Below are positions 1 to 64,000 of a stretch of 64,000 nucleotides of DNA, piece by piece. The notes below the pieces were generated by a model, which searched no databases, had not been told where the DNA came from, and saw nothing but the letters and a program-made list of their open reading frames with translations. Within the stretch, counting starts at the first letter, position 1, and the number at the start of each line of letters is the position of its first letter. The position numbers were made by a program, and so were the translations under genes. This stretch comes from Trypanosoma brucei (taxonomy: Eukaryota), in the NCBI GenBank assembly GCA_000002445.1, contig CP000071.1, positions 672,001 through 736,000 on the forward strand. The letters run 5' to 3'.

Positions 1-1
1 A

Positions 2-586
2 GCATCGTATGGACTGCGCGAGTTGCGTCAGCTGTTCTCAATGATCCCACAAGATCCGGTGCTGTTCGATGGGACGGTGGCATCCAACCTCGATCCCTTC
101 AGCCAGGCTACACCAGAAGAGGTGTGGCGCGCACTGGAGTTGGTGGGAATGCGTGGACACGTGGCTGCGGAGAGTGGTGGTATTGAAGCTCGTGTGCAGG
201 AGGGAGGTTTGAACTACAGCGTTGGCCAACGTCAGCTTCTTTGCCTTGCCCGTGCCCTACTGAAGCGTGACAGTGCCTTCATTCTCATGGACGAGGCAAC
301 CGCTAATATTGATCACGCACTTGACAAGCAGATCCAGAACACCGTGAGGACTGCCTTCGCTAACCATACTGTTATAACAATTGCCCACAGACTTCACACT
401 GTGGCGCAGTATGATAAGATCATTGTCATGGATAATGGCGTGGTTGCCGAGTGTGGTGCCCCCCGTGACCTTGCCTTGAGCACCTCTTCGAAGTTCAGGG
501 AGCTGCTCAACTCTCTAGGGACTAATGAAGTGAAAAATTTCATGGCAGTTGTGGAAGGGGCCGCTGCTTCACGTAGCAGCGGGTAG
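2..586 (+). CDS. MRPA: ABCC/MRP-family ABC transporter, C-terminal NBD2 fragment; the 5' end lies outside the window. Probably MRPA (PgpA-like).
   Basis: The frame is open from position 2. The translation shows NBD2 hallmarks: LRQLFSMIPQDPVLFDGTVASNLDP, the ABC signature GLNYSVGQRQLLCLARALL, Walker B ILMDEATANID and the H-loop TVITIAHRLHTV. It lies about 5 kb upstream of PTR1, as in the Leishmania H-region and trypanosome MRPA–PTR1 synteny. The symbol rests on synteny plus family, not on direct identity. Confidence 0.8.
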   Translation, partial: ASYGLRELRQLFSMIPQDPVLFDGTVASNLDPFSQATPEEVWRALELVGMRGHVAAESGGIEARVQEGGLNYSVGQRQLLCLARALLKRDSAFILMDEATANIDHALDKQIQNTVRTAFANHTVITIAHRLHTVAQYDKIIVMDNGVVAECGAPRDLALSTSSKFRELLNSLGTNEVKNFMAVVEGAAASRSSG

Positions 587-1440
587 CACATGATTAACTT
601 CTCCTTTCTTATACTCCTTTTGGACGTAAAGGTGGGGCATGTGCATCTAATTTCCACCCGAATGTTCTCTCTACACCTGTCTGTGTATGCGTGTGCTTTG
701 AACTCCTGATTCAAATGAGTGTGGAACCAAGGAGTCCCATCCAACTCTTTGCTGGTCAGTGTGTCCGGCGTTTCGTCCTCCACAGATATTTCTTACTCCT
801 TCTTGCTCATTGCTTATATTTAGGTTCATATTTCCTGTGTTGGGTGGCATTACGTGTTTGCCTGTACTGTACCAGGGTGTGCAGAGACGAATGGGGCTTC
901 TGTTGATAGCGCTCTCGGTGCGGAGATGAGTCCGCACCTGTTATATTTCCTCTTATATTATGTGTAGCACGTAGAACAGACGAATGATTCAACGTATTGT
1001 TATAATGGTTTCCATGACTTGTTGTATTCCTGATTATTATTATTATTATTATTTTTAGATTAACCTTGACGTGTGCATGCGCCTCTGTCGTTCTCCCGGG
1101 CCTGCAGTGCATTAGCTTCTGCACCCTCCGTTTTTTTCTTTTTAGCGCACAGATCTTCCAATGTCACGCCGTTTCCGCCTATTTTTTTTTTTTAACTGCC
1201 GCCGCCACTACTGTTATATATATATATATATTTCTCGTGGCCGCAGGTCATGTGTGTGAACGTAACGATGTTAAAATTTTTTTCTGCTACAGGAAACTTA
1301 GCGAGACATTTAAAAATATATATGTATATATTTTGACACACACGGCAAGAAAGTCGGTTGTCGCGTAAAGCGTTGGTCACCACTAGCGGACGGATGAAAA
1401 GGACGGAAGCAGGCTTTACAAACTGCCGCTCCAGCTGACT

Positions 1441-1560
1441 TTTATGTTTTTCATTTCCCCTTTCCTTCCCCCTTGTCCCTTCTTCAGCTTTCTATTGTTT
1501 CAATGAACTCTTTTTTTTTTCTTTTTTTTTCAGTTTTCCTCCCCTGACTCTCCTTCTCTT
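1441..1560 (+). promoter_or_regulatory. Long polypyrimidine tract in the spacer downstream of MRPA, a candidate polyadenylation or trans-splicing coupling signal.
   Basis: About 120 nt of more than 85% C+T, including tctttttttttttcttttttttcagttttcctcccctgactctccttctcttcttccc. Confidence 0.35.
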
Positions 1561-2369
1561 CTTCCCATTCGCAACATATCAGTGTGGTTTTAACAACCGC
1601 GAAGATGAGGCGATGTGCTTGTAAGATGACGGCGTCATGGTTACTTATCTACAGGCACGGTGCACGGCGTCCATTCGGCAATGCCCCCAACCGCGTTCGT
1701 CCCGTTGAAACCCCGTGTGATTTCTCCAGTTGGCAAAGTAGTCGCGAGGTGAGTGGTTTTTTGGTCATCGTGGCGGTTTTTGCAGTACCTGTGTGGTTCA
1801 TTGTTCTTTCTGGAACACAGGAGGAACGTAAAAGAGAAGTTGTGCTTGAGTGGGCGCGGAAGCAGGCGGAGCGACATGGACACGAGAGCAATAATAGTGG
1901 TGCTGAAGAAAAGGTGTGAGGAGGAGCAACTGCTAGCTTGTATTCTTATGCGTGTTGTTGTGACTTCGCGCGAATGGAAACACTCTGGCTGTTTTCCTTT
2001 TCTGATGTTGGAGTGGCTCGTATTCGCAGTGTTGTGGGAGCCATAACGACCCCCCCCCCCCCATGCCTCGGGGAGTTGCCTCTCCCCTCATATTCCTTCG
2101 TTGTCCCTCTGCACTGTTTTTACGCATCGTGGTTTTTGGCTGTTGTCAATTATAACTGATCCTAATTTCTTCCCGCTTCTCACTCCTTTACCGTTTTCAA
2201 TCCACTCTTTGCATACAGTTGGAGACAGGGCGGTGGCGTTTAACCTTGCACTTCACCTTCTTATTTAGGTGGGTTCTTCCAGCCGTCACCACCCGTGGGC
2301 TGAAGGCCACAGAGGCTGCATCTCGACGCAGGAAGAAACGCAACGATTAACGCTAGTTGGAAGCACCGA

Positions 2370-2867
2370 GTGATGCGACGCCGTGGGTCCACACTTTTCT
2401 GTGAGGGTGCAGTTTTAACGTGGAGGCGCTCTTTTGCTCGGGGCCGGCCGTACACACCACTCGGTACTGTACAGGACTTCACATCTTCTCCACACCACGC
2501 ACAACTCGCGGAGAAGCAGCGCGAGTTGGACCGGATGTGTGGCCGGCCGCCCTCACATCTTTACGAAGGGCCCACCATCACAACCCCTCACGGGGCCCGG
2601 CCACTCTTCGAGCGAGACATGCGCGACGACCCGCGAAATGACGAGCTGCCGGAGCATTACGTGGCGGCGCAGCAGCGGATGGCGGTGTTACAAAGTGACA
2701 GCTATGGAGAATCAATACGTGGAGTGGTGGCACCGCCGCCTCCTCTGGGGGAGTTTGATGCGGTAAGGGCATATCAAACGCCGCGGGTGGAACTTGGGAC
2801 GGTTTGGTGGACTGCCATGGCGACGATTGTATTGATATTTTTGCTGATGGTGAGATATGGACATTAA
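2370..2867 (+). CDS. Hypothetical protein, 165 aa, with a C-terminal hydrophobic (tail-anchor-like) segment.
   Basis: A + strand ORF in the same orientation as all confident genes. It ends in a predicted TM helix, WWTAMATIVLIFLLMV. No recognisable domain. Confidence 0.3.
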   Translation: MMRRRGSTLFCEGAVLTWRRSFARGRPYTPLGTVQDFTSSPHHAQLAEKQRELDRMCGRPPSHLYEGPTITTPHGARPLFERDMRDDPRNDELPEHYVAAQQRMAVLQSDSYGESIRGVVAPPPPLGEFDAVRAYQTPRVELGTVWWTAMATIVLIFLLMVRYGH

Positions 2868-3665
2868 GCGGGGGTGTCTGCGGAATAAAGCGCATGAAGG
2901 TGTTTGGCTGCCCTACTATGTACACACATTTGTGGATATGTGCTGTACCGTATTATCTTTCTTTGCGTTATGCTGTAACTTGCTACTGTTAAACGGGGCC
3001 CCACTGTTGCTATTGTGCAAGCGCCTGCTAACGCGTTTCGCCTTTTGACCATCGGTTGTCTTAATCTGCATTCTGCGGTTTGTTTCTCCCCCTGTGAGGT
3101 GTAGCAAACATTGACGCCGCAACTGTGGTCTTTGGCGTGTTACGCAAAGAAAAATGACTCGAATACCTGGGGTCATCACATCATTGTCGCAAGGCAAATG
3201 TTTATCGTTCGCATCTGCCGTTCATTACTCTACCACAACTACTCCCGTGCTCCAGAGTAAATTGACTCTAAGCCAGAAGCGGCTCCGCCCGAAACGGAAG
3301 CCAAAACTTGGGCCCTCCGTGCCACTCTGCATTCTGATCCTACTAGGCGCATCATACATGACGTACACCACGCGAAAGTCGTCCAACGACGACAGGATGT
3401 TTCGGTGAGACGCAACAGTGAGTGGATAGTCCGTTTCGTTAATTCGGTTGACACGGGTGGTTTAAAGGAATGGAGGGTAAAAGCTGTAGGATGGTCGTAA
3501 GCAGGCTGTAGCATGATGAGGGCTCATATATATATATATATATATGTTGTATGCATATTGTATATATTCGTCGAATATTGGTGCCCCATTGCCCCATCCG
3601 CCTTTTTTCTCTCCTCTTGCATTTTGTGTTTGGGTGAGATATTGCCCTGGTTTTAGTAGTAACCG

Positions 3666-4235
3666 ATGAGGCAATGCAGCAGAACAATAAACGGATTGGG
3701 GGTATCTTGTTTCAGCCCGTGTATGTGGAAGGAATGCACTTCACGTAGAGGCAAACACACGATTGCAAAAGGAAAGCAGGTGATTACAGAAGAAAGGGAA
3801 GTGAGGAGAGAACCAACAGCTTCCAAGGCTAATTTGCCTCTCCGGGAAGCGTCTTACATAACTCGCAGCGTGAAGCGGTTTCTCACCACATCGTCCAGAG
3901 ACCGGTGGAACCGACGAGATGTGATTTGTCCAAGACAATACGCACGGGAGTATCGAAATCGTTTCCAGAAGGTAAATGATGCCTTTCACAGTGCCGGAAA
4001 GAAGGGAAGAATGTACTCATTTGAAGCTATAACGCTTCAGTTCAGTGGTGTGGAGTGGTCCTACTTAATTCTCCCTGCAACCTTGGCACTGTTTGTCATT
4101 GTTTTTATCGGTATTGTTGAGAGAAGGCGGCGGGGAGGGGAACTGTTGGTGCTTCAGCAGCAGGTGGAAGCATGGGCTGCAGAGAGAAGCAGAAGCGACC
4201 CGTACCTAGAAACAGTTGGGAGTACAAGAGGATGA
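3666..4235 (+). CDS. Hypothetical protein, 189 aa, with one predicted TM helix.
   Basis: A + strand ORF containing a hydrophobic stretch, YLILPATLALFVIVFIGIV. No family recognised. The start codon is uncertain. Confidence 0.25.
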   Translation: MRQCSRTINGLGVSCFSPCMWKECTSRRGKHTIAKGKQVITEEREVRREPTASKANLPLREASYITRSVKRFLTTSSRDRWNRRDVICPRQYAREYRNRFQKVNDAFHSAGKKGRMYSFEAITLQFSGVEWSYLILPATLALFVIVFIGIVERRRRGGELLVLQQQVEAWAAERSRSDPYLETVGSTRG

Positions 4236-4673
4236 TACTCTCGTCTGCTTGTTTACTCACTCACTCACATCTTTAAAAACACTTTCCTTTTTTGTCTCTT
4301 CTTGGACTTTCAACCTTACCCATAACTTTCTGTTCGTAATATTTATCCTTTTTTTTTGCTCCCACGGTTTCAACAGTCATAAGCGGTGCGGAAGGGAGAA
4401 GTTTAAGAAGAATTAGATAGCAAAAAGGAAGGAGTGAAAGTTTGCATTAGCAAACAGGCAAACAAAATAGACGATTAGGTCCAATTTTTACGCGTAAAGC
4501 AGTACGGGAAAGAGGAAATTTGAAAAGGGAATAAGAGTTATCGACGGTAGTGGCAAAAGCACAGGCGGCGCGACGACACACGCTTACATATACATATTTA
4601 TTTATTTATTTGCAAACGGTGAAAAATCTAAAAGAGGGCAGGAGAGAAGAATAAAAAGAAGAGGAAGGGGATT

Positions 4674-5243
4674 ATGTCACAGCAGGTTGGAGAGGTTCCT
4701 TCACCGTATGCCCACTCCACGCTGGACGAACCCGTCCTTGAGACCATCAAGCGGGACTTCTTTGCTATTGGACGAAAGCTGCTTGCCGTTCTCATCCCTC
4801 CGTTGGGATCGAAGAGTGACTTGCGGGACTGGGAGCTCTGGGGACCCTTGTTGTTCTCCTTAACACTTGCCATTATATTGGCTTTATCCGCTGGGGAGCA
4901 TCAGGGGGGGCTCATATTCTCTGCTGTGTTTGTGCTCGTTTGGGTGGGTGCCGCGCTCGTAACACTCAACGCGAAATTTCTAGGCAGTCCCATCTCCTTT
5001 TTCCAAACGGTATGTGTGATGGGTTACTGCATGGCACCACTTTGTGTTGGTGCTATCATTGGTGTGTTGATTCCAAGCTTTTGGGTTTCATTGGTTGTTT
5101 CGTCCTTTGTGTGGGTTTGGTGCTGCTGGGCCGCGCTGTGCTCCTTCCGCGGTTGTGTCTCGCCTGATCGCGAAATGCTAGTTGTATACCCTGTTGGTCT
5201 CTTTTATCTTTTCATGACCTGGATGGTGATGGTTGGATCTTAG
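4674..5243 (+). CDS. Yip1-domain membrane protein, YIPF6-like.
   Basis: Near-collinear with metazoan YIPF6: DEPVLETIKRDF, SDLRDWELWGPLLFSLTLA, FSAVFVLVWVGAALVTLNAKFLG, ISFFQTVCVMGYC, LVVYPVGLFYL. It has five predicted TM segments. Confidence 0.8.
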   Translation: MSQQVGEVPSPYAHSTLDEPVLETIKRDFFAIGRKLLAVLIPPLGSKSDLRDWELWGPLLFSLTLAIILALSAGEHQGGLIFSAVFVLVWVGAALVTLNAKFLGSPISFFQTVCVMGYCMAPLCVGAIIGVLIPSFWVSLVVSSFVWVWCCWAALCSFRGCVSPDREMLVVYPVGLFYLFMTWMVMVGS

Positions 5244-5936
5244 CTGGTGATTGTGTGCGTGTGTCTGTGTCTCTGTGTAACGAAGGTGATTGAATCACGT
5301 AGGGGATCGAGACGAAAGAAGAAAACAAAGGGGATAGAAGCTGGGGAGAATGTGTAAGGATGGAGGGGGAGAGGGGGGAAATGGTACCAAAATAAAATGT
5401 TGCTATACGGAATGTGAGAAAAGGGATGTTCTCTTTTCCTTTGTCCTCTTTACTTCGCTATTGCTTGCGAACACCTCTACTTCGCTAAATGCCCTCATCT
5501 GGTCATTCATTTCGTTGACTTAACCTCAGTAACCATATATCATTTTTGTATTCGTGTGCTACCTCTCACCAAAGAGTTGTTGTTGGTGCGGTTTCTACTT
5601 TGCTTCCTTTTTGTGCTTTCGGTTTTTTTGAACATGTATTGCACTGAATATAAATTCCCTTGTTTCCGACACACACACACAATTAAACTCGTGCTGCTAC
5701 ACCTACGCGAGTGCAACGGTGTGCATCCACCCCAGTTTTACAGAAGAATGTATGAGTGGGTTGGTTCTGTTGTTATATTCTCACCTACTATTATTTTCGC
5801 TCCTATACACGACCCCTATTTGGAAGGTGGAGAGAAGTGGCGCATAAATAATATCGTTCAAGGAGCCAGTATCTCTGTGGCTGTAAAAAAGAAGAGAAAA
5901 AGTCCAACATACCCCTTATTCCGAGTCAAAGGCGTA

Positions 5937-6743
5937 ATGGAAGCTCCCGCTGCAGTTGTCACCGGGGCAGCGAAGCGCATCGGGCGGGCGATTGCCGTGA
6001 AGCTCCACCAAACAGGCTACCGTGTTGTGATTCACTACCACAATTCTGCTGAAGCTGCGGTGAGCCTCGCAGACGAGCTGAACAAGGAGCGCAGCAACAC
6101 AGCTGTGGTGTGTCAGGCTGACCTCACAAACAGTAATGTGTTGCCTGCGAGCTGCGAGGAAATTATAAACAGCTGTTTCCGTGCCTTCGGCCGCTGCGAC
6201 GTGCTGGTCAACAATGCCTCAGCATTCTATCCGACACCACTCGTTCAAGGGGACCATGAGGATAATTCAAATGGAAAAACAGTCGAAACGCAGGTGGCAG
6301 AGCTGATTGGCACAAACGCCATCGCACCGTTCCTACTAACAATGTCGTTCGCCCAAAGGCAAAAGGGTACAAACCCGAACTGTACGTCGTCGAATCTTTC
6401 CATTGTGAATCTCTGCGATGCCATGGTGGATCAGCCATGCATGGCCTTCTCCCTGTACAACATGGGTAAACACGCATTGGTTGGTCTGACGCAGTCGGCA
6501 GCGCTGGAGTTGGCCCCTTACGGCATTCGTGTTAACGGTGTGGCACCCGGCGTGTCCCTCCTTCCAGTTGCTATGGGAGAGGAGGAAAAGGATAAATGGC
6601 GGCGAAAGGTTCCTTTGGGACGACGTGAGGCATCAGCAGAACAAATCGCAGATGCTGTCATATTTTTGGTATCTGGAAGCGCGCAGTACATCACCGGTTC
6701 CATCATCAAAGTGGACGGTGGGTTAAGCCTTGTGCATGCCTAA
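5937..6743 (+). CDS. PTR1: Pteridine reductase 1, a short-chain dehydrogenase/reductase.
   Basis: A 268-aa product starting MEAPAAVVTGAAKRIGRAIAVKLHQTGYRVVIHYH, with Rossmann motif TGAAKRIG, an SDR fold, catalytic Y-x3-K (YNMGKHAL) and the PTR1-typical C-terminus. The six-frame ORF beginning at 5556 over-extends through a pyrimidine tract. I chose ATG 5937 because it gives the expected length and N-terminus. Confidence 0.9.
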   Translation: MEAPAAVVTGAAKRIGRAIAVKLHQTGYRVVIHYHNSAEAAVSLADELNKERSNTAVVCQADLTNSNVLPASCEEIINSCFRAFGRCDVLVNNASAFYPTPLVQGDHEDNSNGKTVETQVAELIGTNAIAPFLLTMSFAQRQKGTNPNCTSSNLSIVNLCDAMVDQPCMAFSLYNMGKHALVGLTQSAALELAPYGIRVNGVAPGVSLLPVAMGEEEKDKWRRKVPLGRREASAEQIADAVIFLVSGSAQYITGSIIKVDGGLSLVHA

Positions 6744-6808
6744 CAAAAAAGAATTTAAATGTCGTAAGGGAGAGTCATGTGTAAACGTTTATAGCTGACT
6801 CTTACATG

Positions 6809-6809
6809 C

Positions 6810-6856
<47 letters not shown>
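6809..6856. repeat. Compound microsatellite, (TA)9(TG)15, in the spacer 3' of PTR1.
   Basis: The sequence reads tatatatatatatatatatgtgtgtgtgtgtgtgtgtgtgtgtgtgt. Confidence 0.95.
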
Positions 6857-6857
<1 letters not shown>

Positions 6858-7739
6858 TCCCTCGTTCGCAGACGTGGAAGGCCCCGCAACCTACGTTGGA
6901 ATACTTGGTGCGTTTGTACGATGGGTGGCAACACAGTGTGCCATAATAATTATTATACTAACCATTATCATTGTTGTGCTGTTTCTTTTGTCGGCTATAC
7001 TCTTATCTCTTAGCGTAATGCCCATTGGGGTGGTTTGTGTTGGATGGGCAACCAGTGGCTGCGGGTAACTGTTTTGTTACATGTTCTGCTGCCACAGTCG
7101 GAACACCTTTTTTAAAATTTTCCTCACAGGCACAGTTACACAACGCAAAGTGGGGAGCGTGGTACATCCGAGGAAAATCATGATTGTGTATCTGCGGGTG
7201 CATGACATTGCATTTACCAGTGCTGTAGTGCAGATCGTAGTGCTCATTCTTCGCACTTGAGGCTGTGTGCTTTGTTTGAGCTACTCGCAGCGCGAACCGA
7301 AAGGAAAACAATGGTGTCTGCCCTTGCGTTCAGCAGAATGATATAAATAGCCCATAATGTGGTTTCTTTTTATTTTGATTTCTTCAACCTTATGTTCGTG
7401 TTAATACCTGTTTCTTCTTTGTACCCAACGAGTTTACCAGGAACCGTGGTGGTGAAATCAGGAGGTGGGCGTTGGAGGGTTCCGCTTATTTTCCTGCTCA
7501 TTCCCCTTGCAGTGGCCCTGTGCTCTGTTTATTAACCCGTATTGTCGCGACACCAGTTTGGAGGGTGTCTCGGTCCCGAGGAGCGCTCACGCATGCTTTC
7601 CACGGTGCGCGATCGTTGTTTTGATTTTATTTTTTCCCCCTTTTTTCTGTTCTCTTTCGCTACTCTTCGTACCCTCCCCTTCTTTTAAAGTAAACACACT
7701 ACTTGAGTGTAGCGTAAATTGTTAGTCTAGGGGAACGTT

Positions 7740-10700
7740 GTGGCTCACGCCATGGATACAACCAATGGCGGTGGGAACTGTAACGTTCGGGGCCTTGGGG
7801 GAAGTCTCATTCGGCTGTTGGAACTTTACCCTGTTAAGCAAGTAGCTGCCGATGAGGGAACCACGGAAACGGAGCAGGGTATGAGCAAAGAAGAAGTTAA
7901 CTCACCGTCACCGGTGAAATCGCAGAGGGAAGGGAACATGAAAAGGAATCGTGTGGTGAATTCCCATCCGCCCAAACAAGATGTACTAGATTGTGCCGAA
8001 GTGGGTCAGTACCTGATTGCGACGGGAAGTAAGGACAAGGTGTCGGCAATGCAAGCAAACGTTCTTGAGGTCAGATCGGCGCTCAGTGCTCCGTCTCCTG
8101 TGGCCATACCGAACGCGAATCAGTGTCCCTCGAACGTTCTCCTGACTCCTCTAGTACCTACCGGCGAGTATGTACCGTCCTATGACACGAAGGAGCAAAT
8201 AAAATATTCACTCGTCGGCGAGCCGGGCACTAGGTGCCAATCTCCTTTGCCTCTCTTCCGCGGGAGCCGTGTCGACGACCAGGTGCGGGAAGCAACGATG
8301 TTCTTCAGTAACCTCCTCGCAGCTCGGCAACACGAGTGTGCCGATCAGGAAATGGGGCCGCTTCATGGCGGCTCTGGTGCGCCGTATCAGCTGCCAGCGT
8401 TTTATGACATCTTGAGCCGAACCATCGGTACCTCCCGTAGTCGCGAGGCCGGCCAAGAATCGAGGGAAGCGGGTGGTTATCTTCCTCTAATTTCACCAGT
8501 TCATGCCGGTGCAACCTCCTCTGGGCGCCTGTTTAGAGGTGTGCGCCACAGTAGTGCTCGGTTGAGGTCAAATACGCCACTCGGCAATGACTTTTGTGTT
8601 GGTGGAGTATGCGGACTGATGGGTAGAAGACTGATAGGTGTGCCCGTGCATGACCGCAGGCTTAACGCGCATTTGATGTCATCGTGGGAAAAGGGCGTTA
8701 AGGCAAGGTTACCCGCGAGAAAGGCGTTCAAGGCCATAAAGTCCTCATGTTGGTGGCGGCTGGCGGGCTCACGTGAAGGATTGTTGCTGGCTGCGCGGCT
8801 CGTCAACCTCGATGCTGATGTTTACGAAAGTTTGCTGACACGCTGGGTGGATGGAATCCGCCACTCCTATACCCGGTTTGTGACCGTGAATGTTGATGCT
8901 TTTGTCTCAGAGGACATTGGCCAAAATTTAATTACTGGGCCAAGGGGGAGAAAGTTGGGACCTGTATTGCCCTTTAGTGGTTCTGAGGCGGTGATGAACT
9001 CGTTGTTCCCAGGTGACGTCGAATTGAGTGATATGTTGGGTGTGGCTCGACAACTAGGTTATTTGCAAATGGGAGGGGCCCTTTGCGAAGATGATGTGGC
9101 GCGAGTGTTGCAATGTGACACAAGAACTATCCAACGGGAGCTGCGTCGGCTCATGCTCCAGCGAAGTGGAGGGACCGTGCAGCCACTCGGTGTATTACCC
9201 ATATTTGAAGGGAAGGGATGCCGTTTATACGAACCTAATACCGCTATCAGACAGATTTCGAGGGCAATTCTGCGTGCGAGACGGAGGGCTGCAGCGGAGG
9301 AGGCCAAGAAGAAGGGCAGGAAAATTAGATTCAGCCTGCTTCCGGACGTTACGACGTGCTCTAGGGTTCTGCAGCGCCGTCTTCAAAAGATCGCCGCCAG
9401 CAGGCCAGGGGATGTTCAGGCTCTACTTGAGCAACTGGGGGTGCTTGCCGACGCCGTTAATAGCGGAGGATTAGAGAGTATAAAAAGCTGCCCCGAAGTG
9501 TTGAGTCGTCTCCAGGAAATTATTGCGGACATGCCCCCCGATGTGCAAGCTTCACTTCAGCAGCTGGGGTTCCTCACTGACGATAGCGGTAGGATTTCGG
9601 TGAGTTCTGACGGGCGGCCTCGTGTTTCCCGGGGCCGTTCCAGGAAGGCAGCAAACGTTGTGCCTAGCAACGTTCACAAATTTTTGAAGAAGCTGGACAA
9701 TATTTCTCGAACTATCACTGGTGGTGGCCCCCCGGAGTCGGATGGCTCCGCTGAACTTCTGCAGCGCGGTCTTCAAGAGATCGCCGCCAGCAGGCCAGGG
9801 GATGTTCAGGCTCTACTTGAGCAACTGGGGGTGCTTGCCGACGCCGTTAATAGCGGAGGATTAGAGAGTATAAAAAGCTGCCCCGAAGCGTTGAGTCGTC
9901 TCCAGGAGATTGCTGCCAGCATGCCTCCCGACGTACGAGCTTCACTTCAGCAGCTGGGGTTCCTTCCAGATGGTGACGGCGTAATTGGCGTTGAAAATTT
10001 GTGTGAAGTGGCGAAAAGACAGCAGGAACTAAGTTCTGGTGCTCCTCACCCGTCGGAGGGAATGCGGGGTGCGACAACTGAGGGGTTGAAGAGTCCAACA
10101 GAAGGCGCCTCGTTCAGTGTATCTGCACGCCGCAAAATTCGAAGGAGGACACCAAAAGTAGTGAAAATGGCAGCAGCAGACGAGAAGGGACCTATTGTAC
10201 ACAACGTGCCTCCATCTTCTGTGAAGGACCAAGGCGAAGGTCCCGCTGCCAGGGATAAATCGGCACTCTCCGCCTCCTCTCCGTTAGGTGACGAAGCAAC
10301 TGCCTGGCCCGGAAACCACGCGGCATTCGCCGTCGATGAGTCGGAGGCCGATGCAAAAGACCAGAGTTGGGAAGATACCGCATTTGGGACCAAAAAGGGG
10401 CTGTTGAAGAAGAGACGACGGTTGAGAAGTAAGACGTCCAGCGAGCTCGAGACCCTCACCGATGACGATGCAGAGAGGGCACTCTTTGCGGACAAGCATG
10501 CCAGTTTCGGCAAGCGGTCGTCCCCTGGAAGGTTTAGAGGGCGTACATCGCCCATGGGGGTTTTGGGAATTGAAAGTTTTCCAACTAGTGGAGATGCTGA
10601 TGATCCATTATCGGGCTTCGTTGCATCTCAGCTGAAGGAAAGCTATTCGGGGCCTCAGGAGGGTGAAGAAACAGACGATTACGAGTATACTCCGCGCGAG

Positions 10701-12239
10701 AGGAGCAGGATGAATCGATCAAGAGCACAGCCTGTGTTTTCTGAATGGGACACCGAACAACTACCCCCACAGTTGCCTTCTGGTGCCAAGGATCCCAGGC
10801 TCTTATCGCAGACGGCGAGCATATTGGTGTTTCCTAACAGCGGGAGGAGAGGAAGCAGAGCAGCATCCGTTGCGTCGCGAACGGCATGTAGTGATACTGA
10901 AAGTGTTCGAGGCGTGGAGGACCCGTGGGAGCTCAGCAGCATGTTCAGCAACGATGATAATGAACTTGCGCTGTTTCTCGCAACATTCCCTGATGAGGAA
11001 CGCCACGTACAATTGCGTCGGGAGGCGCACCGTGTCTTGGATGACATCAATGCCGGAAGCAAAGTTCTGGAGGAGTACGCGATAAAATTGAAGGTGCGGC
11101 CCTCGAGCATGGGCCCGTCTGCCGGAGCCGGAGGTGGAATGCAGCCGTGCGAGCAAGAGTGGACTGAACGGGACGAGCAGATGGAGAAGCGTATGCTTGA
11201 GTGCAGAGTGGACATTCAGAGCATGGTGGAGCGCTTCAAGGCAGAGGCGCAGGAGGAGTATGCCGACCTCTGGCGTACGCTTCAGGAGCTTCGGAAACGA
11301 GTGGAGGTCCAAGAAGCTTTGCTTGAGGAGACCAAGTTGGATATAAACCGTCTTTCGTATCCTATGGAGGGTGAAGACACTGATGCCTTCGCACTGAGGC
11401 TGACGCGCGAGGTGAATGCATTTGCCGAACAAAACAAACTGGACCCGCAGCAGCTGAAAGATTTGACAACCGCGAAGCAGGACCGTGAAGCCGCCGTGCG
11501 CAGCTTTCTAGAAAGCTTTGCGCGAACGCGCGGCCGACGGGGAGGTGTAAGTGTTGGGTGCCAATGCACACCAAAAGATCTGGGGTACATCGACACGGAA
11601 GTACTAGAACTTAACAAACAAATGGAGGATCTACAATACCATGCACGTGGCCTGCTTAATTCGATTAAGCTTGTTGTTATATCTATGGGGAATGTACTAA
11701 GTTTCCACTCCGCACTTGAGCTGGAGTCGACATGCAAGCGTTGCTTTTGTATCTTCGAGGAACCCCGGACCTTATGGCCCTGTGGACATTCGTTTTGCTT
11801 GCATTGCCTTACGCAGATGATCTCCAAGGGAGGCGAACTTATATGCGATGAATGTGGGACGCTCTGCCTGGTTGGTTACACACCGAACTTTGCCATTGAA
11901 ATGGTGGCCGGCTACCAACTTATGTGGATCAACTCCGCTGAGGACGATGTGAGCGAGGATTCCTTGTGTAGTTCACCTTCCCCCAAAAGCAGCCTCACGA
12001 GCAGTAACAGTAAAGGCAGTAAACCCTCATCTCATGCAGGGCAAAAGCGTCGTACAGTTGAGAAGGTGCTGGCGGGTCTGCTAAAGGACCTTCTTAGTAC
12101 ACAGGGCTCAGGCAAAGCCACAAGGAAGACAGAGCGGAAGTCAAAGAAGCCCTCCAAGTCAACCTCTGGCGAGTTACCTCTACCGCCGTTGAAAGGGGGC
12201 CTTCCACCGTCGGCGGCAACTAAGGTTCAGTGTGCTTGA
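7740..12239 (+). CDS. Large coiled-coil protein with a C-terminal C3HC4 RING finger, a putative E3 ubiquitin ligase. It contains an internal duplicated segment of about 130 aa.
   Basis: A 1499-aa ORF. The RING sequence is CKRCFCIFEEPRTLWPCGHSFCLHCL...CDECG. Upstream of it lie long heptad-like regions (EAQEEYADLWRTLQELRKRVEVQEALLEE). A near-identical 206-bp DNA repeat sits at 9369-9574 and 9759-9964. Confidence 0.7.
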   Translation: MAHAMDTTNGGGNCNVRGLGGSLIRLLELYPVKQVAADEGTTETEQGMSKEEVNSPSPVKSQREGNMKRNRVVNSHPPKQDVLDCAEVGQYLIATGSKDKVSAMQANVLEVRSALSAPSPVAIPNANQCPSNVLLTPLVPTGEYVPSYDTKEQIKYSLVGEPGTRCQSPLPLFRGSRVDDQVREATMFFSNLLAARQHECADQEMGPLHGGSGAPYQLPAFYDILSRTIGTSRSREAGQESREAGGYLPLISPVHAGATSSGRLFRGVRHSSARLRSNTPLGNDFCVGGVCGLMGRRLIGVPVHDRRLNAHLMSSWEKGVKARLPARKAFKAIKSSCWWRLAGSREGLLLAARLVNLDADVYESLLTRWVDGIRHSYTRFVTVNVDAFVSEDIGQNLITGPRGRKLGPVLPFSGSEAVMNSLFPGDVELSDMLGVARQLGYLQMGGALCEDDVARVLQCDTRTIQRELRRLMLQRSGGTVQPLGVLPIFEGKGCRLYEPNTAIRQISRAILRARRRAAAEEAKKKGRKIRFSLLPDVTTCSRVLQRRLQKIAASRPGDVQALLEQLGVLADAVNSGGLESIKSCPEVLSRLQEIIADMPPDVQASLQQLGFLTDDSGRISVSSDGRPRVSRGRSRKAANVVPSNVHKFLKKLDNISRTITGGGPPESDGSAELLQRGLQEIAASRPGDVQALLEQLGVLADAVNSGGLESIKSCPEALSRLQEIAASMPPDVRASLQQLGFLPDGDGVIGVENLCEVAKRQQELSSGAPHPSEGMRGATTEGLKSPTEGASFSVSARRKIRRRTPKVVKMAAADEKGPIVHNVPPSSVKDQGEGPAARDKSALSASSPLGDEATAWPGNHAAFAVDESEADAKDQSWEDTAFGTKKGLLKKRRRLRSKTSSELETLTDDDAERALFADKHASFGKRSSPGRFRGRTSPMGVLGIESFPTSGDADDPLSGFVASQLKESYSGPQEGEETDDYEYTPRERSRMNRSRAQPVFSEWDTEQLPPQLPSGAKDPRLLSQTASILVFPNSGRRGSRAASVASRTACSDTESVRGVEDPWELSSMFSNDDNELALFLATFPDEERHVQLRREAHRVLDDINAGSKVLEEYAIKLKVRPSSMGPSAGAGGGMQPCEQEWTERDEQMEKRMLECRVDIQSMVERFKAEAQEEYADLWRTLQELRKRVEVQEALLEETKLDINRLSYPMEGEDTDAFALRLTREVNAFAEQNKLDPQQLKDLTTAKQDREAAVRSFLESFARTRGRRGGVSVGCQCTPKDLGYIDTEVLELNKQMEDLQYHARGLLNSIKLVVISMGNVLSFHSALELESTCKRCFCIFEEPRTLWPCGHSFCLHCLTQMISKGGELICDECGTLCLVGYTPNFAIEMVAGYQLMWINSAEDDVSEDSLCSSPSPKSSLTSSNSKGSKPSSHAGQKRRTVEKVLAGLLKDLLSTQGSGKATRKTERKSKKPSKSTSGELPLPPLKGGLPPSAATKVQCA
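9369..9964 (+). repeat. Intragenic direct duplication with a 390-bp period: two copies, roughly 9369-9574 and 9759-9964, nearly identical at the DNA level.
   Basis: The repeated DNA is cgccgccagcaggccaggggatgttcaggctctacttgagcaactgggggtgcttgccgacgccgttaatagcggaggattagagagtataaaaagctgccccgaag. It encodes IAASRPGDVQALLEQLGVLADAVNSGGLESIKSCPE twice. Confidence 0.85.
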
Positions 12240-12927
12240 AAAAGCTGTGACGTGCGACATATGTTCCCAGAAGTGTGGTATGCCGGACCAAGGTGTTAGA
12301 CTATCGAGACTTTTAACTTTTTTTCTTACTCCTTCATACCTCTGTTCCTACTTGCCAAAGTCGAATCCCTGTTTGCTGGATTGCCCCACCCGCGCAAAGA
12401 GGGGTACGCGGCAAAAGGGCAAAAATCGCTTGCTGGTGACCAATGAGATGAATGTAATTGACTGCCGGATGATAGCGCAGGCGCCGCCCTTGAGATGACG
12501 GTAAAACATGGACATCCACGTGTCTGTGCCTTTGTAACGTCGCGCTTTGCTGTCTGGGCAGGCATTGTGACCGCCTGCAGTTGTCTAGTTGTTGATATGT
12601 TTCCAGTATTCAGGGTACGCGTTTTTATCCATTTCCCCCGTCATTTGTTTGTTTTTCTCTATTCGTTCTTGCAACTGTTCCCCTCGCAAGTATCTTCCCT
12701 GCTGATTTGGAAGCCGGTGACCTATTTCGGTGCACTGGGTAGCGTGAAGACAACGATGCGGTGACCAGTATACATGTATATATGGATCTGTAGAAGATGT
12801 AAATTTGAAAAGGATGCATTTTTTTCTTTTTGATCAAAACATTACCCATTACTTTGCTTGGTTGGTTGTCCTTTCACTTTGTTCACCATTTTCTCCCACT
12901 TTTTATCAGTTGTTTGAAGGAAGTACA

Positions 12928-13950
12928 ATGAAATTCAAAGCAACAGTACGAGATCGCCGGATGTTAGTGGCCCTGTGTGAGGCATGCCGCCGCTCGGAGA
13001 ACGGTGGTGTCGTTTTAAAGCTTCACGCATCACGGATTCGTGTTTTCACGCGCACTCGGGCCGGGAGCGACATACAGGTTGTTGCTGTTTGCCGCACAGA
13101 TGTTGTTTTTGGTGAATTCAAGGCGCAGCTTGCTGGAAGGAACTCTAGATCCAAGGCTGCGGCAGAGGACGATGCAGATGATGGCGATGCGATATACTGT
13201 GAAATAGCGGACACAAGACGGCTGACACACGTGTTACGGCAGTCGGAACGTTGCCAATTAATCTCCATCAAACTGTCGACCAACCAAAAACGTCGACCGG
13301 TACTTCGAGTGTCTCTGGGAGACACGCAGACAAACCTCGACGTAAGTCACGACGTCCCCGTGGAGGTGTTAGGGTCCAATGAGGCAAGAAGCCTTAGTGC
13401 TCCCTCGCTAAGCTGTGCCGCGAGGCCGCTGGTGCTAGACGGACTTCTTGAACTGGCAACATTTGTGGATAGGGCCCGGTGCGCCTCCTGTGAGCAGGTT
13501 ACATTCTCCGCGTGGAAAAACAAAAGCAGCAGCAAAGGTAGTAAGGACTGCAACAATGCTGGTTCACCTGTCTACACTCTCCTCATTGAAGCAGAATGCT
13601 TTCTCGGTAGTTTTGCTCTTGAATACAATTCCCTAACAGTGGCGAAGGAGGGCGAGGAAGAGGAAGAGGAAGAGGAGGAGGAGGAGGAGGAAGAGAAAGA
13701 AGGAGCCGAGGGGGCTCCAGGAACACCTGGCGACACCGAAAGCTTTGTGGAAGCGCAAGGAAGTAAACAGGGGCCTCTTTTAGCCAGCGTTACGGTAGAG
13801 GCGAGGGCGCTCGCACGGTTTTTGCCCATTCGTGATTTGACAGTGGATTTCGTATGGTTGTACCTCGATCACCAAAAGGCAATTGTCATGTACATCTGTG
13901 CCTCCGGATGCACAAAGCTTTTGGGTTGCATACCGGCTGTAACAAATTGA
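12928..13950 (+). CDS. Hypothetical protein, possibly a HUS1-like checkpoint clamp subunit, with an internal poly-Glu tract.
   Basis: The N-terminus MKFKATVRDRRMLVALCEACRRS..VVLKLHASRIRVF resembles the HUS1 N-terminus (MKFRAKI...). Its length of about 340 aa is clamp-like, apart from an acidic insertion EGEEEEEEEEEEEEEEKE. The similarity is judged by eye only. Confidence 0.35.
   Translation: MKFKATVRDRRMLVALCEACRRSENGGVVLKLHASRIRVFTRTRAGSDIQVVAVCRTDVVFGEFKAQLAGRNSRSKAAAEDDADDGDAIYCEIADTRRLTHVLRQSERCQLISIKLSTNQKRRPVLRVSLGDTQTNLDVSHDVPVEVLGSNEARSLSAPSLSCAARPLVLDGLLELATFVDRARCASCEQVTFSAWKNKSSSKGSKDCNNAGSPVYTLLIEAECFLGSFALEYNSLTVAKEGEEEEEEEEEEEEEEKEGAEGAPGTPGDTESFVEAQGSKQGPLLASVTVEARALARFLPIRDLTVDFVWLYLDHQKAIVMYICASGCTKLLGCIPAVTN
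13651..13700 (+). repeat. Coding (GAR)n trinucleotide tract, (GAG/GAA)n, giving a poly-Glu run.
   Basis: The sequence gaggaagaggaagaggaagaggaggaggaggaggaggaagag lies inside the 12928-13950 CDS. Confidence 0.8.
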
Positions 13951-14482
13951 AAATCCAATGAATGGACACATTCAACCTCTTGTTGGCTAACAAGTGGCTT
14001 TACGGGAGCCCTTTTGCAAACTTTTGAGTCCCCGTTAATCACGTCCTCACACTCGTCTTGCGACTCCAACTGGGAATCACGTTGTACCACATTTGCTTTA
14101 CGAGTTGGTTGGGGGAAGGCGGCCGCCACACAATATCCCCTCTTTCGTGTTACTTAGTGAAGGGAAATTCGAGGTGCATTGTCCTGATTCCCAAATTTGC
14201 GCGTACGTGGTGTCGTGACCGTACTTCCCCCTTTTCCTTTGCCCCTCTTAAACTCTCCTGATTTACTTCCCTCTATTTATTATCGAGCCCCTCATCTGTA
14301 GTCCTATCCAATTTTTGGTGTGACATTTGTACCGCAGAAATTTCCCTCTGCCTGAATTTTGCTACGTCGTTTTCTTTTTTTTTCTTATTTTCAATCTCCG
14401 ACGTCTCACCATCCTGTGAACCTCTACTTGCACCCACACACGTTTCCATGCAACAGGTCGCGGTCGCATAAACCTTAAGGGA

Positions 14483-15904
14483 ATGCGGCGGGCTTCGCAT
14501 GTTTGCACGTCGTGTGAACTGCTGGGTTTCCAGAAGCAATTTCTCATGCTCTCCAACCGCGGTAATAGCAGTGGTGATAATGACGTCATCGATACAAGTG
14601 GCGGCAAGTTCCGCAACGGCAATGGGGATGGAAAAGACGACGATGTTGTGACACCATGGAATGTTTCTGCCACCGGAGTGCGGGGTGTCAACTATGATCG
14701 TGTGTTGGTGCGATTTAAGTCCCAACCTATCGGTGAGCCACTGTTAAAAAGGATGCAGGATGTTTGTGTTGAAAGAGTGAAATGCAATAATAGCGAAAGA
14801 GGACACAATGCGGAAAGGAGTGCAGTGGGTGAAGAGGTGCAGCCATTGCATCACTTCTTCAGGCGTGGCATAGCCTTTTCGCACAGAGATTTTGACATCG
14901 CACTGACCAACGTGCAGGAAGCCTTAAGATCGGGAACTCAGGGAGCGTATTTATACACTGGTCGCGGTCCGAGTACGCGGACAATGCATCTTGGACACGT
15001 GATACCCTTTATGCTTACGCGCTACCTGCAGGATGCGCTCGGGCTGCCGCTAGTCATCCAAATCACCGACGATGAGAAGTTTTTTTTTCGCGATGTACCG
15101 TTGCATGACAACCGATGCTCGGACGGAATTGATATTGTAACCGAAAACATAAAGGATATTATTGCATTTGGCTTTGACCCTAAACGGACGTTTATTTTCC
15201 GGAACACCTCCTACATGGGTAGCATGTATCCTACCGTTGTTCGCCTGCAGCGCACAATGACACTCAGTGCCGTGAAGAATACGCTGGGATTGATCGATAA
15301 TGACAATATCGGGAAAGCCTCCTTCGCTGCTACTCAAGCAGCGCCTTGCTTCAGTAGCTCCTTTCCGTGCATCCTTGGAGAACAAGATTTTGAAAAGCCT
15401 CTACAGTGTATTGTGCCATGTGCCATTGATCAGGATCCGTACTTCGTTCTGGCGCGGGCATCGGCATCCCGCATGAAGTATCGAGCTCCCGCACTACTGC
15501 ATACAAAATTCCTTCCAGCTTTGAAGGGGATGAGACTAAAGATGAGTAGTAGTGCCGAGGAGAGCGGTGTGATAACATTGCACGACTCACCGGAGCAAGT
15601 ACAAAAGAAGATGAAGAAGGCTTTCTCCGGCGGTAGTGGGACACTGGACGACATGAAGACGAAAGGCGTGGATTTGGAGGCCGATGTGGCCTACCAATTC
15701 ATTCGGTTTTTCTCTCCGGACGACGAGATGGTTGGGGAGGTATCGGCAAAGTATGTGGTTGGTGAGATGAACAGCTGTTATGTGAAGAGCTTAGCCGCAG
15801 ATGTTGTCGTCCGGCATGTGCTGCGCAACTGGCAAGCGAAGCGAAAGCTGGTGACAGATGAGGAGGTTCGGCGGTTTACGGAGGTGCGCAACATTATGGC
15901 GTAG
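14483..15904 (+). CDS. Tryptophanyl-tRNA synthetase of the eukaryotic/archaeal type. The N-terminal extension suggests an organellar isoform.
   Basis: Collinear with cytosolic TrpRS: YTGRGPSTRTMHLGHVIPFMLTRYLQDALGLPLVIQITDDEKFF (HIGH motif HLGH), IAFGFDPKRTFIF, IGKASFAATQAAPCFSSSFP and LKMSSS (KMSKS motif). The true start may be an internal Met. Confidence 0.9.
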   Translation: MRRASHVCTSCELLGFQKQFLMLSNRGNSSGDNDVIDTSGGKFRNGNGDGKDDDVVTPWNVSATGVRGVNYDRVLVRFKSQPIGEPLLKRMQDVCVERVKCNNSERGHNAERSAVGEEVQPLHHFFRRGIAFSHRDFDIALTNVQEALRSGTQGAYLYTGRGPSTRTMHLGHVIPFMLTRYLQDALGLPLVIQITDDEKFFFRDVPLHDNRCSDGIDIVTENIKDIIAFGFDPKRTFIFRNTSYMGSMYPTVVRLQRTMTLSAVKNTLGLIDNDNIGKASFAATQAAPCFSSSFPCILGEQDFEKPLQCIVPCAIDQDPYFVLARASASRMKYRAPALLHTKFLPALKGMRLKMSSSAEESGVITLHDSPEQVQKKMKKAFSGGSGTLDDMKTKGVDLEADVAYQFIRFFSPDDEMVGEVSAKYVVGEMNSCYVKSLAADVVVRHVLRNWQAKRKLVTDEEVRRFTEVRNIMA

Positions 15905-16145
15905 GGAGGTTTCGGGGGCGGAAAGGTAGTACAACACCGAGGTCGGTGGGTTCTGAATTTCCCGCATGTTTTTATCGTTTTTTTTTAAATTTGTTGGCCC
16001 GCCATCTTGCTCGGAGTTTTTAAAAAAAAAGTCAAAAGTTTGCGTGTGTGAGCCGGAACGCCCCTCCATTTTTTTTTTGCGGATAGTATCCCCCTGATCG
16101 ATAGGAATCGATAATTTTTGTGCGCAGGTTAATCATAGAGAGGTA

Positions 16146-18689
16146 ATGGACGCGCAAGTTGGAGTTGTTCAGCAACCGGTGACCACTAGTTCAACGATTT
16201 GGGTTGGGGAATGTCAATGTCCAAAATGGAAAAAATCTACCCACCGTGCGGTTGAGCAAAACCTGACGACTTCACTAGAATGCGGTGGAGAAAGAGATGC
16301 ACTCCTTGATGTTGCTTGCGGAAGTGGCATTGACATAGATTCTTTCCTTAGAGAGAAGTGGATTCGTGTAGCATTTACTTCTAGTTTCGGAAGTAACAGT
16401 AGGGTCCGCGTGCGGGCGAGAAGGGTGAGGATAGGTAGCCATGAGTTTGTCGTGGTGGAACGGAACGTTTTTGGGTGTGATGACTCGGTATATCGAAAGG
16501 ATAACAAACTTTGGGAGGGTTTGCCCCGTGGGCAGGCCTGCGTATTTGTCGAATCGGGCGACAGGGCTGGGTTTATACCCATAGGTAGACTTCAAGGCCT
16601 GCGGAAGTTCAATTCCTTCGACGGACCATATGGTATTAGGGGAAGGCAACCCGTTAGTGCTGTTGCGATGGAGGCCATCGACGGGGACTGTGGTCATATC
16701 TCTGCGTTCGTGCACACTGGAGAGCGGTATTGGCTTGTTGGGAACAAAGATACTCACCTATTAGTAAGCTTCAGTGTACCAGAGAAAGATATATTCTCCA
16801 ACACCGCCGAAGGTGGTGCCATAACGAATGAGGGGGACAAGCCACTTCAGGGGGCTAACTATTCACCTCCGTCGCTAGCGGTGCGGATAGCAAGGCTCTG
16901 GGGTCAAACGCTTCGAGCACTTCCCGATGAAAAATCATTCGGTTTGCATGAGTTTTTGTCTTCAAACAGGTACACGGCTTGCTTCGACGCTGTGCTACAG
17001 GACTGTGGACACCTTGTCGACTACGGTGAAGATGAACTTCTACAGTTTTACGCTCTGACCCAAAGTGGTGAATCGCTAGCAGAGGGCTTGTGCGTGGATC
17101 CAGTTAGCGCTATAGTAAACCTGCAGTCCTTTGGTCTTCGTGTAGTCCCCTTCCATAGTGAGCAATGCTCATCAGTACCTGAAATTCTGGATCTTGGAAC
17201 GGACGAGTATTCGCAGTACGGGGGCCAGGTTGCGCGTCGTCTGAACTGCAGAGGAGCGGTTATGTACGGCTTGGACGCCCAGGGCATTGTGGTTCGGTTG
17301 TGGAAGTTACCTTCGCACGCATACGTGGTTGAGCGTGCGGCACAGGAGGCCATTGTGACGCATCGCCTGAGCGGTACCGTCTTGCGCGACAAGTTGCGGA
17401 GGAAGTTAGACCGCTTGCCGAAAGAAATACGACGATGTGTCACTGAATGGAGTTCAGCCCGTCTTGAGCCATTGTTGAACCTTGCAGCGTGGTTGCACAT
17501 TATGGGGAAAGTAACACCGGAGGTTGGCCTCGATGGATTGCAGGAGGTCCGTCGCAGTTGGATAACACTTCAACAGCAACTTGTGAAGCACACAAAGGAC
17601 ATGCGTGAGCACTTACAACTGTACGAGCCCCCAGTGGCCGAGGCAGCTATCAATAACCCGGACGTCATCATGTGTGTGGGGCCACAAGGTTGTGGCAAGT
17701 CCACGTTTTGTCGCGCTTTCTGTGTCTTACTCCAGAAGGTAGGTCAGAAGCCTCGTTGGATCAACCAGGACGAAGTGGGTGGTCGAAATGAGTTTATCGA
17801 GGCCATCCGACGTGCCAAGGAATCCGACTGTACACATATTCTTATAGATAAAATGAATCTTGACGATGCGGCACGAAATGCTGACTACGCCTCTTTCAAC
17901 CTAAAAACGATAACCGTCGCTTGGGTACATCCTTGTGATGTAGACGTTATGGTAAGTACGTGCCTAGAAAGAGTATGCCATCGCGGCAATGCACATCGCA
18001 CATTCAGAGGAACCGTCTCCCCGGGGAAAAAGAGGAAAATGATGACAATTATCCGTGGGTGTGTACAGCGATGCGAACCACCAACAACAGGGATTGTTAT
18101 TGAGGCCAATGTCTTGGACCCCCCGGCCATAACCATAGAATCTGTGTGGAAAGGTCTCTGCCGACACACAATGTCTGAACTTCCAGATATTAAAGATCTT
18201 TCCGTTGCCGACGCGTTGGAAATTGCTCGTAGGTACGAATTACTCTTGTCACACTCATCGCGTCCCTTCAATTGCGGCATCATAAAGGTTGTGAATTCAG
18301 AACTTCTTGTCGCCCTTGTGCCTGCAGATTACCTTGAGGGCAAAAAAATGCGCAAGGAACTCGACATCAGCACAATCTATCTTGGTGACAGATCCCATTT
18401 CGATCTTACGCTTCTGTCAGAGTTACAAACGTTGGAAGGTACTTCCATCCAGGTGGCACCTGTCCGTATCGCGTCCGACGCAAAGGCAACAGCAATTGAA
18501 ATTCGTAACAATAACGAATTCCCATGCCAAAATGCACACCCACACATTACCATTGCTACTGCTCCCGGTGTACCAGCGAAGTATAGCAATGAGCTGCTAA
18601 GCAAAGTAAGCACTGAAACAAGCGACATCAAGGTAATGGAGGTGTCACCTGATGTATCCATTTCAGGTGTGTTTCAGTTTGTGCGGTGA
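16146..18689 (+). CDS. P-loop NTPase, polynucleotide kinase-like, with a conserved C-terminal domain that also occurs in the downstream tandem-array proteins. It may be a CNPase-like or tRNA-ligase-like RNA end-processing enzyme.
   Basis: Walker A VIMCVGPQGCGKSTFCRAF at about aa 515. A Walker B-like THILIDKMNLDD follows. The C-terminal 125 aa (LEGKKMRKEL...LEGTSIQV...NNNEFPCQNAHPHITIATAPG...GVFQFVR) align end to end with the 199-aa array proteins. HPHITI is an H-x-T-x motif, as in 2H phosphoesterases. The start is uncertain and may be an internal Met. Confidence 0.65.
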   Translation: MDAQVGVVQQPVTTSSTIWVGECQCPKWKKSTHRAVEQNLTTSLECGGERDALLDVACGSGIDIDSFLREKWIRVAFTSSFGSNSRVRVRARRVRIGSHEFVVVERNVFGCDDSVYRKDNKLWEGLPRGQACVFVESGDRAGFIPIGRLQGLRKFNSFDGPYGIRGRQPVSAVAMEAIDGDCGHISAFVHTGERYWLVGNKDTHLLVSFSVPEKDIFSNTAEGGAITNEGDKPLQGANYSPPSLAVRIARLWGQTLRALPDEKSFGLHEFLSSNRYTACFDAVLQDCGHLVDYGEDELLQFYALTQSGESLAEGLCVDPVSAIVNLQSFGLRVVPFHSEQCSSVPEILDLGTDEYSQYGGQVARRLNCRGAVMYGLDAQGIVVRLWKLPSHAYVVERAAQEAIVTHRLSGTVLRDKLRRKLDRLPKEIRRCVTEWSSARLEPLLNLAAWLHIMGKVTPEVGLDGLQEVRRSWITLQQQLVKHTKDMREHLQLYEPPVAEAAINNPDVIMCVGPQGCGKSTFCRAFCVLLQKVGQKPRWINQDEVGGRNEFIEAIRRAKESDCTHILIDKMNLDDAARNADYASFNLKTITVAWVHPCDVDVMVSTCLERVCHRGNAHRTFRGTVSPGKKRKMMTIIRGCVQRCEPPTTGIVIEANVLDPPAITIESVWKGLCRHTMSELPDIKDLSVADALEIARRYELLLSHSSRPFNCGIIKVVNSELLVALVPADYLEGKKMRKELDISTIYLGDRSHFDLTLLSELQTLEGTSIQVAPVRIASDAKATAIEIRNNNEFPCQNAHPHITIATAPGVPAKYSNELLSKVSTETSDIKVMEVSPDVSISGVFQFVR

Positions 18690-20158
18690 TGAACACCTCT
18701 TTCTTCATGTTCTTTTCGGTATAACCTACAGAAGTAACGATGAGTACATTAACGGTTGTTGTTTGTTGTGCTCATCGATGAGGCATTAATACCACCCTTT
18801 GTTTTTCCTTTTTTTCTTCTTTGAATCATTAATAAATTTTATCTTGCTTTGTACAAACAATTTTACGTGATTTATTTTGTCCTTAGACGTAGACAATAAT
18901 TTTGATGATAGTGTTTATGTGGACGAATATATTTCTTTGCAATTCACGATTGGATCCAAGTATATTGATGGGAACTTGTGACTTAGGGGAAACGAGTGGT
19001 GTGCTGACATGCTCTCGCAGCACTGATATTCCCCCATAATGCTATGCACTCTGAACTGCATGTGTTGTGTCTGTGTGTATGTGTATACATGGTGTGTCGT
19101 ATGTCCTTTTTGTCTCTATACAACAATAACCTTATACTACGCATCTTGTTACATTCCAACTTTTTCTCTCTAAAAATATACCTAATTTTACAACAAATTA
19201 GGAGGAGGAGGAGTGTGTCTTAACATTGTTTATGTGCCGTATCGTGATGACAGATATTCAGCTGACGCCACACTCATCGGATGTAAGAAGATGTGCCAGT
19301 GATTATACGTAATGTCTTTGCTACAGGTGATTGTACGATATGACCATACCGACTAAACCAACCGAGATCAATGAGGCATGAAATGTTCCCGCCCCGTTTT
19401 CAATTAAGTGACGGTGTGATTACAGACAGGATGTAAGTGAGTCAATGTCAATATCTCCGTATTACACCATGAGGACTATTGTCCCCCGTGTCTGACCGCC
19501 GCTTCCACCTCCTCTCTCCCTTCTTTTCTCCTTTCTTGTTTCTTCTCTTTCACTTACACATGATGTCATTTCGTATTCTGCAATACTGACAATAACTTGA
19601 GCGAGACAAGACATATTTGACTACTGGCAACTGAAACCCGCCACCCTCTCGGATTCTTTGGTCCTCCACTAGTTACTCAACGGTATTTCACTTTAGCTCA
19701 GCGTATATATGAATATAACGTCCACGGAGCTATAAGATGTTCCCATTACCTACCTTTATTGTTATCACGAGGCTCAAAAGAACACACTGAGCGTGTACCA
19801 ATGCCCAGTGAGTGGGACAGCCATCGAAGATAAGTGTTTGTTTTACGGCAATGAGGTTCGAATGCGCCTGACGGTTTTTGTCCGACGTGGTGTGGGAAAC
19901 GCCTCAAAGAAGTTACTGCACCTACACCTTCATTTTCACGGGTATATATTATCCCTGGTCACTAATTGATGTTTGGTATGTTTAATCTGTCACTGAACAC
20001 TACTCACTTGTTTCCCCAGTGTAAGTGTGTCATCTTTCCCGTCTGTGCATTCACATGAATTTTAACTTTTATTACTCATAAATTATGTTTTGCCTCAATT
20101 ATATAGACACCGCTTTATACGCAATTTTAAGCAAGGAAGTCCAACAAGGTGAATTATA

Positions 20159-20758
20159 ATGGGTTGTGGAGGTTCAGCTCCTGCTAACAAAGACAGGCAT
20201 GTGGGTGCAGATCCACCAAAACCTTCAGAGCATTCGGAACATTCAAAACCTTCAGATCCTTCAGATCCTGCTGATGCTACTCGTATTCACAAAATCTGTA
20301 CACTTCCACTACATGACAAGGATAAGCCAGTTGCTGCTGCAGCAATTAGGGTTACCGACCCCAAGTGTATTTCGGATATTTTACCTCCGGAATTCCTTGA
20401 GGGAAAGAAGGTGCATAATGAATTTTGTGCAATTACTCTCTCCTTCGATGATGGAAAGCCGGAGGATGAAGGCCTTTTTGAGAAGTTGAAGGAATTGGAA
20501 GGTACTTCCATCGAATTGAAACCAACCCATATTGTGATGAATGAAAAAGTCGCCGCCATTGGGGTGTGTAATAATGATGAATTCCCCTGCCAGGACGCAC
20601 ACCCGCATATCCTCGTTGCAACTGCTCCAGATGCCACACAGGAGGATATTGATGATGTAACCAAGAAAGGAAAGATTGAGATATTTTGCGCGAGAAAACT
20701 TCCCGATCTGCCACCTGATATCACCATCCCAGGTGAGTTTCGTTTCATGCACTGGTGA
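20159..20758 (+). CDS. Array copy 1: a 199-aa protein with an N-terminal MGCGGS dual-acylation (myristoyl-Gly2, palmitoyl-Cys3) signal. Its C-terminal domain is homologous to the C-terminus of the 847-aa P-loop protein.
   Basis: The protein starts MGCGGSAPANKDRH. The region EFLEGKKVHNEF...LKELEGTSIELKPTHIV...CNNDEFPCQDAHPHILVATAP...IPGEFRFMHW aligns with 16146-18689 aa 720-847. It is identical to copy 3. Confidence 0.75.
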   Translation: MGCGGSAPANKDRHVGADPPKPSEHSEHSKPSDPSDPADATRIHKICTLPLHDKDKPVAAAAIRVTDPKCISDILPPEFLEGKKVHNEFCAITLSFDDGKPEDEGLFEKLKELEGTSIELKPTHIVMNEKVAAIGVCNNDEFPCQDAHPHILVATAPDATQEDIDDVTKKGKIEIFCARKLPDLPPDITIPGEFRFMHW

Positions 20759-21821
20759 GTATTTCCCTGTTCCTTGTGTTTCAATGGTTTCACAAGAGTA
20801 CATATGAATTGTTGTAAGTGTGCTGGCAGTTGCTGTTACTCTGATCGATCAAAGAGTTAGTGGTACTGCGCTTCATTACTTTATTACTTTTGCTATTTTG
20901 TTTTACGAATTTACTTGCCTTTGTCCCTTCTTACTTTCCTTTTGATAACCTTTAGATATTTGCGTGTGGAGGTTTTGGTTTACTGTTATACACATCTGGG
21001 GCTATATTCCCTTCATTTGAATTTTATTATTGCGGTATTGACTTTTTCTTTCAAAGAAGATGATGAACGTTGGAATAACGAATAGGGACGATACGAGGGG
21101 AATGAAGAAAAGGCAGAAAAATGATACGGAGAGGAGGGAAAGACAAAATACAAACAATATGTGGGAGAGATATTTTTGCTTTGCTTTGGTTTGATATCTG
21201 TTTTGTTTGTTTTTTTTTCGTTGTGTTCGATGTTTTTTTGATCTTATTTTCCGAGACTTTATTATACAGGATTTGTTTAACTTATGTACTTTATTACCTA
21301 TTGCTTGTGTGCCATTGTTGTGTTACTATGAAACATTTATTGGTGTGGCAGAGTAAAATGTGTTTTGGCATTGCTTTCCACAAGTAACCGAAGGGCACCA
21401 AATATTTGCTACGGGAGAGCACTGAAATGAAAGGAAACAACTAAACACACTGAGCGTGTACCAATGCCCAGTGAGTGGGACAGCCATCGAAGATAAGTGT
21501 TTGTTTTACGGCAATGAGGTTCGAATGCGCCTGACGGTTTTTGTCCGACGTGGTGTGGGAAACGCCTCAAAGAAGTTACTGCACCTACACCTTCATTTTC
21601 ACGGGTATATATTATCCCTTGTCACTAATTGATGTTTGGTATGTTTAATCTGTCACTGAACACTACTCACTTGTTTCCCCAGTGTAAGTGTGTCATCTTT
21701 CCCGTCTGTGCATTCACATGAATTTTAACTTTTATTACTCATAAATTATGTTTTGCCTCAATTATATAGACACCGCTTTATACGCAATTTTAAGCAAGGA
21801 AGTCCAACAAGGTGAATTATA

Positions 21822-22421
21822 ATGGGTTGTGGAGGTTCAGCTCCTGCTAACAAAAACAGGCATGTGGGTGCAGATCCACCAAAACCTTCAGAGCATTCGG
21901 AACATTCAAAACCTTCAGATCCTTCAGATCCTGCTGATGCTACTCGTATTCACAAAATCTGTACACTTCCACTACATGACAAGGATAAGCCAGTTGCTGC
22001 TGCAGCAATTAGGGTTACCGACCCCAAGTGTATTTCGGATATTTTACCTCCGGAATTCCTTGAGGGAAAGAAGGTGCATAATGAATTTTGTGCAATTACT
22101 CTCTCCTTCGATGATGGAAAGCCGGAGGATGAAGGCCTTTTTGAGAAGTTGAAGGAATTGGAAGGTACTTCCATCGAATTGAAACCAACCCATATTGTGA
22201 TGAATGAAAAAGTCGCCGCCATTGGGGTGTGTAACAATGATGAATTCCCCTGCCAGGACGCACACCCGCATATCCTCGTTGCAACTGCTCCAGATGCCAC
22301 ACAGGAGGATATTGATGATGTAACCAAGAAAGGAAAGATTAAGATATTTTGCGCGAGAAAACTTCCCGATCTGCCACCTGATATCACTATCCCAGGTGAG
22401 TTTCGTTTCATGCACTGGTGA
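21822..22421 (+). CDS. Array copy 2: a 199-aa MGCGGS protein. It differs from copies 1 and 3 by D11N and E176K.
   Basis: Same unit, offset by 1663 bp. The substitutions are ANKNRH versus ANKDRH and GKIKIF versus GKIEIF. There is also a synonymous aac/aat change and one spacer SNP. Confidence 0.75.
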   Translation: MGCGGSAPANKNRHVGADPPKPSEHSEHSKPSDPSDPADATRIHKICTLPLHDKDKPVAAAAIRVTDPKCISDILPPEFLEGKKVHNEFCAITLSFDDGKPEDEGLFEKLKELEGTSIELKPTHIVMNEKVAAIGVCNNDEFPCQDAHPHILVATAPDATQEDIDDVTKKGKIKIFCARKLPDLPPDITIPGEFRFMHW

Positions 22422-23484
22422 GTATTTCCCTGTTCCTTGTGTTTCAATGGTTTCACAAGAGTACATATGAATTGTTGTAGGTGTGCTGGCAGTTGCTGTT
22501 ACTCTGATCGATCAAAGAGTTAGTGGTACTGCGCTTCATTACTTTATTACTTTTGCTATTTTGTTTTACGAATTTACTTGCCTTTGTCCCTTCTTACTTT
22601 CCTTTTGATAACCTTTAGATATTTGCGTGTGGAGGTTTTGGTTTACTGTTATACACATCTGGGGCTATATTCCCTTCATTTGAATTTTATTATTGCGGTA
22701 TTGACTTTTTCTTTCAAAGAAGATGATGAACGTTGGAATAACGAATAGGGACGATACGAGGGGAATGAAGAAAAGGCAGAAAAATGATACGGAGGGGAGG
22801 GAAAGACAAAATACAAACAATATGTGGGAGAGATATTTTTGCTTTGCTTTGGTTTGATATCTGTTTTGTTTGTTTTTTTTTCGTTGTGTTCGATGTTTTT
22901 TTGATCTTATTTTCCGAGACTTTATTATACAGGATTTGTTTAACTTATGTACTTTATTACCTATTGCTTGTGTGCCATTGTTGTGTTACTATGAAACATT
23001 TATTGGTGTGGCAGAATAAAATGTGTTTTGGCATTGCTTTCCACAAGTAACCGAAGGGCACCAAATATTTGCTACGGGAGAGCACTGAAATGAAAGGAAA
23101 CAACTAAACACACTGAGCGTGTACCAATGCCCAGTGAGTGGGACAGCCATCGAAGATAAGTGTTTGTTTTACGGCAATGAGGTTCGAATGCGCCTGACGG
23201 TTTTTGTCCGACGTGGTGTGGGAAACGCCTCAAAGAAGTTACTGCACCTACACCTTCATTTTCACGGGTATATATTATCCCTGGTCACTAATTGATGTTT
23301 GGTATGTTTAATCTGTCACTGAACACTACTCACTTGTTTCCCCAGTGTAAGTGTGTCATCTTTCCCGTCTGTGCATTCACATGAATTTTAACTTTTATTA
23401 CTCATAAATTATGTTTTGCCTCAATTATATAGACACCGCTTTATACGCAATTTTAAGCAAGGAAGTCCAACAAGGTGAATTATA

Positions 23485-24084
23485 ATGGGTTGTGGAGGTT
23501 CAGCTCCTGCTAACAAAGACAGGCATGTGGGTGCAGATCCACCAAAACCTTCAGAGCATTCGGAACATTCAAAACCTTCAGATCCTTCAGATCCTGCTGA
23601 TGCTACTCGTATTCACAAAATCTGTACACTTCCACTACATGACAAGGATAAGCCAGTTGCTGCTGCAGCAATTAGGGTTACCGACCCCAAGTGTATTTCG
23701 GATATTTTACCTCCGGAATTCCTTGAGGGAAAGAAGGTGCATAATGAATTTTGTGCAATTACTCTCTCCTTCGATGATGGAAAGCCGGAGGATGAAGGCC
23801 TTTTTGAGAAGTTGAAGGAATTGGAAGGTACTTCCATCGAATTGAAACCAACCCATATTGTGATGAATGAAAAAGTCGCCGCCATTGGGGTGTGTAATAA
23901 TGATGAATTCCCCTGCCAGGACGCACACCCGCATATCCTCGTTGCAACTGCTCCAGATGCCACACAGGAGGATATTGATGATGTAACCAAGAAAGGAAAG
24001 ATTGAGATATTTTGCGCGAGAAAACTTCCCGATCTGCCACCTGATATCACCATCCCAGGTGAGTTTCGTTTCATGCACTGGTGA
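23485..24084 (+). CDS. Array copy 3: a 199-aa MGCGGS protein, identical to copy 1.
   Basis: Same unit, offset by 3326 bp from copy 1. Confidence 0.75.
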   Translation: MGCGGSAPANKDRHVGADPPKPSEHSEHSKPSDPSDPADATRIHKICTLPLHDKDKPVAAAAIRVTDPKCISDILPPEFLEGKKVHNEFCAITLSFDDGKPEDEGLFEKLKELEGTSIELKPTHIVMNEKVAAIGVCNNDEFPCQDAHPHILVATAPDATQEDIDDVTKKGKIEIFCARKLPDLPPDITIPGEFRFMHW

Positions 24085-25134
24085 GTATTTCCCTGTTCCT
24101 TGTGTTTCAATGGTTTCACAAGAGTACATATGAATTGTTGTAAGTGTGCTGGCAGTTGCTGTTACTCTGATCGATCAAAGAGTTAGTGGTACTGCGCTTC
24201 ATTACTTTATTACTTTTGCTATTTTGTTTTACGAATTTACTTGCCTTTGTCCCTTCTTACTTTCCTTTTGATAACCTTTAGATATTTGCGTGTGGAGGTT
24301 TTGGTTTACTGTTATCCACATCTGGGGCTATATTCCCTTCATTTGAATTTTATTATTGCGGTATTGACTTTTTCTTTCAAAGAAGATGATGAACGTTGGA
24401 ATAACGAATAGGGACGATACGAGGGGAATGAAGAAAAGGCAGAAAAATGATACGGAGAGGAGGGAAAGACAAAATACAAACAATATGTGGGAGAGATATT
24501 TTTGCTTTGCTTTGGTTTGATATCTGTTTTGTTTGTTTTTTTTTCGTTGTGTTCGATGTTTTTTTGATCTTATTTTCCGAGACTTTATTATACAGGATTT
24601 GTTTAACTTATGTACTTTATTACCTATTGCTTGTGTGCCATTGTTGTGTTACTATGAAACATTTATTGGTGTGGCAGAATAAAATGTGTTTTGGCATTGC
24701 TTTCCACAAGTAACCGAAGGGCACCAAATATTTGCTATGGGATAGCAATTTAAATGCAGGGAAGGTGAAGGAGGGCAATAATTGGACAATGTAATTTTTT
24801 TTTACTGTTATGTGTTCGATTTGGGTAGGAAAATGTGATTGTGGGAGCTTGTCCTGGGGTGATGGAGGTATTTTTCATTTTTTTGTGATGGTAATGATTT
24901 TTTTTTTTTTGGTCGGCCCTTTGTGTCAACTAGCATCTTCTTTGGAGTAGGTGCATATGTGCGTGCAGCTGCTTTTTAGTGAGCACCTCGTGTTTTAAGT
25001 GTCTTTTTTTATTATACCTTTTTGCTATTACCTTCTTGTTTTTTGCTTTTGAAACGTTTTTGATAATACACTAAAAGAGTAGACAGAAAACAGTAGTTGG
25101 TATATAGAAGAACTTATTAGTCGCTTCTCGAGTT

Positions 25135-25848
25135 GTGATTCTTGTTTGTAGAATTTTTTTTTGGTTTTCTCCTCCTGTGTTGTTGGTTATGTTGATGTTT
25201 CATCTTAACGCCAATAGGCACCTTCTCCAGCCTCCCACGAAGAATCGGCGGGGGGAGGTGGTTTCTCAGACTCAAAGGAATCGTGTGTGTCCCGCTGCTA
25301 TCCGCGCTTACAGATTTTTATCTGATGATATTTCCTCGCAGCTTAACATATGTTGTGCTGTTCTGCAAGTTCCCTTTTCGGGGATCCCCGGCGCCCCTCC
25401 GTCTACAGTAGTGACGAAGGAGTCGGTTCACCCATCGTCAATGCTCGTCGTTTGGAATGATACAACGGCTGCCGAGATCGCCATGTCGTTGCTTCGTGAA
25501 GTACGAGGTGATGTCGATAGTGCTTTTGCTGCTGCAGAGAGTGCTACAAAGGCGGAAGGGGCTGATGAAGTGGTGGGTGCAGCAAACCCCGAAGATAATT
25601 TGGGCGCGTCTCGTGACGATTCCGCCACAGCGGTTTATGTAATCAAGTTGTCCGTGGGCGCCGTGAGCGCTGATGGCAACGCGACGCTGTCACCAATTGC
25701 GTCTGTGGAACTGCGGCAAGTGATTAGGGGGGAGCCGCTGGTCTTTCCCTCGCGACGCGCCGGCATGCCAGCTGTTGATGTACCCATTTCAACTCTCCCG
25801 TACCGTTTGGGTGATCCCATATTCTTTACGTGCAAACGGCTGCGTTGA
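25135..25848 (+). CDS. Hypothetical protein, about 237 aa or shorter.
   Basis: A + strand ORF. The N-terminal part of the ORF overlaps a pyrimidine-rich tract, so the real start is probably an internal Met. No recognisable domain. Confidence 0.35.
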   Translation: MILVCRIFFWFSPPVLLVMLMFHLNANRHLLQPPTKNRRGEVVSQTQRNRVCPAAIRAYRFLSDDISSQLNICCAVLQVPFSGIPGAPPSTVVTKESVHPSSMLVVWNDTTAAEIAMSLLREVRGDVDSAFAAAESATKAEGADEVVGAANPEDNLGASRDDSATAVYVIKLSVGAVSADGNATLSPIASVELRQVIRGEPLVFPSRRAGMPAVDVPISTLPYRLGDPIFFTCKRLR

Positions 25849-26274
25849 ATCTGCCTTTTACTCCTTCCTACACTTAGAGAAGGATGTTGTGTACATGTAC
25901 TATTATTGTGGACTGCTGCGCATGTAAATCGCTGTACTACAGAGCAGGTCCGTAATACTCTAAGGGGAAGCACTTTACTTTTTCCTCGTTGTCCAAGGCA
26001 ATTAACCACTGACTTCGCACTCGTGGAACCCCCTCAAAGGTTGTACATATTATGACGACATGGTCGGTCGCTCATTCTCTCTTTTCTCATTTGGTGCCTC
26101 TTGTCTGGCGTACTAATAGTAGTAGTTTTCCTGAATAGCTGCGCAGGGGCATCCATCACTTCGAGTTTGACGCTTGCGTATAATCCAGCACCCCGTGGCT
26201 TGCTTTAGCTGTCCCCGCGGCAACTGGTAGTGAAAGGAAGGATATATATATATATATATATATCAAAGAAGTAA

Positions 26275-26940
26275 ATGGATGATGTGAAGAGGAAGTCCGC
26301 GATGTTGATGACGAAGGGTATCATTGAGCTTAGGCAGAGTCCACCCGCTTTGGTCTGTACCATTCGGCGTTTCAAGCATCCGATGAGTGGCAAAGAGGTT
26401 ACGTTGTATCCGGTTCCAAACATCGCCGCCCCTCATTACTTTCGCCGCGTTTTGGACGCGCACCATCTGACAAATAATTTTGATAAGGTCCTTTGTGAGG
26501 ATGGTAGGCTGCCGTTTCAGGCTGGCACTGCGCTGGCCAGAAGGCACGAAGTGTTCAAGCGGCTGCTGCCCTTCTTATCCCTTCGCCCAGTTGTTGTAAA
26601 TGGGGATAAGTTTGATGGCATCGTTGAGCGTGATCCCTTGGAGTCTCGCATGGCCTACCAGATGCTGTTGGACGGGGCCGATCCGCCAGTTGACCCACGC
26701 GCGCGCCGTGCCATTGAGCGTATAGAAGGTTACGCAGATGCTACAAAAACAGTTTGCCCATGGGGAGTCTATCACCTGGTGTATATGACGTACAGACTGC
26801 GAACTCTTGGTTACACCGTGGAGAGCGAGGAAGAGTTAGAGGTTGTGGGGATGAAGGAAGTTATGGTCCTCGGTTGTTTCATGGGCATCACTACCTTCTG
26901 GATGATGTACGCCTTATACAGAATGTTGTTCGGCTTTTAG
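26275..26940 (+). CDS. Hypothetical protein, 221 aa, with a C-terminal TM segment.
   Basis: A + strand ORF preceded by a (TA)n tract. The C-terminal hydrophobic helix is VMVLGCFMGITTFWMMYALY. Confidence 0.45.
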   Translation: MDDVKRKSAMLMTKGIIELRQSPPALVCTIRRFKHPMSGKEVTLYPVPNIAAPHYFRRVLDAHHLTNNFDKVLCEDGRLPFQAGTALARRHEVFKRLLPFLSLRPVVVNGDKFDGIVERDPLESRMAYQMLLDGADPPVDPRARRAIERIEGYADATKTVCPWGVYHLVYMTYRLRTLGYTVESEEELEVVGMKEVMVLGCFMGITTFWMMYALYRMLFGF

Positions 26941-27548
26941 TTGCTCTGTGAGCTGCGCAAGCACCTAATGGTGAAAAGATGTTGCATCGTTGCCAGCAAG
27001 AGTTTGGCGCACGAACCAACAGAATCTGGAAAAGGAGTAATACGTGCCACATGAGTTTCGTGGTGGCGCGTCACCCCTTTTCCGTTGCCATAAGATCGTA
27101 TCGTGTTGCCTGGATTGCTCCCCCTCATATGAATTTGAGTGTTTCATTACACAGTGGTATCATCTGTTATTGCTATCGTCGTAGTTTCTCACAACTTTAG
27201 ATGTGCTCGTTTGAGGCGACAACCAAGTGCCTTGTGGGAGGTTCTTCCATTTTTCCACCCCCCCACACGGAGTTGCGGCACAAGCTCATTGAAAGGGGTG
27301 AAAGAAAAAAGGAAAGGAGAGGTACAGTGGAGGATAAAATTGTGTTTAAAATGGCCCCCTTCACTTTTCTTCCTGTCTTCATGCCTTTATATATATATAT
27401 ATATATATATATATTCCTAGCACACTAATTGATCCCTTCACTTCTTCCCTCTACTTAGCAACTTTAGGAAAGGTAGAACGTGAAGCAGAGAGAAGCACCA
27501 AGTTATTCCTCAGAGGGTTTTCTCACCCGGTGTAGCATAAATTAAGAG

Positions 27549-27878
27549 ATGCCTCCCAAGTATGACAATGTCCAGCGGCTCCTCGATGCTGAAAGAAGGC
27601 GGAATGAAGTTATTGCCAATGCGAAAGCTCAGAAGCAGGCGAAGGTGAAGCAGGCTAAAGTTGATGCCGAACGCGAAGTTGCTGCTTTCCACGCGGAGAA
27701 GGAACGCGAATATGAAGCATACCGCCAGCAGCAGGAGGCACTTACCGAGAAAGAAAAGGAACAATTGCGATCTGATACGGATGTCTGGTTACAACAGCTC
27801 AACGCCATGGCGGCCAATCGCATGCAGGCGGTTGAAACTATGATGACTGGTTTGATACTGCGATGTCAGGACAACTGA
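27549..27878 (+). CDS. V-type proton ATPase subunit G.
   Basis: A 109-aa protein. The N-terminal pattern VQRLLDAERRRNEVIANAKAQKQAKVKQAKVDAEREVAAFHAEKEREYE matches the V-ATPase G / Vma10 consensus (QxLLxAEKxAxxxVxxARKxKxxRLKQAKxEAxxEIxxYR). Its size is right for this subunit. Confidence 0.6.
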   Translation: MPPKYDNVQRLLDAERRRNEVIANAKAQKQAKVKQAKVDAEREVAAFHAEKEREYEAYRQQQEALTEKEKEQLRSDTDVWLQQLNAMAANRMQAVETMMTGLILRCQDN

Positions 27879-29685
27879 TGGGTGTAGGAGCAAGATAAAA
27901 GGGAAAGGCAGTTGAATGAACGGATTTGTGGTGTCGGTTAGGCTCAGGGAGGGGGAAGAAGTAAAATAAAATGAAAGGGAGAAGGTAATGGTGAGAATGA
28001 TGGTGTGTATAAGGAAGAGGGAGGGTGAAAAGTGAAGGAAGGAAAAATGAAGAAGGAACTGTAAGGGAGATGAAGAGGTGAGAATTGGAAGAGATTATGT
28101 CGAAAAGGAGGAGAAAACGGGCTTGAGAGGTAGGTTGAGGTTCTAGCATCCAGTGAAGGAACAAATTTGTTAATTTGCTTTTCCCCCAATCTCATATCAT
28201 CGCACTTTGTAAACCTTCTCTGCCGCTTACGCGGTTGAAGGGAGACAGAACGGGGTGACACCAAGAAAGGAGACATTTCTTCTTTCATTTTTTGTGTGTT
28301 TGTTTGTGTGGACGATGCGAGGGGGGGGGACAAAAAAAAAAAAGCGACTTAAACCTGGGGGCTGGGCGTGTAATCGTGCCGCAGTGGCCTTCTCCTGAAA
28401 CCAGTATCTCCCGTTCGCCCACAAAATGTCTCTTTTTATCATTTCCTGCACGATCACATTTGCATACTTTGGCTTCTACCAAATGCGTTTGCCCCGCACC
28501 AGTTTCTTTCTTTTTGTTTTTTTTCGTTATTTTGTTGGCGCTGTTGATCTTATTTTTGTGTGTTTGTGCTTCTCCCCCTCTCCTCTCTCTTTCCCTCTTT
28601 TGAATGATGCGATGTGTTTTGTGTCTTTGCTTCAACCCATAACATTGCTTTCATTCAACATCCTTGTTCCTATATACGGACATGGCACCTTTGTGCCCCT
28701 TCTTTTCCATTCTCTTTCCAAAAAAAGACAAAACAATAAAAATGTGCAACTCCCTGTTCCTGTGTTGGTTGAATTGTGGGACAGTTCTTGCTATTCATTC
28801 AAAATATTACGTTTCTTTAAACTGAGGGGAGCGACGTTGCCGTCATTTGCATCAGTCCCTTACCCTCCTCCTCTCTTCCATGTTGTTAGACTTTCATGGA
28901 GTAATGAAGCTCAAATATTCTTATTACGCATGTGTCTCCGGTACGTTTCATATGTTTTTCGTTTCTCTCCGTCTTTTTCTTTTCTTTTTTCTCCCTTTTC
29001 TTTTTCCCCATGCGGGTGTGACATGGCTTTGTCGCGTTGAAGGAACGTTAAGCATTGAGCCATTCAGTAGTCCACTACACTGGCTGTACCAATTATTATT
29101 TTTCTTTTGATTCATACATTTACAAATACATAAGGGAGAAATTAATAATTTAAAAAAAATAATTGATCAACAGTAAGAAAATAAGGATAAGTTAAATTAA
29201 CAAAAAGTGTGGAGGAGACAGCTTTTCTCCCCCTCCCTTGTGGTGCATCTGTGCGCCTGTGGACGGTCTTTACACATTTTTTTGCCGCGGGGAAATATCT
29301 CCCCTTATTGTTCTTTGTTTGCAGCCAACAATTAATATAATTCATTTGGTGCTATTTTAGTCGTATTAGTTGGCAAACTTCTTCACCTTCGGAGAAAGCA
29401 GCACGAAAAGGGAAGAGTCCCGGCGGGAGATTTACCCTCCTGTATTTTTCTTCAGAAAAAAAAAGAGAACAGGTCTGTCTGATAACGAATACGGTTGCAG
29501 GGGTAAGTAAAGAAGTATATATACATAGAAAGAGCAGTTTTGAGGTGAAGCTCATCTGGAACAGGGCAAAGTGGATAGCACCACACAATTAAGATAGAGT
29601 GTTTTAGTTATTTGTCGCTGGTGCCACTTTTGTCGGTCTTCACAATCTTTATTTTGAGCAGTTACTCACTGCCTTAAGTAACACC

Positions 29686-30390
29686 ATGAGCTCTGCTGAG
29701 CGGCATGCGGTTATGCTTCAGGATTGGCTCTTCGCGTGGGAAATCATCGCATCTTTCAGCTCCCCACGAACAGTGTGTGACCTTGAGACCTTATCACGTG
29801 ATGTTCATAAGGTGATACGTGACAGTTCCACTGGCACACGCCTTATGCAGAGGTATTGGAACGTGCAATACCACCGACTCGTATGGGGAGATGAAGACCT
29901 TGATATCGGGAAACGTACACTTCATTTCTCCCTACCGCGCGCCTCCGGGCGAAAGAACTGGAAGAAGTTGTATCGGGAAGAGTATCCGCTTTGGCTCGCT
30001 CGCACCTTTCAGGGGATGGGCTCGCGTAACAATGATATCAATGAAGCAAAGGTGCGATTTCAGGTGGAGCCGGCGAATGAACTGCTAAGTGGAGAGGCGA
30101 TGGAAAGCCTGGAACTTACGCAGGAGGAAACTGTCGCACGGCGTGTAGCAAAAGGTTTTGTCCGTGTGGAAGAAGGAAGCGGTAGTGGGCCCAACTCAGT
30201 GGATCGCAGGGGCAGGCGGAAGAGTGGTGGCAGTCAAAACCGCAAAGAGAAGCTGGTGGCCAAAGATCCGGCGGAGGGTCTTCAGCGTGAGGACTACAAA
30301 AATGACCGGCGCCTTCAGAAGCACAGGACAAAACATAATAAAGGCAAGGGGGGCACATGGGACGGGTACGCAGATGGTGAGTTTGATTAG
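29686..30390 (+). CDS. Hypothetical protein, 234 aa, with a basic C-terminal region.
   Basis: A + strand ORF. Lys/Arg-rich tail RRGRRKSGGSQNRKEK...KHRTKHNKGKGG. No family recognised. Confidence 0.4.
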   Translation: MSSAERHAVMLQDWLFAWEIIASFSSPRTVCDLETLSRDVHKVIRDSSTGTRLMQRYWNVQYHRLVWGDEDLDIGKRTLHFSLPRASGRKNWKKLYREEYPLWLARTFQGMGSRNNDINEAKVRFQVEPANELLSGEAMESLELTQEETVARRVAKGFVRVEEGSGSGPNSVDRRGRRKSGGSQNRKEKLVAKDPAEGLQREDYKNDRRLQKHRTKHNKGKGGTWDGYADGEFD

Positions 30391-30782
30391 TGTATGCAGG
30401 AATATGATAGTGTTGATGCGTTTTTTCTCCCTTGGATGGTCCACTTCCGCACGCGAATCCCCGCCCCACTCCCTCCCTCTTTCTTTTTCTTTTTTTGTAT
30501 CTTACAGTGAAGTGTTTATCGTATCATTTGCCCCCCCCCCATACACACGCACACACCTGATAGTTTTCGTTTTTACTTTTCTGACTGGAAGTTGTGACAA
30601 CTGCCTTTAATATTGAGGCGGGTATTAAGACGGAATGAGTTAAGTATCCACTGAAGGCCGGTACAAACCAGGTAACGGCTCCTCAGGCAGTGTTTTTTTT
30701 TTTTTGTCTTTTGTTGTTGTTGTTTTGTTGGCGGTGCCTGCATTGACTGAAGGCGTCGAAGTAACTCGCAAAGGAAAAAGAT

Positions 30783-30810
30783 GGAGGAGGAGGAGGAGGA
30801 GGAGGAGGAG
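30783..30810. repeat. (GGA)9 trinucleotide repeat, intergenic.
   Basis: The sequence reads ggaggaggaggaggaggaggaggaggag. Confidence 0.9.
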
Positions 30811-31249
30811 TGATTGTTCTTATTATATGCTAGCGAAGGTATCGGACTAACTGACAAGGGGCTTCCACACAACATAATTTTTTTTCTTTGGTGGTTAAAA
30901 GTTCTGTGTGCTGTGGGCTTATTCGCGATCGACAAACTACAATGGTTTGGGGTGTACGAGTTGATGGAAAGTTATACATGGCTATCACCAACTTTTCCCT
31001 CACACTGAGCCGTTTCCGCCCATGCATTCCTCTCACGTCTTACCATGCGTGCTTATCTACGTCTATTCCTCTTTGATACTGTGAACCAATGTTACCATGA
31101 AGATAAAAGATATATATATATATATAGTACGCAGGAAAGCAGGGGAACGAAAAAGAAACCCCGGATAAAGTGGTGAAGATAAAGTTGGTTATTTATTATT
31201 ATTTTTTTTTATTTTTTTTGTGTGTGGGAACCCACATTAGTGCGTTGGG

Positions 31250-31636
31250 GTGTTACCAAGCAAACGTAGAAAAAAAGGGCTGATGAACCGGTTCTGCCGG
31301 CCATTCGCCGCAGCAACTTCATTACGTGTCGGTTCATCTGAACGCTGCAGCAGTCGAGCAGCGCTTATGGTATCGACACGTGGAAAATATGTGAGGCAAC
31401 CCAGTCCTCAGTGGGACCCCGTACATGAAGATATAAATGCACATGTGAAGAAGCGGATTCCGGGCGAAACCCGGGTGGACCGCGTGCGGCGATTTGCCCG
31501 GGAGTGGCGTAATGTAGAATTGGAGCTTGGGGTCTACAAGGACTCACGAGGTCGTGAAATTAAGTACCGCAAAACGTTTGTTTACCGTTACACGTACCCC
31601 AACGCATTCGATGAGTTTTGGTGGCCGTGCAAGTGA
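31250..31636 (+). CDS. Hypothetical small basic protein, 128 aa.
   Basis: A + strand ORF with a basic, Arg-rich N-terminus that may be a mitochondrial targeting peptide. No family recognised. Confidence 0.3.
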   Translation: MLPSKRRKKGLMNRFCRPFAAATSLRVGSSERCSSRAALMVSTRGKYVRQPSPQWDPVHEDINAHVKKRIPGETRVDRVRRFAREWRNVELELGVYKDSRGREIKYRKTFVYRYTYPNAFDEFWWPCK

Positions 31637-32488
31637 TGAAGCAAAAGAAAGTATTTATATACATATACATATATGTGTGTGTGTAGAAAATACTTCGTTG
31701 CAACTTGAGCAACGGAGTGTTGTTGTGGAGGGGAGAGGAAGTGATCGCAATTGGAGAAGCTCAGGAAAGAGGAAAGTCGCGTGTGTTCTGATTTAAAAAA
31801 AAAAAAATAGAACAAACCTATATCAGAGATAGTAGTGTACAATTGTAGGAGTGAAAGTTGTAGTTACAGCTGTAGGCATTGTGGGGAGAAGGGGTTTTAC
31901 ATTCGATATAGTTTCAGTGTGTTGATCCGATGCGAATGTGGCGCGGAAAGAATAAGAAAGGGAGCGGGAAGGATAAGATTATTGCTTCGAGCATGCGCAT
32001 GAATTTGAAGACCATTTGGTATGACTCGTGTGACGCTGACTGAAAAAGAGGAAGAGTTAATTGTTACGCCGAGATGGACAACGCCTGCCTTCCGCTGACA
32101 AGTTTCTCCATTTGTCTTCCTTCATGTCAATGCTGTTGATTGTGACGGATTCATTTGTCACGAGGTTTGATTTTCGCTTTTGTCCTAATGTGTTTGATGT
32201 GAACCCCACTGGGTGTGCGTGAGCGGAGCGAATAAAATGAAAGAAATTATGTGAATGGCCTAGGCGCCATGCCCCAATGCTCGCACCTTTCTCTTTGTTT
32301 TTGTATTTATTCCGAAATGCCAATAATATAATATCTGCTACTTTCACCTTGAACTTTATATAACATTATCCATCATGTTAACGAATGGAAATGATGCATG
32401 AATATATACATTAAGTGAACATATTTGTCTAGCCTCTGGACAGTCCCATAGTGAAACGCATACGGAACCGCCAAAGGGGGGTTGGGAA

Positions 32489-33568
32489 ATGGAGGCGGGC
32501 ACATCCCCAATTCGGGCAGGAAGCAGCGACGGCGGTGGTTCGGTAAGAGGTGATATCTTTAGACGTCACAGTGTGAACAGCGGTGAAAACAACATGAATG
32601 ACAACAAGGACAACGACTCCAACACTGAGTGGTCGGAGCAGTTTCGATTAATAGCCAGGCGCATGAGCCGCGCGCTGCTACGAAACCCACATCCAGACGT
32701 GCAAACTGATAAACGTGTCATGTACGGGGTGTTGTATGAGTTGTTCGAGCAGTGGTCGGAGCGGCAACAGCGCGCCCATTCCGTCAGTTTAACCGTAGAG
32801 CAGGTGGGAAGTATACTTCGGTATGGGGAGCAGACGTTGCGCCAGGCTTCGCTTACAGCGCCAGCACTTAATAAAGCACAGGTGGTGGTAGATCTCATCG
32901 CCGCATCTCCACTGATCACTATTGGGGCACTCACACAAGAGCTACGTGGCCTTCAACCACCTGTCGTGCTGACGCCAATGGCGGAGGTGTTGGAACTTGC
33001 CCGTTTGCTTGACGTTTCACAAGGAGTCCGCACGCCCGTTGGAGCGGTTAATCTTGTGCATTTCATCGCCCTGAGTTCGACGCTCTGCCCGGCGCCCGAT
33101 ATGGGAGCCCTGCTGTTGCTGGTCGCATCAAACGTTAAGCGCTGCCATCTTTTGTGCGCAGCCATTTACTACGAGTGGGCGATGATTGATGCGCAAAACC
33201 GCGAGGGACTGCTTCTTCTCTCGAGAGAGTTGGAAGAGAAACACCAACAGATGTGTGAGGGGTTCACGGTTGACATTTTAACGCCCCTACTTACTGGGTC
33301 GTTTGAACCATTTGGTGCCCGCCCAACCGACCCTGTTGCCGTTGACTATTTGGGAATGGGGAGTCTTCCGTGCACCGGTACCGCTGAGGAGCAGCAAAGG
33401 TGTCACCAACTAGCACCCCCCAGTGGGAATGAACTTGAGCCCACGTGTGAGGATAGCGACACTGGTGGCCACGGGGAGGGGGACTGTGAATCTTCTGTGG
33501 AGGATGAATACGACAGTGACTGTAGAGATACCGTGGACACGGAGTTCTGGCTTAGGTTGAGCAGCTAA
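32489..33568 (+). CDS. Hypothetical protein, 359 aa, with an acidic C-terminus.
   Basis: A + strand ORF with coding-like composition. The C-terminal acidic patch is EDSDTGGHGEGDCESSVEDEYDSD. Confidence 0.45.
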   Translation: MEAGTSPIRAGSSDGGGSVRGDIFRRHSVNSGENNMNDNKDNDSNTEWSEQFRLIARRMSRALLRNPHPDVQTDKRVMYGVLYELFEQWSERQQRAHSVSLTVEQVGSILRYGEQTLRQASLTAPALNKAQVVVDLIAASPLITIGALTQELRGLQPPVVLTPMAEVLELARLLDVSQGVRTPVGAVNLVHFIALSSTLCPAPDMGALLLLVASNVKRCHLLCAAIYYEWAMIDAQNREGLLLLSRELEEKHQQMCEGFTVDILTPLLTGSFEPFGARPTDPVAVDYLGMGSLPCTGTAEEQQRCHQLAPPSGNELEPTCEDSDTGGHGEGDCESSVEDEYDSDCRDTVDTEFWLRLSS

Positions 33569-33909
33569 AACGAAGGCTACAAATCGAGTAGGTTCCATAG
33601 AAGGAACAAGGGGAGAGATTTACGACCACACATTTGGTTCATTTACTCATTATTGATGGGGGAGGGGGATTCCTGGAGAGGCGGTAAGAGTTCTTTCAGC
33701 GAGCCCCATCCTATCATTCCTTGATTAGAGGCCAAGTGCGGGTGTGGATGGAGCCCTTTGTTGGTGTTTCTGTATAATTTGATCCTTGCTTCCTTCCTCT
33801 TACTTAGTTGGAACATAATCATCTGTCAACTTAAACGGTGTACCACCGTTATGAAAATGGACCTCTTAACTACTTCTCTTGCCACCTGACGCAGTGTTGA
33901 GGCTCTCAG

Positions 33910-34488
33910 GTGCTTGTGCCCAGGACAATGACTGACCCCTTCTATAGGTTACGGCGGCGCTGCCTCTTCCTGTTCGACCGTGGTGCGATTGGGGAAGCAC
34001 TTTCGAAGCCCGACATGCTTAAACGCGTCGACGCCATCCTGCAGCAAGCAAGGCAGTCAAATGGGGTGGAAACTGAATCCACATCCACTGCGGCATGTGG
34101 AGCGGTCGGAACTTTCGATGAGTTATGCGTGTGCATTAGCAGGTGGCAGCGGAGACGACAATTCGCCGATTGGGAAGAGTGCTTGGAGTGGCTGCTGTTT
34201 CTACAAGAAAGGGTGCAGACCCCTGAAGCAGAACGCGACGCCTACAGATGGGCGTTACGTGAAATGATAACACTTTTCTCGGAAGAAGAACGTGAGTACA
34301 AGGACGCACTGTCTGAAGAAGGGGTTAAGTACTGGAGGAAGACAATTATATCGATGCAACCTTACTTTCACTTTACAAACAGCGCACAGGCCATGGACGT
34401 GGAAGGACGTGAAGGCCACCATCAAGTAAGCTGGAGCATTGGTGGGGAGCTTTCACCGTTGGTACGGCAAGTTTTTTTGCCCTTCTAA
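33910..34488 (+). CDS. Hypothetical protein, 192 aa.
   Basis: A + strand ORF with no recognised domain. Confidence 0.35.
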   Translation: MLVPRTMTDPFYRLRRRCLFLFDRGAIGEALSKPDMLKRVDAILQQARQSNGVETESTSTAACGAVGTFDELCVCISRWQRRRQFADWEECLEWLLFLQERVQTPEAERDAYRWALREMITLFSEEEREYKDALSEEGVKYWRKTIISMQPYFHFTNSAQAMDVEGREGHHQVSWSIGGELSPLVRQVFLPF

Positions 34489-34821
34489 AAAGTAATCGAG
34501 TCGGAGCCCGGACGTGTTAGGGTCGCAACAAAACCCGTAATGATTCTGAAGCCCCTGTGCCTTTGAGTTCGCTTTGGCTATTTCGCTTTCACTCCTTCCC
34601 CAGCTGGCAGTGATATATGTTCCCCCACCACCATATCTGTCGTCATGTCTGCACGCTGTCTGTCCTATTACCCCTGTTTAACCTCCGCCTGTTTGACAGA
34701 CTCTTCTTTAATGATGTTCCAGTATCGCCAATTATAATAGCAACAATAATATGCCTTTCCTCTTCGTTTCCCTTCTATATACAAGGATGCACGGAAAAGT
34801 AGTCACGGAAAGAATCGCAGT

Positions 34822-37800
34822 GTGTCGCGAGTCCTCATACCGCCTTTGCCAGGGGAAATAATGGATGAAGTTGGTGCTCTGACCGTCCAAGATGTTTTAA
34901 CGGTGTGGCTTTGCGACCTTCCGCTTAAGACGACCCTAAAGGATGCACTATCAGGAGTGACACAACTTACAGGTGAAGAGAATATTAACCAGATACTGAG
35001 GTTCCACCCGCCGCATGCCAGTGCGCTGACGCAGTCTGGGGAGTGCAAAGGAATGCTTTCGCTGGTCGGTGAAAAAATCATTAAGGCGGTTGCCTCACAA
35101 TATGCATTACTAAGCTTCCCAGTAGGGGACACCTACAAACTAACCAACGCCACGCGCGTCCTTATATCCAACGAAACCTTCGGAACTGTACTGAAGCAAT
35201 ACACTGGCCCAACTTTCGGTGAGCGTGAAATGTTCACGCGCTTCCTTGCACTTTCCTTGTATGGACACGGGGTGCGGGTTGCCTGCATGTTGCTTCTGCC
35301 GGTGTTCAGGGCGACTCTGCTTGCTAACCAATACGCCATCGATCTACCTGCTGTATTAAACTCCCTCGTACCATGCGCATCTTTTTCTCGTCGGAACCTC
35401 GGGGAAAAGCTTGAGATGCTGCGGGGAGAGCTTGAGAAACGGGGTGTAGTTGTTAAGAGAGTCGTGGAGTCGGGCCCTTGTGGATGGGGTGGGTGTGAAC
35501 GATACACCGTGGAGGTGTTGTATGGCGGGGAGCTGTCGCGGTGCGAGAAGGGAAAGGTGCTGAGTGAGTTTTATCATATTGTCATGGAGGAAGCGAAGAA
35601 AACTATAGCTAACACAGAGGTCAAAAAGCCAAGGACCGTAACTTTCGAACCTGAGCACCTCAAGATGTGGATGCATAATTTGCGTTTCCTGCTGCGCCTC
35701 AGTGACAGGTACAGAGATGAGTTTGACGACAACACGCTTCAGTCGATAAAGCAAAGCGCCGGTTGGATACCGATCAGCGAAGTTCAACAGCTGCTTGAAG
35801 CCCAAGTAACCAGGTCAAACAGGCAGCAGCCACCTGGGCGCGATTGGATATGTGAGCTTGTGAAAAGGCACGATCTCCTGGGGCGATTCCAGGTAGGAAC
35901 CTGTGACGTAGAGGGAAGTGAGTTCGAGGGGCTACAGTGCGCGCGTGCTCTTTACGGTCACGAGGGGCGCAATCTGCTGATGAAGAGTGTATTTGACTCG
36001 TTCAGCACCATCCGTGATCCTGGTGGTCGACCCTCCACTGGATGGATGCGCATTGATGGAAAAAGGATGAAGTTGGTGAGCAAAGACAAAGGTTATTCGC
36101 TACATGACAGCATACCGCATGTCACTATCCATTCGACCGAAAGCCTTCACGCTTTTCAGTGGTATCGCCTAAAAAAACCGTTAGAGGAACAGTATGACGA
36201 AATATTGTCGTCGCGGAAGCCGCTGTACTTTGCGGAGTTTCGTCTTCACGATGCCTTAAATGACGATAGGATGCTAGTGAGGGAATTAAAGGGCATTGGC
36301 GCTGTTCCGCCACAATGGGTCGTTTTTACAGAGCATAATAGAGATGATGACCACCAGAGGAGCACTTTGGTTATTCCGGAAAATTACTTCACTGGAAAGG
36401 TAGCGGTGTTGTGTACGAATGCCGAGGATGTAGCGACCGAAGGCATGATTGACACAAAGGATCGACAGACCCCTGAAGATGAGGAACTTCTAATCGTCTA
36501 CAAAACCTGGCTACTGTCAGCAGATACACAAAACTCCGGTGACAGCAAAGATGGTGAGGAGAACCTGTCTCCACGCCACAGGCTGCCCGCCCACCATACC
36601 TCAACCGGTGCTACTAGCAGTGATGACAAAGGGACGACTTCGGTTGGAGCACACGATTGTGTGGTGATGGACCAGGCAGAGCAGCCCAGCGTACCGACTG
36701 CAGACTATATGGAGATGCTTCTGGATGAGGAGAAGAGAAAGATAGAGCTTTTCGAAAATACAAACACGTACGCCACTTTCGTAGCCTTTCCCAAGTACAA
36801 TCTTCATGGTGCTCAGATCCAAAACCGCTCCAAGGGCATTGCAGCATTTAAGACATGGATACAGGAACGGGGGTTGAAGTACTCTCGTTGGCGTACCGGA
36901 GAGAATGACCAGGAGGAAACATATGAGGTGCGCAAACCGCGCAACTGGAGTGCTGAGTTCGTGGAGTGTATAGCAGGAGAGCTGGGACTTACTCACATGC
37001 CTGACAAAACACTTCTCAAGTGGGCAACTACACGGGAGTGTGAGGATAAGGAACAGAACTATGAAATATTGGAATTTATCGGCGATGCCATAATGGATTT
37101 TATAGTGGTATCAGACAGCTTTCTTCTGGGGGAGCCCTGGCACAAGGATGTTAATACCAAACTGTGCTGCAACGAAGTACTAGCCACACTCATTCCACCC
37201 GGACTAAGCGAGGAACTCTCGAGAGTTTATGACGAGGTTCATTACAAGGTTAAAGCAGACATGGTAGAGAGCATTCTGGGAGCAGTGTATCAAAGCGGGA
37301 TGGGGCTTGATGAAGTGCGGAAGCAGCTACGAAGGTTTTTCAGGTGGATCCCCGATATTATCATGGATGTTAAGAACTTGTGTAACTCCACTGTCGAGGC
37401 ACTTCGTGCCGCCGAGAGAGTGTGCCCGTACCTTCATCCGAATGAAGAAGCACTTGACCAGTTATTCAAGTATGATTGTGAATCACTCATTGACGAGGAA
37501 TTCTTTAGTATGTTTGGATGTGTGGATCGCAAACGTTTTGATGCTCGGGGGGCGAGCCACTACGCATTGACACCATTTCACCGGATCCAAGACAAAATGT
37601 TCGCAACACACTTCACCACAGGTTCGTGCTACTCGTACCGTTATGTTCCCTCTATTGATACTCCATCCATATTCAACAGAATTCTTTCCGCATTTTCAGC
37701 TGGATCTATTGCTTTTGTAAATGAACTTGTTACCGAGGATACGCATGTAACAATCGATTTCGATGGTGCCAGTGTCCACGCACACGGTGCTCTGCGCCTC

Positions 37801-39807
37801 ATTTGGAGTTGGTTTATTGGCAAATTCCCCTCAAAATCGTCTATGTTTCTTCTAGACTGCTCAGGAATGTCAGTGGTCACAAACAGGTTAAAGTATTCGT
37901 ACCACATCCACTTTCCACAAGCGGTGACAACTCTAAGCAAATCGAAGTCCTTGGTGGAAGAGCTCCAGTCTTATGTCGTTAAATGCGTGGGTGCGGGCAG
38001 TTTGTTGGGTGACATTGTCGGGTTCCATTGGAAGGAAGGTGAGGGTAACCAAGAAAGGGAAGCGGCCGTAGCGGGACGCGTGATATTGTGCACCAAATTA
38101 TTGCATCAAAGGCTACGCGAAGCCGGGGGGAGAGTTGATGCGAAGTTCTCCGCGTACATGGATTTACAGAGCATCCTTGCACTTGGGCGGACGTGTCGTG
38201 AGATACGTCATGCAACACTCAGCTACCTGTGCGAGAAATTGCATCCAAAGGAACCTTGGGGTTTTGTTGTGATGGGTTGGTCGCGGCATCCCGTCGGCCA
38301 GACCAGCGAACGAGAGCCCCAGTTTGTGCTTGTGCGGACGCTATGGGCCTCTCAACAAGAGAAAGACTACATTGGTACGTTGATTCTTTTTCCCACGGAA
38401 AGTTTGAGTGACACAACCGATGAAACGAGCTCTGTCTGGAAGGCAGTTGTGCGGAAAGTGAAGGAAAAGGAGTGTAAGCCAAAGGAGTTCTTCCTTGAAG
38501 TCGTCAAGTCGAGTCGGGAACAGTGCATTTTCTCTTCGGCTTATTGGGAGCGAGTTATTGATAGCAGTCTACATAGCAGCAGGAAGTTGAGAATGTACTT
38601 GAATGACAAGTTCGATGTGAAGTATGGCCAGGAGTTCCGACCACTTTTTCTCGAAAGACTGGTCAACTCCAGTCAAGAAGTGAGGACAGTGACACCCAAG
38701 GAGAGCAACGTGTCTCGCTTTGTCAGGAGCCAGGAAATGAAGGCTTCAGCAAAAGACAACGGTGAGGAAGAGTACCCGGTTGAGGTTGCACATGGGTCAA
38801 CGCTCCGCCTTGTTTCCCTCCGATGCCCAGGGTACCGCGATGTGTATGGTAAGCTTTGGAACGCGTGGTCAGTAGGAAACAACAGCGACGATACATTTGT
38901 CAGCATCGAGCTCGGCACTCCGGTGGACGACTTGCTACCAGTTTTCGGCGCTGAATATAAAGAGGACGAAATCCTTTCAACGGAATGGACCCGTTTCGTG
39001 GAAGGCGCTTTTGGGCTGCAGCCGAGTGTAGAAACTCTGGGTGGTGGCAGCAGCGAACAGAAAACAGCTGCTTTGCAGCCTGCATACTGGATTTACGACC
39101 CTAAGTTAGGTCAGGCCAACTTTTGCATCGCTGGTGAAGTCGCCTTCTTCATCAGGCCATGTACGTGTCTGTTGGAGGGTCTAACGACACAGGGAGGAAT
39201 GAAACAAATGGTACAATACATTGTACCGACAGTTAAGTTAGAAGACTTGCCGACAAGGGAGTGGATGCGGTCGTATCCTTCAAATTGTTTTCCGCTCTTC
39301 CTAGCACCACGAAAAGGAAGTTGCTTCCAGCCCGCAGGTGAACCACATCCGGTGGTGGCATCTAACGACGGTCAGACAATTACGGTTCAAGCCCCGGTCA
39401 CAGCGGCTGCTGTTACACGTGTCCGTTCTAAGGTCATTGAAGTAACACTCAACAGCAGCACCCAAAGGCCCGTGGACTTTGAACAACTCTACAAGGCGAT
39501 GGATGATGTGTTCAGTGGGTCGTATGGCCCATCCCTTTTTGTCACGTCTGATATGGCGATTTTTTCGGTTTTACTAGACCGCTTCCCATGTGTTGTGACT
39601 CCTGATTATTTCAAGTCTTCAGTGTCGGAGGACTATACAATCCATAACGGCCGCACCTTTCACTACATCTTTATTATGGACAATGCGTGCGACCACTACC
39701 AACACACAAAGGTTTCCACAGGCCTGCTGGAACTGCTAGACAAGGAAGTCGGTATGATATTAGTGACGAGTGCAACTATACAAAAATTTTTTCGCACAAA
39801 CCGCTGA
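34822..39807 (+). CDS. DCL1: Dicer-like RNase III protein; its architecture matches trypanosome DCL1.
   Basis: A 1661-aa ORF. It carries the RNase III signature NYEILEFIGDAIMDFIVVSDSFLL. A degenerate RNase III-like stretch, GMLSLVGEKIIKAVASQYALL, lies near the N-terminus. No helicase or PAZ motifs are visible. It sits immediately upstream of an ABC transporter gene, the arrangement I recall for T. brucei DCL1. Confidence 0.7.
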   Translation: MSRVLIPPLPGEIMDEVGALTVQDVLTVWLCDLPLKTTLKDALSGVTQLTGEENINQILRFHPPHASALTQSGECKGMLSLVGEKIIKAVASQYALLSFPVGDTYKLTNATRVLISNETFGTVLKQYTGPTFGEREMFTRFLALSLYGHGVRVACMLLLPVFRATLLANQYAIDLPAVLNSLVPCASFSRRNLGEKLEMLRGELEKRGVVVKRVVESGPCGWGGCERYTVEVLYGGELSRCEKGKVLSEFYHIVMEEAKKTIANTEVKKPRTVTFEPEHLKMWMHNLRFLLRLSDRYRDEFDDNTLQSIKQSAGWIPISEVQQLLEAQVTRSNRQQPPGRDWICELVKRHDLLGRFQVGTCDVEGSEFEGLQCARALYGHEGRNLLMKSVFDSFSTIRDPGGRPSTGWMRIDGKRMKLVSKDKGYSLHDSIPHVTIHSTESLHAFQWYRLKKPLEEQYDEILSSRKPLYFAEFRLHDALNDDRMLVRELKGIGAVPPQWVVFTEHNRDDDHQRSTLVIPENYFTGKVAVLCTNAEDVATEGMIDTKDRQTPEDEELLIVYKTWLLSADTQNSGDSKDGEENLSPRHRLPAHHTSTGATSSDDKGTTSVGAHDCVVMDQAEQPSVPTADYMEMLLDEEKRKIELFENTNTYATFVAFPKYNLHGAQIQNRSKGIAAFKTWIQERGLKYSRWRTGENDQEETYEVRKPRNWSAEFVECIAGELGLTHMPDKTLLKWATTRECEDKEQNYEILEFIGDAIMDFIVVSDSFLLGEPWHKDVNTKLCCNEVLATLIPPGLSEELSRVYDEVHYKVKADMVESILGAVYQSGMGLDEVRKQLRRFFRWIPDIIMDVKNLCNSTVEALRAAERVCPYLHPNEEALDQLFKYDCESLIDEEFFSMFGCVDRKRFDARGASHYALTPFHRIQDKMFATHFTTGSCYSYRYVPSIDTPSIFNRILSAFSAGSIAFVNELVTEDTHVTIDFDGASVHAHGALRLIWSWFIGKFPSKSSMFLLDCSGMSVVTNRLKYSYHIHFPQAVTTLSKSKSLVEELQSYVVKCVGAGSLLGDIVGFHWKEGEGNQEREAAVAGRVILCTKLLHQRLREAGGRVDAKFSAYMDLQSILALGRTCREIRHATLSYLCEKLHPKEPWGFVVMGWSRHPVGQTSEREPQFVLVRTLWASQQEKDYIGTLILFPTESLSDTTDETSSVWKAVVRKVKEKECKPKEFFLEVVKSSREQCIFSSAYWERVIDSSLHSSRKLRMYLNDKFDVKYGQEFRPLFLERLVNSSQEVRTVTPKESNVSRFVRSQEMKASAKDNGEEEYPVEVAHGSTLRLVSLRCPGYRDVYGKLWNAWSVGNNSDDTFVSIELGTPVDDLLPVFGAEYKEDEILSTEWTRFVEGAFGLQPSVETLGGGSSEQKTAALQPAYWIYDPKLGQANFCIAGEVAFFIRPCTCLLEGLTTQGGMKQMVQYIVPTVKLEDLPTREWMRSYPSNCFPLFLAPRKGSCFQPAGEPHPVVASNDGQTITVQAPVTAAAVTRVRSKVIEVTLNSSTQRPVDFEQLYKAMDDVFSGSYGPSLFVTSDMAIFSVLLDRFPCVVTPDYFKSSVSEDYTIHNGRTFHYIFIMDNACDHYQHTKVSTGLLELLDKEVGMILVTSATIQKFFRTNR

Positions 39808-41070
39808 TGGGACTTAGTGCCGTAAACCAAAACTGGGGGTTTGGGTTCCCTTCTCGTCTGCTAAAGAAAATGGGAAAAAACACTGAATTTTGTATAGGAG
39901 AGAGGGAAAGAGGGGGAGCATCCTTTACCTGCAGCCGGTCTCTGGTTAAGGGGTGTATGAACTACGAAAAAAGGGAGTAAATGACACCCGGTGGTCAAAC
40001 TGCTGAGGTGTGGTTTGGTGTGCTTCTCGGCAACCGAATCCGCGAGGTTTTGAGTGGGTGTGAAGAATTTACTCCTCGGCAAGTTGTAGCCGGTAAGCTC
40101 AACAGACCGCAGTTTGAGCAGCCTGGTAGTACATAAATTGACAGCGAACGTTAACCACATGCCTATTTTTTTTTTAGCGGTCGTGAGGATCGTAGGGATG
40201 ACTCCACTTCTTTTCACATTGTTGCAATTAAAATGTTCGGCGTTGTCGAGGAGAAATCGATGTGACACATGCTTCTCGTCGGTCCGTGTGAAGAGAGTGC
40301 AGTTTGCACAACCATAGGTGGGGTGGGTGGCGCATCTGCCCTCTGGAAACAGTTTTGACGCCTCCCGCTCCCTTTGTTTTACCACATCCTCACCGTTAAT
40401 ACTTTTCTTGGTTTCAAACATCTCTGGGTAGTAGGGGGTGGAATGATCATTGTTTTAGCGCTCATCCTAAGTTTTGAAGAATGAATGTTGAAAGGACACT
40501 AATACCATGGGCAAAGGGAAACTGACCTCTTTTTTGTCGTTTTTTTTTTTTTTCGCTCCCTCTCGACCTTCCCCAATCGTGACCCCGGTCTCACCTCACT
40601 TGAAACGATCATATGGGCTGTTTTTTCCAAGAAGCAACGGATGCCGGTAACGGCCTGCAGCCATCTTTACACCGCCGGGGGTGGAGGGTGACTTGCATTG
40701 CAGAACGAAGAGAGCAGTTACGGATGGGCGTGATGTTTGTCAGTTGTCCTTTCTCCTTAACTCTTCGGGGAGTTTACATTTCTTCGGGCAGCGGCAATAT
40801 TGTGTTCACCACTGTGTGTGCACCGGAGCCAGTAAGTAACAACTTTGGGATGGATCATTGTTTCCCATCATTCAAACCGTATAGGTAACCTGTCGCGCAT
40901 AAGATGCCTTTTCTTTTTTTCGCTTCGTTGTGGTTCTCTTCTCTTTATGATCATTATTTCAATCCAACTCTTTTGTATTCATCTTTCGTGATAGCCCTTA
41001 TTGTTGCCCTTGTCACAAGGTGTATACATTTTTTTAAAGAAAATATTTTTGTTCAATTAGCAGCCAGGAT

Positions 41071-44000
41071 ATGCACTCGGAATTGAAAGCCTATGCTGTT
41101 CTTGTTGCTTTTACCCTCCTTGGAGAGCTTGGTCCCTTTCGAGGCGCGTACAGCTCCGTCGAGGACGAAGTAGCGGCATCGCATTCCCTCCAAGAGGTTC
41201 TTGATTTCCCAACTGTATCATATTATGACTCACTCGTAGGAGAGCCTTTAACGGGAGGGCACCACCGTGGTATCGTTGATATGTTTTCCGGTAGCTCCAC
41301 TGAGTGCTTCAACGGAGGTGTGCCCCCGACGAATGGGGATTCGAACTGCACCTGTCCCGCGCGAAGCAAATTTTCAGGTCTTAAGTGTGAGATGTGCCAG
41401 ACAGATGGTTCGTGTGATTCCATCGCAGGTCCGCAAAGTGTGTGCGAGAGGAGGCTAGCAATTTGGGGATCAAACAAGCAGTTCGAGTGCTCATTTAACA
41501 CGCCATTCTTCATTAAGCAAATGGGTGGCGGCCGCGATGTCGAGGCCCTCGTGACTCTCAATTGCTCAACACCCGATGGCACCGCCTTTCATGAGAGTAA
41601 CTCCGGTACCTGCGAGATGACATTGTTCCGGGTGGAACCAAAGCACGAATATGTAGATCCATTTTTTAGTTGTTCGGTGGAACAGTGCACGATGCACCTC
41701 GAGGAAATCAAAACGAACAAGGCAAATAAAACACCAACCAACTCAAACATCATCTCGAAGGCGGGCCTCATTGCATGGCGGGTGCTCATTGTCGCATTGT
41801 GCCTGCTACTGGCGATGCTGCAGTGCGTTTCACCCAAGGTGGGTCGCGGACGAACGGCGAAGCTTTTGTATGTGCTAGCTTGCCTGTTGGTAGCGGTGAC
41901 ATTACTTTTTATACTCGTGATGGTTCTCAACATGCATCAGGGGACACCGGAACTCAATGCCGTGTACGAGTGTAATAAAACACATTGCGACTGCTCGGAG
42001 GATCCACCGAAGGAGTATGGACCATTTTGCTCAGGAACGGTTATGAAAAAATTTATACTTCCGCAGATCAAAAACTCTATCAAGATAGTTTGTAACTTGC
42101 AGGATAAGACGTGCAGGCTGACGCTAAAGGACGTTAAAATCATTATTGACTTAAACTGCACAGCCAGTGAGTGCACAAATAAAAGGAAGTTTCCCAACGG
42201 ACCGTCGCTGCCGGTACCGGCAGATGATAAGGCACAACGGGCACTACTCACTTTCATTGCCCTCGGTTTTTTGGTGTTGTTGGTGCTGTTTGGTTTGCAT
42301 GTTTTGTGGGTCCTTAGGAGGACGCAGAAAAGAAAGGCCGAATTCGTTGATAGGTTTGGACTCCCAGAGTTGTGGACTCAAGAAGGAGAAGAAGGTGTGC
42401 CAGAAACGCGTTGCAACGGCCAGGGGTGGGGGGTTGCAACGCAACGGCAGCGGCGGCACGAGGGAGGTGCAGGGGGCTTGACTACAGCACGAAGCGCAAT
42501 GTCCATCGGCGAAGCCGGTGGATCAGCGCAGAGAAGTTGTAGTGGTGATATGCCCAGCTTAAGTGAATCCGAGAGGCACTTCACCAGCAACACTAACCGA
42601 CATGACAAGAAGGATTTCATCCGTGGGGTGACAAAGTCTCCCCTCAAACTACAACTGACTGATTTGGACTACAAGCTTGAGTCCTCTTGCTTTTCCAGCA
42701 ACAATAACGATGCATCACAACATATACTGCAGCAAGTAAACTTCTCTGTGAGGTCAGGAGATGTGCTTGCAATCATTGGCCCCTCAGGAGCTGGGAAAAC
42801 GAGCTTGCTAGACCTTCTGTCGGCACGGAGGAAGCAAGGACGTGTCTTTGGAGAGATGACAATAAACAACACCCCGCTAGTCGGTGCCTCCAATGAGGTT
42901 ACGGAACAGTATCGTAACATCATTGGTTACGTCTCCCAGGAAGATACGCTGATTCCAGCCCTGACAGTATACGAAACCATCAAGTACGCCGCCCGGTTGA
43001 AGCTACCTCAGGCGTTCTCCAGCGAAAGTATCAACGGGATTGTAGACCGTATGATTGAAGCGTTGAGATTGACTCGTTGTAAGGACACAGTCATTGGTGA
43101 TGGAACCAAGCTGCGTGGTGTTAGCGGAGGAGAGAAGCGGCGAGTCTCAATTGCCGTAGAGCTATTAGCCAACCCGCGTATCCTCTTCCTTGACGAACCA
43201 ACAAGCGGTCTTGATGCTGTCAGCGCCAAACATGTCATCGATGCTGTCGTTCAGCTTGCAAAGGAGTCACCTATGCGGGCATACGCACCGCATTACTTCG
43301 CGTTCAGGCCCATTGTCATTTTCAGTATACATCAACCTTCACAGGAAATTTACGAGCTCTGTGATAAAATTTTGCTTCTTTCACGCGGTATGAGTATCTA
43401 TTGTGGTCCCGCCAGCTGTGCTGCGGAGACACTTGAGGCACGCGTCCAACGGGTGATGGGAGGCGTCCAGACAATCCCACGCCTTGCCGACAACCCGAAC
43501 CACGCAGAGTATCTGATGAAGCTCGAGGAAATTGTCGACGATGTGGCACGCGTGGAACTTCAGAGGGAGAACACGGCACAGATGCTTTCAAGAGACGAGA
43601 CATCATCAGGAATGCGTCACGAAGAGCAAGCCATAATCAGAGGGGACATCATCCTCAAGACAACTTTTGGCTTCCGCAGGTATTATGCGAATGTGTACCA
43701 GCAAGTTGGGCTGCTAACGTCGCGTGCAGCTCGTTCTCTGCTTACCTCTTCTCATCTGATTGTCTGCCACGCTGCAGTTACGGCATCGGTCAGCACCCTC
43801 ATGATGATCTTATATCACGAGGAGGGGCTGGATCTCCCAGGAGCCCTTAACCGTGCGGGGTCCGTCACGTTTCTTCTGTTGGTTGTTTCATTTGCATCAC
43901 TAAGCTGCCTTGAGCATCTGGTCACAGAGCGGAAGCTGTTCGCAGTGGAGCGCGAAAACGGGTATTACACCACTCTGCCGTATCTCCTGTCGAAGATAAT

Positions 44001-44547
44001 TGTCGACATCATACCGCTCCGAGTTCTACCGACGTTGGTGATGGCAGCGCTCATCTATGTGCCCATGGGGCTTCGGGGGGACAGTGGCATACACTTATTC
44101 TGGTTCATCATCATTGTGGCACTGTTTTCAGTCTGCATTACACTGATTGTAATGTGTGTGGGAGTTGTTACTGGTTCATTTGGTTCCGCTGCCCTTTTGA
44201 GCAGCGTCGTCATCCTATGGAACTTCGTTTTTGGGGGTTTGCTCGTGCAATCAACAACAGTCCCCGCGGCACTTCGACCGTTCCAGGCAGCCTCGCCTTT
44301 CTTTCTTGCCTTTGAATCTCTATTGGTGAATGAACTTGATGGGCAGGATTGTACCTTCGCTCCGACAGACGCAACGGGAAAGCCATCGTCGACAAATGTA
44401 CCAATTTTATGTGTGCAGTACTTGACCAACATGGGCCTCACACCCGCACGCTTTACCAGGGATGTTGGGCAGCTTGCGGTAATGGTGCTCGTGCTACTGT
44501 GCTTGGCGTGGCTACTTCTGTTCCAATTCACTACTGTCGCACGTTGA
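41071..44547 (+). CDS. ABCG-family half-transporter (NBD-TMD order) with a roughly 430-aa N-terminal extension. The extension has a signal peptide, Cys-rich ectodomain segments and extra TM helices.
   Basis: The NBD has Walker A GPSGAGKTSLLDLL, a Q-loop, signature VSGGEKRRVSIAVELL and Walker B ILFLDEPTSGLD. Six C-terminal TM helices follow. The N-terminus MHSELKAYAVLVAFTLLG is signal-like. Cys-rich motifs are NCTCPARSKFSGLKCEMCQTDGSCD and CNKTHCDCSEDP, and three hydrophobic helices precede the NBD. Confidence 0.85.
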   Translation: MHSELKAYAVLVAFTLLGELGPFRGAYSSVEDEVAASHSLQEVLDFPTVSYYDSLVGEPLTGGHHRGIVDMFSGSSTECFNGGVPPTNGDSNCTCPARSKFSGLKCEMCQTDGSCDSIAGPQSVCERRLAIWGSNKQFECSFNTPFFIKQMGGGRDVEALVTLNCSTPDGTAFHESNSGTCEMTLFRVEPKHEYVDPFFSCSVEQCTMHLEEIKTNKANKTPTNSNIISKAGLIAWRVLIVALCLLLAMLQCVSPKVGRGRTAKLLYVLACLLVAVTLLFILVMVLNMHQGTPELNAVYECNKTHCDCSEDPPKEYGPFCSGTVMKKFILPQIKNSIKIVCNLQDKTCRLTLKDVKIIIDLNCTASECTNKRKFPNGPSLPVPADDKAQRALLTFIALGFLVLLVLFGLHVLWVLRRTQKRKAEFVDRFGLPELWTQEGEEGVPETRCNGQGWGVATQRQRRHEGGAGGLTTARSAMSIGEAGGSAQRSCSGDMPSLSESERHFTSNTNRHDKKDFIRGVTKSPLKLQLTDLDYKLESSCFSSNNNDASQHILQQVNFSVRSGDVLAIIGPSGAGKTSLLDLLSARRKQGRVFGEMTINNTPLVGASNEVTEQYRNIIGYVSQEDTLIPALTVYETIKYAARLKLPQAFSSESINGIVDRMIEALRLTRCKDTVIGDGTKLRGVSGGEKRRVSIAVELLANPRILFLDEPTSGLDAVSAKHVIDAVVQLAKESPMRAYAPHYFAFRPIVIFSIHQPSQEIYELCDKILLLSRGMSIYCGPASCAAETLEARVQRVMGGVQTIPRLADNPNHAEYLMKLEEIVDDVARVELQRENTAQMLSRDETSSGMRHEEQAIIRGDIILKTTFGFRRYYANVYQQVGLLTSRAARSLLTSSHLIVCHAAVTASVSTLMMILYHEEGLDLPGALNRAGSVTFLLLVVSFASLSCLEHLVTERKLFAVERENGYYTTLPYLLSKIIVDIIPLRVLPTLVMAALIYVPMGLRGDSGIHLFWFIIIVALFSVCITLIVMCVGVVTGSFGSAALLSSVVILWNFVFGGLLVQSTTVPAALRPFQAASPFFLAFESLLVNELDGQDCTFAPTDATGKPSSTNVPILCVQYLTNMGLTPARFTRDVGQLAVMVLVLLCLAWLLLFQFTTVAR

Positions 44548-45360
44548 AGGTAGTTAGTTGAGGGAGGGAGAGGAAGAAGAGCAGACTGCAGAGCAGTTGA
44601 TAGTTAATTCATCAAACCACAAGGAGGACCAGAGGGATGTATGAAGTCTGTGGGGTGTATAATCTAGTGTAGCAGTGCGTGTCGAGCGTGGAAACACATC
44701 CACTTATTCCTTCTTTTCCCACAAGGATATATATCCACTCATAGTTTCTTTTTTCCCTTACGCGGTGTCAGGCATGTAAGTAGATCTCTGTTGAGCATCG
44801 TGTGATGCGAAAAGTTGTGTTTGAAAAGAGGAATGAGAAGGACGGAAAAGGGGTGAATCGTTCAGACAGTAGTAGGGGGTGTAGGGGAACTGGAACGGAG
44901 CTGAGAGGTTTAAAAATTCTTTCTACTCCGTTGTTGCTTTCTCGTCGGTACCACTGCCGTTAAAGCTTGCGACGCAAAGCTTGTGGTTATCTGTACGCGT
45001 GCGTGGGCATTAATACGACTGTTGGTGCTACCATTGTTCATAGGGCCCGCGGCCACTTTGAACTTGATCATTGTTTGCTTTATCCAGTTACACTTAGTTC
45101 GGGAATACGACAAAAAAAAAGAAGTGGGAAAAAGCTGCGTGTGCGTTTGTGCTTGCGTGCGTCGTCTATTCCGCGAGCACCGCCTCTACAAGGGAGAGGA
45201 TTGCTGGAGTTTACACGCATCGCTTGACTTCAATTTGCTTATTCACATCTTTACTTTTGGTGTCTCACTGTCTTCCTTGTTCTGCGCAGACTATTCATCC
45301 TTCTCCCTTGTGTGTGGATCAAACACTGGATACGACTGGCACGTATGTTTTCAATTTTGC

Positions 45361-45425
45361 GTTTTTTGCTTGCTCGCTGTTCTTTTTTTTTTTCTTCCCC
45401 CTTACCTCTATTACCTCGCTCCTTC
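45361..45425 (+). promoter_or_regulatory. Polypyrimidine tract, a candidate trans-splicing acceptor signal, upstream of the large hypothetical gene.
   Basis: The tract ttgcttgctcgctgttctttttttttttcttcccccttacctctattacctcgctcc lies about 120 bp upstream of ATG 45543. This is the typical position of kinetoplastid spliced-leader acceptor signals. Confidence 0.4.
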
Positions 45426-45542
45426 ATCGGTTACTGTTATCATTGTCATCGTCATCATCCACAAAGGAGGAAGCAGTTTCAATACGTACCACTTTTGACG
45501 AACCCGCATCCGGGGTTGACCGTTGTAGAAAAGAAAGGGGAA

Positions 45543-48500
45543 ATGGCAACGCTTCGGTTCAACCTCCCAGCGCTCAATGAGTACCAGTGGCGTAATTTGT
45601 ACCTCAAGAAGTACGGCTCGTGTACGTACGGGCCGCCGATGCCGAAACACGAGTACCGAATCGACCCATGTACTGTAGAATGGCGGCGTAAGAGGGAGCA
45701 GGAGGTGTGGAAAAGTACCACAGGTCAGGGAGACGAGAATAGTCGCAAGCTGGGCGGTGGCGACATCACCAGCAGGATGTTACAGACGTCGGATTATATG
45801 GATGCGAGCGACGACGGCCGTATGGCTGAGTTTTCAGGAACACACAACGGAGATTCAGATGGGGAGTCACTCTACAAGGAAGCGAGCACATATGACAACC
45901 AACTTTTCACGACGGATATGTTCGCGTTCCTCAGCTCCGGTGATAGTGATTCACAATCATCAACCATGTCAGAAATGTTCACATTCTTACCACAGAACGG
46001 GTCGCGGAGCTTCCCCACTCGGCTGCCTACAGTCTCAGAATTTACTGCAGCTGACTCACTAATTCCAGCTAGAGAAAGTCGGAACACAAAACCGGAAGAT
46101 TCAATTTTGAAGTCCAATGATCTCGTTCGACTGCAGCGCGAGACGTGGCAGCTGTTGATGGATGACCGCATAATGATGTGGTTTGAGCGTGAGGTCAAGG
46201 AGCACGGACGCATTGCCGCAAATGTGCAAAAGAAGCTACTTGAAATCGTCACAAAAAAACCTGACGCTCACAGCGATGTGACCACAAGATCGAGCGCCAG
46301 TGAAAAAAAGAAGGCACAGGAGCCTCCTGCAGAACTTCCGTTCAGTTACGTGCATGAAACAAAACCGGAATCCAGTGAAGATGAAAAACTGATGCAAACA
46401 CTAGAGAAGTTTTCACCCTTCTTTGCTGTTATTTCGCCCCCTGAAGTACTACAAAGGGTGGCATCACAAGTCTCGACATCAAAGGGGGGAGAGGTACTTA
46501 GTGGCACCTCCAACACTATTGGGCTTCCAATATTTAGTCAGTACCACACTTGGCGAGAGACCTTTGAATTTAGACAAACGTGGCGTTTGGCGCCATTCAG
46601 CTTTTTTCTCATCCACGACAGCAGTTACAACCATGCGCAGATATGTGCACTGTACATACTGTTAGATGTAATCTGCCGAACATCCCATACTCACACGGCG
46701 GAATGCGCGATGAATGAGCAAAGCCGCCAACTTATGGCTGAGAGACGGGTACGGCGACGACGGAGTGCCAAGACAGACGACGTGGTGCGAGCACAGTCGT
46801 GTCCGTTGGTGCTTATACAGCAGTTGACGGAGGACATTCTCCTCGCGTACGAGCAGAGCTCCGCCCGCACAGCATTGTCTGCGGCACTCCAAGTCTTGCG
46901 TTTTTTAACAAATATAGTTCTTGATGCCTGCACCGCATCTCGTTTCGTAAGTCCCGAAGCACTTCGACGGCAATGTGGATTCGATGGCGACCCTAATCCC
47001 GCCGGCACCACTACGGCGGAAAGTGTTGCAAGTGTCAGTGTGAGCATCGTGCGCGATGATGAGACCTCCTCCCTGCGCCGACGACGACCGCAGCCTTCCC
47101 CCCTGAACGAAGTAGCAAGGGGGTTAGGGATCGCTGAATGCAGTGTCGATGGTGATGACGGGGTCAGGGACCGCCAAGCGCCCACGGAGGACGAAGAAAA
47201 TATGTATCGAATGGACATCAATAGCTGCATTGCCTCAATACCTTTACAGCACCTAAATGAGTCTAGTTTCGAGCAACTCTTCGAACTGGTTTATTGGTTT
47301 GTGGATGCTCCAACTGCCAACAGTACAGTTACGGAGAAGGTGACTCAGGGACGAATCACATGGGACGCGAAAGCTCCAAGCTCACCGACTGCCACTGCGG
47401 GGGGGCCCACATCTGGAGAGCGCGGCCGAGGTGCCCCAACATCCCCTGCAGCTGACACGGGTAGCCCCACGAGGCGTGACGGAGCTGGCGCCCAACAACG
47501 GGCACAGGACTTCGAGGCCACTGCGTCTGTTGTGGAGGCCATTGTACGTTTCGAGACAAACATGACCTTTAACTTGAATGCGCCAGTGGATGATCCCTAC
47601 TTTTCTCCTCTTGCGGCACAGAGTACGAGAAAAAATTCAAAGAAAAAAGAAGGTGAACGTCGAGCCGCGATTCAAGCAACGCCCGCGGCTGCCCCGAACA
47701 ATGAGGCAGGGGTGGCAATATTTAGAGTGTCACTAACCTTTGTAACGACGTATATACGGCTTCACGGCGCAACCTGGTTAAAGGAACTGCTGAATCGACT
47801 TTTCAACATCCTTCGTCGGGAGAGTGTCCTACTGTACCTGAACGACTCCGACTTCAACATCAATCAAGGGCTTTCCGCCCGAAAGAAAAACTCGTCTTTT
47901 CTGAGCTGGGGTGCCAAGCGCTTCGCCGCATACTCTTCGTCTGTGCAAGATAGCGGCCTCTCAACATCTTCAGGGGACTGGGATTCGACGCTGCAGGGAA
48001 AATTGGAGAAGCTTGAGCAACTAATATGCCAGGACATAGGATATGTTATGGGGGAGTTCTTTAGTTCGTTGCATGGAAAGCGTGCCATAACGCGCCTTCC
48101 GCAGGCAATATCTGTCATGTTAACGGACTATTGCTCGACTATTCATTTACATCTTCTTAATCAACGGACACCCATGGAGTATTCGCATGAACCACCCGCG
48201 GTGCGTGTGAAGAAGTATTTGGCAGAAATGCGTCAAAGGCGCGTAACTGGCGGGTTAGCACTTGGACCCCAGGGAAAGGGGCAAGGAGTCGCGGAGGACA
48301 CGCTTATCCACAATGTGGGATGCCATAGATTGGCGAAATTTATCCTTTTTGACTGTTGGATTTTGCCAGCACTTAACAACGCCGTCGCCTTTGGTTATCT
48401 CCCCGAAGATGCACCTCATCACCTTCGGTCAAACGTTAACGCCTTCACGCGTTACCTAAAGATAATTGTAAATGCCCCGTTCGCCAGTAGGTGTCGTCCA

Positions 48501-49940
48501 GGACCTGCTGCAAGGGATGTCTCGCAATTTCCAAGTTGTGGGACGAGGAAGCCTGTGGCAGAAAAGAAACTCCAAGCCTTCGATGACGTTGCACACGCGT
48601 GGCGGTGCAACACTCTGAGGCTCCCGTCCAGGATTACCGGGATTTACAATGCTTGTACAGGTTCCCTCAACCGGTTAACAAGAGACACCACGGCGGAGGA
48701 TGAAAAGCCTAACAAACGCCGAGCGGCGGCTTCTACGTCCTTTAGTAAAATGACGCTGACCAAAGTGATCACTGGGGACATGAGCAGCTCCATCGACCGG
48801 GTACGAGAGACATGGAGCGAGAAATTCACTGCGCTAGATACCCTCAATGCGTTCCTTGACCTGAATAGTAATAGTTTAGACTGGGGAGAGGTGCACGATG
48901 ACGATGTAGATATGTCGCCGTCACAGATTTTGAACATCTTTTGCGACCGCGCCTCATATGATATCTCAACGAAGATCGTTGTTTCCGAGTTCACAGTGTC
49001 TCCTTCAACGTCAGCGGCATGTATCAGTAACATTTATTCGCTTATGTCTGGGCAGCATTACTTAGTGCGGAACGCGTGTCTCTCCGGTACACTTGTTGGG
49101 CGATTCAAGTCATCACCCTACCTGGCGTGTCTCATCGGAGTGCTAACACACCCGTACATGGCCGTACAAGTGGCAGAAAACGTTCTCCGCAACAGCCGCG
49201 CACTCTACAACGCTCTCATGACGCCCCTAAACGACGAAACACTGCTTTCCATGATGTCCTCCCTAGTGTCGGGTAAGAACAATACGGTTTTAATGGACAC
49301 GAATCAGCTCGTAACGGCGGTGGCGGCTCTTCCCTTTAAGGCGCGACCGGGTTCGGCCGACAGGTCTAATTCTACCAGTGAGACACCGGATATGGCACGG
49401 GCCAAGTTATGGCAGAACACAGCACAAATTCTGTTGGAAAGGCGGTCGCTTGCCACCACAGGCGCCAGGCATCCATCGCATGTGCTCCGCCGGCTCATTG
49501 CGAAGGTGAGGGCCCCCGCTGATCCAACAGACGTGTTGAAAAATACCTCTCTCGCGATGGAAAATGAGGTGGGACACGCTCCCCTCTGCTTTGACGCATG
49601 GTGGCGGGCTATGGTTGTGGCACTCACGGTAAAGGCAATGAATGTGATTGAGGAAAGCAGTGGGGCAAGGGCCATGCAGTGGGAACAATGGTGCGAAGTG
49701 AAGGTAAATGACATGCAGAAGGAGTTCCGTGGACTCTGTGCCTATTTGTCAAAGCACAAGTCAGCGAAGACATGTATTCCCGAGGATAAGATAATGTCGT
49801 ACTGTCGAGACGGGACCACCACACGGCCAAAACCTGCAAAGCAGGAAATCAGCCAACCACAGCGGGTGAAAAGTGCCCAAGAGAAACGAAGCGTGTCACG
49901 GAGTAAGCATAGAGCCAAAAAAAAGAAGGCGACGAAGTGA
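45543..49940 (+). CDS. Large hypothetical protein, about 1465 aa from ATG 45543.
   Basis: The long + strand ORF begins at 45312, but its first 77 codons run through a polypyrimidine tract. MATLRFNLPALNEYQW is therefore the more plausible start. There are Ser/Thr-rich and Arg-rich low-complexity regions and a basic C-terminus, RSVSRSKHRAKKKKATK. Confidence 0.6.
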   Translation: MATLRFNLPALNEYQWRNLYLKKYGSCTYGPPMPKHEYRIDPCTVEWRRKREQEVWKSTTGQGDENSRKLGGGDITSRMLQTSDYMDASDDGRMAEFSGTHNGDSDGESLYKEASTYDNQLFTTDMFAFLSSGDSDSQSSTMSEMFTFLPQNGSRSFPTRLPTVSEFTAADSLIPARESRNTKPEDSILKSNDLVRLQRETWQLLMDDRIMMWFEREVKEHGRIAANVQKKLLEIVTKKPDAHSDVTTRSSASEKKKAQEPPAELPFSYVHETKPESSEDEKLMQTLEKFSPFFAVISPPEVLQRVASQVSTSKGGEVLSGTSNTIGLPIFSQYHTWRETFEFRQTWRLAPFSFFLIHDSSYNHAQICALYILLDVICRTSHTHTAECAMNEQSRQLMAERRVRRRRSAKTDDVVRAQSCPLVLIQQLTEDILLAYEQSSARTALSAALQVLRFLTNIVLDACTASRFVSPEALRRQCGFDGDPNPAGTTTAESVASVSVSIVRDDETSSLRRRRPQPSPLNEVARGLGIAECSVDGDDGVRDRQAPTEDEENMYRMDINSCIASIPLQHLNESSFEQLFELVYWFVDAPTANSTVTEKVTQGRITWDAKAPSSPTATAGGPTSGERGRGAPTSPAADTGSPTRRDGAGAQQRAQDFEATASVVEAIVRFETNMTFNLNAPVDDPYFSPLAAQSTRKNSKKKEGERRAAIQATPAAAPNNEAGVAIFRVSLTFVTTYIRLHGATWLKELLNRLFNILRRESVLLYLNDSDFNINQGLSARKKNSSFLSWGAKRFAAYSSSVQDSGLSTSSGDWDSTLQGKLEKLEQLICQDIGYVMGEFFSSLHGKRAITRLPQAISVMLTDYCSTIHLHLLNQRTPMEYSHEPPAVRVKKYLAEMRQRRVTGGLALGPQGKGQGVAEDTLIHNVGCHRLAKFILFDCWILPALNNAVAFGYLPEDAPHHLRSNVNAFTRYLKIIVNAPFASRCRPGPAARDVSQFPSCGTRKPVAEKKLQAFDDVAHAWRCNTLRLPSRITGIYNACTGSLNRLTRDTTAEDEKPNKRRAAASTSFSKMTLTKVITGDMSSSIDRVRETWSEKFTALDTLNAFLDLNSNSLDWGEVHDDDVDMSPSQILNIFCDRASYDISTKIVVSEFTVSPSTSAACISNIYSLMSGQHYLVRNACLSGTLVGRFKSSPYLACLIGVLTHPYMAVQVAENVLRNSRALYNALMTPLNDETLLSMMSSLVSGKNNTVLMDTNQLVTAVAALPFKARPGSADRSNSTSETPDMARAKLWQNTAQILLERRSLATTGARHPSHVLRRLIAKVRAPADPTDVLKNTSLAMENEVGHAPLCFDAWWRAMVVALTVKAMNVIEESSGARAMQWEQWCEVKVNDMQKEFRGLCAYLSKHKSAKTCIPEDKIMSYCRDGTTTRPKPAKQEISQPQRVKSAQEKRSVSRSKHRAKKKKATK

Positions 49941-51473
49941 TAACCAGCAAAAGAAGAATACACCCAAGTGTGTCGTAAAGAGGGAAGAATAGAAGTAGCT
50001 GATGAGGATCAGTGGCGGAGGAGAGTTGTAGGCTGTAATGATTTATATTGAGACGGGCATACAGATGGGGAACAGCGCCCCAACCACGTATATCAGCCAC
50101 CCCAACACTAGGGCCTTTACTTCGTTTTCGTTGGTGGTTCCATTTTGAATTCTCTTTTGGTCGCAGGTACTTGAAAAAGACGTGATGGCCTTTGCTCAGT
50201 GATGAAATATATATATATGCAGTGGAAGGGACCTGACGATGGCATGTTTACACCTTAGCGAAATCTTTCTTGAAGGATCCTAGTTTGTACATTTACCTTC
50301 TTCAAGCGCCTTTTTTTTTTTTAACAGCGTGGATGTACATTCAACCGGATGGACTGGCGCACCAGTACGGTGCTTCACAATGGGTTCAGTACCTGTTTGG
50401 AGATAAGGCTTATTCGATGAAGGAACCACGCTTTATTCCCCCCTCGTTTTTTTGCCTGTATTTGTGTTGTGCCGCGTTTTCAAGGCCCTTCTTTCCTCCT
50501 TCCTTTTGCAGTTTTTTTCTCCGATTAGTGGAGCGATAGTGCCACGAGCTCATGAAGTACCGACAATGTTCTCTGACCACTAAAAGCGGAGGAAAAGACT
50601 TAGGGATGCGGACGGATGCGATGGTGCAGCGGTTACGTGAATCAGAAGTGTTGCACTACACAACGTGCCTTAACGCATTGGAAAGCGTTCGGACGCTTCA
50701 GCTTTGCAATGAGGCATTAACTACGTGGCATTGCCTACAGCGTGTGAACGCGAGCACCGTCTCTCCTCCTTCCCTTCATAATGTGGGCCTATAACTGGTG
50801 GAAATATGTGAAGGCGACCTGTTCTCACTTCGGCACGCGAGTGCATCAGAAGCTAGTGGTGCTGCGCAAATATATATATATTTATATACATATACTCCTT
50901 TTGTTGTTGCTCATACAAAGAGAAACCTCAGTGCGGAAAACACTCCACGTGCGTCTACGGTCGCTACCTAACGGTTTCATTGTTATTCTTTTTTTTTTTG
51001 TTATTGGGAAATCTGATGCGAGATTGTTTTGATAAACTACTTTGCGTGTGTAACAGATGCGCGCACGCTCGGCATGACGGGAGTGGAATGCACGTATATG
51101 TGCATAGCTGTTCCTACAGACTTCTATTTTTAATAGCTGGTGGCATTTAAGGTATGGAAAGTATTTGATTAACCATGGGTAAAATTTTTTACTAAAGTGA
51201 CGCAACTTATATCCACTTTGTCAGTTTGCACGTACTTCGCCCTCCTTACATTGTTTGCCTGAGTGGGCCTTACGGCAGGTGGAAGAGGGTGCGTAGCCAC
51301 CAATCCGTCTTCACTTAAGCTCTGGCTACGGTTGTTTGGTGACTTTTAAACACGAACACACACATACATGGTTGCAAGGGCAAGAGAAGAACAGCACCGT
51401 CGAAGGAGATCTAGTACAGGGGTAAACACAAACATCACACACATACACATACAAACAAATTGTACACTATAAT

Positions 51474-52259
51474 ATGAATATCGTCACAAGCTACTTCCTG
51501 GTGAAGCGCATTCCCGGGAGCATTTTTCTTGGTGAGGCTTCCCTACGAAATGCCGAGGCACGGCAGCGTGAGTACTTGGAATGCATCAGGCAGAATGTCA
51601 CTCACAGAGAGGTGGACTCCCTGCATCTTCTTATCGAGGGAAGCGACGCATACAACCACTTCCGAACACATATTATGGAGAACAATAATTCGTTTCCCGA
51701 CGGGCGGTTGCGGCAGAAAATCGTGCCGATACTGTGGCAGAAAGGGCAGCCAACGTACGCGGACTTATTTGAACACGCCAATAAGCTTCTCCGAGGGCGA
51801 TTGGCGATGGTATGCAATGCTGACGTTTACATATCTCAGCACGGTGCGTCTGTGCGGGATCTGGCAAGGCTCTTTGACCAGGGGGTACCGCGTGTGGCCT
51901 TGGCGTTAACGCGATATGAGAGCGAAAATTTTATGGACGCACCACTGCAAGATAACTACAGGGGGTCCCACGATGCTTTTGTTGTACGACCGCCGTTGGA
52001 AGACTCATTGCTAAGAAGCGTGAAACATCCGCAGAACTGTTACAAGGCGGAAAATGTTGTGTTGCACGAACTACAACGGCATGGGTACATGGTGAAGAAC
52101 CCCTGCCGCGATTTCATGCTGGTACACCGCCACGAAGCGGATCTGCGGCAGTGGCTGCCTTCTGTCGATGAGGAACGGTATGCGAGAGCACCGCCATGTA
52201 GCATTGAAGAAGCTGTAATCGCCCTGAAGGAAGAGAACGACAGGTTGGAACGGCATTAA
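51474..52259 (+). CDS. Hypothetical protein, 261 aa.
   Basis: A + strand ORF with coding-like composition and no recognised family. Confidence 0.45.
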   Translation: MNIVTSYFLVKRIPGSIFLGEASLRNAEARQREYLECIRQNVTHREVDSLHLLIEGSDAYNHFRTHIMENNNSFPDGRLRQKIVPILWQKGQPTYADLFEHANKLLRGRLAMVCNADVYISQHGASVRDLARLFDQGVPRVALALTRYESENFMDAPLQDNYRGSHDAFVVRPPLEDSLLRSVKHPQNCYKAENVVLHELQRHGYMVKNPCRDFMLVHRHEADLRQWLPSVDEERYARAPPCSIEEAVIALKEENDRLERH

Positions 52260-52815
52260 ACGCTTTGGAGTTCTTTGGGGGGGGGAGAGGGGGTGTACCC
52301 CCGAAGCCAGCGGGTGTGTTCTGTGTAGGTAGTGTGTGCTTGCTGTCGTCTTAATTGCGAGGATTTTTTTTTTCAAACCTCCAGACTCGTTCTTCTCCGT
52401 AAAGCGCTTTCTTGCTGCGGACCAGCATGACAGGAACAGTTCGATCACTCTTTGGGCGCCTCTCATTTCATTTACACATGCATTTCCTACACTCCAGAGG
52501 CCCCGTTGTTTGAGCCCACTCTTTGCTAGTGGGGAATTCCCACCTCAACAACACTTTGTACACGTTTGTTTTATTCTTTACACTGCATATGCACGCTTGC
52601 TGTGTGTCTGTTGCATTCACGGGTATGAACAGATGACTATTCCTTTTTTCTCCTTTCGTGTTGCTCCGTATTGTACCTTTAACTGTGGCGAAGCACCCAG
52701 TATTTGTCCTTCCTGCTGCTACTGAGGGCAGCAGTGATACAAAAAATAGGCTCCACACCTTTCCGGCCTCCCCAACTCGCGTCCACTGTACGATACGTTT
52801 GTTCGCGGGCAGTTT

Positions 52816-53529
52816 ATGGTTGTGCGGGAGGTGGTTAAGCGAGTCCCAAAGCAGGTTGTTCCACTGCATGGTGTGTGTGGTTATGCCCCGGGTTGTATAC
52901 CCGCCTACAGCAATGGTACAGATACAACTTTTACTTACCAAGGTCACTACGCCGACAATTTCTTTATGGGATACAAGTGGCAGTGTGTAGAATTTGCCCG
53001 ACGTTGGTTACTGTTACGCAAGGGCCTAGCCCTCCCGCAGTATGATTTCGCTGCACATCTCATTCACATGCGCGAGGTGTGTGATGCAGAGACGGGGGAA
53101 GTTGTTCCCTGTAAATTCGTATCGCAGGGTTCACCGGAACCACCAGTGGCGGATGCCCTAATCGTGTATCCGGGCACAAGGGAAAATATTTTCGGCCATG
53201 TAGGTGTTATCACACACGTGACTGATGCACTTGTCGGCGTGGCCGATCAGAATCGATTCTTCCATGATTGGGATGGGCGGCCTTACGCAGCGGAGTTCCC
53301 GCTAGAGTGCGTGGATGGACAATATTTCATCAGAGATCCTCTCGTGGAGTGCCGCGGGTGGGTCACATTTCCCGAACGGCCAAACCGCGTCGAGGGAGTG
53401 CCGCTCGTTGTGTCGCCGCATGTGCGTGGTCCTCCAAAGGTTCATATCTGCAAGCGAATCAATTATGTAGCGGGACAGTTGTGGTCGTGGTGTTTCAACA
53501 GAGAATGCATCACGTTTGCTCGAACCTAA
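52816..53529 (+). CDS. Stand-alone CHAP-domain amidase, homologous to the N-terminal amidase domain of glutathionylspermidine/trypanothione synthetase-amidase.
   Basis: GYKWQCVEFARRWLLLRKGLALPQYDFAAHLIHM closely matches the GspA amidase catalytic-Cys region (..CVEFARR..). The catalytic His context ENIFGHVGVITHV is present. No ATP-grasp synthetase domain follows; the ORF stops at 237 aa. Confidence 0.75.
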   Translation: MVVREVVKRVPKQVVPLHGVCGYAPGCIPAYSNGTDTTFTYQGHYADNFFMGYKWQCVEFARRWLLLRKGLALPQYDFAAHLIHMREVCDAETGEVVPCKFVSQGSPEPPVADALIVYPGTRENIFGHVGVITHVTDALVGVADQNRFFHDWDGRPYAAEFPLECVDGQYFIRDPLVECRGWVTFPERPNRVEGVPLVVSPHVRGPPKVHICKRINYVAGQLWSWCFNRECITFART

Positions 53530-53598
53530 ACAACAACGATGAACCTAGAGGAGGGGATGACCAGCCAGCAGTTTATTGCCCTTTGTATCTGGGGTTGC

Positions 53599-53621
53599 AT
53601 GTGTGTGTGTGTGTGTGTGTG
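53599..53621. repeat. (TG)n microsatellite in an intergenic spacer.
   Basis: The sequence reads catgtgtgtgtgtgtgtgtgtgtg. Confidence 0.9.
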
Positions 53622-53997
53622 CTGGAGGGGTAGTGCACGCCCATGGATGTGAGCAGGTCCATTTTTTTGTTGCAATGCACCTACATAAGCAGGTGGCGCA
53701 GGGGACCATATGCTCTTTCTCGCACGCACGGGTGGTAGTTGCCTTCCATATGAGAGTAAACGAGGTGCACGTTAACTATTGTTTGTTATGCAAGTTGGGT
53801 GAAAGAATCTGGTGCCGTGGTGGGCGCCGCGAGACAACGTTGACCAGAAGTAATACTCTGTGTTTATGTGCGCCGTAATTTATTGTGGATCCCATCTCTC
53901 GACGCTCTCTCCACTGCTTCACCACTTCCAGGCACCAGCGAGGCTGTTGCTAAGCATTTGAACTGGTGTTTGGGGTAAAAGGGAGGATATAAGAGGC

Positions 53998-54915
53998 ATG
54001 TACGGCCCGCACCACCGCGTTGCTCCACTTCGTCACACTGGCGCCGGTGTGACGAAACTCCCTCGCAACCATTGCAATCAAGGCCTGCAACGACAGTGCT
54101 CATACGCGACGAACACGCTCCAATCCCTACCATATGACACACAAGGTGCCACGTCAGCAGCAGGAGGAGGCATTGGGTCCCACACGATGCCCGCGCGTAT
54201 GCAACAACCACGGCTATCGGTGCCATCACATTCACATCCGCCGCCCTTCTCACAGCTCGCGACGCAGTCCACACCGACGCAGCTGGGTGACGGGCTTGTG
54301 TCAGGCAGGTCAGTCCCAAACGTAAATTATCAACAACCGTCACAGCAACAACCACAAGGTAGTATGGAGGCTGCAACCGCCTTGCTGGCCTTTACGCAGG
54401 CAATCCAGGGGCAGGAAAGGCACATGGCCACAGGTTGTCAGAGCCTCTTGCATTTACGTGCCATAGCGGAGGCACAAAGTGCGCAAGTCGCCGCGGTGAA
54501 TGCACTCGCCACAGAAGTTCGGGCAATGGTCGAAGCAACTCGCGATGTATGCCTTCTGTTGACACGTACGAGGGAACAGCTTCCCGAAACCAAAACTTCA
54601 GGAGTCCATCGGCGCGAGTCCCATGGGCCCTTCCGTCCCTTTTCGAGGCTTGTGCTCGGCGAGGAATGTTCCCCCCACGCCTCACCTGTGGAGGTTGCAA
54701 GTGAACACAGCGGAAACGAGAATAAAACTAACGTTAAAACGTGCGGATGGAGGGACGGCGTCAACGATACGGGTGCAGCGTACATTTCAGCGACCGCCGG
54801 CTTGAAAAGTGTCGTACTGCGAGGTGCAGGAGACGGAGCAGCAGCAGCAGCAGCGTCGCCAGTTGAGAACACCTCACAACCACAGTACATCGAAGATGAC
54901 ATTTTCTCTATGTGA
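53998..54915 (+). CDS. Hypothetical Gln/Ser-rich protein, 305 aa.
   Basis: A + strand ORF with low-complexity QQPSQQQPQG and an Ala-rich tail. The start is uncertain. Confidence 0.35.
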   Translation: MYGPHHRVAPLRHTGAGVTKLPRNHCNQGLQRQCSYATNTLQSLPYDTQGATSAAGGGIGSHTMPARMQQPRLSVPSHSHPPPFSQLATQSTPTQLGDGLVSGRSVPNVNYQQPSQQQPQGSMEAATALLAFTQAIQGQERHMATGCQSLLHLRAIAEAQSAQVAAVNALATEVRAMVEATRDVCLLLTRTREQLPETKTSGVHRRESHGPFRPFSRLVLGEECSPHASPVEVASEHSGNENKTNVKTCGWRDGVNDTGAAYISATAGLKSVVLRGAGDGAAAAAASPVENTSQPQYIEDDIFSM

Positions 54916-55523
54916 AGAATTAGCGTGGCGCTCCTTTGACATGTTCCTGTGGGCGTGTAGCTCCAACAGTGTGACCTTCTTCTTTTTTTTTTCGTGATTG
55001 CTTAACAAACACACACAGGTGTCCTCATCTAAATGGATAGGTACCGTGTATGTGGGGGAGAAGGGGCTGGGTTATGGCCTTCCGTGATCCTAAGGAACAA
55101 CCGAAATCTGATCCCACTTTACCTCCTTTTCACTTCTTCACATGTGACTGTCCGGCATGTGCCGTTTTTGACATTGTGATTACGGTGTGCTCATCAACAC
55201 CATTTGGTTTTCGTAACCGTTGTTATTTTTTTTCGATATACCAGTTGATTTGTGCCACATGAGAATTAGCCTTAACAACAACGCTATAACCATGTTGAGC
55301 GCATTTGCAGTAGACACATATTTTCTTATCTTTCCTACTTTTATCATCTGCTTGTGTGCGGCCTGAATAACAGTTGGGGAGAGGGGAACAGTGCCAGAGA
55401 GTTAAAAAAAAACTTAACACTTCACCGCAGTAGTAAATAAATTCTCCCGCCGTTGTTTACTCTGCAGATGCTCTTGATAATTTCCTCCAATGTATTTTTC
55501 TCTATTCTAAGAGCATAAAAAGG

Positions 55524-58500
55524 TTGGGGAAAGGGAAGGAAGTGATGAGTGATTTTGACAACAAATGTCAACCCTCCCTAAGGAATAACCTTCGCTCAGC
55601 TACAGAAACACTTAACCGTCTGTGTCGAGCGACGCCAGAGCAAGATATAGGTAGAATGCTTCGGGGAAATAAGACAACTCCACAATACAAAGCCGCTGTT
55701 ACACCTTCAGCGAGGGAAAACAACACCTACCCAACCAGATCCTCACCGGCAGTAGCGACATCAGCTTCGCGGGCCCCAGGCACGGCGGGCGAGTGGGCCA
55801 ATGCCTTCCGTCTTCTTCAATCCCAAGTGTATAACTGTGTGGTAGAGCTTGACACGGAACGAGTTGTGCGCAGCAACAACATCCGTGAAGTGGAGCAAAC
55901 ACTCTCAGGTCATGTGGGGGAGTTGCGTGCCATGATACTGCAGATGAAGAAGGAAAATGAGTACTTGACAGGTGTAGTTCGATCGCTTCAGAAGCGGGTG
56001 TCGCCACATCGCGCTGGTAGGAGCATCGGCAACGGAGAGCATACGATCACCTCTGCTGCGCCTCCTCAAACAATGACCACCGTGGCCGGTATGGCTGCGC
56101 TTACAGAGCGATTGGAAGCGTTAGAAGATACCGTAGCACGGCAGCAGCGAGTTGTCGGAGACCGCAACACTCGGCTGGAGGGAAATATCCGTGAGATGGT
56201 GGGAAACGCCGTAAATATCGAAGTGGAACGAACACGCCGCATTGCGCGTGAGGCGGCCCGCGACTGCACCGACGAACTTGTGCGCACTCACCTTGCATCC
56301 ATACAAGCGGTCCTTCAGAGTGAACGTCAGCATCAGCAGAAGGTTGATAGCGCATCAAGCGACGCGGTACGTGAGGTGGTGCAACACTTCAGGAGGCTAG
56401 AGGTTGATGTGCAGCGGCGTTTGCAAGAGATGAATTCAACAATTACTGTTATAAGGCAACAGCAACAACAGCGGGAGTCAGAAATTCAGGAGCTTTCGGT
56501 CCGTGTCGCGCAGGATGTCTCAGCAGTAGAAAGATCCGTCGAGGCTGCTCGGCGTGAGCTGCAGAGCGGTATAGCAAAGAACGCACAGGCCAATGAGGCA
56601 CGCGCTGAAGCAACTCAACTCGCCTTGGAGGCTGCGGTTGCAGAACGGGCGATTGCAGCAAGTAAAGAGGTTGTTATGCACAGGGCCACTATCATTGATG
56701 CAGCAGAGGCTGGAGCCAAGCAAAAAGAACAGCAGGAAGAGCAGCGTTTGCTACGGCGACTTGAGGATGCGCAGCGTACCAATGAAACGGTTCAACGGCA
56801 ACAAGAAAAGTTAGAGGAGCAACTGAAGGGGCTGCAGAGTGTAGTGCAAGAACTTCAGCAACAGCTTGTTGAGGCGGTTAAGGCATCCAATGTCGCATCA
56901 GCGGATATAACAAAGTGGAAGGCGCGTATCCGCGAGGCGCTAACGACAAGCGAGGAAGCCCGCACGCTCGCACAGGAGTCCACTGCGTGTGCGCAGAAGA
57001 CAGAGGACTCAGTGCGCGAGGCACTGGCGCGTTCTGGGGTGCAATTGAAGAGACTGGTGGCGGATCACGAGAATGGCACTCTTTTGACTCAGCAACTCAC
57101 TGAAAAGCTTGAGGCAACTGAAGCCCGTCTCGCTTCGACCCGAACTGTCGTGGACGACCTGAGCGAACGCCATAAAAATAGTTTACTCCCAATGACCGCA
57201 AGGGTGGAGACGCTCCACCGAAGTTTGCAAGACATCTTTGGACCGAAGATGGAGGAGATAAGTGGTTCTCTAGTAGAATTGAAAGCAACTGTGGAGCAGC
57301 TACAGTTAAATGCCTCCTCACGGTCGAAGTCAGACGCCCGACAACTATCGGATATGAGGCGTGAGTACACCACCGACATACAGCAACTGAAGGATTGTTT
57401 ACACCAACAGGTACGTGAGTGGAAGCAGGAGTGCTGCACATCGTCAAGTACACTAAAGGCGGCAGTGGATGGGTTAAGTGACACAGTAAAGTTGCAGGAG
57501 CAGTCAACCACGAGGAGAGAAGCACTACATGCATCAGCCGCAGAAGTTGCAGTGCTTTCGGATAGGGTGCAGGCGTTGGAGGCGGCACGTGAGGCGGTTG
57601 AATGGCGAGTTGCAAGAGGGGGAAAGACATCAAACCTCGCCACAGCCACTGAAGGAGCTCAACAGTCAGCAGGAGAAACAACGGTAAACTCATCCGTTGG
57701 GGAACCAGGAGCCGCTACAGATTCAGAACTAGGAAATAATGGTGAGGTCATTTACGAACTCCGGCATCGAATCACCGCCGTGGAGCAATGTGTACGGAGT
57801 CGTGAGGACAACCTCCAAAAACTGGTACGCAACGACATACAAAAAGAAGTAGGGAGACTTGAGCAACTGGTAAACCGCATGGATGAAGAGAACACATCTA
57901 GGATGCAACTGCTGCGAGTGCAGCTCAGTGACGACGTGGCAACGCGGTGCAAAGGCATGCTATGCGAAGTGGAAACCCCTGCACAACGTCAGTTACAGTT
58001 GCAAGTGGATCGCCTACGCGAGTCATTGAACCCGGCAAAACTCATTGCTGCTATCGAAGCTGATGTGGAACTTCAGAACCACCTTTCACTTGCATTGCAA
58101 GACGCTTTCGCCCCGCGCGTTGGCACATCCGAGTCCTTCGTACAAATGAAACGACGACTACAGAAGGCGGAGGATGAACTAGCCGAAGTGAAAGTGCATA
58201 CACGTGAACAGAATGAAAGAATGAAGATAATAGAATCGAATTCGGAGAAATACATGTGGGAATCTAGTAACCAGACCCAAGGAGAGGGAAGTGCGGGCGG
58301 AAGGTCAGAGGTAGGTGTGCTTTTGCAGTTACTGCAGACAAGCATGAAACAGTTGCAGGAGGAGCAAGCGGCAGCGAGGCGCGAGCGCGAGTTGTTACGA
58401 ACGACCGCGAAGGTAGTGGAAACGGCCGCCCCCGCAGTAGAGGTAACTAGTGGAGAGGGCCCAAGTGCCGGCCACCACTGCACCTCTGCGGATGAAATGG

Positions 58501-59084
58501 TTAGGTCGGATTTAAAGACCTATTTGGAGGGTTGTATCAATGCCGTCGAGGCAAAGGTTGAGGCGGCTGCGCAGTCTACTGCTGACACGCTTGATGTTCT
58601 AAAGCAGAGCATCGAGATGTGCGTGTCGTTTTTTGTTGATGAAGTGAACGCCTCTGCACTATTAAACCCCTTATTTTTACCCATAGAAGCAGGTCAGAAT
58701 AAACTAAACGTGAACACCGTGAAGGGTTTGGATGGTGTGCTCTTATTTCTTTGGCAACACCAGTGTGGTTTACAGGCTGCCGTACAGGCGCTGCAGGACG
58801 GGAGTTTAGGCACACTCGACTTGCTGCAGCATCACGAAGAACAGCTAGCGCTGCTGCAACCGGTGGGGCCGCTTGCAACTCACACTGCAGCTCAGTTGGA
58901 GCGGCTTGCTGTCAGTTTGGGCCTTCCACTCGATACGGATGCCATGGATGAGATGGAGGAGGAAGTGGAAGTGGAAGGCGAATTGATAGAAGACGATGAT
59001 AATGATGATGAATTAATGGAGGAAAGTGAGGAGTTGGTGGAGGAAGAGGAGGATGAGGCAGAACAGCCTGATGAAGAAGTGTAA
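55524..59084 (+). CDS. Long coiled-coil protein, 1186 aa, with a strongly acidic C-terminal tail.
   Basis: Extensive heptad-like sequence with Gln/Glu/Leu/Arg-rich segments such as LEEQLKGLQSVVQELQQQLVEAVKA. The tail is DEMEEEVEVEGELIEDDDNDDELMEESEELVEEEEDEAEQPDEEV. Confidence 0.6.
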   Translation: MGKGKEVMSDFDNKCQPSLRNNLRSATETLNRLCRATPEQDIGRMLRGNKTTPQYKAAVTPSARENNTYPTRSSPAVATSASRAPGTAGEWANAFRLLQSQVYNCVVELDTERVVRSNNIREVEQTLSGHVGELRAMILQMKKENEYLTGVVRSLQKRVSPHRAGRSIGNGEHTITSAAPPQTMTTVAGMAALTERLEALEDTVARQQRVVGDRNTRLEGNIREMVGNAVNIEVERTRRIAREAARDCTDELVRTHLASIQAVLQSERQHQQKVDSASSDAVREVVQHFRRLEVDVQRRLQEMNSTITVIRQQQQQRESEIQELSVRVAQDVSAVERSVEAARRELQSGIAKNAQANEARAEATQLALEAAVAERAIAASKEVVMHRATIIDAAEAGAKQKEQQEEQRLLRRLEDAQRTNETVQRQQEKLEEQLKGLQSVVQELQQQLVEAVKASNVASADITKWKARIREALTTSEEARTLAQESTACAQKTEDSVREALARSGVQLKRLVADHENGTLLTQQLTEKLEATEARLASTRTVVDDLSERHKNSLLPMTARVETLHRSLQDIFGPKMEEISGSLVELKATVEQLQLNASSRSKSDARQLSDMRREYTTDIQQLKDCLHQQVREWKQECCTSSSTLKAAVDGLSDTVKLQEQSTTRREALHASAAEVAVLSDRVQALEAAREAVEWRVARGGKTSNLATATEGAQQSAGETTVNSSVGEPGAATDSELGNNGEVIYELRHRITAVEQCVRSREDNLQKLVRNDIQKEVGRLEQLVNRMDEENTSRMQLLRVQLSDDVATRCKGMLCEVETPAQRQLQLQVDRLRESLNPAKLIAAIEADVELQNHLSLALQDAFAPRVGTSESFVQMKRRLQKAEDELAEVKVHTREQNERMKIIESNSEKYMWESSNQTQGEGSAGGRSEVGVLLQLLQTSMKQLQEEQAAARRERELLRTTAKVVETAAPAVEVTSGEGPSAGHHCTSADEMVRSDLKTYLEGCINAVEAKVEAAAQSTADTLDVLKQSIEMCVSFFVDEVNASALLNPLFLPIEAGQNKLNVNTVKGLDGVLLFLWQHQCGLQAAVQALQDGSLGTLDLLQHHEEQLALLQPVGPLATHTAAQLERLAVSLGLPLDTDAMDEMEEEVEVEGELIEDDDNDDELMEESEELVEEEEDEAEQPDEEV

Positions 59085-60009
59085 ACAGTGGTTACAAATA
59101 GGTGGAGTGTGGTCACGGTTAAATCGTAACGTGAAGTGAATTTTGTCCTGTGTTATTTTGTTTTTTTCCAGTTTATTACTAACCTTACCAGTTAAAAATG
59201 CTTAATGGGCGTTGGTCCAAGTGCGTGTCCCTCAGTTGGGCGCTGCACCGGATCCTAGTAAATGTTATGCTGCTATTGCACGAGTCAAATCCAATAGAAA
59301 AGATTTAAAAGGGGGATTGAACGAGTAGGGCAAGAACGAAGGTAAATTGAAGCGCAGGGAAGCAGTCAGAAGGAATGAAGAAACGAATGGGAAACATTGT
59401 GAATGGGAGAGAAAACAAAATACTTCAGGGGGGAAATAGAGTGGTGATTATATCTCTTCAGTTTGAAACTGTGCAGGTGTCAGGCACAGGTGTTTGTACT
59501 TTTTTAAAAAAAAACATACGTATTGCCCCATACGCACGCACGAACGGTTTGTGTGACGTGCCCGCTGGGAGTGTTGTTGTCTTTTTCCCCCTCCTCTCCT
59601 TTTTCCTATGCGTTTTTTTGTTTTGTTTTGTCTTTGATTTTTGCTCTTTACTTTGTTTTAGCTACCCCTCTGAATTCACTCGTTTTTTTTCTCTTGTTTC
59701 TTGCTAGTTGCTTCGGTTTTCCCCCCACGAAATAACATTATGTTGCTACTAACGTGGTGTGAAGACGCCTAACGTGAAGTGGAGGTTAACCGTGAAACAC
59801 CAAAGTGCGTTCGCGCACGTGATCCCGAGATCACTTAATAAAATATAAATAAATTTACCTACTTATTTATACCCATCCCTTTTGTTGTCCCTGTATCAGC
59901 ATCCTTTCATTTGTCTACTTGTCAATATATACTTTCCTTTCCTCACCCCTCACTGCGGAAGAAGCCAGTCCTCCATCAAGTAGCGAAAAGTGGTCGAAGA
60001 GGAGATCGT

Positions 60010-60615
60010 ATGAGCCTTTTAAAAGCAGATCAATTGCGGCGCGATCTGTTCATCAAGTATAGCGATAAAATTGCCGAACTTCTTGGTGAAACGGAGGAAT
60101 GCAGCCCAACAGAAGAGCAGCGGGAAAAAGAAGAGATCGAAACTACGGAGCAACGAGGTCTCAGTAGTCTCCCAAAGCGGTTCCGTATTTCCTACCCCCG
60201 ACAACATCTTCTTAGGCAGCGTGCCATGCAAATGCCTCCTGCTGCTGATGTCGGCGATGCAGAGAACAGCCCCGCTTCCGCTTCTAATTCAACATGTCCA
60301 CCACTCGGAGAGACTGCCACCGATGAGGACGAAAATGTAGAAACAATATGGGTGGAACTGGATGAAGAGGAAAAACGACCAGTGTATAATGAGCCCTATC
60401 CATCAGTTAAGAGGATGATGCGGCGCATGCAGGATGAGTCATTGCGTCTGTTGATGCGTGAAGCTCGCATACCAGTGACCCCTCACCAGGGCGATGCGTA
60501 CCTCTTGCAGCGGATGGAGGTTTTGCAGCAACTAGAAAAGAATATTGGAGACGATCGCATCAAGATTTTGGCGCGGTTGCAAAAGATGGATGGAAAACTT
60601 CATACATGCGAGTAG
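60010..60615 (+). CDS. Hypothetical protein, about 201 aa from ATG 60010.
   Basis: The ORF from 59911 starts inside a pyrimidine tract. MSLLKADQLRRDLFIKY is the likelier start. The protein has an acidic middle and no recognised domain. Confidence 0.4.
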   Translation: MSLLKADQLRRDLFIKYSDKIAELLGETEECSPTEEQREKEEIETTEQRGLSSLPKRFRISYPRQHLLRQRAMQMPPAADVGDAENSPASASNSTCPPLGETATDEDENVETIWVELDEEEKRPVYNEPYPSVKRMMRRMQDESLRLLMREARIPVTPHQGDAYLLQRMEVLQQLEKNIGDDRIKILARLQKMDGKLHTCE

Positions 60616-61251
60616 CAGTCTCCTACCGCGGGGCGCGGGACCTCTTCATGCCCATGTACAGTAAGAAACAACGTCTGTGACACCAATACCACCAGCCGGG
60701 GATATGTGTTTTTTAGGCAAGAAGCTTCTACTGGCACAGCACACTCTTTCCTCACTAGCCGTTACGGTAACCACGGGACTGAAGTCGCAAAAGAAAAAAA
60801 AGGTGGAAGAATGGAGGAGTTGTAAAGACAAAGCAAGAGAGATGACAGAGCGCTCAGCAAGCGATACATTTTCTTCTTTTTTTTTTGCTTTTTACCGCTA
60901 TCATGTAGTCTTTGTACAACTCCTAAATGCAAACGCGAACAACACCACAAAAACACGGTGGACGACGATAAAACATGCCGTAAACTCCGACACGGTGACA
61001 ATGCGATTGAATGATGATGATTCTATTTTTTCCCCCCTATTTTGACTTGAATTTTACCCCTCACCTCCCGTGCACTCTCACCTTTATGGGGTTCCTACAT
61101 TCGTATTACGTGCTCAAACTACAACCAACATATAAAACGAGCAACACACTGCAGTACTCCACTGTGCAAAAAAAAAAAGTCAGGAAAGTAACGCTGTACG
61201 CGTTCACATAAGACAATCAGAACAAATATACATATATATATATATATATAT

Positions 61252-62184
61252 ATGGGACAACACAGCGCCAAGGAGTTCAGGGGATCAAGACGAGGCGAAA
61301 GCAATAGTGGCGTTTTCCCCCTGGGGCCAGGTCATGCACATGTCGGTATGGGTTCAACGAAAAAACCACTGGGCATACATACATCGGCTGTACAGAACAA
61401 TGTCCTTCGACAGCGTAACCAACATCGGAGGGTTATGCATGAGGAAGGTGGTTCCCATCCCCGTGGACAGGAGGCAGACGGTTCCCATGGCGAGGATATT
61501 GCTGAAGAGAAGTTTCCTGTAGTGATTCGCTATGCAGCTCATGATGTTCGTTCACTTCTGTCCAGTAATGAAAAAGTTTACGTCGCAGTAGAATCACTTA
61601 ATTGGAGCAAGTTGCCCATGACTGCTAGCGAAGATTCATTTTATGCAATTGTAGAGCTTCCGCAAGGCCCACAACGGTTTCGCTTCGTTGTGGGTGAGAC
61701 GGAAGTAGTGGATACAGCACAACCCATCGAGGATATTGCGGAAGGTACACCACTGCTTGAACCGCGTGGTGACGTCGGGCACAAGGGGGAAACTCGGGCG
61801 AATGTCATACACGTTAACAAGGCGCTGCTTCTAACCAAAGAAGATGAAGAGGTGCCTGATGATGGCAGTGGATGGGGACAAGAGGAGATTATTCATAAGG
61901 AAGATCGTAAGCACCCACCCATTATGCCAGTACATTTACGTTACACACCGGTTAATACACCACTAACTGCCGCTCGATGTGCACTTGACGGTTTCATGCG
62001 CACCACTGACGAAGATACCGTGTCCCCCGAAAATCTCCCTATTCCGCTCAGTGTCACTGTTAATCACGTGTATTTTCAGCGCCGTGAGGACCACTGTGTT
62101 ACGGCCATGACGACCCGTTTTTGCAACAAGTATTCAACGATGGTATATTATTCAAAGGCGGAACCCACGGCATCCCTCCAATAA
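61252..62184 (+). CDS. AMPK/SNF1 kinase beta-subunit-like protein, with a CBM/KIS domain, a C-terminal association domain and an N-terminal myristoylation signal.
   Basis: It starts MGQHSAKEF, with Gly2 as in myristoylated AMPK beta. The carbohydrate-binding-module core is PVVIRYAAHDVRSLLSSNEKVYVAVESLNWSKLPMTASEDSFYAIVELPQGPQRFRFVVGETEVVD (compare the AMPK beta pattern WSKLPLTRS..F.AI.DLPEG.HQYKF.VDG). A conserved C-terminal segment reads HVYFQRREDHCVTAMTTRFCNKYSTMVYY. Confidence 0.65.
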   Translation: MGQHSAKEFRGSRRGESNSGVFPLGPGHAHVGMGSTKKPLGIHTSAVQNNVLRQRNQHRRVMHEEGGSHPRGQEADGSHGEDIAEEKFPVVIRYAAHDVRSLLSSNEKVYVAVESLNWSKLPMTASEDSFYAIVELPQGPQRFRFVVGETEVVDTAQPIEDIAEGTPLLEPRGDVGHKGETRANVIHVNKALLLTKEDEEVPDDGSGWGQEEIIHKEDRKHPPIMPVHLRYTPVNTPLTAARCALDGFMRTTDEDTVSPENLPIPLSVTVNHVYFQRREDHCVTAMTTRFCNKYSTMVYYSKAEPTASLQ

Positions 62185-62934
62185 GGGGGTTCGAAAAAGA
62201 AAAGCCGGGTTGTGTTTTTTTTTAAAAAAACACACACACAACAAAAAAATAAGATGGAAATAGCAGACGAAAAGAAAAAGGGGGAGACAGAGGTACCGTC
62301 ACATACCCTCATTGCTATCGGTGTCGTTTGTTAGCTTTCTCCTTTCCTCTAACATTAGTGGTGAAAGGTAGCACAAGACGAATGAAAGCAAAAGAAAAAA
62401 AACAGAGAAACCCCATGTCGTGCCTTGTTTGTTAAGCGACGTGGCTGTGCGTACGCACGCGGTCGGGAAAACAAAAATAAACTTTATCGCAACGAGCAAT
62501 TGTCGAAGATGGGGAAAAACAAAAAACAAAGTACACGAGTCATGGAGTCCGTGTACTCACTGTACCAACAACATGAGTGAGTACATATATATATATTTTT
62601 TTTCCCCCCGTGCAAATCGCTTAGCTACACACAAGAGGAAAAGCAAAAAAAAAAAAAAACGTACTCATACCTATACACAAACGGATTGGAGACTCGTGCA
62701 GCTGGGTTCACCGCCTTATTTGCTGATGACGCGCAAGGCGCCTGTCCATTGGATTAATGCACTGCGTAACTGAACCGATCTAACGTTCAAATGACTCTCT
62801 TACTTCCCCTTCCCTGTTTTGTCGTGACAACAATGATATCTGTTTGCCCTATTTGATAGTCACAACAACGGACGTGGTACAAGATACACCAAAATTCCTC
62901 TAAAGTCTCTTTTCGTACCTTCGTGTAGTAAGCA

Positions 62935-63789
62935 ATGAAAAAGCGAGTGGCGGTCTCCTGCTGCGTGGCGGGTGTCCTGCTTTTTGCAGCAGCAGTAGCC
63001 ATACACCGCACAGCGCCTACCACCATCGAACAAAAAAAGCTCGCGGCATGGGTCTACACCGGATTTAGAAGCGCGACCGAACGCACAAAGGCCACTGTCA
63101 CCGCTCTTGTCCCGGAGCCCATGAAGCCCCATATAAAGCAACTTTTAGCTGGGGCAACGTCAGTGACGTTAGTGGGTCAAGGTTTCCGTAGGATTCCGGG
63201 CATCGCCACCGCAATCAGCGCCTCCGCCCAAACAACAAAGCAACAAAATGTTGTTGAGATAATCATGGCCAAGCCTGTGGATAAGCTCTTGTATGCTGTG
63301 GGCGCTATTTTTGCCCAGGCATTTCTGCTGCGATTACTTGTGAAACCACCGGGTTACTGGGGGCCTGTGAAGGATCAGAAAGTGTGGCGCAACTTCTTCA
63401 CCACGCAGGCAGGCTGGTTTCTGCTTGTTGTTTGTGTAGCGCTTCCAAATTGTGTGGTAGATGCCGGTTTCATCATTACACTGCTCGGTCGCCTGCCATC
63501 AGAAACGTACCTCCCAGCTCTTGTCGTTGGGAAACTTTTACAGCCGTACGTCGCCACAGCGCTGTTCTGCTCGCCAACTTTTGTACGCTGGCTGCCGCAG
63601 GTGTGGAAAGTGATGGATGCCAAGGGAAGCGAGGATGACCAAAGCGGAGCGAAGGTGGTATTTTGGGCTTTGCTAACAACCGCTGTTCTTCTTGCGGGTA
63701 CGAATGGGGTCACTATGTTGTGGCGGCGGGATGGAAGCAATGACGAAGAGGAGGAGTTAGTCCTTGAGGATGCAGAAGCGGAAAACTAA
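62935..63789 (+). CDS. Hypothetical membrane protein, 284 aa, with multiple predicted TM helices.
   Basis: It has a signal/anchor-like N-terminus, MKKRVAVSCCVAGVLLFAAAVAI. Further hydrophobic segments are AGWFLLVVCVALP, GFIITLLG and VVFWALLTTAVLLAG. The C-terminus is acidic. Confidence 0.5.
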   Translation: MKKRVAVSCCVAGVLLFAAAVAIHRTAPTTIEQKKLAAWVYTGFRSATERTKATVTALVPEPMKPHIKQLLAGATSVTLVGQGFRRIPGIATAISASAQTTKQQNVVEIIMAKPVDKLLYAVGAIFAQAFLLRLLVKPPGYWGPVKDQKVWRNFFTTQAGWFLLVVCVALPNCVVDAGFIITLLGRLPSETYLPALVVGKLLQPYVATALFCSPTFVRWLPQVWKVMDAKGSEDDQSGAKVVFWALLTTAVLLAGTNGVTMLWRRDGSNDEEEELVLEDAEAEN

Positions 63790-64000
63790 TGTGTAGGGGC
63801 GTAATGCATCCAAGGAATAGACAATATTCGTGTATGTGTGTATATGGAGGGAGGAGGGGTCGACTGGTGGATCCCAGCGTTGTTCAGAAGGGAAACTGTG
63901 CATGCTATGTAGAGGGAAAGGTGGCAATATAGTTGTGTTTATGTATGCACATATATATTATATGTATACTTTAAGAGGTTGAGAATTCAAAAAGGTAAGG

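Follow-up and report, generated by a model that had tools for sequence, protein, structure and literature searches.

A Trl1-like protein and the POMP39 proteins of Trypanosoma brucei share a 2H phosphodiesterase domain

Gene content of the locus and architecture of the long protein

The window, a stretch of 64,000 nucleotides from chromosome 8 of T. brucei TREU927, contains the long gene Tb927.8.2250 and a tandem array of short genes (Table 1). The product of the long gene is 100% identical to XP_847058/AAZ12992, and the three 199-aa ORFs of the array are XP_847059-61, named POMP39 products, with POMP39-3 assigned to Tb927.8.2270 from the numbering. The name comes from a mitochondrial outer-membrane proteome; the PMC7861527 supplement lists Tb927.8.2070 as POMP39-1 and Tb927.8.2280 as POMP39-4. 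The array units have 99.3-99.5% identity (blastn), with 8-18 positions differing between units. A first-pass annotation of this DNA had placed the ORFs correctly and quoted their motifs correctly (the long protein reads HPHITIATAP and the short ones HPHILVATAP, with Thr802 corresponding to Leu152).

Table 1. Features of the Tb927.8.2250-POMP39 locus (positions in the window)
Feature	Position	Strand	Remarks
Tb927.8.2250, 847 aa, Trl1-like	16146..18689	+	ligase-like DUF7920, polynucleotide kinase and 2H cyclic phosphodiesterase (CPD)
DUF7920, ligase-like nucleotidyltransferase, aa 68-400	16347..17345	+	catalytic residues gone in T. brucei
Polynucleotide kinase, aa ~505-645	17658..18080	+	catalytic motifs intact
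CPD (2H), aa 688-847, block common with the 199-aa proteins	18207..18686	+	BLASTP E=6e-30; Pfam PF08302
First H-x-T, degenerate, D740-I-S742	18363..18371	+	32-member alignment
3' tract, aa 760-847, nearly identical to Tb927.8.2080	18423..18686	+	putative gene conversion
Second H-x-T, intact, H800-I-T802	18543..18551	+	invariant, 32/32 family members
Tandem array, three 1663-bp units with POMP39 genes	19781..24763	+	repeat search, spacing 1663
POMP39-2 (Tb927.8.2260), 199 aa	20159..20758	+	leader aa 1-37, degenerate complete CPD aa 38-199
First H-x-T site in POMP39-2, C90-A-I92	20426..20434	+	His->Cys, Thr->Ile; alignment
Second H-x-T site in POMP39-2, H150-I-L152	20606..20614	+	Thr->Leu; alignments
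POMP39-3 (Tb927.8.2270), 199 aa	21822..22421	+	XP_847060; D12N and E175K compared with neighbours
POMP39-4 (Tb927.8.2280), 199 aa	23485..24084	+	protein identical to copy 1

The domain order of the 847-aa protein is that of the tRNA ligase Trl1, ligase-kinase-CPD. Pfam assigns DUF7920 (2.9e-112), tRNA_lig_kinase (1.3e-5) and tRNA_lig_CPD (9.2e-9), and the best Foldseek matches of the model are Trl1 LIG-KIN (PDB code 9r3w, 681 columns, 1.3e-12) and KIN-CPD (PDB code 6u05, 2e-12). The annotation had recognized an RNA-end-processing layout with a polynucleotide kinase ahead of the CPD, and both the Trl1-type kinase and its fold around the P-loop are borne out, although the full three-part arrangement with its decayed ligase-like domain had been missed. 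The kinase scores 25.8 bits against PF08303 (cut-off 22.7 bits), its best solved relatives are the Mucorales RNA kinase (PDB code 9drz, 25% identity, TM 0.73) and the Trl1 kinase, and the motifs GPQGCGKST, NQDE, DKMN and RVxxRGxxHR (R609-x3-R613-G-x2-H-R) are kept in all orthologues.

The DUF7920 motifs of the family parallel those of the Trl1 ligase domain, where TLKENG, SKHS, EGFVIR and FFKYK occupy the matching positions (PMC6379707); Pfam RNA-ligase matches among relatives are weak and sub-threshold. Among the 32 aligned members, KxNGE, GSK, E, EG and KxK are kept in every one outside Trypanosoma and the Leishmania group. Four of these residues are substituted in T. brucei (the motif I Lys of KxNG to A177, Glu to D281, Glu to R369 and the second Lys to P388), and all four are intact in Bodo, Angomonas, aphelid and environmental members. 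Lacking the motif I lysine and the motif III/IV/V residues, the 847-aa protein is not to be called a ligase.

Tb927.8.2250 is a kinetoplastid Trl1 paralogue belonging to a separate DUF7920-KIN-CPD family. Its identification as TbTrl1 itself was considered and rejected, the protein having 847 residues, a P-loop at 512-520 and none of the TbTrl1 motif strings. TbTrl1 is the fused bona fide enzyme of 870 aa with KLAG (K107), GxGKT at 400-404 (K403) and HVTV at 739 and 802 (H802); all three of its activities are essential, and the H802A mutant, altered in the motif-2 His, does not complement.

The shared CPD domain and its degeneration in POMP39

The C-terminal domain of the long protein had been proposed to recur in the array proteins over its last ~125 residues. 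The homology holds and its extent is larger, about 160 residues that take in the entire phosphodiesterase domain with its N-terminal helix: residues 688-847 of the long protein align with residues 38-197 of the short protein with 57 of 160 positions identical (36%), 56% positives and one gap (BLASTP with composition-based statistics, E=6e-30); every other segment has an E value of at least 2. A profile search also ties POMP39 to the long protein (2e-61), and in tblastn the match recurs in each of the three array copies, the rest of the window giving none. Residues 1-37 of the short protein are of low complexity, which would fit a compositional similarity, or short ORFs that are non-functional relics; this reading has next to no probability and is already refuted by an alignment that lies outside the leader and retains its E value after composition correction, and by POMP39 peptide coverage of 83-84% (PMC7861527 supplement). 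The similarity is homologous, as the annotation held.

The structural models, built from shallow alignments (10-13 sequences) and with pLDDT averaging 69-73, give the shared domain the bilobed alpha+beta fold of the 2H phosphoesterases that had been anticipated. Both models find their best structural counterpart in vertebrate CNPase, at 12-15% identity; the top 49 Foldseek matches are all CNPase, and the CPD of the long protein matches the CNPase catalytic domain at ~1e-5. Both the 2H fold and its cleft are predicted to be retained in POMP39. Against PF08302 the long-protein CPD scores 35.6 bits, above the 23-bit cut-off, and POMP39 falls below it at 13.2 bits (E=0.061).

The first motif is H-x-T in 31 of 32 family members and D-I-S in T. 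brucei alone; the T. b. equiperdum long protein also has D-I-S, and no alternative reading frame at this site restores H-x-T. A (Y/E/L)-S-N motif following the second H-x-T is kept in 31 of 32 members. Judged from the alignment, POMP39 and the T. brucei long protein are both homologues and structural members of the 2H superfamily with an incomplete catalytic signature. In POMP39 three of the four catalytic residues are missing and the GVPxKYSNEL motif after H150-I-L152 is lost. The annotation had reported the change in the second motif, overlooking those in the first motif of both proteins, and its suggestion that the array copies are possibly non-catalytic agrees with the degraded signature (C-A-I, H-I-L and no YSN).

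The CPD of POMP39 is preceded by a new N terminus, a 37-residue low-complexity leader rich in P/S/D/E/H. A dual-acylation signal comprises Met-Gly2, Cys3 and a small residue or Ser at position 6. The leader carries Gly2/Cys3/Ser6 and matches the myristoylation/palmitoylation consensus Met-Gly2-Cys3-x-x-Ser6, as the annotation proposed, and on this sequence signal alone POMP39 is probably lipid-anchored. The MGCGGS start occurs in all three array copies, in POMP39-1 and in the T. b. equiperdum orthologue of Tb927.8.2080, a paralogue outside the window that keeps both H-x-T motifs. In the T. brucei long protein the kinase alone appears intact, and the CPD chemistry of the family, if any, would be left to Tb927.8.2080.

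CPD-only neighbour genes and gene conversion

Stand-alone CPD proteins are found in T. grayi, T. congolense and Bodo saltans. In T. grayi the CPD-only gene sits where T. brucei has the POMP39 array and is followed by orthologues of the window ORFs 25135-25848 and 26275-26940. The T. congolense short and long genes have consecutive IDs (000582900 and 000583000), so the CPD-only gene apparently adjoins the long gene there. In a Bodo-like bodonid contig assembled from a public read set the short gene lies 245 bp from the long gene, on its upstream side; in Trypanosoma it is downstream. The short proteins of T. grayi, T. congolense and T. brucei have leaders that show no relation to one another.

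The annotation attributed the short genes to a partial gene duplication. The shared module stands; an origin in a fresh T. brucei event is improbable. If the long gene had recently been duplicated in tandem at its 3' end within T. brucei, and the copy had captured a 5' exon-like leader, this would account for the array lying directly downstream on the same strand and for homology spanning exactly the terminal domain. However, DNA identity between the short genes and the long gene's last part is just ~69% over 134 nt, so the duplication that separated them is old, and POMP39 and the long protein share 35% of residues. Tb927.8.2080, in contrast, matches the long gene at 74% of positions overall and at 97-100% of those in the 3' tract. 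The POMP39 leader is common with that of Tb927.8.2080 (MGCGGS...ADPPKPS...DPADA), no kinase remnant was found upstream of the POMP39 ORFs, and short CPD genes occupy the corresponding place in T. grayi and, from gene IDs, T. congolense, and adjoin the long gene in the bodonid. A recent duplication is therefore already disfavoured and must be considered unlikely. The probable ancestor of the short genes is an older CPD-only gene next to the long one.

The comparison of Tb927.8.2250 with Tb927.8.2080 shows a sharp mosaic, with identity of 25-70% in the 20-residue windows before residue 767 and of 97.5-100% after it, the tract boundaries being defined at the protein level. Over residues 768-847 the TREU927 proteins are identical at 78 of 80 positions, and the matching last four alignment windows in T. 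b. equiperdum at 79 of 79; in that subspecies both genes carry the substitution T762M. The sharp mosaic and the co-varying T762M indicate that conversion does operate, and to judge from this pattern Tb927.8.2080 is homogenised with the 3' end of the long gene by gene conversion. The mosaic argues specifically for conversion in the Tb927.8.2080/Tb927.8.2250 pair only.

The short and long CPDs group by species, with POMP39 on a long branch. A satellite resembling the long gene of its own species fits gene conversion, and the same clustering is also expected if the short genes arose afresh in each lineage, part of its long gene being duplicated independently and repeatedly. Recurrent duplication would also explain the unrelated leaders and the change of side between bodonid and Trypanosoma. 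The 2080/2250 mosaic boundary and the T. b. equiperdum T762M, which reveal conversion at work, and the common position of the T. grayi and T. brucei short genes count against it, and we regard it as somewhat doubtful.

A proposed origin of POMP39 and related systems

We consider it probable that POMP39 is a membrane-tethered pseudoenzyme derived from an old CPD-only satellite of a Trl1 paralogue, one lineage of which was converted and the other escaped. The satellite origin is shown in part and inferred in part; the steps concerning POMP39 itself are proposals. A CPD-only gene beside the long gene would be old and kept similar to it by gene conversion. One T. brucei lineage, Tb927.8.2080, would still be undergoing exchange with the long gene over its 3' end; the POMP39 lineage would have escaped conversion, diverged to 35% identity, lost three of four catalytic residues together with the YSN motif and been amplified to four copies. 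Through its predicted acylation POMP39 would present a folded 2H cleft, incapable of catalysis, at the cytosolic side of membranes, and fractionation proteomics is reported to assign the protein to the mitochondrial outer membrane. At this site it may bind, and not hydrolyse, a ligand with a phosphorylated ribose, for instance RNA ends or nucleotides bearing a 2',3'-cyclic phosphate or a 2'-phosphate; alternatively, it may act as a scaffold.

POMP39 is the most abundant member of the family at the protein level, POMP39-1 being covered to 84% with an intensity of ~1e9 compared with ~5e7 for Tb927.8.2080 and ~2e8 for Tb927.8.2250 (PMC7861527 supplement), and is described as bloodstream-form specific. 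This abundance and the ORFs intact across all T. brucei subspecies could suit an enzyme in which His150 and Cys90 form a modified active site with changed substrate or chemistry. Such a reading would draw on the retained H150, a Cys at the other His position, the predicted fold and cleft and the sequence EFPCQxAHPHI around motif 2, conserved with the long protein. Catalysis in 2H enzymes is, however, defined by the two His and two Thr/Ser residues, and TbTrl1 cannot do without its motif-2 His (H802A). In POMP39 three of the four residues are gone along with the YSN motif kept in 31 of 32 relatives, making an active POMP39 unlikely. As a pseudoenzyme, POMP39 would be a variant of a known enzyme family, and an abundant protein gains a fold and an origin. 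We found no paper describing the relationship between POMP39 and the long gene, as the annotation supposed; the POMP39 names and an orthogroup {2260, 2270, 2280, 2070, 2080} that includes Tb927.8.2080 had, however, been published.

Among the closest known systems is the CPD of Trl1 from fungi, plants and T. brucei (PF08302), which resembles the long protein in Pfam score, in the Trl1-type kinase ahead of it, in the 2H fold and in the two H-x-T motifs present in nearly all members of the long-protein family. The long protein differs in lying outside the TbTrl1 orthologue group and in its compact CPD of about 160 aa. POMP39 differs further, being stand-alone with an acylation leader, a destroyed catalytic signature and a score of 13.2 against the required 23 bits. 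In CNPase, as in the long protein, a P-loop kinase-like domain precedes the 2H domain; CNPase is also a lipid-modified, membrane-bound protein of which one isoform reaches mitochondria. It is C-terminally prenylated and catalytically active, whereas POMP39 is predicted to be N-terminally acylated and has neither kinase domain nor catalytic residues. The stand-alone 2H cyclic phosphodiesterases yeast Cpd1, plant Appr>p CPDase and bacterial/archaeal LigT belong to another 2H branch that is not Trl1-derived, has no lipid anchor and is catalytically intact. The T. brucei metacaspase 4 (MCA4) is dually acylated. MCA4 has an unrelated fold and enzyme family, and the analogy is one of evolutionary logic only: it is reported as a pseudopeptidase, a dead enzyme paralogue with a role in the bloodstream form (PMC3220528). 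Trl1 modules encoded as separate genes have precedents in the Branchiostoma kinase/CPDase and ligase (PMC10598085) and in the stand-alone ligase and kinase of Mucorales (PDB codes 9drz and 9d8a). Those split modules retain activity and take over from the fused enzyme, whereas T. brucei also has the fused essential TbTrl1.

Homology and fold of the shared domain

The long gene Tb927.8.2250 encodes a protein identical (100%) to XP_847058 of T. brucei brucei TREU927, on the 2.48-Mb chromosome 8, and the three 199-aa ORFs of the array are XP_847059-61. Published proteome supplements name Tb927.8.2280 as POMP39-4 and Tb927.8.2070, which lies outside the window, as POMP39-1 (PMC7861527), and from this numbering the array is taken to hold POMP39-2, -3 and -4. 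The array units are 99.3-99.5% identical to one another, with 8-18 positions different. Further ORFs, 168, 140 and 107 aa long, lie across each POMP39 gene; they occur three times only because the array unit is itself repeated, and no sign of their being genes was seen.

Positions of the genes, the repeat array and the overlapping reading frames, with the two related genes outside the window
Feature	Position	Strand	Description
Aminoacyl-tRNA synthetase gene	14483-15904	+	class-I Trp/Tyr type, long N-terminal extension; Pfam tRNA-synt_1b 4.5e-19
Long gene Tb927.8.2250	16146-18689	+	847 aa
Tandem array holding the 199-aa ORFs	19781-24763		three 1663-bp units
POMP39-2 ORF (by numbering)	20159-20758	+	199 aa, begins MGCGGS
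POMP39-3 ORF (by numbering)	21822-22421	+	199 aa, begins MGCGGS
POMP39-4 ORF	23485-24084	+	199 aa, begins MGCGGS
Overlapping ORFs	20287-20803, 21950-22466, 23613-24129	-	
Overlapping ORF, other frame	20166-20489 and its repeats	+	
ORF with orthologue next to the T. grayi short gene	25135-25848		
ORF with orthologue next to the T. grayi short gene	26275-26940		
POMP39-1	about 17 genes upstream, outside the window		199 aa
Tb927.8.2080	about 17 genes upstream, outside the window		186 aa, annotated with a tRNA-ligase CPD domain

BLASTP of the long against the short protein gives a single significant alignment that pairs residues 688-847 with residues 38-197 (36% identical, 56% positives, one gap), and its E value of 6e-30 after composition correction places the similarity far beyond chance, showing that the C-terminal 2H cyclic phosphodiesterase domain (CPD) of the long protein is homologous to POMP39. 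The first-pass annotation had proposed this homology over about 125 residues; the relationship stands, the shared block is about 160 residues long, and the corrected E value argues against a merely compositional resemblance. A tblastn search of the window finds the CPD match in the three array copies alone, and no kinase-domain remnants turned up when the sequence preceding the POMP39 ORFs was searched.

The AF2 model of POMP39, built from a 13-sequence CPD alignment (mean pLDDT 72.6), has residues 1-54 disordered and a core formed by residues 58-199 with block-mean pLDDT values of 82-93 and a dip at about 171-190. Foldseek comparison of the model with the PDB places the CNPase catalytic domain in all of the top 49 matches (probability about 1.0, TM about 0.5), and the predicted structure shows the 2H fold that had been expected for the shared domain. 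Sequence searches of the PDB with POMP39 alone and with the CPD profile returned nothing meaningful, and the tie to solved 2H structures is made by fold comparison only. The contrary case, an unrelated fold for this domain and no kinase fold in the long protein, disagrees with the CNPase matches and with the superposition of the long-protein model on the Mucorales RNA kinase 9drz (25% identity, TM 0.73).

The DUF7920-kinase-CPD family

The long protein is composed of DUF7920 (residues 68-400, at 16347-17345 in the window, Pfam 2.9e-112), tRNA_lig_kinase (residues 508-645, 1.3e-5) and tRNA_lig_CPD (residues 767-842, 9.2e-9), all three above their own curated Pfam cut-offs. The best solved matches of its AF2 model (mean pLDDT 69) are the fungal Trl1 LIG-KIN structure 9r3w (681 aligned columns, 1.3e-12), Trl1 KIN-CPD 6u05 (2e-12), the Mucorales RNA kinase 9drz and the CNPase catalytic domain (about 1e-5), and a ten-orthologue profile matches Trl1 KIN-CPD chains in the PDB by sequence (about 3e-5). 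Length and the placing of the motifs exclude identity of the 847-aa protein with TbTrl1, the characterised T. brucei tRNA ligase: TbTrl1 is an essential protein of 870 aa with KLAG (K107), GxGKT at 400-404 and HVTV at 739 and 802, and none of its K107A, K403A and H802A variants complements. Tb927.8.2250 has been detected close to Alba4 in starvation stress granules.

Exhaustive searching with a profile built on the CPD alignment recovers 667 proteins at E<=1e-3, many of them of 700-1000 aa with the same DUF7920-KIN-CPD architecture, and the family includes members from Bodo saltans, Angomonas and an aphelid (Amoeboaphelidium) as well as many environmental sequences. Catalytic positions were tabulated over 32 aligned members. 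The DUF7920 motifs K-x-N-G-E, G-S-K, the motif III Glu, (S/T)-E-G and K-x-K followed by ...Y.(M/L)ER are kept in every aligned member outside Trypanosoma and the Leishmania group and correspond to motifs I, Ia, III, IV and V of Trl1-LIG, described in fungi as I (TLKENG), Ia (SKHS), III, IV (EGFVIR) and V (FFKYK) (PMC6379707). The Pfam RNA-ligase models stay below threshold on every DUF7920 protein, with matches in three members (the best being 1.2e-4 and 8.7e-4), so that ligase homology is drawn from fold alignment and motif correspondence. On the motif correspondence and the sub-threshold matches, DUF7920 is with high probability a domain of the covalent nucleotidyltransferase (RNA ligase) type.

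All six Trypanosoma species aligned have lost the motif I lysine, and all of the ligase motifs have decayed in this genus; the lysine is also missing from two Leishmania-like sequences (L. tarentolae and a relative). At four key ligase positions the T. brucei long protein has A177, D281, R369 and P388. The kinase motifs GxxGxGKST, NQDE, DKxN and RxxxRGxxHR are kept in every trypanosomatid aligned, and this combination of lost ligase residues and conserved kinase motifs gives the T. brucei protein the look of a pseudo-ligase whose kinase is still alive. The ligase domain looks active in bodonids, and the DUF7920 proteins would make up a second family of Trl1-like ligases, one that turned pseudo-ligase in the parasites, here brought out in kinetoplastids, an aphelid and many environmental eukaryote-like sequences. 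As tRNA ligase domains are under consideration as trypanosome drug targets, a paralogue with a conserved kinase matters and could affect the reading of such experiments. A deep-branching member of 1183 aa (P0014), taken from a public read-set assembly, has an RRM domain (Pfam 1.8e-14) inserted within the ligase-like domain and keeps all ligase motifs.

Catalytic signature, short genes and gene conversion

The second H-x-T motif of the CPD is present in all 32 family members, and the G-x-x-P-x-(Y/E/L)-S-N that comes after it is conserved in 31. The first H-x-T is kept in 31 of 32, the sole exception being T. brucei with D740-I-S742, and T. b. equiperdum shares these D-I-S residues. A frameshift as the source of D-I-S and of the 'GDRSHFDLTLLSE' segment is rejected, since the ancestral HITT...GGKPPxD is found in neither of the other frames and T. 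b. equiperdum is the same; the change in the long protein is real.

POMP39 has C90-A-I92 at the first motif and H150-I-L152 at the second, the latter reading HPHILVA compared with HPHITIA in the long protein (the loss of Thr is as the first-pass annotation described it), and DATQEDIDDV replaces GVPAKYSNEL. With three of the four catalytic residues and one more near-invariant motif missing, POMP39 is likely to be non-catalytic. The CPD-only paralogue Tb927.8.2080 has both H-x-T motifs intact (FHITT and HPHITI).

A word-indexed homologue search with POMP39 reaches T. brucei-group relatives only, and the short forms of other species surfaced only on exhaustive search of representatives. Stand-alone CPD proteins are found in T. 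grayi (178 aa), T. congolense (182 aa), Bodo saltans (182 aa) and further trypanosomatid assemblies. A contig of a Bodo-like bodonid, assembled from a public read set, carries both genes on one strand, with 245 bp between the end of the short gene and the long gene downstream of it, and in Bodo saltans the short and long proteins are each recorded on a 9775-bp contig with consecutive protein numbers. The T. grayi short gene is followed by orthologues of two window ORFs (see table) and so occupies the position of the POMP39 array. In T. congolense the long gene is 000582900, and the gene with the next ID, 000583000, falls in one orthogroup with Tb927.8.2260/2270/2280/2070/2080 (OrthoFinder orthogroup table, PMC10361982 supplement). 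For T. vivax and T. cruzi the same table has no short gene; it only groups pseudogenic fragments with the long gene of T. cruzi (PMC10361982). Proximity of the long and short genes is conserved. Two T. cruzi proteins (P0029, P0033) are truncated or frameshifted CPD-only copies beginning MLDGKKVQKAFHVTT; taken with the pseudogenes grouped with the long gene, they suggest that this satellite gene may have decayed in the T. cruzi lineage.

A neighbour-joining tree groups the short and long CPDs by species and places POMP39 on a long branch. Short and long CPDs are 92% identical in T. congolense, 54-57% in the bodonids and 74% between Tb927.8.2080 and Tb927.8.2250; POMP39 has 35% identity to Tb927.8.2250 and 39% to Tb927.8.2080. 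Mapping of tracts at the protein level shows that Tb927.8.2080 and Tb927.8.2250 are 25-70% identical per 20-residue window up to residue 767, compared with 78 of 80 residues beyond it in TREU927 and 79 of 79 in T. b. equiperdum, and T762M is shared by the two T. b. equiperdum genes but absent from those of TREU927. With the shared T762M, this sharp mosaic bears, as far as protein sequences can tell, the mark of gene conversion still going on between two loci that lie about 17 genes from each other.

The leader MGCGGS...ADPPKPS...DPADA is common to POMP39 and Tb927.8.2080, so that the two descend from one short ancestor. No MG-start leader is present in the T. grayi or T. congolense short proteins, and the acylation signal may thus be specific to the T. 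brucei group. The locus offers a clear small case in which conversion ties a satellite gene to its parent and a sister copy escapes to become a pseudoenzyme. The TREU927 model of Tb927.8.2080 (P0002) begins MMGCGGS and its T. b. equiperdum orthologue MGCGGS; as a start at the first Met would mask the myristoylation signal, the second is probably the true start. The 12-residue segment SEHSE(H/Y)SKPSDP, present in POMP39 and in T. b. equiperdum 2080, is missing from TREU927 2080, which suggests that the two leaders also exchange sequence. The middle array copy, POMP39-3, carries D12N and E175K relative to both neighbours; E175K is also seen in POMP39-1, far from the array, a hint that the two POMP39 loci exchange sequence.

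Expression, setting and proposed role

All three kinds of gene product were detected in one differentiation time course (PMC7861527 supplement), POMP39-1 with 84% coverage by 14 peptides (intensity about 1e9), Tb927.8.2080 with 31% by 2 peptides (about 5e7) and Tb927.8.2250 with 7% by 4 peptides (about 2e8). The authors of that proteome call POMP39-1 bloodstream-form specific. Among the uncharacterised proteins of bloodstream-form T. brucei POMP39 is one of the more abundant, and it has so far had a proteomics-derived name only; its fold, origin and likely non-catalytic status make it a testable object. Full-text literature searches found no paper discussing DUF7920 (PF25536), and none discussing Tb927.8.2070, 2260, 2270 or 2280, or POMP39 as a CPD/2H protein. 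The link between POMP39 and the CPD is already implicit in the database annotation of Tb927.8.2080 and Tb927.8.2250 and in the orthogroup table, and the fold, the enzyme family and lipidated pseudoenzymes as a principle are already known.

POMP39 is predicted to be N-myristoylated at Gly2 and palmitoylated at Cys3, which would hold it on the cytosolic face of membranes, the outer mitochondrial membrane being suggested by its name. On the likeliest mechanism it would serve for binding or as a scaffold, keeping the 2H cleft but not the catalysis; on the same reasoning Tb927.8.2080 would be the only likely active cyclic phosphodiesterase of the trio and Tb927.8.2250 would add a kinase only. A speculative and quite improbable extension is that the dead cleft of the lipid-anchored protein captures, on the outer membrane of the mitochondrion, RNA ends or nucleotides bearing a 2',3'-cyclic phosphate or 2'-phosphate, with labour split between Tb927.8.2250 as kinase, Tb927.8.2080 as phosphodiesterase and POMP39 as binder. 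Were it true, such capture would give tRNA traffic or quality control a link to a module derived from RNA repair. All mitochondrial tRNAs of T. brucei are imported.

Upstream of the long gene the window contains genes for an SDR, a RING protein, Hus1 and the class-I Trp/Tyr-type tRNA synthetase. The synthetase gene, which by gene number we take to be Tb927.8.2240 and presumably the mitochondrial TrpRS, lies directly upstream of the tRNA-ligase-like gene, probably by coincidence. The SDR is PTR1 in a published proteome table (PMC7861527). The T. b. equiperdum protein RHW71046.1 (P0018) carries the database name 'Proteasome maturation protein 39A'. GC content is 0.40-0.43 over the array and its flanks (18001-30000) compared with 0.47-0.55 in the rest of the window.

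Follow-up and report, generated by a model that had tools for sequence, protein, structure and literature searches.

A divergent Trl1-like protein of Trypanosoma brucei with a degenerate ligase site and conserved polynucleotide kinase motifs

Introduction

The usual description of RNA end metabolism in Trypanosoma brucei comprises one Trl1, one RtcB and Clp1-type kinases. A complete open reading frame within the window, the stretch of 64,000 nucleotides analysed here, raises the question of whether a further protein belongs to this set and which of its possible activities it retains. A preliminary description of the 847-residue product had proposed a candidate RNA end-healing or CNPase-like enzyme, made up of an N-terminal region of about 500 residues, a central P-loop kinase-like module and a C-terminal H-x-T domain. 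The reading frame and all the motifs quoted for it are real, with GPQGCGKST at residues 512-520, ILIDKMNLDD at 565-574 and HPHITI at 798-803. The product is 100% identical to XP_847058.1 / Q57XG4 of T. brucei TREU927 and, judging from the match in product name and from gene order, is probably Tb927.8.2250, annotated 'hypothetical, conserved'. Literature on this gene came down to one paper, in which it appears in one proximity-labelling list among the Alba4-proximal proteins of starved cells (PMC10998879). The supplements of the TrypTag localisation paper hold no entry for it, papers on TbTrl1, Clp1 and Trl1 structure make no mention of a second Trl1-like gene, and a literature search for 'DUF7920', the Pfam family of its N-terminal domain, returned no paper. 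The features on which the following argument draws are collected in Table 1.

Table 1. Features of the 847-residue protein and of the downstream genes, with window coordinates; residue counts refer to aligned full-length relatives.
Feature	Residues	Position	Strand	Remarks
Complete ORF, ATG start	847 aa	16146..18689	+	
Ligase-like adenylyltransferase domain	68-400	16347..17345	+	Pfam DUF7920, Trl1/T4 Rnl1 fold
All-helical C-terminal subdomain of the ligase-like module	401-495	17346..17630	+	AF2 helices; inside continuous profile alignment to Trl1-LIG-KIN 9r3w
Degenerate motif I, EAIDGDCGH	176-184	16671..16697	+	consensus E-K-E-N-G-E-C-x-H; nucleophile Lys replaced by A177
Motif Ia, GNKDTH	199-204	16740..16757	+	consensus GSKNVH; K201 retained, S200 replaced by N
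Motif III, TACFDAV	277-283	16974..16994	+	consensus TxxxEAI; Glu replaced by D281; aligned to Trl1 'TAVAELC' (9r3w)
Motif IV, NCRGAVMY	367-374	17244..17267	+	consensus NSEGAVVY; Glu replaced by R369; aligned to Trl1 'DVEGFVIR'
Motif V, LWKLPS	385-390	17298..17315	+	consensus YKxKN; K387 retained, second Lys replaced by P389; aligned to Trl1 'FFKYKF'
Polynucleotide-kinase-type P-loop domain	~505-650	17658..18095	+	PF08303
P-loop, GPQGCGKST	512-520	17679..17705	+	K518 in 105/105
NQDE	540-543	17763..17774	+	D542 in 105/105; aligned to Trl1 'IQNDN', 9drz 'VNQDD'
RxxxR lid motif, extended RVCHRGNAH	609-617	17970..17996	+	aligned to Trl1 'NRVIQRGDNH'
2H phosphoesterase (Trl1-CPD / CNPase-like) domain	~700-847	18243..18686	+	PF08302, AF2, Foldseek
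Degenerate first HxT, D-I-S	740-742	18363..18371	+	GAC codon 18363-18365
Intact second HxT, H-I-T	800-802	18543..18551	+	H in 98/105; invariant in trypanosomatids
Three tandem genes	199 aa each	20159-20758, 21822-22421, 23485-24084 (span 20159..24084)	+	stand-alone CPD-like domain, MGCGGS N-terminus

The ligase-like module and its family

The N-terminal 500 residues, in which no clear ligase motif I had been seen, are not featureless, since residues 68-400 match DUF7920 (PF25536) with 375.3 bits against a cut-off of 27 (E 3e-112); an intact motif I is nevertheless missing, K-x-[DN]-G being absent from the entire protein. Homology of this region surfaced only through a structure model and a broad-family profile. 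The N-terminal AF2 model, built from nine sequences, is moderately confident (mean pLDDT 70), and its fold-level matches, to the N-terminal model only, include CroV E3T4N1 and proteins of Homavirus, Tupanvirus and Bodo saltans virus ('tRNA ligase/uridine kinase'). A trypanosomatid-only N-terminal profile gave no match among PDB sequences, and the T. brucei protein has no match to RNA_lig_T4_1 (PF09511) at E values up to 1; some family members do reach that model over the same region, the relative P0074 scoring 35.4 bits against a cut-off of 28.3.

An exhaustive profile search recovered about 100 full-length relatives from other trypanosomatids, giant viruses and metagenomes, and the residue census rests on 105 aligned full-length sequences. 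The family consensus holds all the ligase motifs (KENGE, GSKNVH, TxxxE, NSEGAVVY and YKxKN) as well as both HxT motifs. Compared with Trl1 structures, the family profile aligns to the LIG-KIN structure 9r3w in a single collinear stretch in which motifs III, IV and V are paired (E 2e-33), to the KIN-CPD structure 6u00 with both HxT motifs paired (E 8e-31) and to the LIG structure 9qw7 (E 1.5e-8). The kinase-then-phosphoesterase order matches that of Trl1, as had been proposed. Word-indexed protein searches with two alignments returned trypanosomatids and no named distant members, a locus search with a closer sub-alignment returned three viral loci (IMG/VR L001-L003), and bacterial and archaeal genomes yielded no related locus for the two peptide patterns searched.

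When motifs I, III, IV and V were sought, as had been suggested, degenerate counterparts of all four were found. Lys occupies position 177 in 96 of the 105 relatives, and all six Trypanosoma species carry Ala, Leu or Thr there; Glu is present at position 281 in 93 and at position 369 in 96, and Lys at position 389 in 97. In both TbTrl1 and yeast Trl1, activity has been described as depending on residues of these motifs. The decay differs between Trypanosoma species, with A/L/T at position 177, K/N/T at 201 and R/K/E at 369, while structural residues are invariant, a heterogeneity that would be expected under relaxed constraint on catalysis. On these residue states the T. brucei protein most likely neither adenylylates itself nor seals RNA; even with the canonical Lys lost, another residue could conceivably support catalysis.

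The kinase module

The central module is a P-loop kinase of the Trl1/polynucleotide-kinase type, as had been supposed, with PF08303 scoring 25.8 bits against a cut-off of 22.7 and structure matches to 6u05 and 6u00; among the Foldseek matches of the kinase region are 6u05, 9r3w, 3zvl, mammalian PNKP and the Mucorales kinase 9drz. An unrelated NTPase family can be set aside, the Pfam matches to AAA, ABC, SRP54 and STAND being sub-threshold and confined to the P-loop. Two details of the preliminary description required correction. The distance from Walker A to the Asp of the hhhhD stretch (D568), given as about 60 residues, is 50 from K518 or 56 from G512, and the catalytic Asp of polynucleotide and Trl1 kinases aligns not with D568 but with D542 of the invariant NQDE, making D542 the candidate catalytic Asp.

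In the lid motif R609 is conserved in 103 of the 105 relatives and both R613 and H617 in all of them, and GxxGxGKS/T, NQDE and RxxxRGxxH are invariant in every trypanosomatid member, even where decay of the ligase and phosphodiesterase sites has gone furthest. K518, D542, R613, H617 and H800 were called invariant across the 105 relatives, H800 with the lower count of Table 1 in the residue census, and the motifs are not chance occurrences. Because the ligase site has decayed and the kinase site is fully conserved, the protein can be read as a kinase and not a ligase, most likely an NTP-dependent RNA 5'-OH kinase; that the substrate would be RNA, as opposed to DNA or a nucleotide, is suggested by homology.

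The phosphodiesterase module

The C-terminal domain, for which the preliminary description had relied on HPHITI, is a genuine 2H fold and this motif is real, but it is the only HxT left, the first having become D740-I-S742. PF08302 matches with 35.6 bits against a cut-off of 23, and the AF2 model of the KIN-CPD part (pLDDT 87) has Trl1 KIN-CPD 6u05 as its best Foldseek match (E 3e-14), followed by PNKP, Mucorales kinases and CNPase (2yph).

At the first HxT, which has the family form H-[VI]-T, His and Thr are each present in 97 of the 105 relatives, and Asp at position 740 occurs in one sequence besides T. brucei. T. b. equiperdum shares the D-I-S change; T. congolense, T. vivax and T. cruzi retain the first H-x-T, and both motifs are present in all other Trypanosoma and Leishmania-type orthologues. 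2H enzymes normally require both histidines, although D740 might retain some general-base function, in which case CPD activity could persist. Both HxT motifs are lost from the Angomonas paralogue P0027 and from P0029, which cluster with the Trypanosoma clade in a rough neighbour-joining tree; the placement of that clade beside the degenerate Angomonas paralogue may in part be an artefact of long-branch attraction.

Relationship to Trl1 and other known systems

The protein shares with fungal, plant and trypanosome Trl1 (9r3w, 6n0t, 6u05) the same modules, order and folds, with collinear LIG, KIN and CPD homology, and retains the P-loop, Asp and RxxxR motifs of the kinase and the second HxT. It differs in a ligase module so divergent that Pfam places it in DUF7920 and not in RNA_lig_T4_1, in the loss of Lys from motif I, of Glu from motifs III and IV and of the second Lys from motif V, and in the D-I-S form of the first HxT. 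It is not simply TbTrl1, which is a separate protein of 870 residues whose KLAG, TKH, EGYVV, LKAK and HVTV signatures are all absent here. TbTrl1 has two HVTV motifs and, at residues 400-404, GxGKT; the literature assigns the joining of tRNA exons to its gene, none of its three activities is dispensable, and its kinase K403A and CPD H802A mutants are lethal. Since all three activities are needed, the present protein, the product of a different gene, does not back TbTrl1 up; nor does it substitute for TbTrl1 in tRNA-Tyr splicing.

Proteins of Angomonas deanei (P0028) and Strigomonas culicis (P0039) and those of the three viral loci belong to the same Pfam family, have the same architecture and are 20-35% identical over their full length, but unlike the T. 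brucei protein they have every catalytic motif of the ligase, kinase and CPD modules and, from their residues, resemble working heal-and-seal ligases.

The kinase domains of Mucorales RNA kinases (9drz, 9d8a), mammalian PNKP and T4 Pnk have the same P-loop kinase fold and motifs, 9drz being the best single-sequence PDB match (E 4e-4), with its VNQDD aligned to INQDE. These kinases, of which those of Mucorales stand alone, illustrate that a Trl1-type kinase is able to act apart from a ligase; they are single-domain proteins or, in PNKP, part of a kinase-phosphatase, whereas the T. brucei kinase is flanked by an apparently dead ligase fold on one side and a damaged 2H domain on the other. Vertebrate CNPase, the catalytic domain of which is among the fold matches (E about 2e-5), likewise places a 2H phosphodiesterase after a P-loop PNK-like domain, but differs in lacking the ligase-fold domain and in keeping both HxT motifs; sequence relationship to CNPase is not detectable beyond the superfamily.

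Functional interpretation

The preliminary description left the choice between a kinase-CPD protein without ligase activity and a divergent ligase. The kinase and 2H modules, their order and the lack of an intact motif I bear that description out in part; a ligase-fold domain is present and the first HxT is lost. We think it fairly probable that in this Trl1 paralogue a pseudoligase scaffold bears a working RNA 5'-OH kinase, a function that we infer from conserved residues. The protein is best seen as a divergent paralogue of tripartite Trl1, with its adenylyltransferase and helical subdomain, polynucleotide 5'-kinase and 2H cyclic phosphodiesterase, and belongs to a distinct, uncharacterised and otherwise catalytically intact DUF7920 branch found in some trypanosomatids and giant viruses. 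Decay of the ligase active site marks the Trypanosoma lineage, where the nucleophilic Lys of motif I, the Glu of motif III, that of motif IV and the second Lys of motif V have all been lost; T. brucei has additionally replaced the first phosphodiesterase catalytic His by Asp, presumably losing cyclic phosphodiesterase activity as well. The ligase-fold and helical modules may survive as a scaffold that binds RNA ends. A plausible cellular role would lie in the mRNP granules of the cytoplasm, where cleavage products with a 5'-OH would be phosphorylated and then enter 5'-to-3' decay or be passed to another enzyme.

A different view would make the protein a second functional Trl1, an active heal-and-seal ligase in which the nucleophile is non-canonical or the active site has been rearranged. 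In its favour, the protein has the fold of Trl1 and its three domains in collinear order, the nucleotide-pocket residues R128, K154, F155, G180, K201, G370 and K387 survive, and one orthologue has been labelled 'tRNA ligase' by an automatic pipeline. We nevertheless regard such activity as highly improbable, given that four near-invariant family residues are replaced together, that the replacements vary between Trypanosoma species, that no K-x-[DN]-G is available anywhere in the protein and that the endogenous gene copy does not rescue TbTrl1 ligase-dead mutants.

The two remaining alternatives accept the loss of the ligase and differ over the healing sites. The end-healing proposal made earlier, along the lines of amphioxus PNK/CPDase or of CNPase, would have a kinase and a working cyclic phosphodiesterase ready 5'-PO4 and 3'-OH,2'-PO4 ends for another ligase; the intact kinase motifs, the confidently predicted 2H fold with its second HxT and conserved P799, Y813, S814 and N815, and the paired HxT motifs of the orthologues speak for it. 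The changes of His to Asp and of Thr to Ser in T. brucei and T. b. equiperdum, together with the rarity of Asp at position 740, count against it, as does the lethality of TbTrl1 K403A and H802A in cells that possess the present gene, and we judge it unlikely. Rather unlikely, too, is a wholly non-catalytic pseudoenzyme, an RNA-binding or scaffold subunit whose kinase merely binds nucleotide: damage is plain to see at two of its three active sites, and P0027 and P0029, grouped with the Trypanosoma clade, have lost both HxT motifs, but the invariance of the kinase motifs in all trypanosomatid members would be hard to explain without selection for catalysis.

Wider significance

If it acts as a pseudoligase with a working kinase, the protein would be a fourth, unstudied player in T. 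brucei RNA end metabolism and a natural case of a tRNA ligase turning into a pseudoligase with its kinase preserved. It could be used to learn how RNA fragments bearing a 5'-OH are earmarked for decay or for repair when, as in this organism, control is almost entirely post-transcriptional. Work on TbTrl1 as a drug target is also touched, as inhibitors of the Trl1 kinase or CPD pocket may strike this paralogue, and recognition of DUF7920 as a Trl1-type ligase domain suggests a likely function for some hundred proteins of giant viruses and protists that are uncharacterised. More speculatively, and with the balance tilted against it, DUF7920-KIN-CPD proteins may form a second, unrecognised lineage of complete heal-and-seal RNA ligases common to kinetoplastids and giant viruses; among the latter might be the relatives of Mimiviridae that infect heterotrophic flagellates, such as Bodo saltans virus, where the matches are at fold level. 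This lineage would have been duplicated and have decayed at least twice into trypanosomatid pseudoligases, and the T. brucei product, with the kinase as its sole activity, would serve in the mRNP granules of starvation as a 'reader/marker' of broken RNA ends, perhaps in concert with POMP39, the acylated, catalytically degenerate, stand-alone CPD-like proteins encoded immediately downstream.

The tandem genes downstream, which are probably those of POMP39, encode proteins of 199 residues that share 36% identity with residues 688-846 of the 847-residue protein (E 6e-30) and may be its functional partners.

Identity and domain architecture

The Trl1-like ORF encodes a protein that is 100% identical to XP_847058.1 / Q57XG4, carried in the database as 'hypothetical protein, conserved', and lies on the 2.48-Mb chromosome of Trypanosoma brucei brucei TREU927, in a window whose genes are on the + strand throughout, as expected of a trypanosome polycistronic unit. 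Tb927.8.2250 is described as 'a tRNA ligase phosphodiesterase' in work on differentiation granules (PMC10998879), wording with which the protein's UniProt name agrees. Its neighbours, TrpRS upstream and a Dicer-like gene downstream, match the order around Tb927.8.2250, and because product name and gene order agree the ORF is probably this gene. Database names ('tRNA ligase phosphodiesterase domain-containing protein') already indicate the cyclic phosphodiesterase (CPD) and kinase domains, and one orthologue was automatically named 'tRNA ligase'. In the synthetase ORF upstream, possibly an organellar TrpRS, the Pfam match begins at residue 157, leaving a long N-terminal extension.

Features of the window, the 847-aa protein and related viral contigs (counts from 105 full-length relatives)
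Feature	Position	Strand	Details
Class I Trp/Tyr-type aminoacyl-tRNA synthetase ORF	14483-15904	+	immediately upstream of Trl1-like gene
Trl1-like gene ORF	16146-18689	+	847 aa
Three near-identical tandem 199-aa genes	20159-20758, 21822-22421, 23485-24084	+	period 1663 bp
Dicer-like ORF	34822-39807	+	1661 aa; La-HTH, KptA/Tpt1-like, RNase III, Prim-Pol 4 domains
DUF7920 (PF25536)	aa 68-400		Pfam E 3e-112
tRNA_lig_kinase (PF08303)	aa 508-645		25.8 bits, cut-off 22.7
tRNA_lig_CPD (PF08302)	aa 767-842		35.6 bits, cut-off 23
GPQGCGKST	aa 512-520
ILIDKMNLDD	aa 565-574
HPHITI	aa 798-803
Ligase motif I	A177		E-K-E-N-G-E (K 96/105, N 92/105, G 105/105); T. brucei EAIDGD
Ligase motif Ia			G-S-K-N-V-H; T. 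brucei GNKDTH
Ligase motif III	D281		T-x-x-x-E (E 93/105); T. brucei TACFD
Ligase motif IV	R369		N-S-E-G-A-V-V-Y (E 96/105, G 105/105); T. brucei NCRGAVMY
Ligase motif V	P389		Y-K-x-K-N (K387 104/105, K389 97/105); T. brucei LWKLPS
Kinase P-loop	K518		GxxGxGK[ST] (K 105/105); T. brucei intact
Kinase Asp	D542		N-Q-D-E (D 105/105); T. brucei intact
Kinase lid			R-x3-R-G-x2-H (103/105, 105/105, 105/105); T. brucei intact
CPD first HxT	740-742		H 97/105, T 97/105; T. brucei D740-I-S742
CPD second HxT	800-802		H 98/105, T 98/105; T. brucei H800-I-T802
DUF7920-kinase-CPD genes, full-length, giant-virus-type contigs	L001 7980-10427; L002 7938-10223; L003 7857-10313

The motifs quoted in the preliminary description (GPQGCGKST, ILIDKMNLDD and HPHITI) were all located in the translation, and the three Pfam matches were counted as above curated cut-offs. 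The kinase-like P-loop module and C-terminal H-x-T domain that it had proposed are borne out by PF08303 and PF08302 and by structure: for an AlphaFold2 model of aa 496-847 (mean pLDDT 87.2), Foldseek ranks 6u05, a kinase-CPD structure of C. albicans Trl1, first in the PDB (E 3.2e-14, both domains), ahead of the Trl1 ligase-kinase structure (LIG-KIN) 9r3w, mammalian PNKP, the Mucorales stand-alone kinases (9drz, 9d8a) and catalytic domains of mouse CNPase. Membership of an unrelated NTPase family (AAA, ABC, SRP54 or STAND) was rejected, the Pfam matches being below threshold and confined to the P-loop.

The N-terminal structure model, of moderate confidence, matched the Trl1 ligase domain 6n0t (17.8, 289 residues aligned), 9r3w (17.3), the C. 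glabrata Trl1 adenylyltransferase 9qw7 (16.9), T4 Rnl1 (16.2) and archaeal Rnl3 (15.5), with lower values for Rnl5, Rnl2, REL1 and DNA ligases; judged by these matches, the N-terminal 500 aa are a Trl1/Rnl1-type RNA ligase module including the helical C-terminal subdomain. The preliminary description had wavered between a kinase-CPD protein lacking ligase activity and a divergent ligase. A ligase fold is indeed present in the N-terminal ~500 aa, but intact motif I is absent, as had been noted for that region and as a string search for K-x-[DN]-G now confirms over the full 847 aa, and the protein is not TbTrl1. The known T. brucei ligase has 870 aa, with GxGKT at 400-404, RxxxR at 524-528 and HVTV at both 739-742 and 802-805 (PMC4931112); identity with it was rejected on length and on its signature strings, KLAG, TKH, EGYVV, LKAK and HVTV all being absent from the 847-aa protein by string search. 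Each of the three TbTrl1 activities is individually essential, and none of K107A, K403A and H802A complemented RNAi (bioRxiv 10.64898/2026.08.16.745097). The 847-aa protein thus gives no redundant healing for tRNA-Tyr splicing, and it probably acts on other substrates or elsewhere in the cell.

A divergent branch of Trl1-like enzymes

An exhaustive HMM search with a trypanosomatid alignment against 1.84 billion representatives returned 1234 proteins at E < 1e-3, 177 of them at E < 1e-30. Most of the best 150 are 650-1000 aa long, match in a single stretch from about profile position 77 to 800 and have the whole architecture in common. Ten scanned relatives all carried Pfam matches to DUF7920 and CPD, with the kinase region assigned to PF08303 or generic P-loop families; in two (P0074 and P0149) PF09511 RNA_lig_T4_1 overlapped the DUF7920 region, in P0074 at 35.4 bits (cut-off 28.3) from motif Ia to just past motif V. 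A profile of 69 diverse members, compared by sequence only with Trl1 structures, matched 9r3w (E 2.2e-33) in a single collinear stretch that pairs motif III (TacaEa with TAVAEL), motif IV (NsEGaVvy with DVEGFVIR) and motif V (vyKeK with FFKYK) and runs on across the helical subdomain and kinase. It also matched the KIN-CPD structures 6u00 / 6tzm (E 8e-31, both HxT motifs aligned) and 9qw7, ligase only (E 1.5e-8, profile positions 18-319). These matches identify DUF7920 as a Trl1 ligase domain that has diverged, and place the DUF7920-KIN-CPD family on a divergent branch of the tripartite Trl1-like enzymes. No paper was found recognising a further Trl1-like gene in trypanosomes, DUF7920 as a ligase domain, or the active-site decay.

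Most remaining members come from metagenome contigs. The intact members with a name are P0028 of Angomonas deanei and P0039 of Strigomonas culicis. In P0012 (1183 aa) ligase, kinase and CPD motifs are all intact and an RRM (PF00076) is inserted between motifs I and Ia, direct evidence of the family dealing with RNA. A. deanei has a second paralogue, P0027, with decayed ligase motifs and both HxT lost; in a rough NJ tree it falls with the Trypanosoma clade, with which it has D179, non-E 281, Q400 and non-K 389 in common, and this tentatively points to an ancient duplication and later independent decay in trypanosomatids.

A sub-alignment search found three non-kinetoplastid loci, all in IMG/VR: one on a GVMAG contig, one on a 405-kb contig, and L001, with an Rpb2 gene ~3.4 kb from the DUF7920 gene and a further gene whose match to giant-virus minor capsid protein P2 stays below threshold. 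In the L002 protein (P0090) the ligase, kinase and CPD motifs are intact. At the fold level, BFVD matches of the N-terminal model included Homavirus, Cafeteria roenbergensis virus (771 aa), Sylvanvirus, a Tupanvirus 'T4 1 superfamily RNA ligase' (797 aa) and a Bodo saltans virus 'tRNA ligase/uridine kinase' (891 aa). The host of Bodo saltans virus is a kinetoplastid, which raises the possibility of gene exchange between virus and host. Among bacteria and archaea (185,579 species, one genome each), the two patterns used found no relative.

Catalytic residues and predicted activity

The residue census used a MAFFT alignment. The motif I Lys (A, L or T instead) and the second Lys of motif V are absent in all six Trypanosoma species, and their motif III carries Asp; positions 201 (K/N/T) and 369 (R/K/E) vary between them, a scatter of the kind seen when a dead active site comes under relaxed constraint. 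R128, K154, F155, G180, G370, K387 and R397 are unchanged. Leishmania-type proteins show a distinct decay pattern (motif I K to E, motif III E to V/M/Q, motif V intact). The first H-x-T is kept in these and in T. congolense, T. vivax, T. theileri, T. melophagium and T. cruzi; T. b. equiperdum shares residue 740 with T. brucei, where the codon GAC is one base from CAC.

In covalent nucleotidyltransferases the motif I Lys accepts AMP, and in the 2H family both histidines are catalytic. Specifically in T. brucei, H740D should therefore abolish or strongly cut cyclic phosphodiesterase activity. Residues described as essential for activity include Lys in motifs I, Ia and V, Glu in III and IV, and Gly in IV (PMC4931112); since the motif I Lys and essential residues of motifs III-V are replaced, the T. 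brucei protein is expected to be incapable of self-adenylylation and of RNA sealing. It falls short of the defining tests of a tRNA ligase in the nucleophile, in motifs III-V and in the two HxT, but is predicted to operate like the kinase part of Trl1. All its activities are predictions; the most likely is NTP-dependent 5'-OH polynucleotide phosphorylation, because, of the active sites, only that of the kinase is obviously under purifying selection in every trypanosomatid member. As an RNA-end-binding platform, the ligase fold and the helical subdomain are probably kept. The sole functional clue in the literature is that Tb927.8.2250, together with POMP39-2, was recovered among Alba4-proximal proteins in starved cells (PMC10998879). 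Action on cytoplasmic mRNP-associated RNA fragments would fit this proximity, one role, speculated by analogy, being the licensing of 5'-OH cleavage products for 5'-to-3' decay.

Neighbouring genes

Each tandem 199-aa gene encodes a stand-alone CPD-like domain that shares 36% identity with aa 688-846 of the 847-aa protein; the MGCGGS at its N-terminus is likely to signal myristoylation/palmitoylation, and both HxT are degenerate (C-A-I, H-I-L). One cluster mate carries the name 'Proteasome maturation protein 39A', probably meaning POMP39, a mitochondrial outer-membrane proteome protein. At only 36% identity, joint Alba4 recovery seems unlikely to be a shared-peptide artefact, and Tb927.8.2250 and a stand-alone neighbour may act together. 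Five other short CPD-like proteins (P0073, P0077, P0084, P0085 and P0123; 178-224 aa) resemble the POMP39 type and keep both HxT; P0084 is nearly identical to the C-terminus of full-length T. congolense P0002, suggesting recent duplication or gene conversion, unless some short proteins are fragmentary gene models.

The Dicer-like ORF, probably TbDCL1 and 16 kb downstream from the Trl1-like gene, bears a KptA/Tpt1-like domain, KptA/Tpt1 being the 2'-phosphotransferase fold that strips the 2'-phosphate left after Trl1-type ligation; the proximity is probably coincidental, because gene order in trypanosomes is not as a rule functional.

Follow-up and report, generated by a model that had tools for sequence, protein, structure and literature searches.

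CPD domains of the Trl1 type (PF08302), as in fungal Trl1 and TbTrl1, are soluble and catalytically essential, and are fused to ligase and kinase domains. Vertebrate CNPase retains both pairs of catalytic residues (H230/T232 and H309/T311), is active and carries an N-terminal kinase-like domain. CNPase is anchored via its C-terminus. The central domain of AKAP18 retains its HxT motifs and binds AMP. Classical trypanosomatid arrays, such as those of tubulins, histones and calflagins, are polycistronic, head-to-tail series of near-identical units with an abundant product. T. brucei also has metacaspase 4 (MCA4), a predicted N-acylated, catalytically dead paralogue within an enzyme family (PMC3220528). 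MCA4 is encoded by a single gene, has a peptidase fold and plays a demonstrated part in virulence.

POMP39, the product of the T. brucei array described here, is homologous to the Trl1-type CPD domains and to the one encoded by the neighbouring gene Tb927.8.2250, and has their fold in common. Unlike the Trl1 domains, it is a stand-alone domain with a predicted lipid anchor and with the motifs C-A-I and H-I-L. Its sequence identity to CNPase is 15%, and the membrane anchorage of the two is of independent origin. Structural likeness to AKAP7/AKAP18 is much weaker. MCA4, although of unrelated fold, is listed next to the POMP39 genes in the predicted N-myristoylome. The array resembles the classical ones in its architecture and abundant product, but has three copies only and belongs to a family of narrow distribution.

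The window is a stretch of 64,000 nucleotides, ten of whose proteins exactly match T. brucei brucei TREU927 chromosome 8 entries. Another species, which a homologue search with just one match at 98% and one at 42% had suggested, was rejected on these exact matches. All of its open reading frames of at least 300 aa lie on the + strand, as one polycistronic unit would give. The array proteins are exact matches to XP_847059/60/61, that is to Tb927.8.2260,.2270 and.2280, which are annotated as hypothetical proteins with no assigned domain. The names POMP39-2 (Tb927.8.2260) and POMP39-4 (Tb927.8.2280) are found in the supplements of PMC10998879 and PMC7861527, and from this numbering Tb927.8.2270 would be POMP39-3. 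A literature search under the old gene or UniProt identifiers returned no papers. The array itself is a routine, already known feature of the T. brucei reference genome. This analysis adds a fold and an origin for the four "hypothetical" POMP39 genes, and the novelty of the fold assignment is modest. As a whole, with a probability of roughly 0.65, we read the array as encoding a Trypanozoon-specific, lipid-anchored pseudo-phosphodiesterase that was derived from a neighbour-type CPD domain and tandemly amplified. The array and its upstream neighbour are laid out as follows.

16146..18689, + strand: Tb927.8.2250, 847 aa; domains DUF7920, P-loop (polynucleotide-kinase-like) and CPD (Pfam; exact match to XP_847058)
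18207..18686, + strand: residues 688-847 of Tb927.8.2250, its CPD (2H) domain; the homologous part of POMP39 is residues 38-197
19781..24745, + strand: whole tandem array, 3 x 1663 bp, Tb927.8.2260/.2270/.2280 (periodicity, identity, exact protein matches)
19781..21443, + strand: unit 1, its 600-nt CDS preceded by 378 nt and followed by 685 nt
20159..20758, + strand: CDS of copy 1, POMP39-2, Tb927.8.2260, 199 aa (ORF, exact match, published name)
21444..23106, + strand: unit 2, the variant copy, differing from unit 1 at 8 sites
21822..22421, + strand: CDS of copy 2, 199 aa, D12N and E174K (XP_847060; old identifier Tb08.26A17.50; N-terminus ...KNRH)
23107..24745, + strand: unit 3, differing from unit 1 at 2 of 1631 nt, the last ~30 nt grading into unique flank
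23485..24084, + strand: CDS of copy 3, POMP39-4, Tb927.8.2280, 199 aa, protein identical to copy 1

The sequence-only reading had proposed three near-perfect head-to-tail copies, and a repeat finder returned the same starts (19781, 21444 and 23107), spaced 1663 and 1663 nt apart. Each unit holds one 600-bp ORF (199 aa, with the stop counted in the 600 bp) and a spacer of 1063 bp, in agreement with the earlier figure of about 1.06 kb, and each CDS lies on the coding strand of the polycistronic unit. Compared base by base, units 1 and 2 are 99.52% identical (1655/1663), units 1 and 3 are 99.88% identical over their shared part only (1629/1631), and units 2 and 3 are 99.51% identical, so that "near-perfect" is borne out at 99.5-99.9%. 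In addition to its two amino acid replacements, copy 2 differs from copies 1 and 3 at 2 synonymous sites in the CDS. Three 1.66-kb copies that are more than 99.5% identical cannot have arisen by chance. The spacers are near-identical like the CDSs, which fits recent amplification or homogenisation and agrees with the suggestion of concerted evolution. Identity had also been said to end abruptly at both flanks; the left edge is indeed sharp at 19781, but in a period-1663 comparison identity on the right continues to about 24737 and then decays over some 30-40 nt. Two 189-aa ORFs elsewhere in the window, at 3666 and 4674, were considered as a second tandem pair and rejected, as their sequences are unrelated.

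Units of more than 99.5% identity are difficult to assemble, and the three copies could be an assembly artefact or a longer array that was collapsed. T. b. gambiense DAL972 appears to have one copy annotated at the locus, judging from the consecutive accessions CBH13223 and CBH13225, and a 1371-bp contig from a Logan short-read assembly ends near the unit junction. However, the copies are distinguished by SNPs (copies 1 and 3 share a pattern and copy 2 differs), the array joins cleanly to unique flanks on both sides, and the locus has been annotated with three distinct gene models ever since the BAC-based release. Their old identifiers, Tb08.26A17.40/.50/.60, presumably place all three copies in one sequenced BAC. 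The SNPs and the one-BAC identifiers argue against a duplicated-contig artefact, and we regard an artefact or miscount as a slim chance.

Each spacer had been expected to carry its own pyrimidine tracts. U-rich stretches are present in the spacer, but uninterrupted pyrimidine runs within the unit are no longer than 11 nt, and the strongest tract near the array lies upstream of it.

19508..19551, + strand: polypyrimidine tract of 44 nt, upstream of the array and outside the repeat

Since it lies outside the repeat, this tract could serve copy 1 only. Separate RNA processing of each copy is plausible from the sequence, and is put no more strongly than that because the runs inside the unit are so short.

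The 199-aa protein, to which the sequence-only reading gave no identity, is shown by sequence comparison to be paralogous to the CPD domain that its neighbour encodes. Tb927.8.2250, immediately upstream of the array, has a Trl1-like layout (DUF7920-kinase-CPD), and its CPD domain, over residues 688-846, matches POMP39 at 36% identity by BLASTP (E 7e-30) and at 68.7% over 134 nt of DNA (E 8e-9). The BLASTP match places POMP39 in the 2H superfamily, within the Trl1-CPD/CNPase clade. When the repeat unit was compared with the rest of the window, the coding core alone matched Tb927.8.2250, while flanks and spacers were unrelated; the duplication of POMP39 from its neighbour is thus old rather than recent. 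The 847-aa upstream ORF was considered as TbTrl1 itself and rejected, as TbTrl1 is 870 aa long and its P-loop spans residues 400-404, alongside K107 and H802; in the window protein the P-loop falls near residue 510, and the N-terminal domain is DUF7920. A paper on Diplonema deviant RNA ligase 2 was likewise set aside as a description of the DUF7920 family, being unrelated.

Pfam PF08302, with a cut-off of 23 bits, scores the Tb927.8.2250 CPD at 35.6 bits, Tb927.8.2080 at 44.2 and POMP39 at 13.2, below the cut-off. A PDB sequence search with a POMP39 paralogue as query gave no matches, so a fold comparison was needed. A single-sequence AlphaFold model was unusable (pLDDT 42.6) and an alignment-based model was used instead. 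In this model the C-terminal part of POMP39 forms a compact, bilobed alpha/beta domain that is confidently predicted and has the 2H-phosphoesterase fold of the Trl1-CPD/CNPase type, and the best Foldseek match is 6u05. The positions of the two catalytic motifs are still recognisable in alignment A3.

20426..20437, + strand: relic of 2H motif 1, C90-A91-I92-T93 (homologues H-[VI]-T-[TVLIA])
20606..20617, + strand: relic of 2H motif 2, H150-I151-L152-V153 (homologues H-[IVM]-T-[IVLM])

The family has two H-x-T/S motifs, and POMP39 reads C90-A-I92 and H150-I-L152 in their place: three of the four catalytic residues have changed, His becoming Cys and Thr becoming Ile in the first motif and Thr becoming Leu in the second. 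Residues H90, T92, N146, T152, Y163, S164 and N165, each at least 90% conserved in alignment A3, read C, I, D, L, D, I and D, so that 7 of 12 near-invariant positions are changed and the YSN motif of the family is lost. Both HxT motifs are kept in 20 of the 21 other sequences of the alignment, the exception being Tb927.8.2250 with D-I-S in motif 1. The POMP39 combination of substitutions is absent from all 78 profile-search homologues. In published work on TbTrl1, H802A, which removes the second-motif His, abolishes function in vivo, and CNPase mutant structures among the fold matches target the same four residues. With both HxT motifs degenerate, POMP39 is taken as a structural member of the family and not filed as an active enzyme. 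Judged from motif loss alone it is apparently catalytically inactive, with H150 kept and Cys in place of the first His.

POMP39 might still be an active phosphoesterase with a rewired centre, using H150 with C90 or acting on another phosphodiester substrate, whose activity is boosted by the array. H150 is the sole invariant residue of the whole family, the fold is confidently predicted and the coding sequence is constrained. Yet the Thr partners of both His positions have become Ile and Leu, Cys has taken the place of the first His, and with the conserved N and the YSN positions also gone and the combination unmatched among homologues, we consider retained activity quite improbable. As a pseudo-phosphodiesterase, POMP39 would not hydrolyse 2',3'-cyclic phosphates and would serve as a high-copy binding or scaffolding module whose abundance comes from gene dosage; this scaffold or binding role is suggested by analogy only.

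The N-terminal part carries a predicted anchor and a linker.

20159..20179, + strand: MGCGGSA codons; Gly2 (with Ser6) is the predicted N-myristoylation site and Cys3 the predicted palmitoylation site (read from sequence; also at +1663 and +3326)
20220..20269, + strand: 9-bp repeat AACCTTCAG x5.6 encoding a Pro/Ser-rich linker (KPSEHSEHSKPSDPSDP), with further copies at 21883-21932 and 23546-23595

The residues expected for dual acylation are Gly2, Ser or Thr as residue 6 and, as residue 3, one that is small and uncharged, with Cys there accepting the palmitate; all three copies have Gly2, Cys3 and Ser6. MGCGGS is thereby predicted to be a dual-acylation signal, and Tb08.26A17.40/.50/.60 are in the high-confidence predicted N-myristoylome with a score of 0.986 (supplement of PMC1885993). 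The Pro/Ser-rich linker, of about 45 residues, is disordered, with low pLDDT in the structure model for residues 1 to about 50, and its length varies between paralogues. In the proposed mechanism, POMP39 would be co-translationally myristoylated at Gly2 and palmitoylated at Cys3, and the flexible linker would tether the domain to the cytosolic face of a membrane.

Annotations conflict as to which membrane this would be: the name points to the outer mitochondrial membrane, the curated GO component is axoneme, DeepLoc gives Cell_membrane and TrypTag gives ND. One alternative site is the flagellar or pellicular membrane, where POMP39 could function as other dual-acylated trypanosome proteins of the MGC type do; its recovery with the outer mitochondrial membrane would then reflect co-purification. 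One entry of the Mills table, labelled flagellar calcium-binding protein, also begins MGCGGS, and the "axoneme" and "Cell_membrane" assignments of POMP39-2 point the same way. Against this, the gene name records enrichment in outer-mitochondrial-membrane preparations, and a proximity-labelling paper puts POMP39 among mitochondria-associated proteins. We hold the flagellar or pellicular site as a tentative suggestion, at somewhat less than even odds.

High expression of the array protein, which had been predicted from its tandem arrangement, is supported by published proteomics of stumpy forms, where the POMP39 group reaches 84% coverage and an iTop3 of ~4-10e8. In the same data most neighbouring genes lie at 1e7-1e8, a VSG at 1.5e9 and beta-tubulin at ~1e10, and the POMP39 genes give one of the stronger signals. 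When the array unit was compared with the contig of another strain, there were no differences in 584 coding positions outside one 16-nt patch, and 10 in 753 spacer positions (Fisher p 0.003). No donor for this patch, which encodes RIHKIC, was found in the window. The loss of catalytic residues and a frameshifted 212-aa copy in T. b. equiperdum (P0011) would suit decaying, functionless duplicates of a domain fragment, that is, expressed pseudogenes. We give this very little credence, as ORFs are intact in all 4 TREU927 copies, in gambiense and in equiperdum, the protein is seen at high coverage and intensity, the CDS is more conserved than the spacer, and the fold prediction is confident and the acylation signal conserved.

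The pseudo-phosphodiesterase reading gains a point of comparison from Tb927.8.2080 (XP_847041), which adjoins POMP39-1 and shares a published orthogroup with POMP39. Its architecture is that of POMP39, with MGCGGS followed by a Pro/Ser linker and one 2H domain, and over the N-terminal 80 alignment columns the two proteins are 59% identical. In contrast to POMP39, it keeps both HxT motifs and YSN, passes the PF08302 cut-off, is single-copy and has an iTop3 about 20-fold lower. Its last ~90 residues, again unlike POMP39, are 95% identical to Tb927.8.2250, indicating that its 3' part was probably gene-converted by that gene.

The published orthogroup holds 5 T. brucei genes and 1 from T. congolense, while T. 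vivax and T. cruzi are absent from it. A profile search run exhaustively over 1.84e9 representatives found one POMP39-type cluster only; the POMP39 type is confined to Trypanozoon, and the wider family to T. brucei and T. congolense. In T. congolense one stand-alone CPD gene adjoins the large gene. Small CPD proteins in T. grayi and on two further contigs may be truncated gene models, which makes the age of the stand-alone CPD gene uncertain.

The stand-alone CPD gene would have come from an ancestral duplication that copied only the 3' end of the large gene, and a copy in the T. brucei lineage would then have acquired the dual-acylation N-terminus and multiplied. The Tb927.8.2080 branch would have kept both HxT motifs while still being gene-converted by the large gene. 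The POMP39 branch would have escaped conversion, lost its catalytic residues and been amplified to the dispersed Tb927.8.2070 and the three-copy tandem array, which recent unequal crossing-over or conversion may have kept uniform. The locus would thus display domain-level duplication, gene conversion and pseudoenzyme formation inside ~20 genes. More speculatively, POMP39 might be an independently arisen trypanosome counterpart of CNPase: an abundant, lipid-tethered, non-catalytic 2H protein on the mitochondrial outer or flagellar membrane that binds 2',3'-cyclic-phosphate RNA ends or nucleotides, or scaffolds, specifically in bloodstream stages, while in parallel the active Tb927.8.2080 exchanges sequence by gene conversion with the motif-1-damaged (H to D) CPD of Tb927.8.2250. 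This extended picture we think unlikely.

The pseudo-phosphodiesterase reading predicts that POMP39 lacks CPDase activity, that its membrane binding depends on G2 and C3, and that Tb927.8.2080 is its active sibling. This is relevant to recent studies in which the Trl1 CPD domain is taken as a trypanosome drug target. Chromosome 8 of T. brucei carries at least six further CPD-like domains, and the active site is complete in Tb927.8.2080 only, which leaves that gene as the one plausible supplier of redundant CPD activity.

The array consists of three head-to-tail units that begin at 19781, 21444 and 23107, with spacings of 1663 and 1663 bp in the repeat finder, and each unit has one 199-aa open reading frame, as the sequence-only reading had held. 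The small number of differences described between copies was also borne out, as the units are more than 99.5% identical pairwise. Units 1 and 2 differ at 8 positions (99.52% identity), units 1 and 3 at 2 positions across 1631 nt (99.88%), and units 2 and 3 are 99.51% identical. The protein is the same in copies 1 and 3; copy 2 departs from it by D12N and E174K, with a further two synonymous changes in its CDS. SNPs at 19957, 20192, 20572, 20678, 20725, 20817, 20990, 21132 and 21353 tell the copies apart. The edges of the array were located by a base-by-base comparison at period 1663. Identity had been thought to stop abruptly at both flanks; on the left it does begin abruptly, at 19781, whereas on the right it runs to about 24737 and then fades over 30-40 nt. 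The array observation is confirmed in all essentials, and its interpretation was broadly right. Tandem Repeats Finder, which is blind to periods above 500, reported only a 9-bp repeat (AACCTTCAG x5.6), found once in every unit. The unit is AT-richer than the window, with a G+C content of 40.2% (45.5% in the CDS) against a window average of 48.4%.

An exact-sequence look-up of the open reading frames in the window recovered 9 of 10 as Trypanosoma brucei brucei TREU927 chromosome 8 proteins. The features considered here are as follows.

14483-15904, + strand, tryptophanyl-tRNA synthetase, exact match to XP_847057
16146-18689, + strand, Tb927.8.2250, 847 aa, exact match to XP_847058
20159-20758, 21822-22421 and 23485-24084, + strand, CDS of array copies 1, 2 and 3 (XP_847059, XP_847060 and XP_847061)
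20220-20269, 21883-21932 and 23546-23595, 9-bp coding microsatellite, AACCTTCAG x5.6
20283-20298, 21946-21961 and 23609-23624, 16-nt patch encoding RIHKIC in the array versus RFKQFC
28426-29040, Tb927.8.2320, exact match

Because the three array frames are named TREU927 genes, the array is an already annotated gene family, and the three-copy arrangement was already known and annotated. In supplementary tables from two papers, Tb927.8.2260 is named POMP39-2, Tb927.8.2280 POMP39-4 and Tb927.8.2070, a dispersed copy outside the window, POMP39-1; by numbering, Tb927.8.2270 is presumably POMP39-3. A second "phosphodiesterase domain containing protein" in these tables is Tb927.8.2080. The POMP39 name derives from detection in an outer-mitochondrial-membrane preparation, and the label "Proteasome maturation protein 39A" used in T. 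b. equiperdum is evidently a wrong expansion of the acronym. That subspecies has a frameshifted 212-aa copy (RHW70741.1) and a second protein (RHW71046.1). In UniProt POMP39 is an "Uncharacterized protein" with no precomputed Pfam domain.

Every open reading frame of at least 300 aa in the window lies on the + strand, an orientation consistent with a single polycistronic unit. From trypanosome biology one would expect each copy to be trans-spliced and polyadenylated independently. U-rich stretches of the spacer lie at 20880-20945 and 21180-21250, but uninterrupted pyrimidine runs inside the unit reach at most 11 nt. The strongest and only long polypyrimidine tract, 44 nt at 19508-19551, sits downstream of Tb927.8.2250 and ahead of the array, not within the repeat, so copy 1 may have a different or additional splice-acceptor region compared with copies 2 and 3.

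The nature of POMP39 is clearer from a direct comparison with the large gene immediately upstream. POMP39 scores 13.2 bits against PF08302 (tRNA_lig_CPD, a cyclic phosphodiesterase domain of the 2H fold), below the Pfam cut-off of 23, and in a protein comparison its residues 38-197 match residues 688-846 of Tb927.8.2250 with 36% identity (E 7e-30). Pfam divides Tb927.8.2250 into DUF7920, a tRNA-ligase-type P-loop kinase domain and a CPD domain. In window coordinates the CPD domain lies at 18207-18686. An identity with TbTrl1, the characterised T. brucei tRNA ligase, was considered and rejected, as TbTrl1 is 870 aa long, with K107, H802 and a P-loop at 400-404; Tb927.8.2250 resembles Trl1 in its layout but is a separate, second protein of this kind. 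Its kinase domain resembles stand-alone Mucorales RNA kinases in the PDB. At the DNA level the repeat unit matches Tb927.8.2250 over the coding core only (unit positions 715-848 to 18432-18565, 68.7%, E 8e-9), and the spacers are unrelated to the flanks of Tb927.8.2250, which argues that the duplication from the neighbour is old.

When POMP39 was aligned with 21 other CPD-type sequences, the positions conserved in at least 90% (POMP39 numbering) were H90, T92, D103, A133, N146, H150, I151, T152, Y163, S164, N165, L167 and G192, with H150 invariant. At these sites POMP39 itself has C90, I92, D146, L152, D163, I164, D165 and V167, so that motif 1, H-x-T, reads C-A-I and motif 2 reads H-I-L. Of the four defining residues of 2H catalysis, POMP39 lacks three, and it also lacks the YSN motif of the family. 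That these residues matter is documented: in TbTrl1, an H802A mutant fails to rescue TRL1 RNAi, and H230, T232, H309 and T311 are the positions targeted in PDB structures of CNPase mutants. With the catalytic motifs lost and the 2H structure kept, POMP39 is filed as a structural member of the 2H superfamily only, and is predicted from these substitutions to be a pseudoenzyme. Tb927.8.2080 has H-I-T at both motifs and scores 44.2 bits, above the Pfam cut-off. In the CPD domain of Tb927.8.2250, TREU927 and T. b. equiperdum alike have D-I-S as motif 1 (H to D), whereas H-[IV]-T is kept by the orthologues of T. congolense, T. theileri, T. vivax and Leishmania tarentolae.

When 1.84 billion representative proteins were searched with a profile, 78 relatives came up, among them the Tb927.8.2250 orthologues of T. 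congolense, T. theileri, T. vivax and L. tarentolae, many protist proteins of 700-1200 aa and a few small stand-alone proteins. POMP39-type sequences formed a single representative cluster among them. A published orthogroup unites Tb927.8.2070, 2080, 2260, 2270 and 2280 with one T. congolense gene and has no member in T. vivax or T. cruzi. The small T. congolense gene CCC92007 adjoins the large CCC92006 and is near-identical to the C-terminus of the large gene.

Tb927.8.2080 (XP_847041) adjoins POMP39-1 (XP_847040) about 17 genes upstream of the array. Over its first 80 alignment columns it is 59% identical to POMP39 and 33% to Tb927.8.2250, and over its last ~90 residues 95% identical to Tb927.8.2250 and 43% to POMP39. 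Judged by sequence, Tb927.8.2080 is a mosaic with a POMP39-like N-terminus and a Tb927.8.2250-like C-terminus. Together with the near-identical CCC92006/CCC92007 pair, the mosaic suggests that the stand-alone gene and the large gene's 3' end have repeatedly exchanged sequence by gene conversion, in T. brucei between loci about 17 genes apart, and these identities suggest that POMP39 escaped conversion by the large gene. As the most economical account we infer that the 3' end of the large gene was partially duplicated, the stand-alone gene would then have gained an acylation signal and been duplicated, one branch would have lost its catalytic residues, and this degenerate branch would have been amplified in tandem.

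All copies begin with MGCGGSA. Gly2 and Ser6 agree with the consensus for N-myristoyltransferase, and dual-acylated kinetoplastid proteins are usually palmitoylated at Cys3. Tb08.26A17.40,.50 and.60 are listed as high-confidence predicted N-myristoylated T. brucei proteins with a score of 0.986 (Mills et al. 2007 supplement, PMC1885993), and their N-termini, MGCGGSAPANKDRH, ...KNRH and ...KDRH, correspond to those of the three array copies, with the D12N variant among them. The predicted dual acylation would put POMP39 on the cytosolic face of a membrane. The small proteins of T. congolense and T. grayi start without MG as annotated, so the anchor appears to be an addition of the T. brucei lineage. 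Between anchor and domain lies a Pro/Ser-rich linker of low model confidence, encoded by the 9-bp repeat, whose length varies across paralogues and strains (13 aa shorter in Tb927.8.2080, 3 aa shorter in one equiperdum copy).

That the small array protein would be abundant, as the sequence-only reading proposed, is supported by the stumpy-form proteome, in which the POMP39-1 protein group is represented by 14 peptides (84.4% coverage) and reaches an iTop3 of about 4-10e8 (PMC7861527). POMP39-4, told apart by 2 peptides, has 82.9% coverage. The same data give ~2e8 for Tb927.8.2250, ~5e7 for Tb927.8.2080, ~1.5e9 for a VSG and ~1e10 for beta-tubulin, and POMP39-1 is called bloodstream-form specific (PMC7861527). 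POMP39-2 was recovered among Alba4-proximal proteins under starvation.

Constraint was assessed with a 1371-bp contig from another sequencing run or strain, 98.7% identical to the unit. All nine coding differences fall inside the 16-nt patch (20283-20298 in unit 1). Outside it, the CDS has 0/584 differences and the spacer 10/753 (Fisher p 0.003, one contig), indicating purifying selection on the POMP39 coding sequence. A donor for the patch was sought within the window and none was found. POMP39-1 has RFKQFC, as do the gambiense and equiperdum copies, so RIHKIC is a derived state that the three TREU927 array copies share; this pattern fits homogenisation or recent amplification inside the array.

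Overall, we consider it rather probable (roughly 65%) that POMP39 is a lipid-tethered, catalytically inert 2H module with an abundant binding or scaffolding role in bloodstream stages. The last step of this reading, from inert module to abundant binding or scaffolding protein of those stages, is tentative; gene dosage would supply the abundance. CNPase is lipid-modified, abundant and partly structural, a suggestive parallel that is an analogy rather than evidence. Other annotations of location are the curated GO term "axoneme", "Cell_membrane" from DeepLoc and "ND" from TrypTag. The view that POMP39 branched off from the neighbouring CPD domain, degenerated and became acylated is absent from the annotations and papers reached and is a modest addition.

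Some minor observations were made elsewhere in the window. In the DUF7920 region of Tb927.8.2250 (16146-17350), at residue 174, non-trypanosomatid homologues have a K-E-N-G-E-C-[GA]-H motif that looks like motif I of nucleotidyltransferases (ligases). At this site Trypanosoma has A-I-D-G or L-I-D-G and L. tarentolae has E-E-N-G; should DUF7920 prove to be a ligase domain, trypanosomatids would lack its catalytic Lys. A 1499-aa open reading frame (7740-12239) contains an internal direct repeat at 9367-9979 (+ strand; 223 nt, 390-nt spacing, 91% identity), probably a repeated protein module. Upstream of the V-ATPase G subunit gene, the intergenic sequence contains a perfect (TA)13.5 microsatellite at 27388-27414.

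What the first reader, a model, noticed from the sequence alone, without database searches (positions are those of the whole stretch)
20159..20200. The array proteins begin MGCGGS, a canonical Gly2 myristoylation plus Cys3 palmitoylation signal.
The N-terminus is MGCGGSAPANK. Myristoylation requires Gly2 and favours Ser/Thr or a small residue at position 6. The adjacent Cys gives the dual-acylation pattern that kinetoplastids use to send small proteins to the flagellar or pellicular membrane, as in calflagins and small calpain-related proteins. No TM helix is present, so the lipid anchor would be the only membrane determinant.
Basis: partly seen in the sequence, partly recalled or inferred. 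Interest (0 to 1): 0.5.

Follow-up and report, generated by a model that had tools for sequence, protein, structure and literature searches.

The report
Lipid-anchor signal on trypanosome POMP39 proteins
Three tandem Trypanosoma brucei genes (POMP39-2, -3 and -4) do begin with a textbook myristoyl-plus-palmitoyl membrane-anchor signal, but it was already listed as a high-confidence prediction in 2007; what it anchors is a probably inactive copy of an RNA-repair enzyme domain.

Summary
Three tandem 199-aa ORFs (20159, 21822 and 23485, + strand, 1663-bp unit) all start MGCGGSAPANK. An in-frame stop lies 3 codons upstream and there is no TM helix.

The genes are T. brucei chr 8 Tb927.8.2260/2270/2280, named POMP39-2/-3/-4. 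Mills et al. 2007 (Table S2) already list these N-termini as high-confidence N-myristoylation predictions (Myristoylator about 0.986). The hexapeptide MGCGGS is also the N-terminus of CAP5.5. I could not read direct lipid-labelling data.

Localisation evidence is mixed:
- The gene name records detection in the mitochondrial outer-membrane proteome.
- TrypTag places the paralogue POMP39-1 in the flagellar pocket 'ring'.

New here:
- Both HxT motifs are degenerate (C-A-I, H-I-L), so this is probably a pseudoenzyme.
- The MGC leader occurs only in the T. brucei group. The T. congolense and T. grayi relatives lack it.

Verdict: real, supported, already known; modest interest.

The parts
20159..20758 (+). 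POMP39-2 (Tb927.8.2260), 199 aa, array copy 1
   Evidence: ORF. Identical to TREU927 XP_847059/61 (P0005). Gene ID and name from the PMC10998879 supplement.
21822..22421 (+). POMP39-3 (Tb927.8.2270, assigned by order), 199 aa, array copy 2 (D12N, E174K)
   Evidence: Identical to XP_847060 (P0008). Its N-terminus KNRH matches Tb08.26A17.50 in Mills 2007 Table S2.
23485..24084 (+). POMP39-4 (Tb927.8.2280), 199 aa, array copy 3
   Evidence: Name from the PMC7861527 supplement.
19779..24735 (+). Extent of the tandem array (about 2.98 units of 1663 bp), including shared 5' flanks and 3' UTRs
   Evidence: Sliding identity between copies.
20159..20176 (+). MGCGGS dual-acylation motif, copy 1 (also at 21822-21839 and 23485-23502)
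   Evidence: Myristoylator 0.986.
20177..20320 (+). Disordered Pro/Asp/Ser/His-rich linker, residues 7-54, containing a 9-bp microrepeat (20220-20269)
   Evidence: AF2 pLDDT below 50 for residues 1-34 and 38-53. TRF period 9, 5.6 copies. Composition.
20321..20755 (+). 2H phosphoesterase (CNPase / Trl1-CPD-like) domain, residues 55-199
20426..20437 (+). Degenerate 2H motif 1: C90-A-I-T93, where relatives have H-[IV]-T-T
   Evidence: Alignment A1. Lies on model strand E90-97.
20606..20617 (+). Degenerate 2H motif 2: H150-I-L-V, where relatives have H-I-T-[IV]
   Evidence: Alignment A1. Lies on model strand E150-155.
16146..18689 (+). Tb927.8.2250, an 847-aa Trl1-like protein (DUF7920 + P-loop kinase + CPD). 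Its C-terminal domain (residues about 688-846, nt 18207-18683) is the paralogue of the POMP39 domain.
   Evidence: Pfam, BLASTP, gene ID. It is not the characterised 870-aa TbTrl1.

Best explanation
The three ORFs are the T. brucei genes POMP39-2, -3 and -4. They encode abundant small proteins built from three parts:
- an SH4-type N-terminus, MGCGGS;
- a disordered linker of about 50 residues rich in Pro, Asp, Ser and His;
- a C-terminal 2H phosphoesterase domain that arose by duplication of the CPD domain of the adjacent Trl1-like gene Tb927.8.2250.

Inferred mechanism: methionine aminopeptidase exposes Gly2, and N-myristoyltransferase adds myristate co-translationally. The weakly membrane-bound protein then meets a DHHC palmitoyl-transferase that acylates Cys3. 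This locks the protein on the cytoplasmic face of a membrane, with the folded domain held on a flexible tether.

Both catalytic HxT motifs are lost: His to Cys and Thr to Ile in motif 1, and Thr to Leu in motif 2. The tethered domain is therefore most likely a non-catalytic binding or scaffold module rather than an active cyclic phosphodiesterase.

Shown here: sequence, array structure, motif match, fold, paralogy, loss of motifs, gene identity, and the published prediction, abundance and localisation records. Inferred: actual acylation, which membrane the protein sits on, and lack of catalysis.
For: - The motif and start codon are verified.
- Mills 2007 Table S2 lists Tb08.26A17.40/.50/.60 and Tb08.26N11.570 with exactly these N-termini at Myristoylator 0.9856-0.9864. 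CAP5.5 appears there as MGCGGSKVKP.
- In that dataset more than 70% of high-confidence kinetoplastid substrates have Ser6.
- MCA4 gives an experimental T. brucei precedent for a dual-acylated pseudoenzyme whose G2A mutant turns cytosolic.
- MGCGGS is shared by all POMP39 copies and, after an extra initial Met in the TREU927 model, by the 42-47% identical paralogue Tb927.8.2080. The first 17 nt of the CDS are identical between the two, while codons 7-16 diverge with indels.
- There is no TM segment.
- The motifs are degenerate in POMP39, whereas motif 2 is intact in every other relative aligned and motif 1 in all but Tb927.8.2250 itself.
- The protein is membrane-associated in published data: the name POMP39, the TrypTag flagellar-pocket ring for POMP39-1 and a DeepLoc 'Cell_membrane' call.
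- It is abundant: 84% coverage and intensity about 1e9.
Against: - I could not read any lipid-labelling, acyl-biotin-exchange or G2A/C3A data for POMP39.
- Localisation records disagree: mitochondrial outer-membrane proteome, flagellar pocket ring, and a curated GO term 'axoneme'.
- TrypTag was done in procyclic forms, whereas POMP39-1 is described as bloodstream-form specific.
- PS00008 by itself is unspecific.
- The identity of the first six codons between paralogues could be the tail of the roughly 350-bp near-identical upstream tract, that is gene conversion rather than selection on the motif.
- Loss of catalysis is inferred from the motifs only. His150 is retained.
Confidence: 0.75

Rival explanations
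1. The protein is myristoylated only, or the Cys3 acylation is transient. It would then bind membranes weakly and reversibly and distribute over several endomembranes, including the mitochondrial outer membrane, rather than being locked at the flagellar or pellicular membrane.
For: The localisation records are inconsistent: the OMM proteome name, the flagellar pocket ring and 'axoneme'. Mills 2007 show that the dual-acylated full-length LmPPEF is endocytic although its N-terminal peptide sends GFP to the flagellum, so other regions matter.
Against: In established SH4-motif biology, a Cys directly after a myristoyl-Gly is the classic palmitoylation context. CAP5.5 carries the same hexapeptide. 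No data seen here argue against palmitoylation.
Confidence: 0.15
2. The tethered 2H domain is still an enzyme, for example a 2',3'-cyclic nucleotide or RNA>p phosphodiesterase using Cys90/His150. POMP39 would then be a membrane-anchored CNPase analogue with catalytic function.
Against: Both Thr residues of the HxT motifs and one His are replaced. The family-wide KYSNELL motif is also lost in POMP39 only. In characterised 2H enzymes both His residues are needed (established knowledge).
Confidence: 0.1
3. The MGC start is not the true N-terminus, because translation starts elsewhere or the leader is cleaved. The motif would then be irrelevant.
For: Upstream ATGs exist at 20055 and 20085 if trans-splicing uses a distal AG. 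TREU927 annotates the sibling as MMGCGGS.
Against: There is an in-frame TGA 3 codons upstream. The uATGs are out of frame and give short uORFs. The next in-frame Met is M126, inside the fold. The leader is conserved in five genes and several subspecies. The T. b. equiperdum sibling starts MGCGGS directly.
Confidence: 0.03

Closest known systems
T. brucei POMP39-1..4 (Tb927.8.2070/2260/2270/2280), as annotated in TriTrypDB-derived tables and listed in the predicted N-myristoylome of Mills et al. 2007
   Same: This is the same thing. The window ORFs are identical to XP_847059-61. The N-termini are listed verbatim with Myristoylator scores of about 0.986.
   Different: Nothing differs in sequence. 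The databases seen here call the genes hypothetical or POMP39 without a domain assignment, and Pfam CPD is sub-threshold.
CAP5.5 and small calpain-related proteins; calflagins (T. brucei dual-acylated proteins)
   Same: CAP5.5 and a calpain-like fragment share the identical MGCGGS hexapeptide, and the calflagins start MGCS[AG]S. All are small or N-terminally anchored cytoplasmic-face proteins without TM helices.
   Different: The cargo domain is unrelated: calpain-like or EF-hand there, a 2H phosphoesterase fold here. No homology exists beyond the leader.
T. brucei metacaspase 4 (MCA4)
   Same: MCA4 is a catalytically dead enzyme homologue, expressed mainly in bloodstream forms and held on a membrane by N-terminal myristoylation plus palmitoylation. 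Its G2A mutant becomes cytosolic. It is in the same Mills 2007 list (MGGCVS).
   Different: It has a different fold and a different motif layout (Cys at position 4). MCA4 acylation is shown experimentally; POMP39 acylation is not, in what I could read.
Vertebrate CNPase (2',3'-cyclic nucleotide 3'-phosphodiesterase) and the CPD domain of fungal/plant-type tRNA ligase Trl1
   Different: CNPase and Trl1 keep two HxT motifs and are active; POMP39 has C-A-I and H-I-L. From my own knowledge, CNPase is anchored by C-terminal prenylation, not N-terminal acylation. There is no detectable PDB sequence similarity.
Tb927.8.2080 and the short stand-alone CPD paralogues of T. congolense (CCC92007) and T. 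grayi (XP_009314179)
   Same: These are also small proteins consisting of a leader plus a CPD-like domain, encoded near or derived from the Trl1-like gene. Tb927.8.2080 shares the MGCGGS leader, the linker and the 5' flank.
   Different: They retain both HxT motifs and KYSNELL. The T. congolense (MCLKNAGK) and T. grayi (MPPKGS, with an in-frame stop upstream) proteins have no Gly2.

Membership tests
N-myristoyltransferase substrates | Initiator Met followed by Gly2, with no alternative upstream in-frame start | tested here: met
   ATG GGT at 20159. In-frame TGA at 20150-52.
N-myristoyltransferase substrates | Residue 3 not charged, aromatic or Pro; residue 6 small (Ser/Thr preferred); residue 7 not Pro (PROSITE PS00008) | tested here: met
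   G-C-G-G-S-A matches the regex. Ser6 occurs in more than 70% of kinetoplastid high-confidence substrates.
N-myristoyltransferase substrates | High score from a trained predictor over the extended N-terminal region | tested here: met
   No predictor was run here. Published Myristoylator scores for these exact N-termini are 0.9857-0.9864 (Mills 2007 Table S2).
N-myristoyltransferase substrates | Incorporation of myristate or an analogue, sensitive to NMT inhibition | not testable with these tools
   The T. brucei chemical-proteomic study (PMC4906374) is not held.
SH4-type dual acylation (myristoyl-Gly2 plus palmitoyl-Cys) | Cys within the first few residues next to the myristoylated Gly | tested here: met
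   Cys3 is present in all three copies and in all paralogues.
SH4-type dual acylation (myristoyl-Gly2 plus palmitoyl-Cys) | Thioester-linked palmitate on that Cys (ABE or 17-ODYA), lost in C3A | not testable with these tools
   The palmitoylome paper (PMC3067466) is not held. The gene IDs were not found in the lipid-raft proteome supplement.
SH4-type dual acylation (myristoyl-Gly2 plus palmitoyl-Cys) | No other membrane determinant (TM helix, signal peptide) | tested here: met
   Maximum KD(19) is 0.81. The N-terminal 53 residues are hydrophilic and disordered.
2H phosphoesterase superfamily (CNPase / Trl1 CPD clade) | Two-lobed alpha+beta 2H fold | tested here: met
2H phosphoesterase superfamily (CNPase / Trl1 CPD clade) | Two H-x-T/S catalytic motifs on the central strands | tested here: not met
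   Motif 1 is C90-A-I and motif 2 is H150-I-L. Ten of the 13 aligned sequences have H-[IV]-T in both motifs; the exceptions are the two POMP39 sequences and, for motif 1 only, Tb927.8.2250.
2H phosphoesterase superfamily (CNPase / Trl1 CPD clade) | Significant match to Pfam PF08302 tRNA_lig_CPD | tested here: not met
   E 0.061 and 13.2 bits against a cut-off of 23. The siblings pass at 41-46 bits. Homology is instead shown by BLASTP, E 7e-30, to the neighbour's CPD.
POMP39 gene family of T. brucei | Sequence identity and genomic position (chr 8, downstream of Tb927.8.2240 TrpRS and Tb927.8.2250) | tested here: met
   Exact matches to XP_847059-61. Names and IDs from two supplements. The neighbours TrpRS and the Trl1-like gene are in the window.
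Calflagins / small calpain-related proteins | EF-hand or calpain-like cargo domain | tested here: not met
   No such Pfam hit. The fold is 2H.

The most novel reading that the evidence does not exclude
POMP39 would be a recently evolved, Trypanozoon-specific, highly abundant lipid-tethered pseudo-CNPase. In this reading a dead 2H domain, copied from an RNA-repair-like enzyme and fused to a dual-acylation leader, works at the flagellar-pocket or mitochondrial outer-membrane surface as a binder or sequestering scaffold for 2',3'-cyclic-phosphate RNA ends or nucleotides. Its still-motif-bearing sibling Tb927.8.2080 would supply membrane-localised CPD activity, possibly compensating for the His-to-Asp change in motif 1 of Tb927.8.2250.
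Probability: 0.12. Interest if true: 0.55.

Novelty: already known. Interest (0 to 1): 0.2.

Why it matters
NMT is a validated drug target in T. brucei, so its abundant substrates are of practical interest. POMP39 is among the more abundant proteins in its neighbourhood in the proteomic table I could read. The signal itself has been on record since 2007, so the finding adds nothing new on acylation.

The modest added value is the domain assignment. A lineage-specific, lipid-anchored and probably inactive CNPase/CPD-like module, born by partial duplication of the adjacent Trl1-like gene, gives a concrete hypothesis for an otherwise 'hypothetical' abundant protein. It is also a clean case of new-gene origin by domain capture plus a targeting leader.

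Tried and rejected
- Profile search of PDB sequences with the family alignment gave no meaningful hit. The fold had to be established from the AF2 model instead.
- The look-up of encoding contigs gave nothing for P0002 and P0004. I used the T. b. equiperdum locus L004 instead.
- Several papers were not held: Wright 2016 (myristoylome), Niemann 2013 (OMM proteome), Emmer 2011 (palmitoylome) and Emmer 2009. Experimental acylation status and the original OMM evidence therefore could not be checked.
- The lipid-raft proteome supplement has no occurrence of the five gene IDs.
- A full-text search for 'MGCGGS' gave 0 papers, and searches by gene ID gave almost nothing.
- I first took the 847-aa neighbour for TbTrl1 and rejected that. 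The characterised TbTrl1 is 870 aa, with GxGKT at 400-404 and HVTV at 739 and 802.
- I considered that the T. b. equiperdum name 'Proteasome maturation protein 39A' reflected function and rejected it as a mis-expansion of POMP.
- I considered that conservation of the first six codons proves selection on the motif, and downgraded this. The codons abut a roughly 350-bp near-identical upstream tract.

Full report
**Observation**

The stretch 20159-20200 reads ATG GGT TGT GGA GGT TCA GCT CCT GCT AAC AAA GAC AGG CAT, which translates to MGCGGSAPANKDRH. It opens a 199-aa ORF (20159-20758).

Two further copies lie at 21822-22421 and 23485-24084. The first 30 nt occur exactly three times in the window, against none in 100 shuffles.

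The repeat unit is 1663 bp. Near-identity extends from about 19779 to about 24735, which is 2.98 units including the 5' flank and the long 3' UTR. Copy 2 differs by D12N and E174K.

An in-frame TGA sits three codons upstream of the ATG. The upstream ATGs at 20055 and 20085 are out of frame and give short uORFs. AG dinucleotides at 20105-20147 follow a T-rich tract and are plausible trans-splice acceptors. The next in-frame Met is M126.

The N-terminus fits PROSITE PS00008. The most hydrophobic 19-residue window scores only 0.81 on the Kyte-Doolittle scale, so there is no TM helix.

PS00008 alone is weak evidence. Five of the 69 ORFs of at least 100 aa in the window match it at the N-terminus; three are the array copies and one is AMPK beta, and of the six ORFs that start MG two are not annotated genes.

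**What the genes are**

The proteins are identical to T. brucei TREU927 XP_847059, XP_847060 and XP_847061 on chromosome 8. They cluster with XP_847040 and with T. b. gambiense, T. equiperdum and T. b. equiperdum entries.

Two proteomic supplements give the names:
- Tb927.8.2250 is the 847-aa upstream gene.
- Tb927.8.2280 is POMP39-4.
- Tb927.8.2070 is POMP39-1.

The T. b. equiperdum name 'Proteasome maturation protein 39A' is evidently a mis-expansion of POMP.

**Prior knowledge of the signal**

Mills et al. 2007 (PMC1885993) screened the TriTryp genomes with a relaxed PROSITE pattern followed by Myristoylator. They list 62 high-confidence T. brucei substrates. Their Table S2 contains these entries:

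| Entry | N-terminus | Score |
|---|---|---|
| Tb08.26A17.40 and .60 | MGCGGSAPAN KDRHVGADPP | 0.98640 |
| Tb08.26A17.50 | MGCGGSAPAN KNRHVGADPP | 0.98570 |
| Tb08.26N11.570 | MGCGGSAPAN KDKHVGADPP | 0.98559 |

These are the three array copies, including the D12N variant, plus POMP39-1. The same table shows MGCGGS on CAP5.5 (MGCGGSKVKP), on a calpain-like fragment and on Tb11.02.0010, and MGCS[AG]S on the calflagins.

MCA4 is in the same table (MGGCVS). It has been shown to be palmitoylated by acyl-biotin exchange and to become cytosolic as a G2A mutant. It is a close functional precedent: a bloodstream-enriched pseudoenzyme held on a membrane by dual acylation.

I could not read the experimental T. 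brucei myristoylome (PMC4906374), the palmitoylome (PMC3067466) or the OMM proteome paper (PMC3567870), because none is held. Whether POMP39 acylation has been demonstrated remains open in this report.

**Where it goes**

The records disagree.
- The gene name implies co-fractionation with the mitochondrial outer membrane in procyclic forms.
- The TrypTag source data for Fig. 5i list Tb927.8.2070 in the 'ring' sub-compartment of the flagellar pocket, alongside SMP1-2.
- A compiled table gives DeepLoc 'Cell_membrane', curated GO component 'axoneme' and no TrypTag entry for Tb927.8.2260.
- POMP39-1 is treated as a bloodstream-form-specific protein. It is abundant, with 84.4% coverage, 14 peptides and intensities of about 1e9, against about 5e7 for its neighbours.
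- Mills et al. also caution that dual acylation is not sufficient to predict the destination. The LmPPEF N-terminal peptide sends GFP to the flagellum, yet the full-length protein is endocytic.

Membrane association on a cytoplasmic leaflet is well supported. 'Flagellar or pellicular' is only partly supported.

**What the anchor carries**

Pfam gives only a sub-threshold hit to tRNA_lig_CPD (E 0.061). However, residues 38-197 align with residues 688-846 of the gene immediately upstream at 36% identity, E 7e-30.

That upstream gene has DUF7920, a P-loop kinase and a CPD domain. It is a Trl1-like protein, but it is not the characterised TbTrl1, which is 870 aa with different motif positions.

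An exhaustive HMMER scan of 1.8 billion representatives found only 12 relatives. Every one that I traced to a source is from Trypanosoma or Leishmania. They are either the long Trl1-like proteins or short stand-alone versions.

**Catalytic motifs**

In the alignment, most relatives carry H-[IV]-T-T and H-I-T-[IV] on the two central strands, plus a KYSNELL motif. This holds for long and short forms from T. congolense, T. vivax, T. theileri, T. grayi, T. cruzi and Leishmania.

POMP39 has C90-A-I-T93 and H150-I-L-V instead, and it lacks KYSNELL. One catalytic His and both Thr residues are gone, so canonical 2H chemistry is unlikely. This is an inference and no assay was done.

The sibling Tb927.8.2080 keeps both motifs behind the same MGCGGS leader.

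**Origin of the leader**

The T. b. equiperdum locus L004 shows POMP39-1 directly upstream of the Tb927.8.2080 orthologue.

I compared POMP39 with that Tb927.8.2080 orthologue:
- The 350 bp upstream of the ATG are 92-100% identical.
- The first 17 nt of the CDS are identical.
- Codons 7-16 diverge with indels.
- The linker is 80-90% identical.
- The domain is only 50-66% identical.

The leader and 5' flank are thus shared by descent or gene conversion. This pattern is compatible with selection on MGCGGS but does not prove it.

The short paralogues of T. congolense (MCLKNAGK) and T. grayi (MPPKGS, with an in-frame stop 8 codons upstream) have no Gly2. The acylation leader therefore appears to be an innovation of the T. 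brucei group.

**Verdict**

However, it is a known, published prediction on named genes, so novelty is 'already known' and interest is low.

The incremental points are:
- the assignment of POMP39 as a degenerate CNPase/CPD-like domain duplicated from its neighbour;
- the lineage restriction of the leader;
- the conflict between the OMM name and the flagellar-pocket tagging result.

The decisive experiments are standard: lipid-probe labelling, G2A and C3S mutants in bloodstream forms, and enzymology of the domain.

Noticed in passing
window 61252-62184 (+): A 310-aa ORF starting MGQHSAKEFR is the AMPK beta subunit (Pfam AMPKBI 6.9e-18 plus AMPK1_CBM). It is a second predicted N-myristoylated protein in the window, listed in Mills 2007 Table S2 as Tb08.26A17.310 with score 0.9446. 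It has no Cys near Gly2.
   Followed up: partly
window 18363-18374 (residues D740-I-S-T743 of the 847-aa gene at 16146-18689): The Trl1-like protein Tb927.8.2250 has Asp in place of the first catalytic His of its own CPD domain. Its orthologues in T. congolense, T. vivax, T. theileri, T. cruzi and Leishmania, and the short paralogue Tb927.8.2080, all have H-[IV]-T-T. Motif 2 (H800-I-T-I, nt 18543-18554) is intact. The CPD of the long T. brucei protein may be impaired.
   Followed up: partly
window 18400-18686 compared with P0002/P0010; also T. congolense CCC92006 compared with CCC92007: The C-terminal residues (about 95) of the short paralogue Tb927.8.2080 are nearly identical to the C-terminus of Tb927.8.2250. 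The same holds within T. congolense. This indicates concerted evolution or gene conversion between the long gene and its short paralogue in each species.
   Followed up: partly
window 16146-18689 (+): Tb927.8.2250 has a Trl1-type domain order (DUF7920, E 2.9e-112; P-loop kinase; CPD) but is not the characterised TbTrl1 (870 aa, Lopes 2016). A compiled table gives it TrypTag 'endocytic, cytoplasm(weak)' and curated GO 'DNA repair'. Its function appears uncharacterised.
   Followed up: partly
window 20220-20269, 21883-21932, 23546-23595: A 9-bp microrepeat (AACCTTCAG, 5.6 copies, 78% matches) encodes the PSEHSEHSKPSDPSDP part of the disordered linker. A T. b. equiperdum copy (P0009) has one repeat fewer and a frameshifted C-terminus.
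   Followed up: no
window 20085-20159 (and the same position in each array copy): A 24-codon upstream ORF ends in a TAA that overlaps the main start codon (TAATG). It would only matter if trans-splicing uses an AG upstream of 20085.
   Followed up: no
NCBI RHW71046.1 (T. b. equiperdum): The orthologue is annotated 'Proteasome maturation protein 39A'. [quoted passage not shown]
   Followed up: yes
window 14483-15904 (+) and 27549-27878 (+): The flanking genes are a class I Trp/Tyr-type tRNA synthetase (PF00579, 4.5e-19; from memory the mitochondrial TrpRS2, Tb927.8.2240) and a 109-aa ORF. By position after Tb927.8.2280 in the supplement and by its sequence, read from my own knowledge, the latter is probably the V-ATPase G subunit Tb927.8.2310; no family search was run on it.
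   Followed up: no
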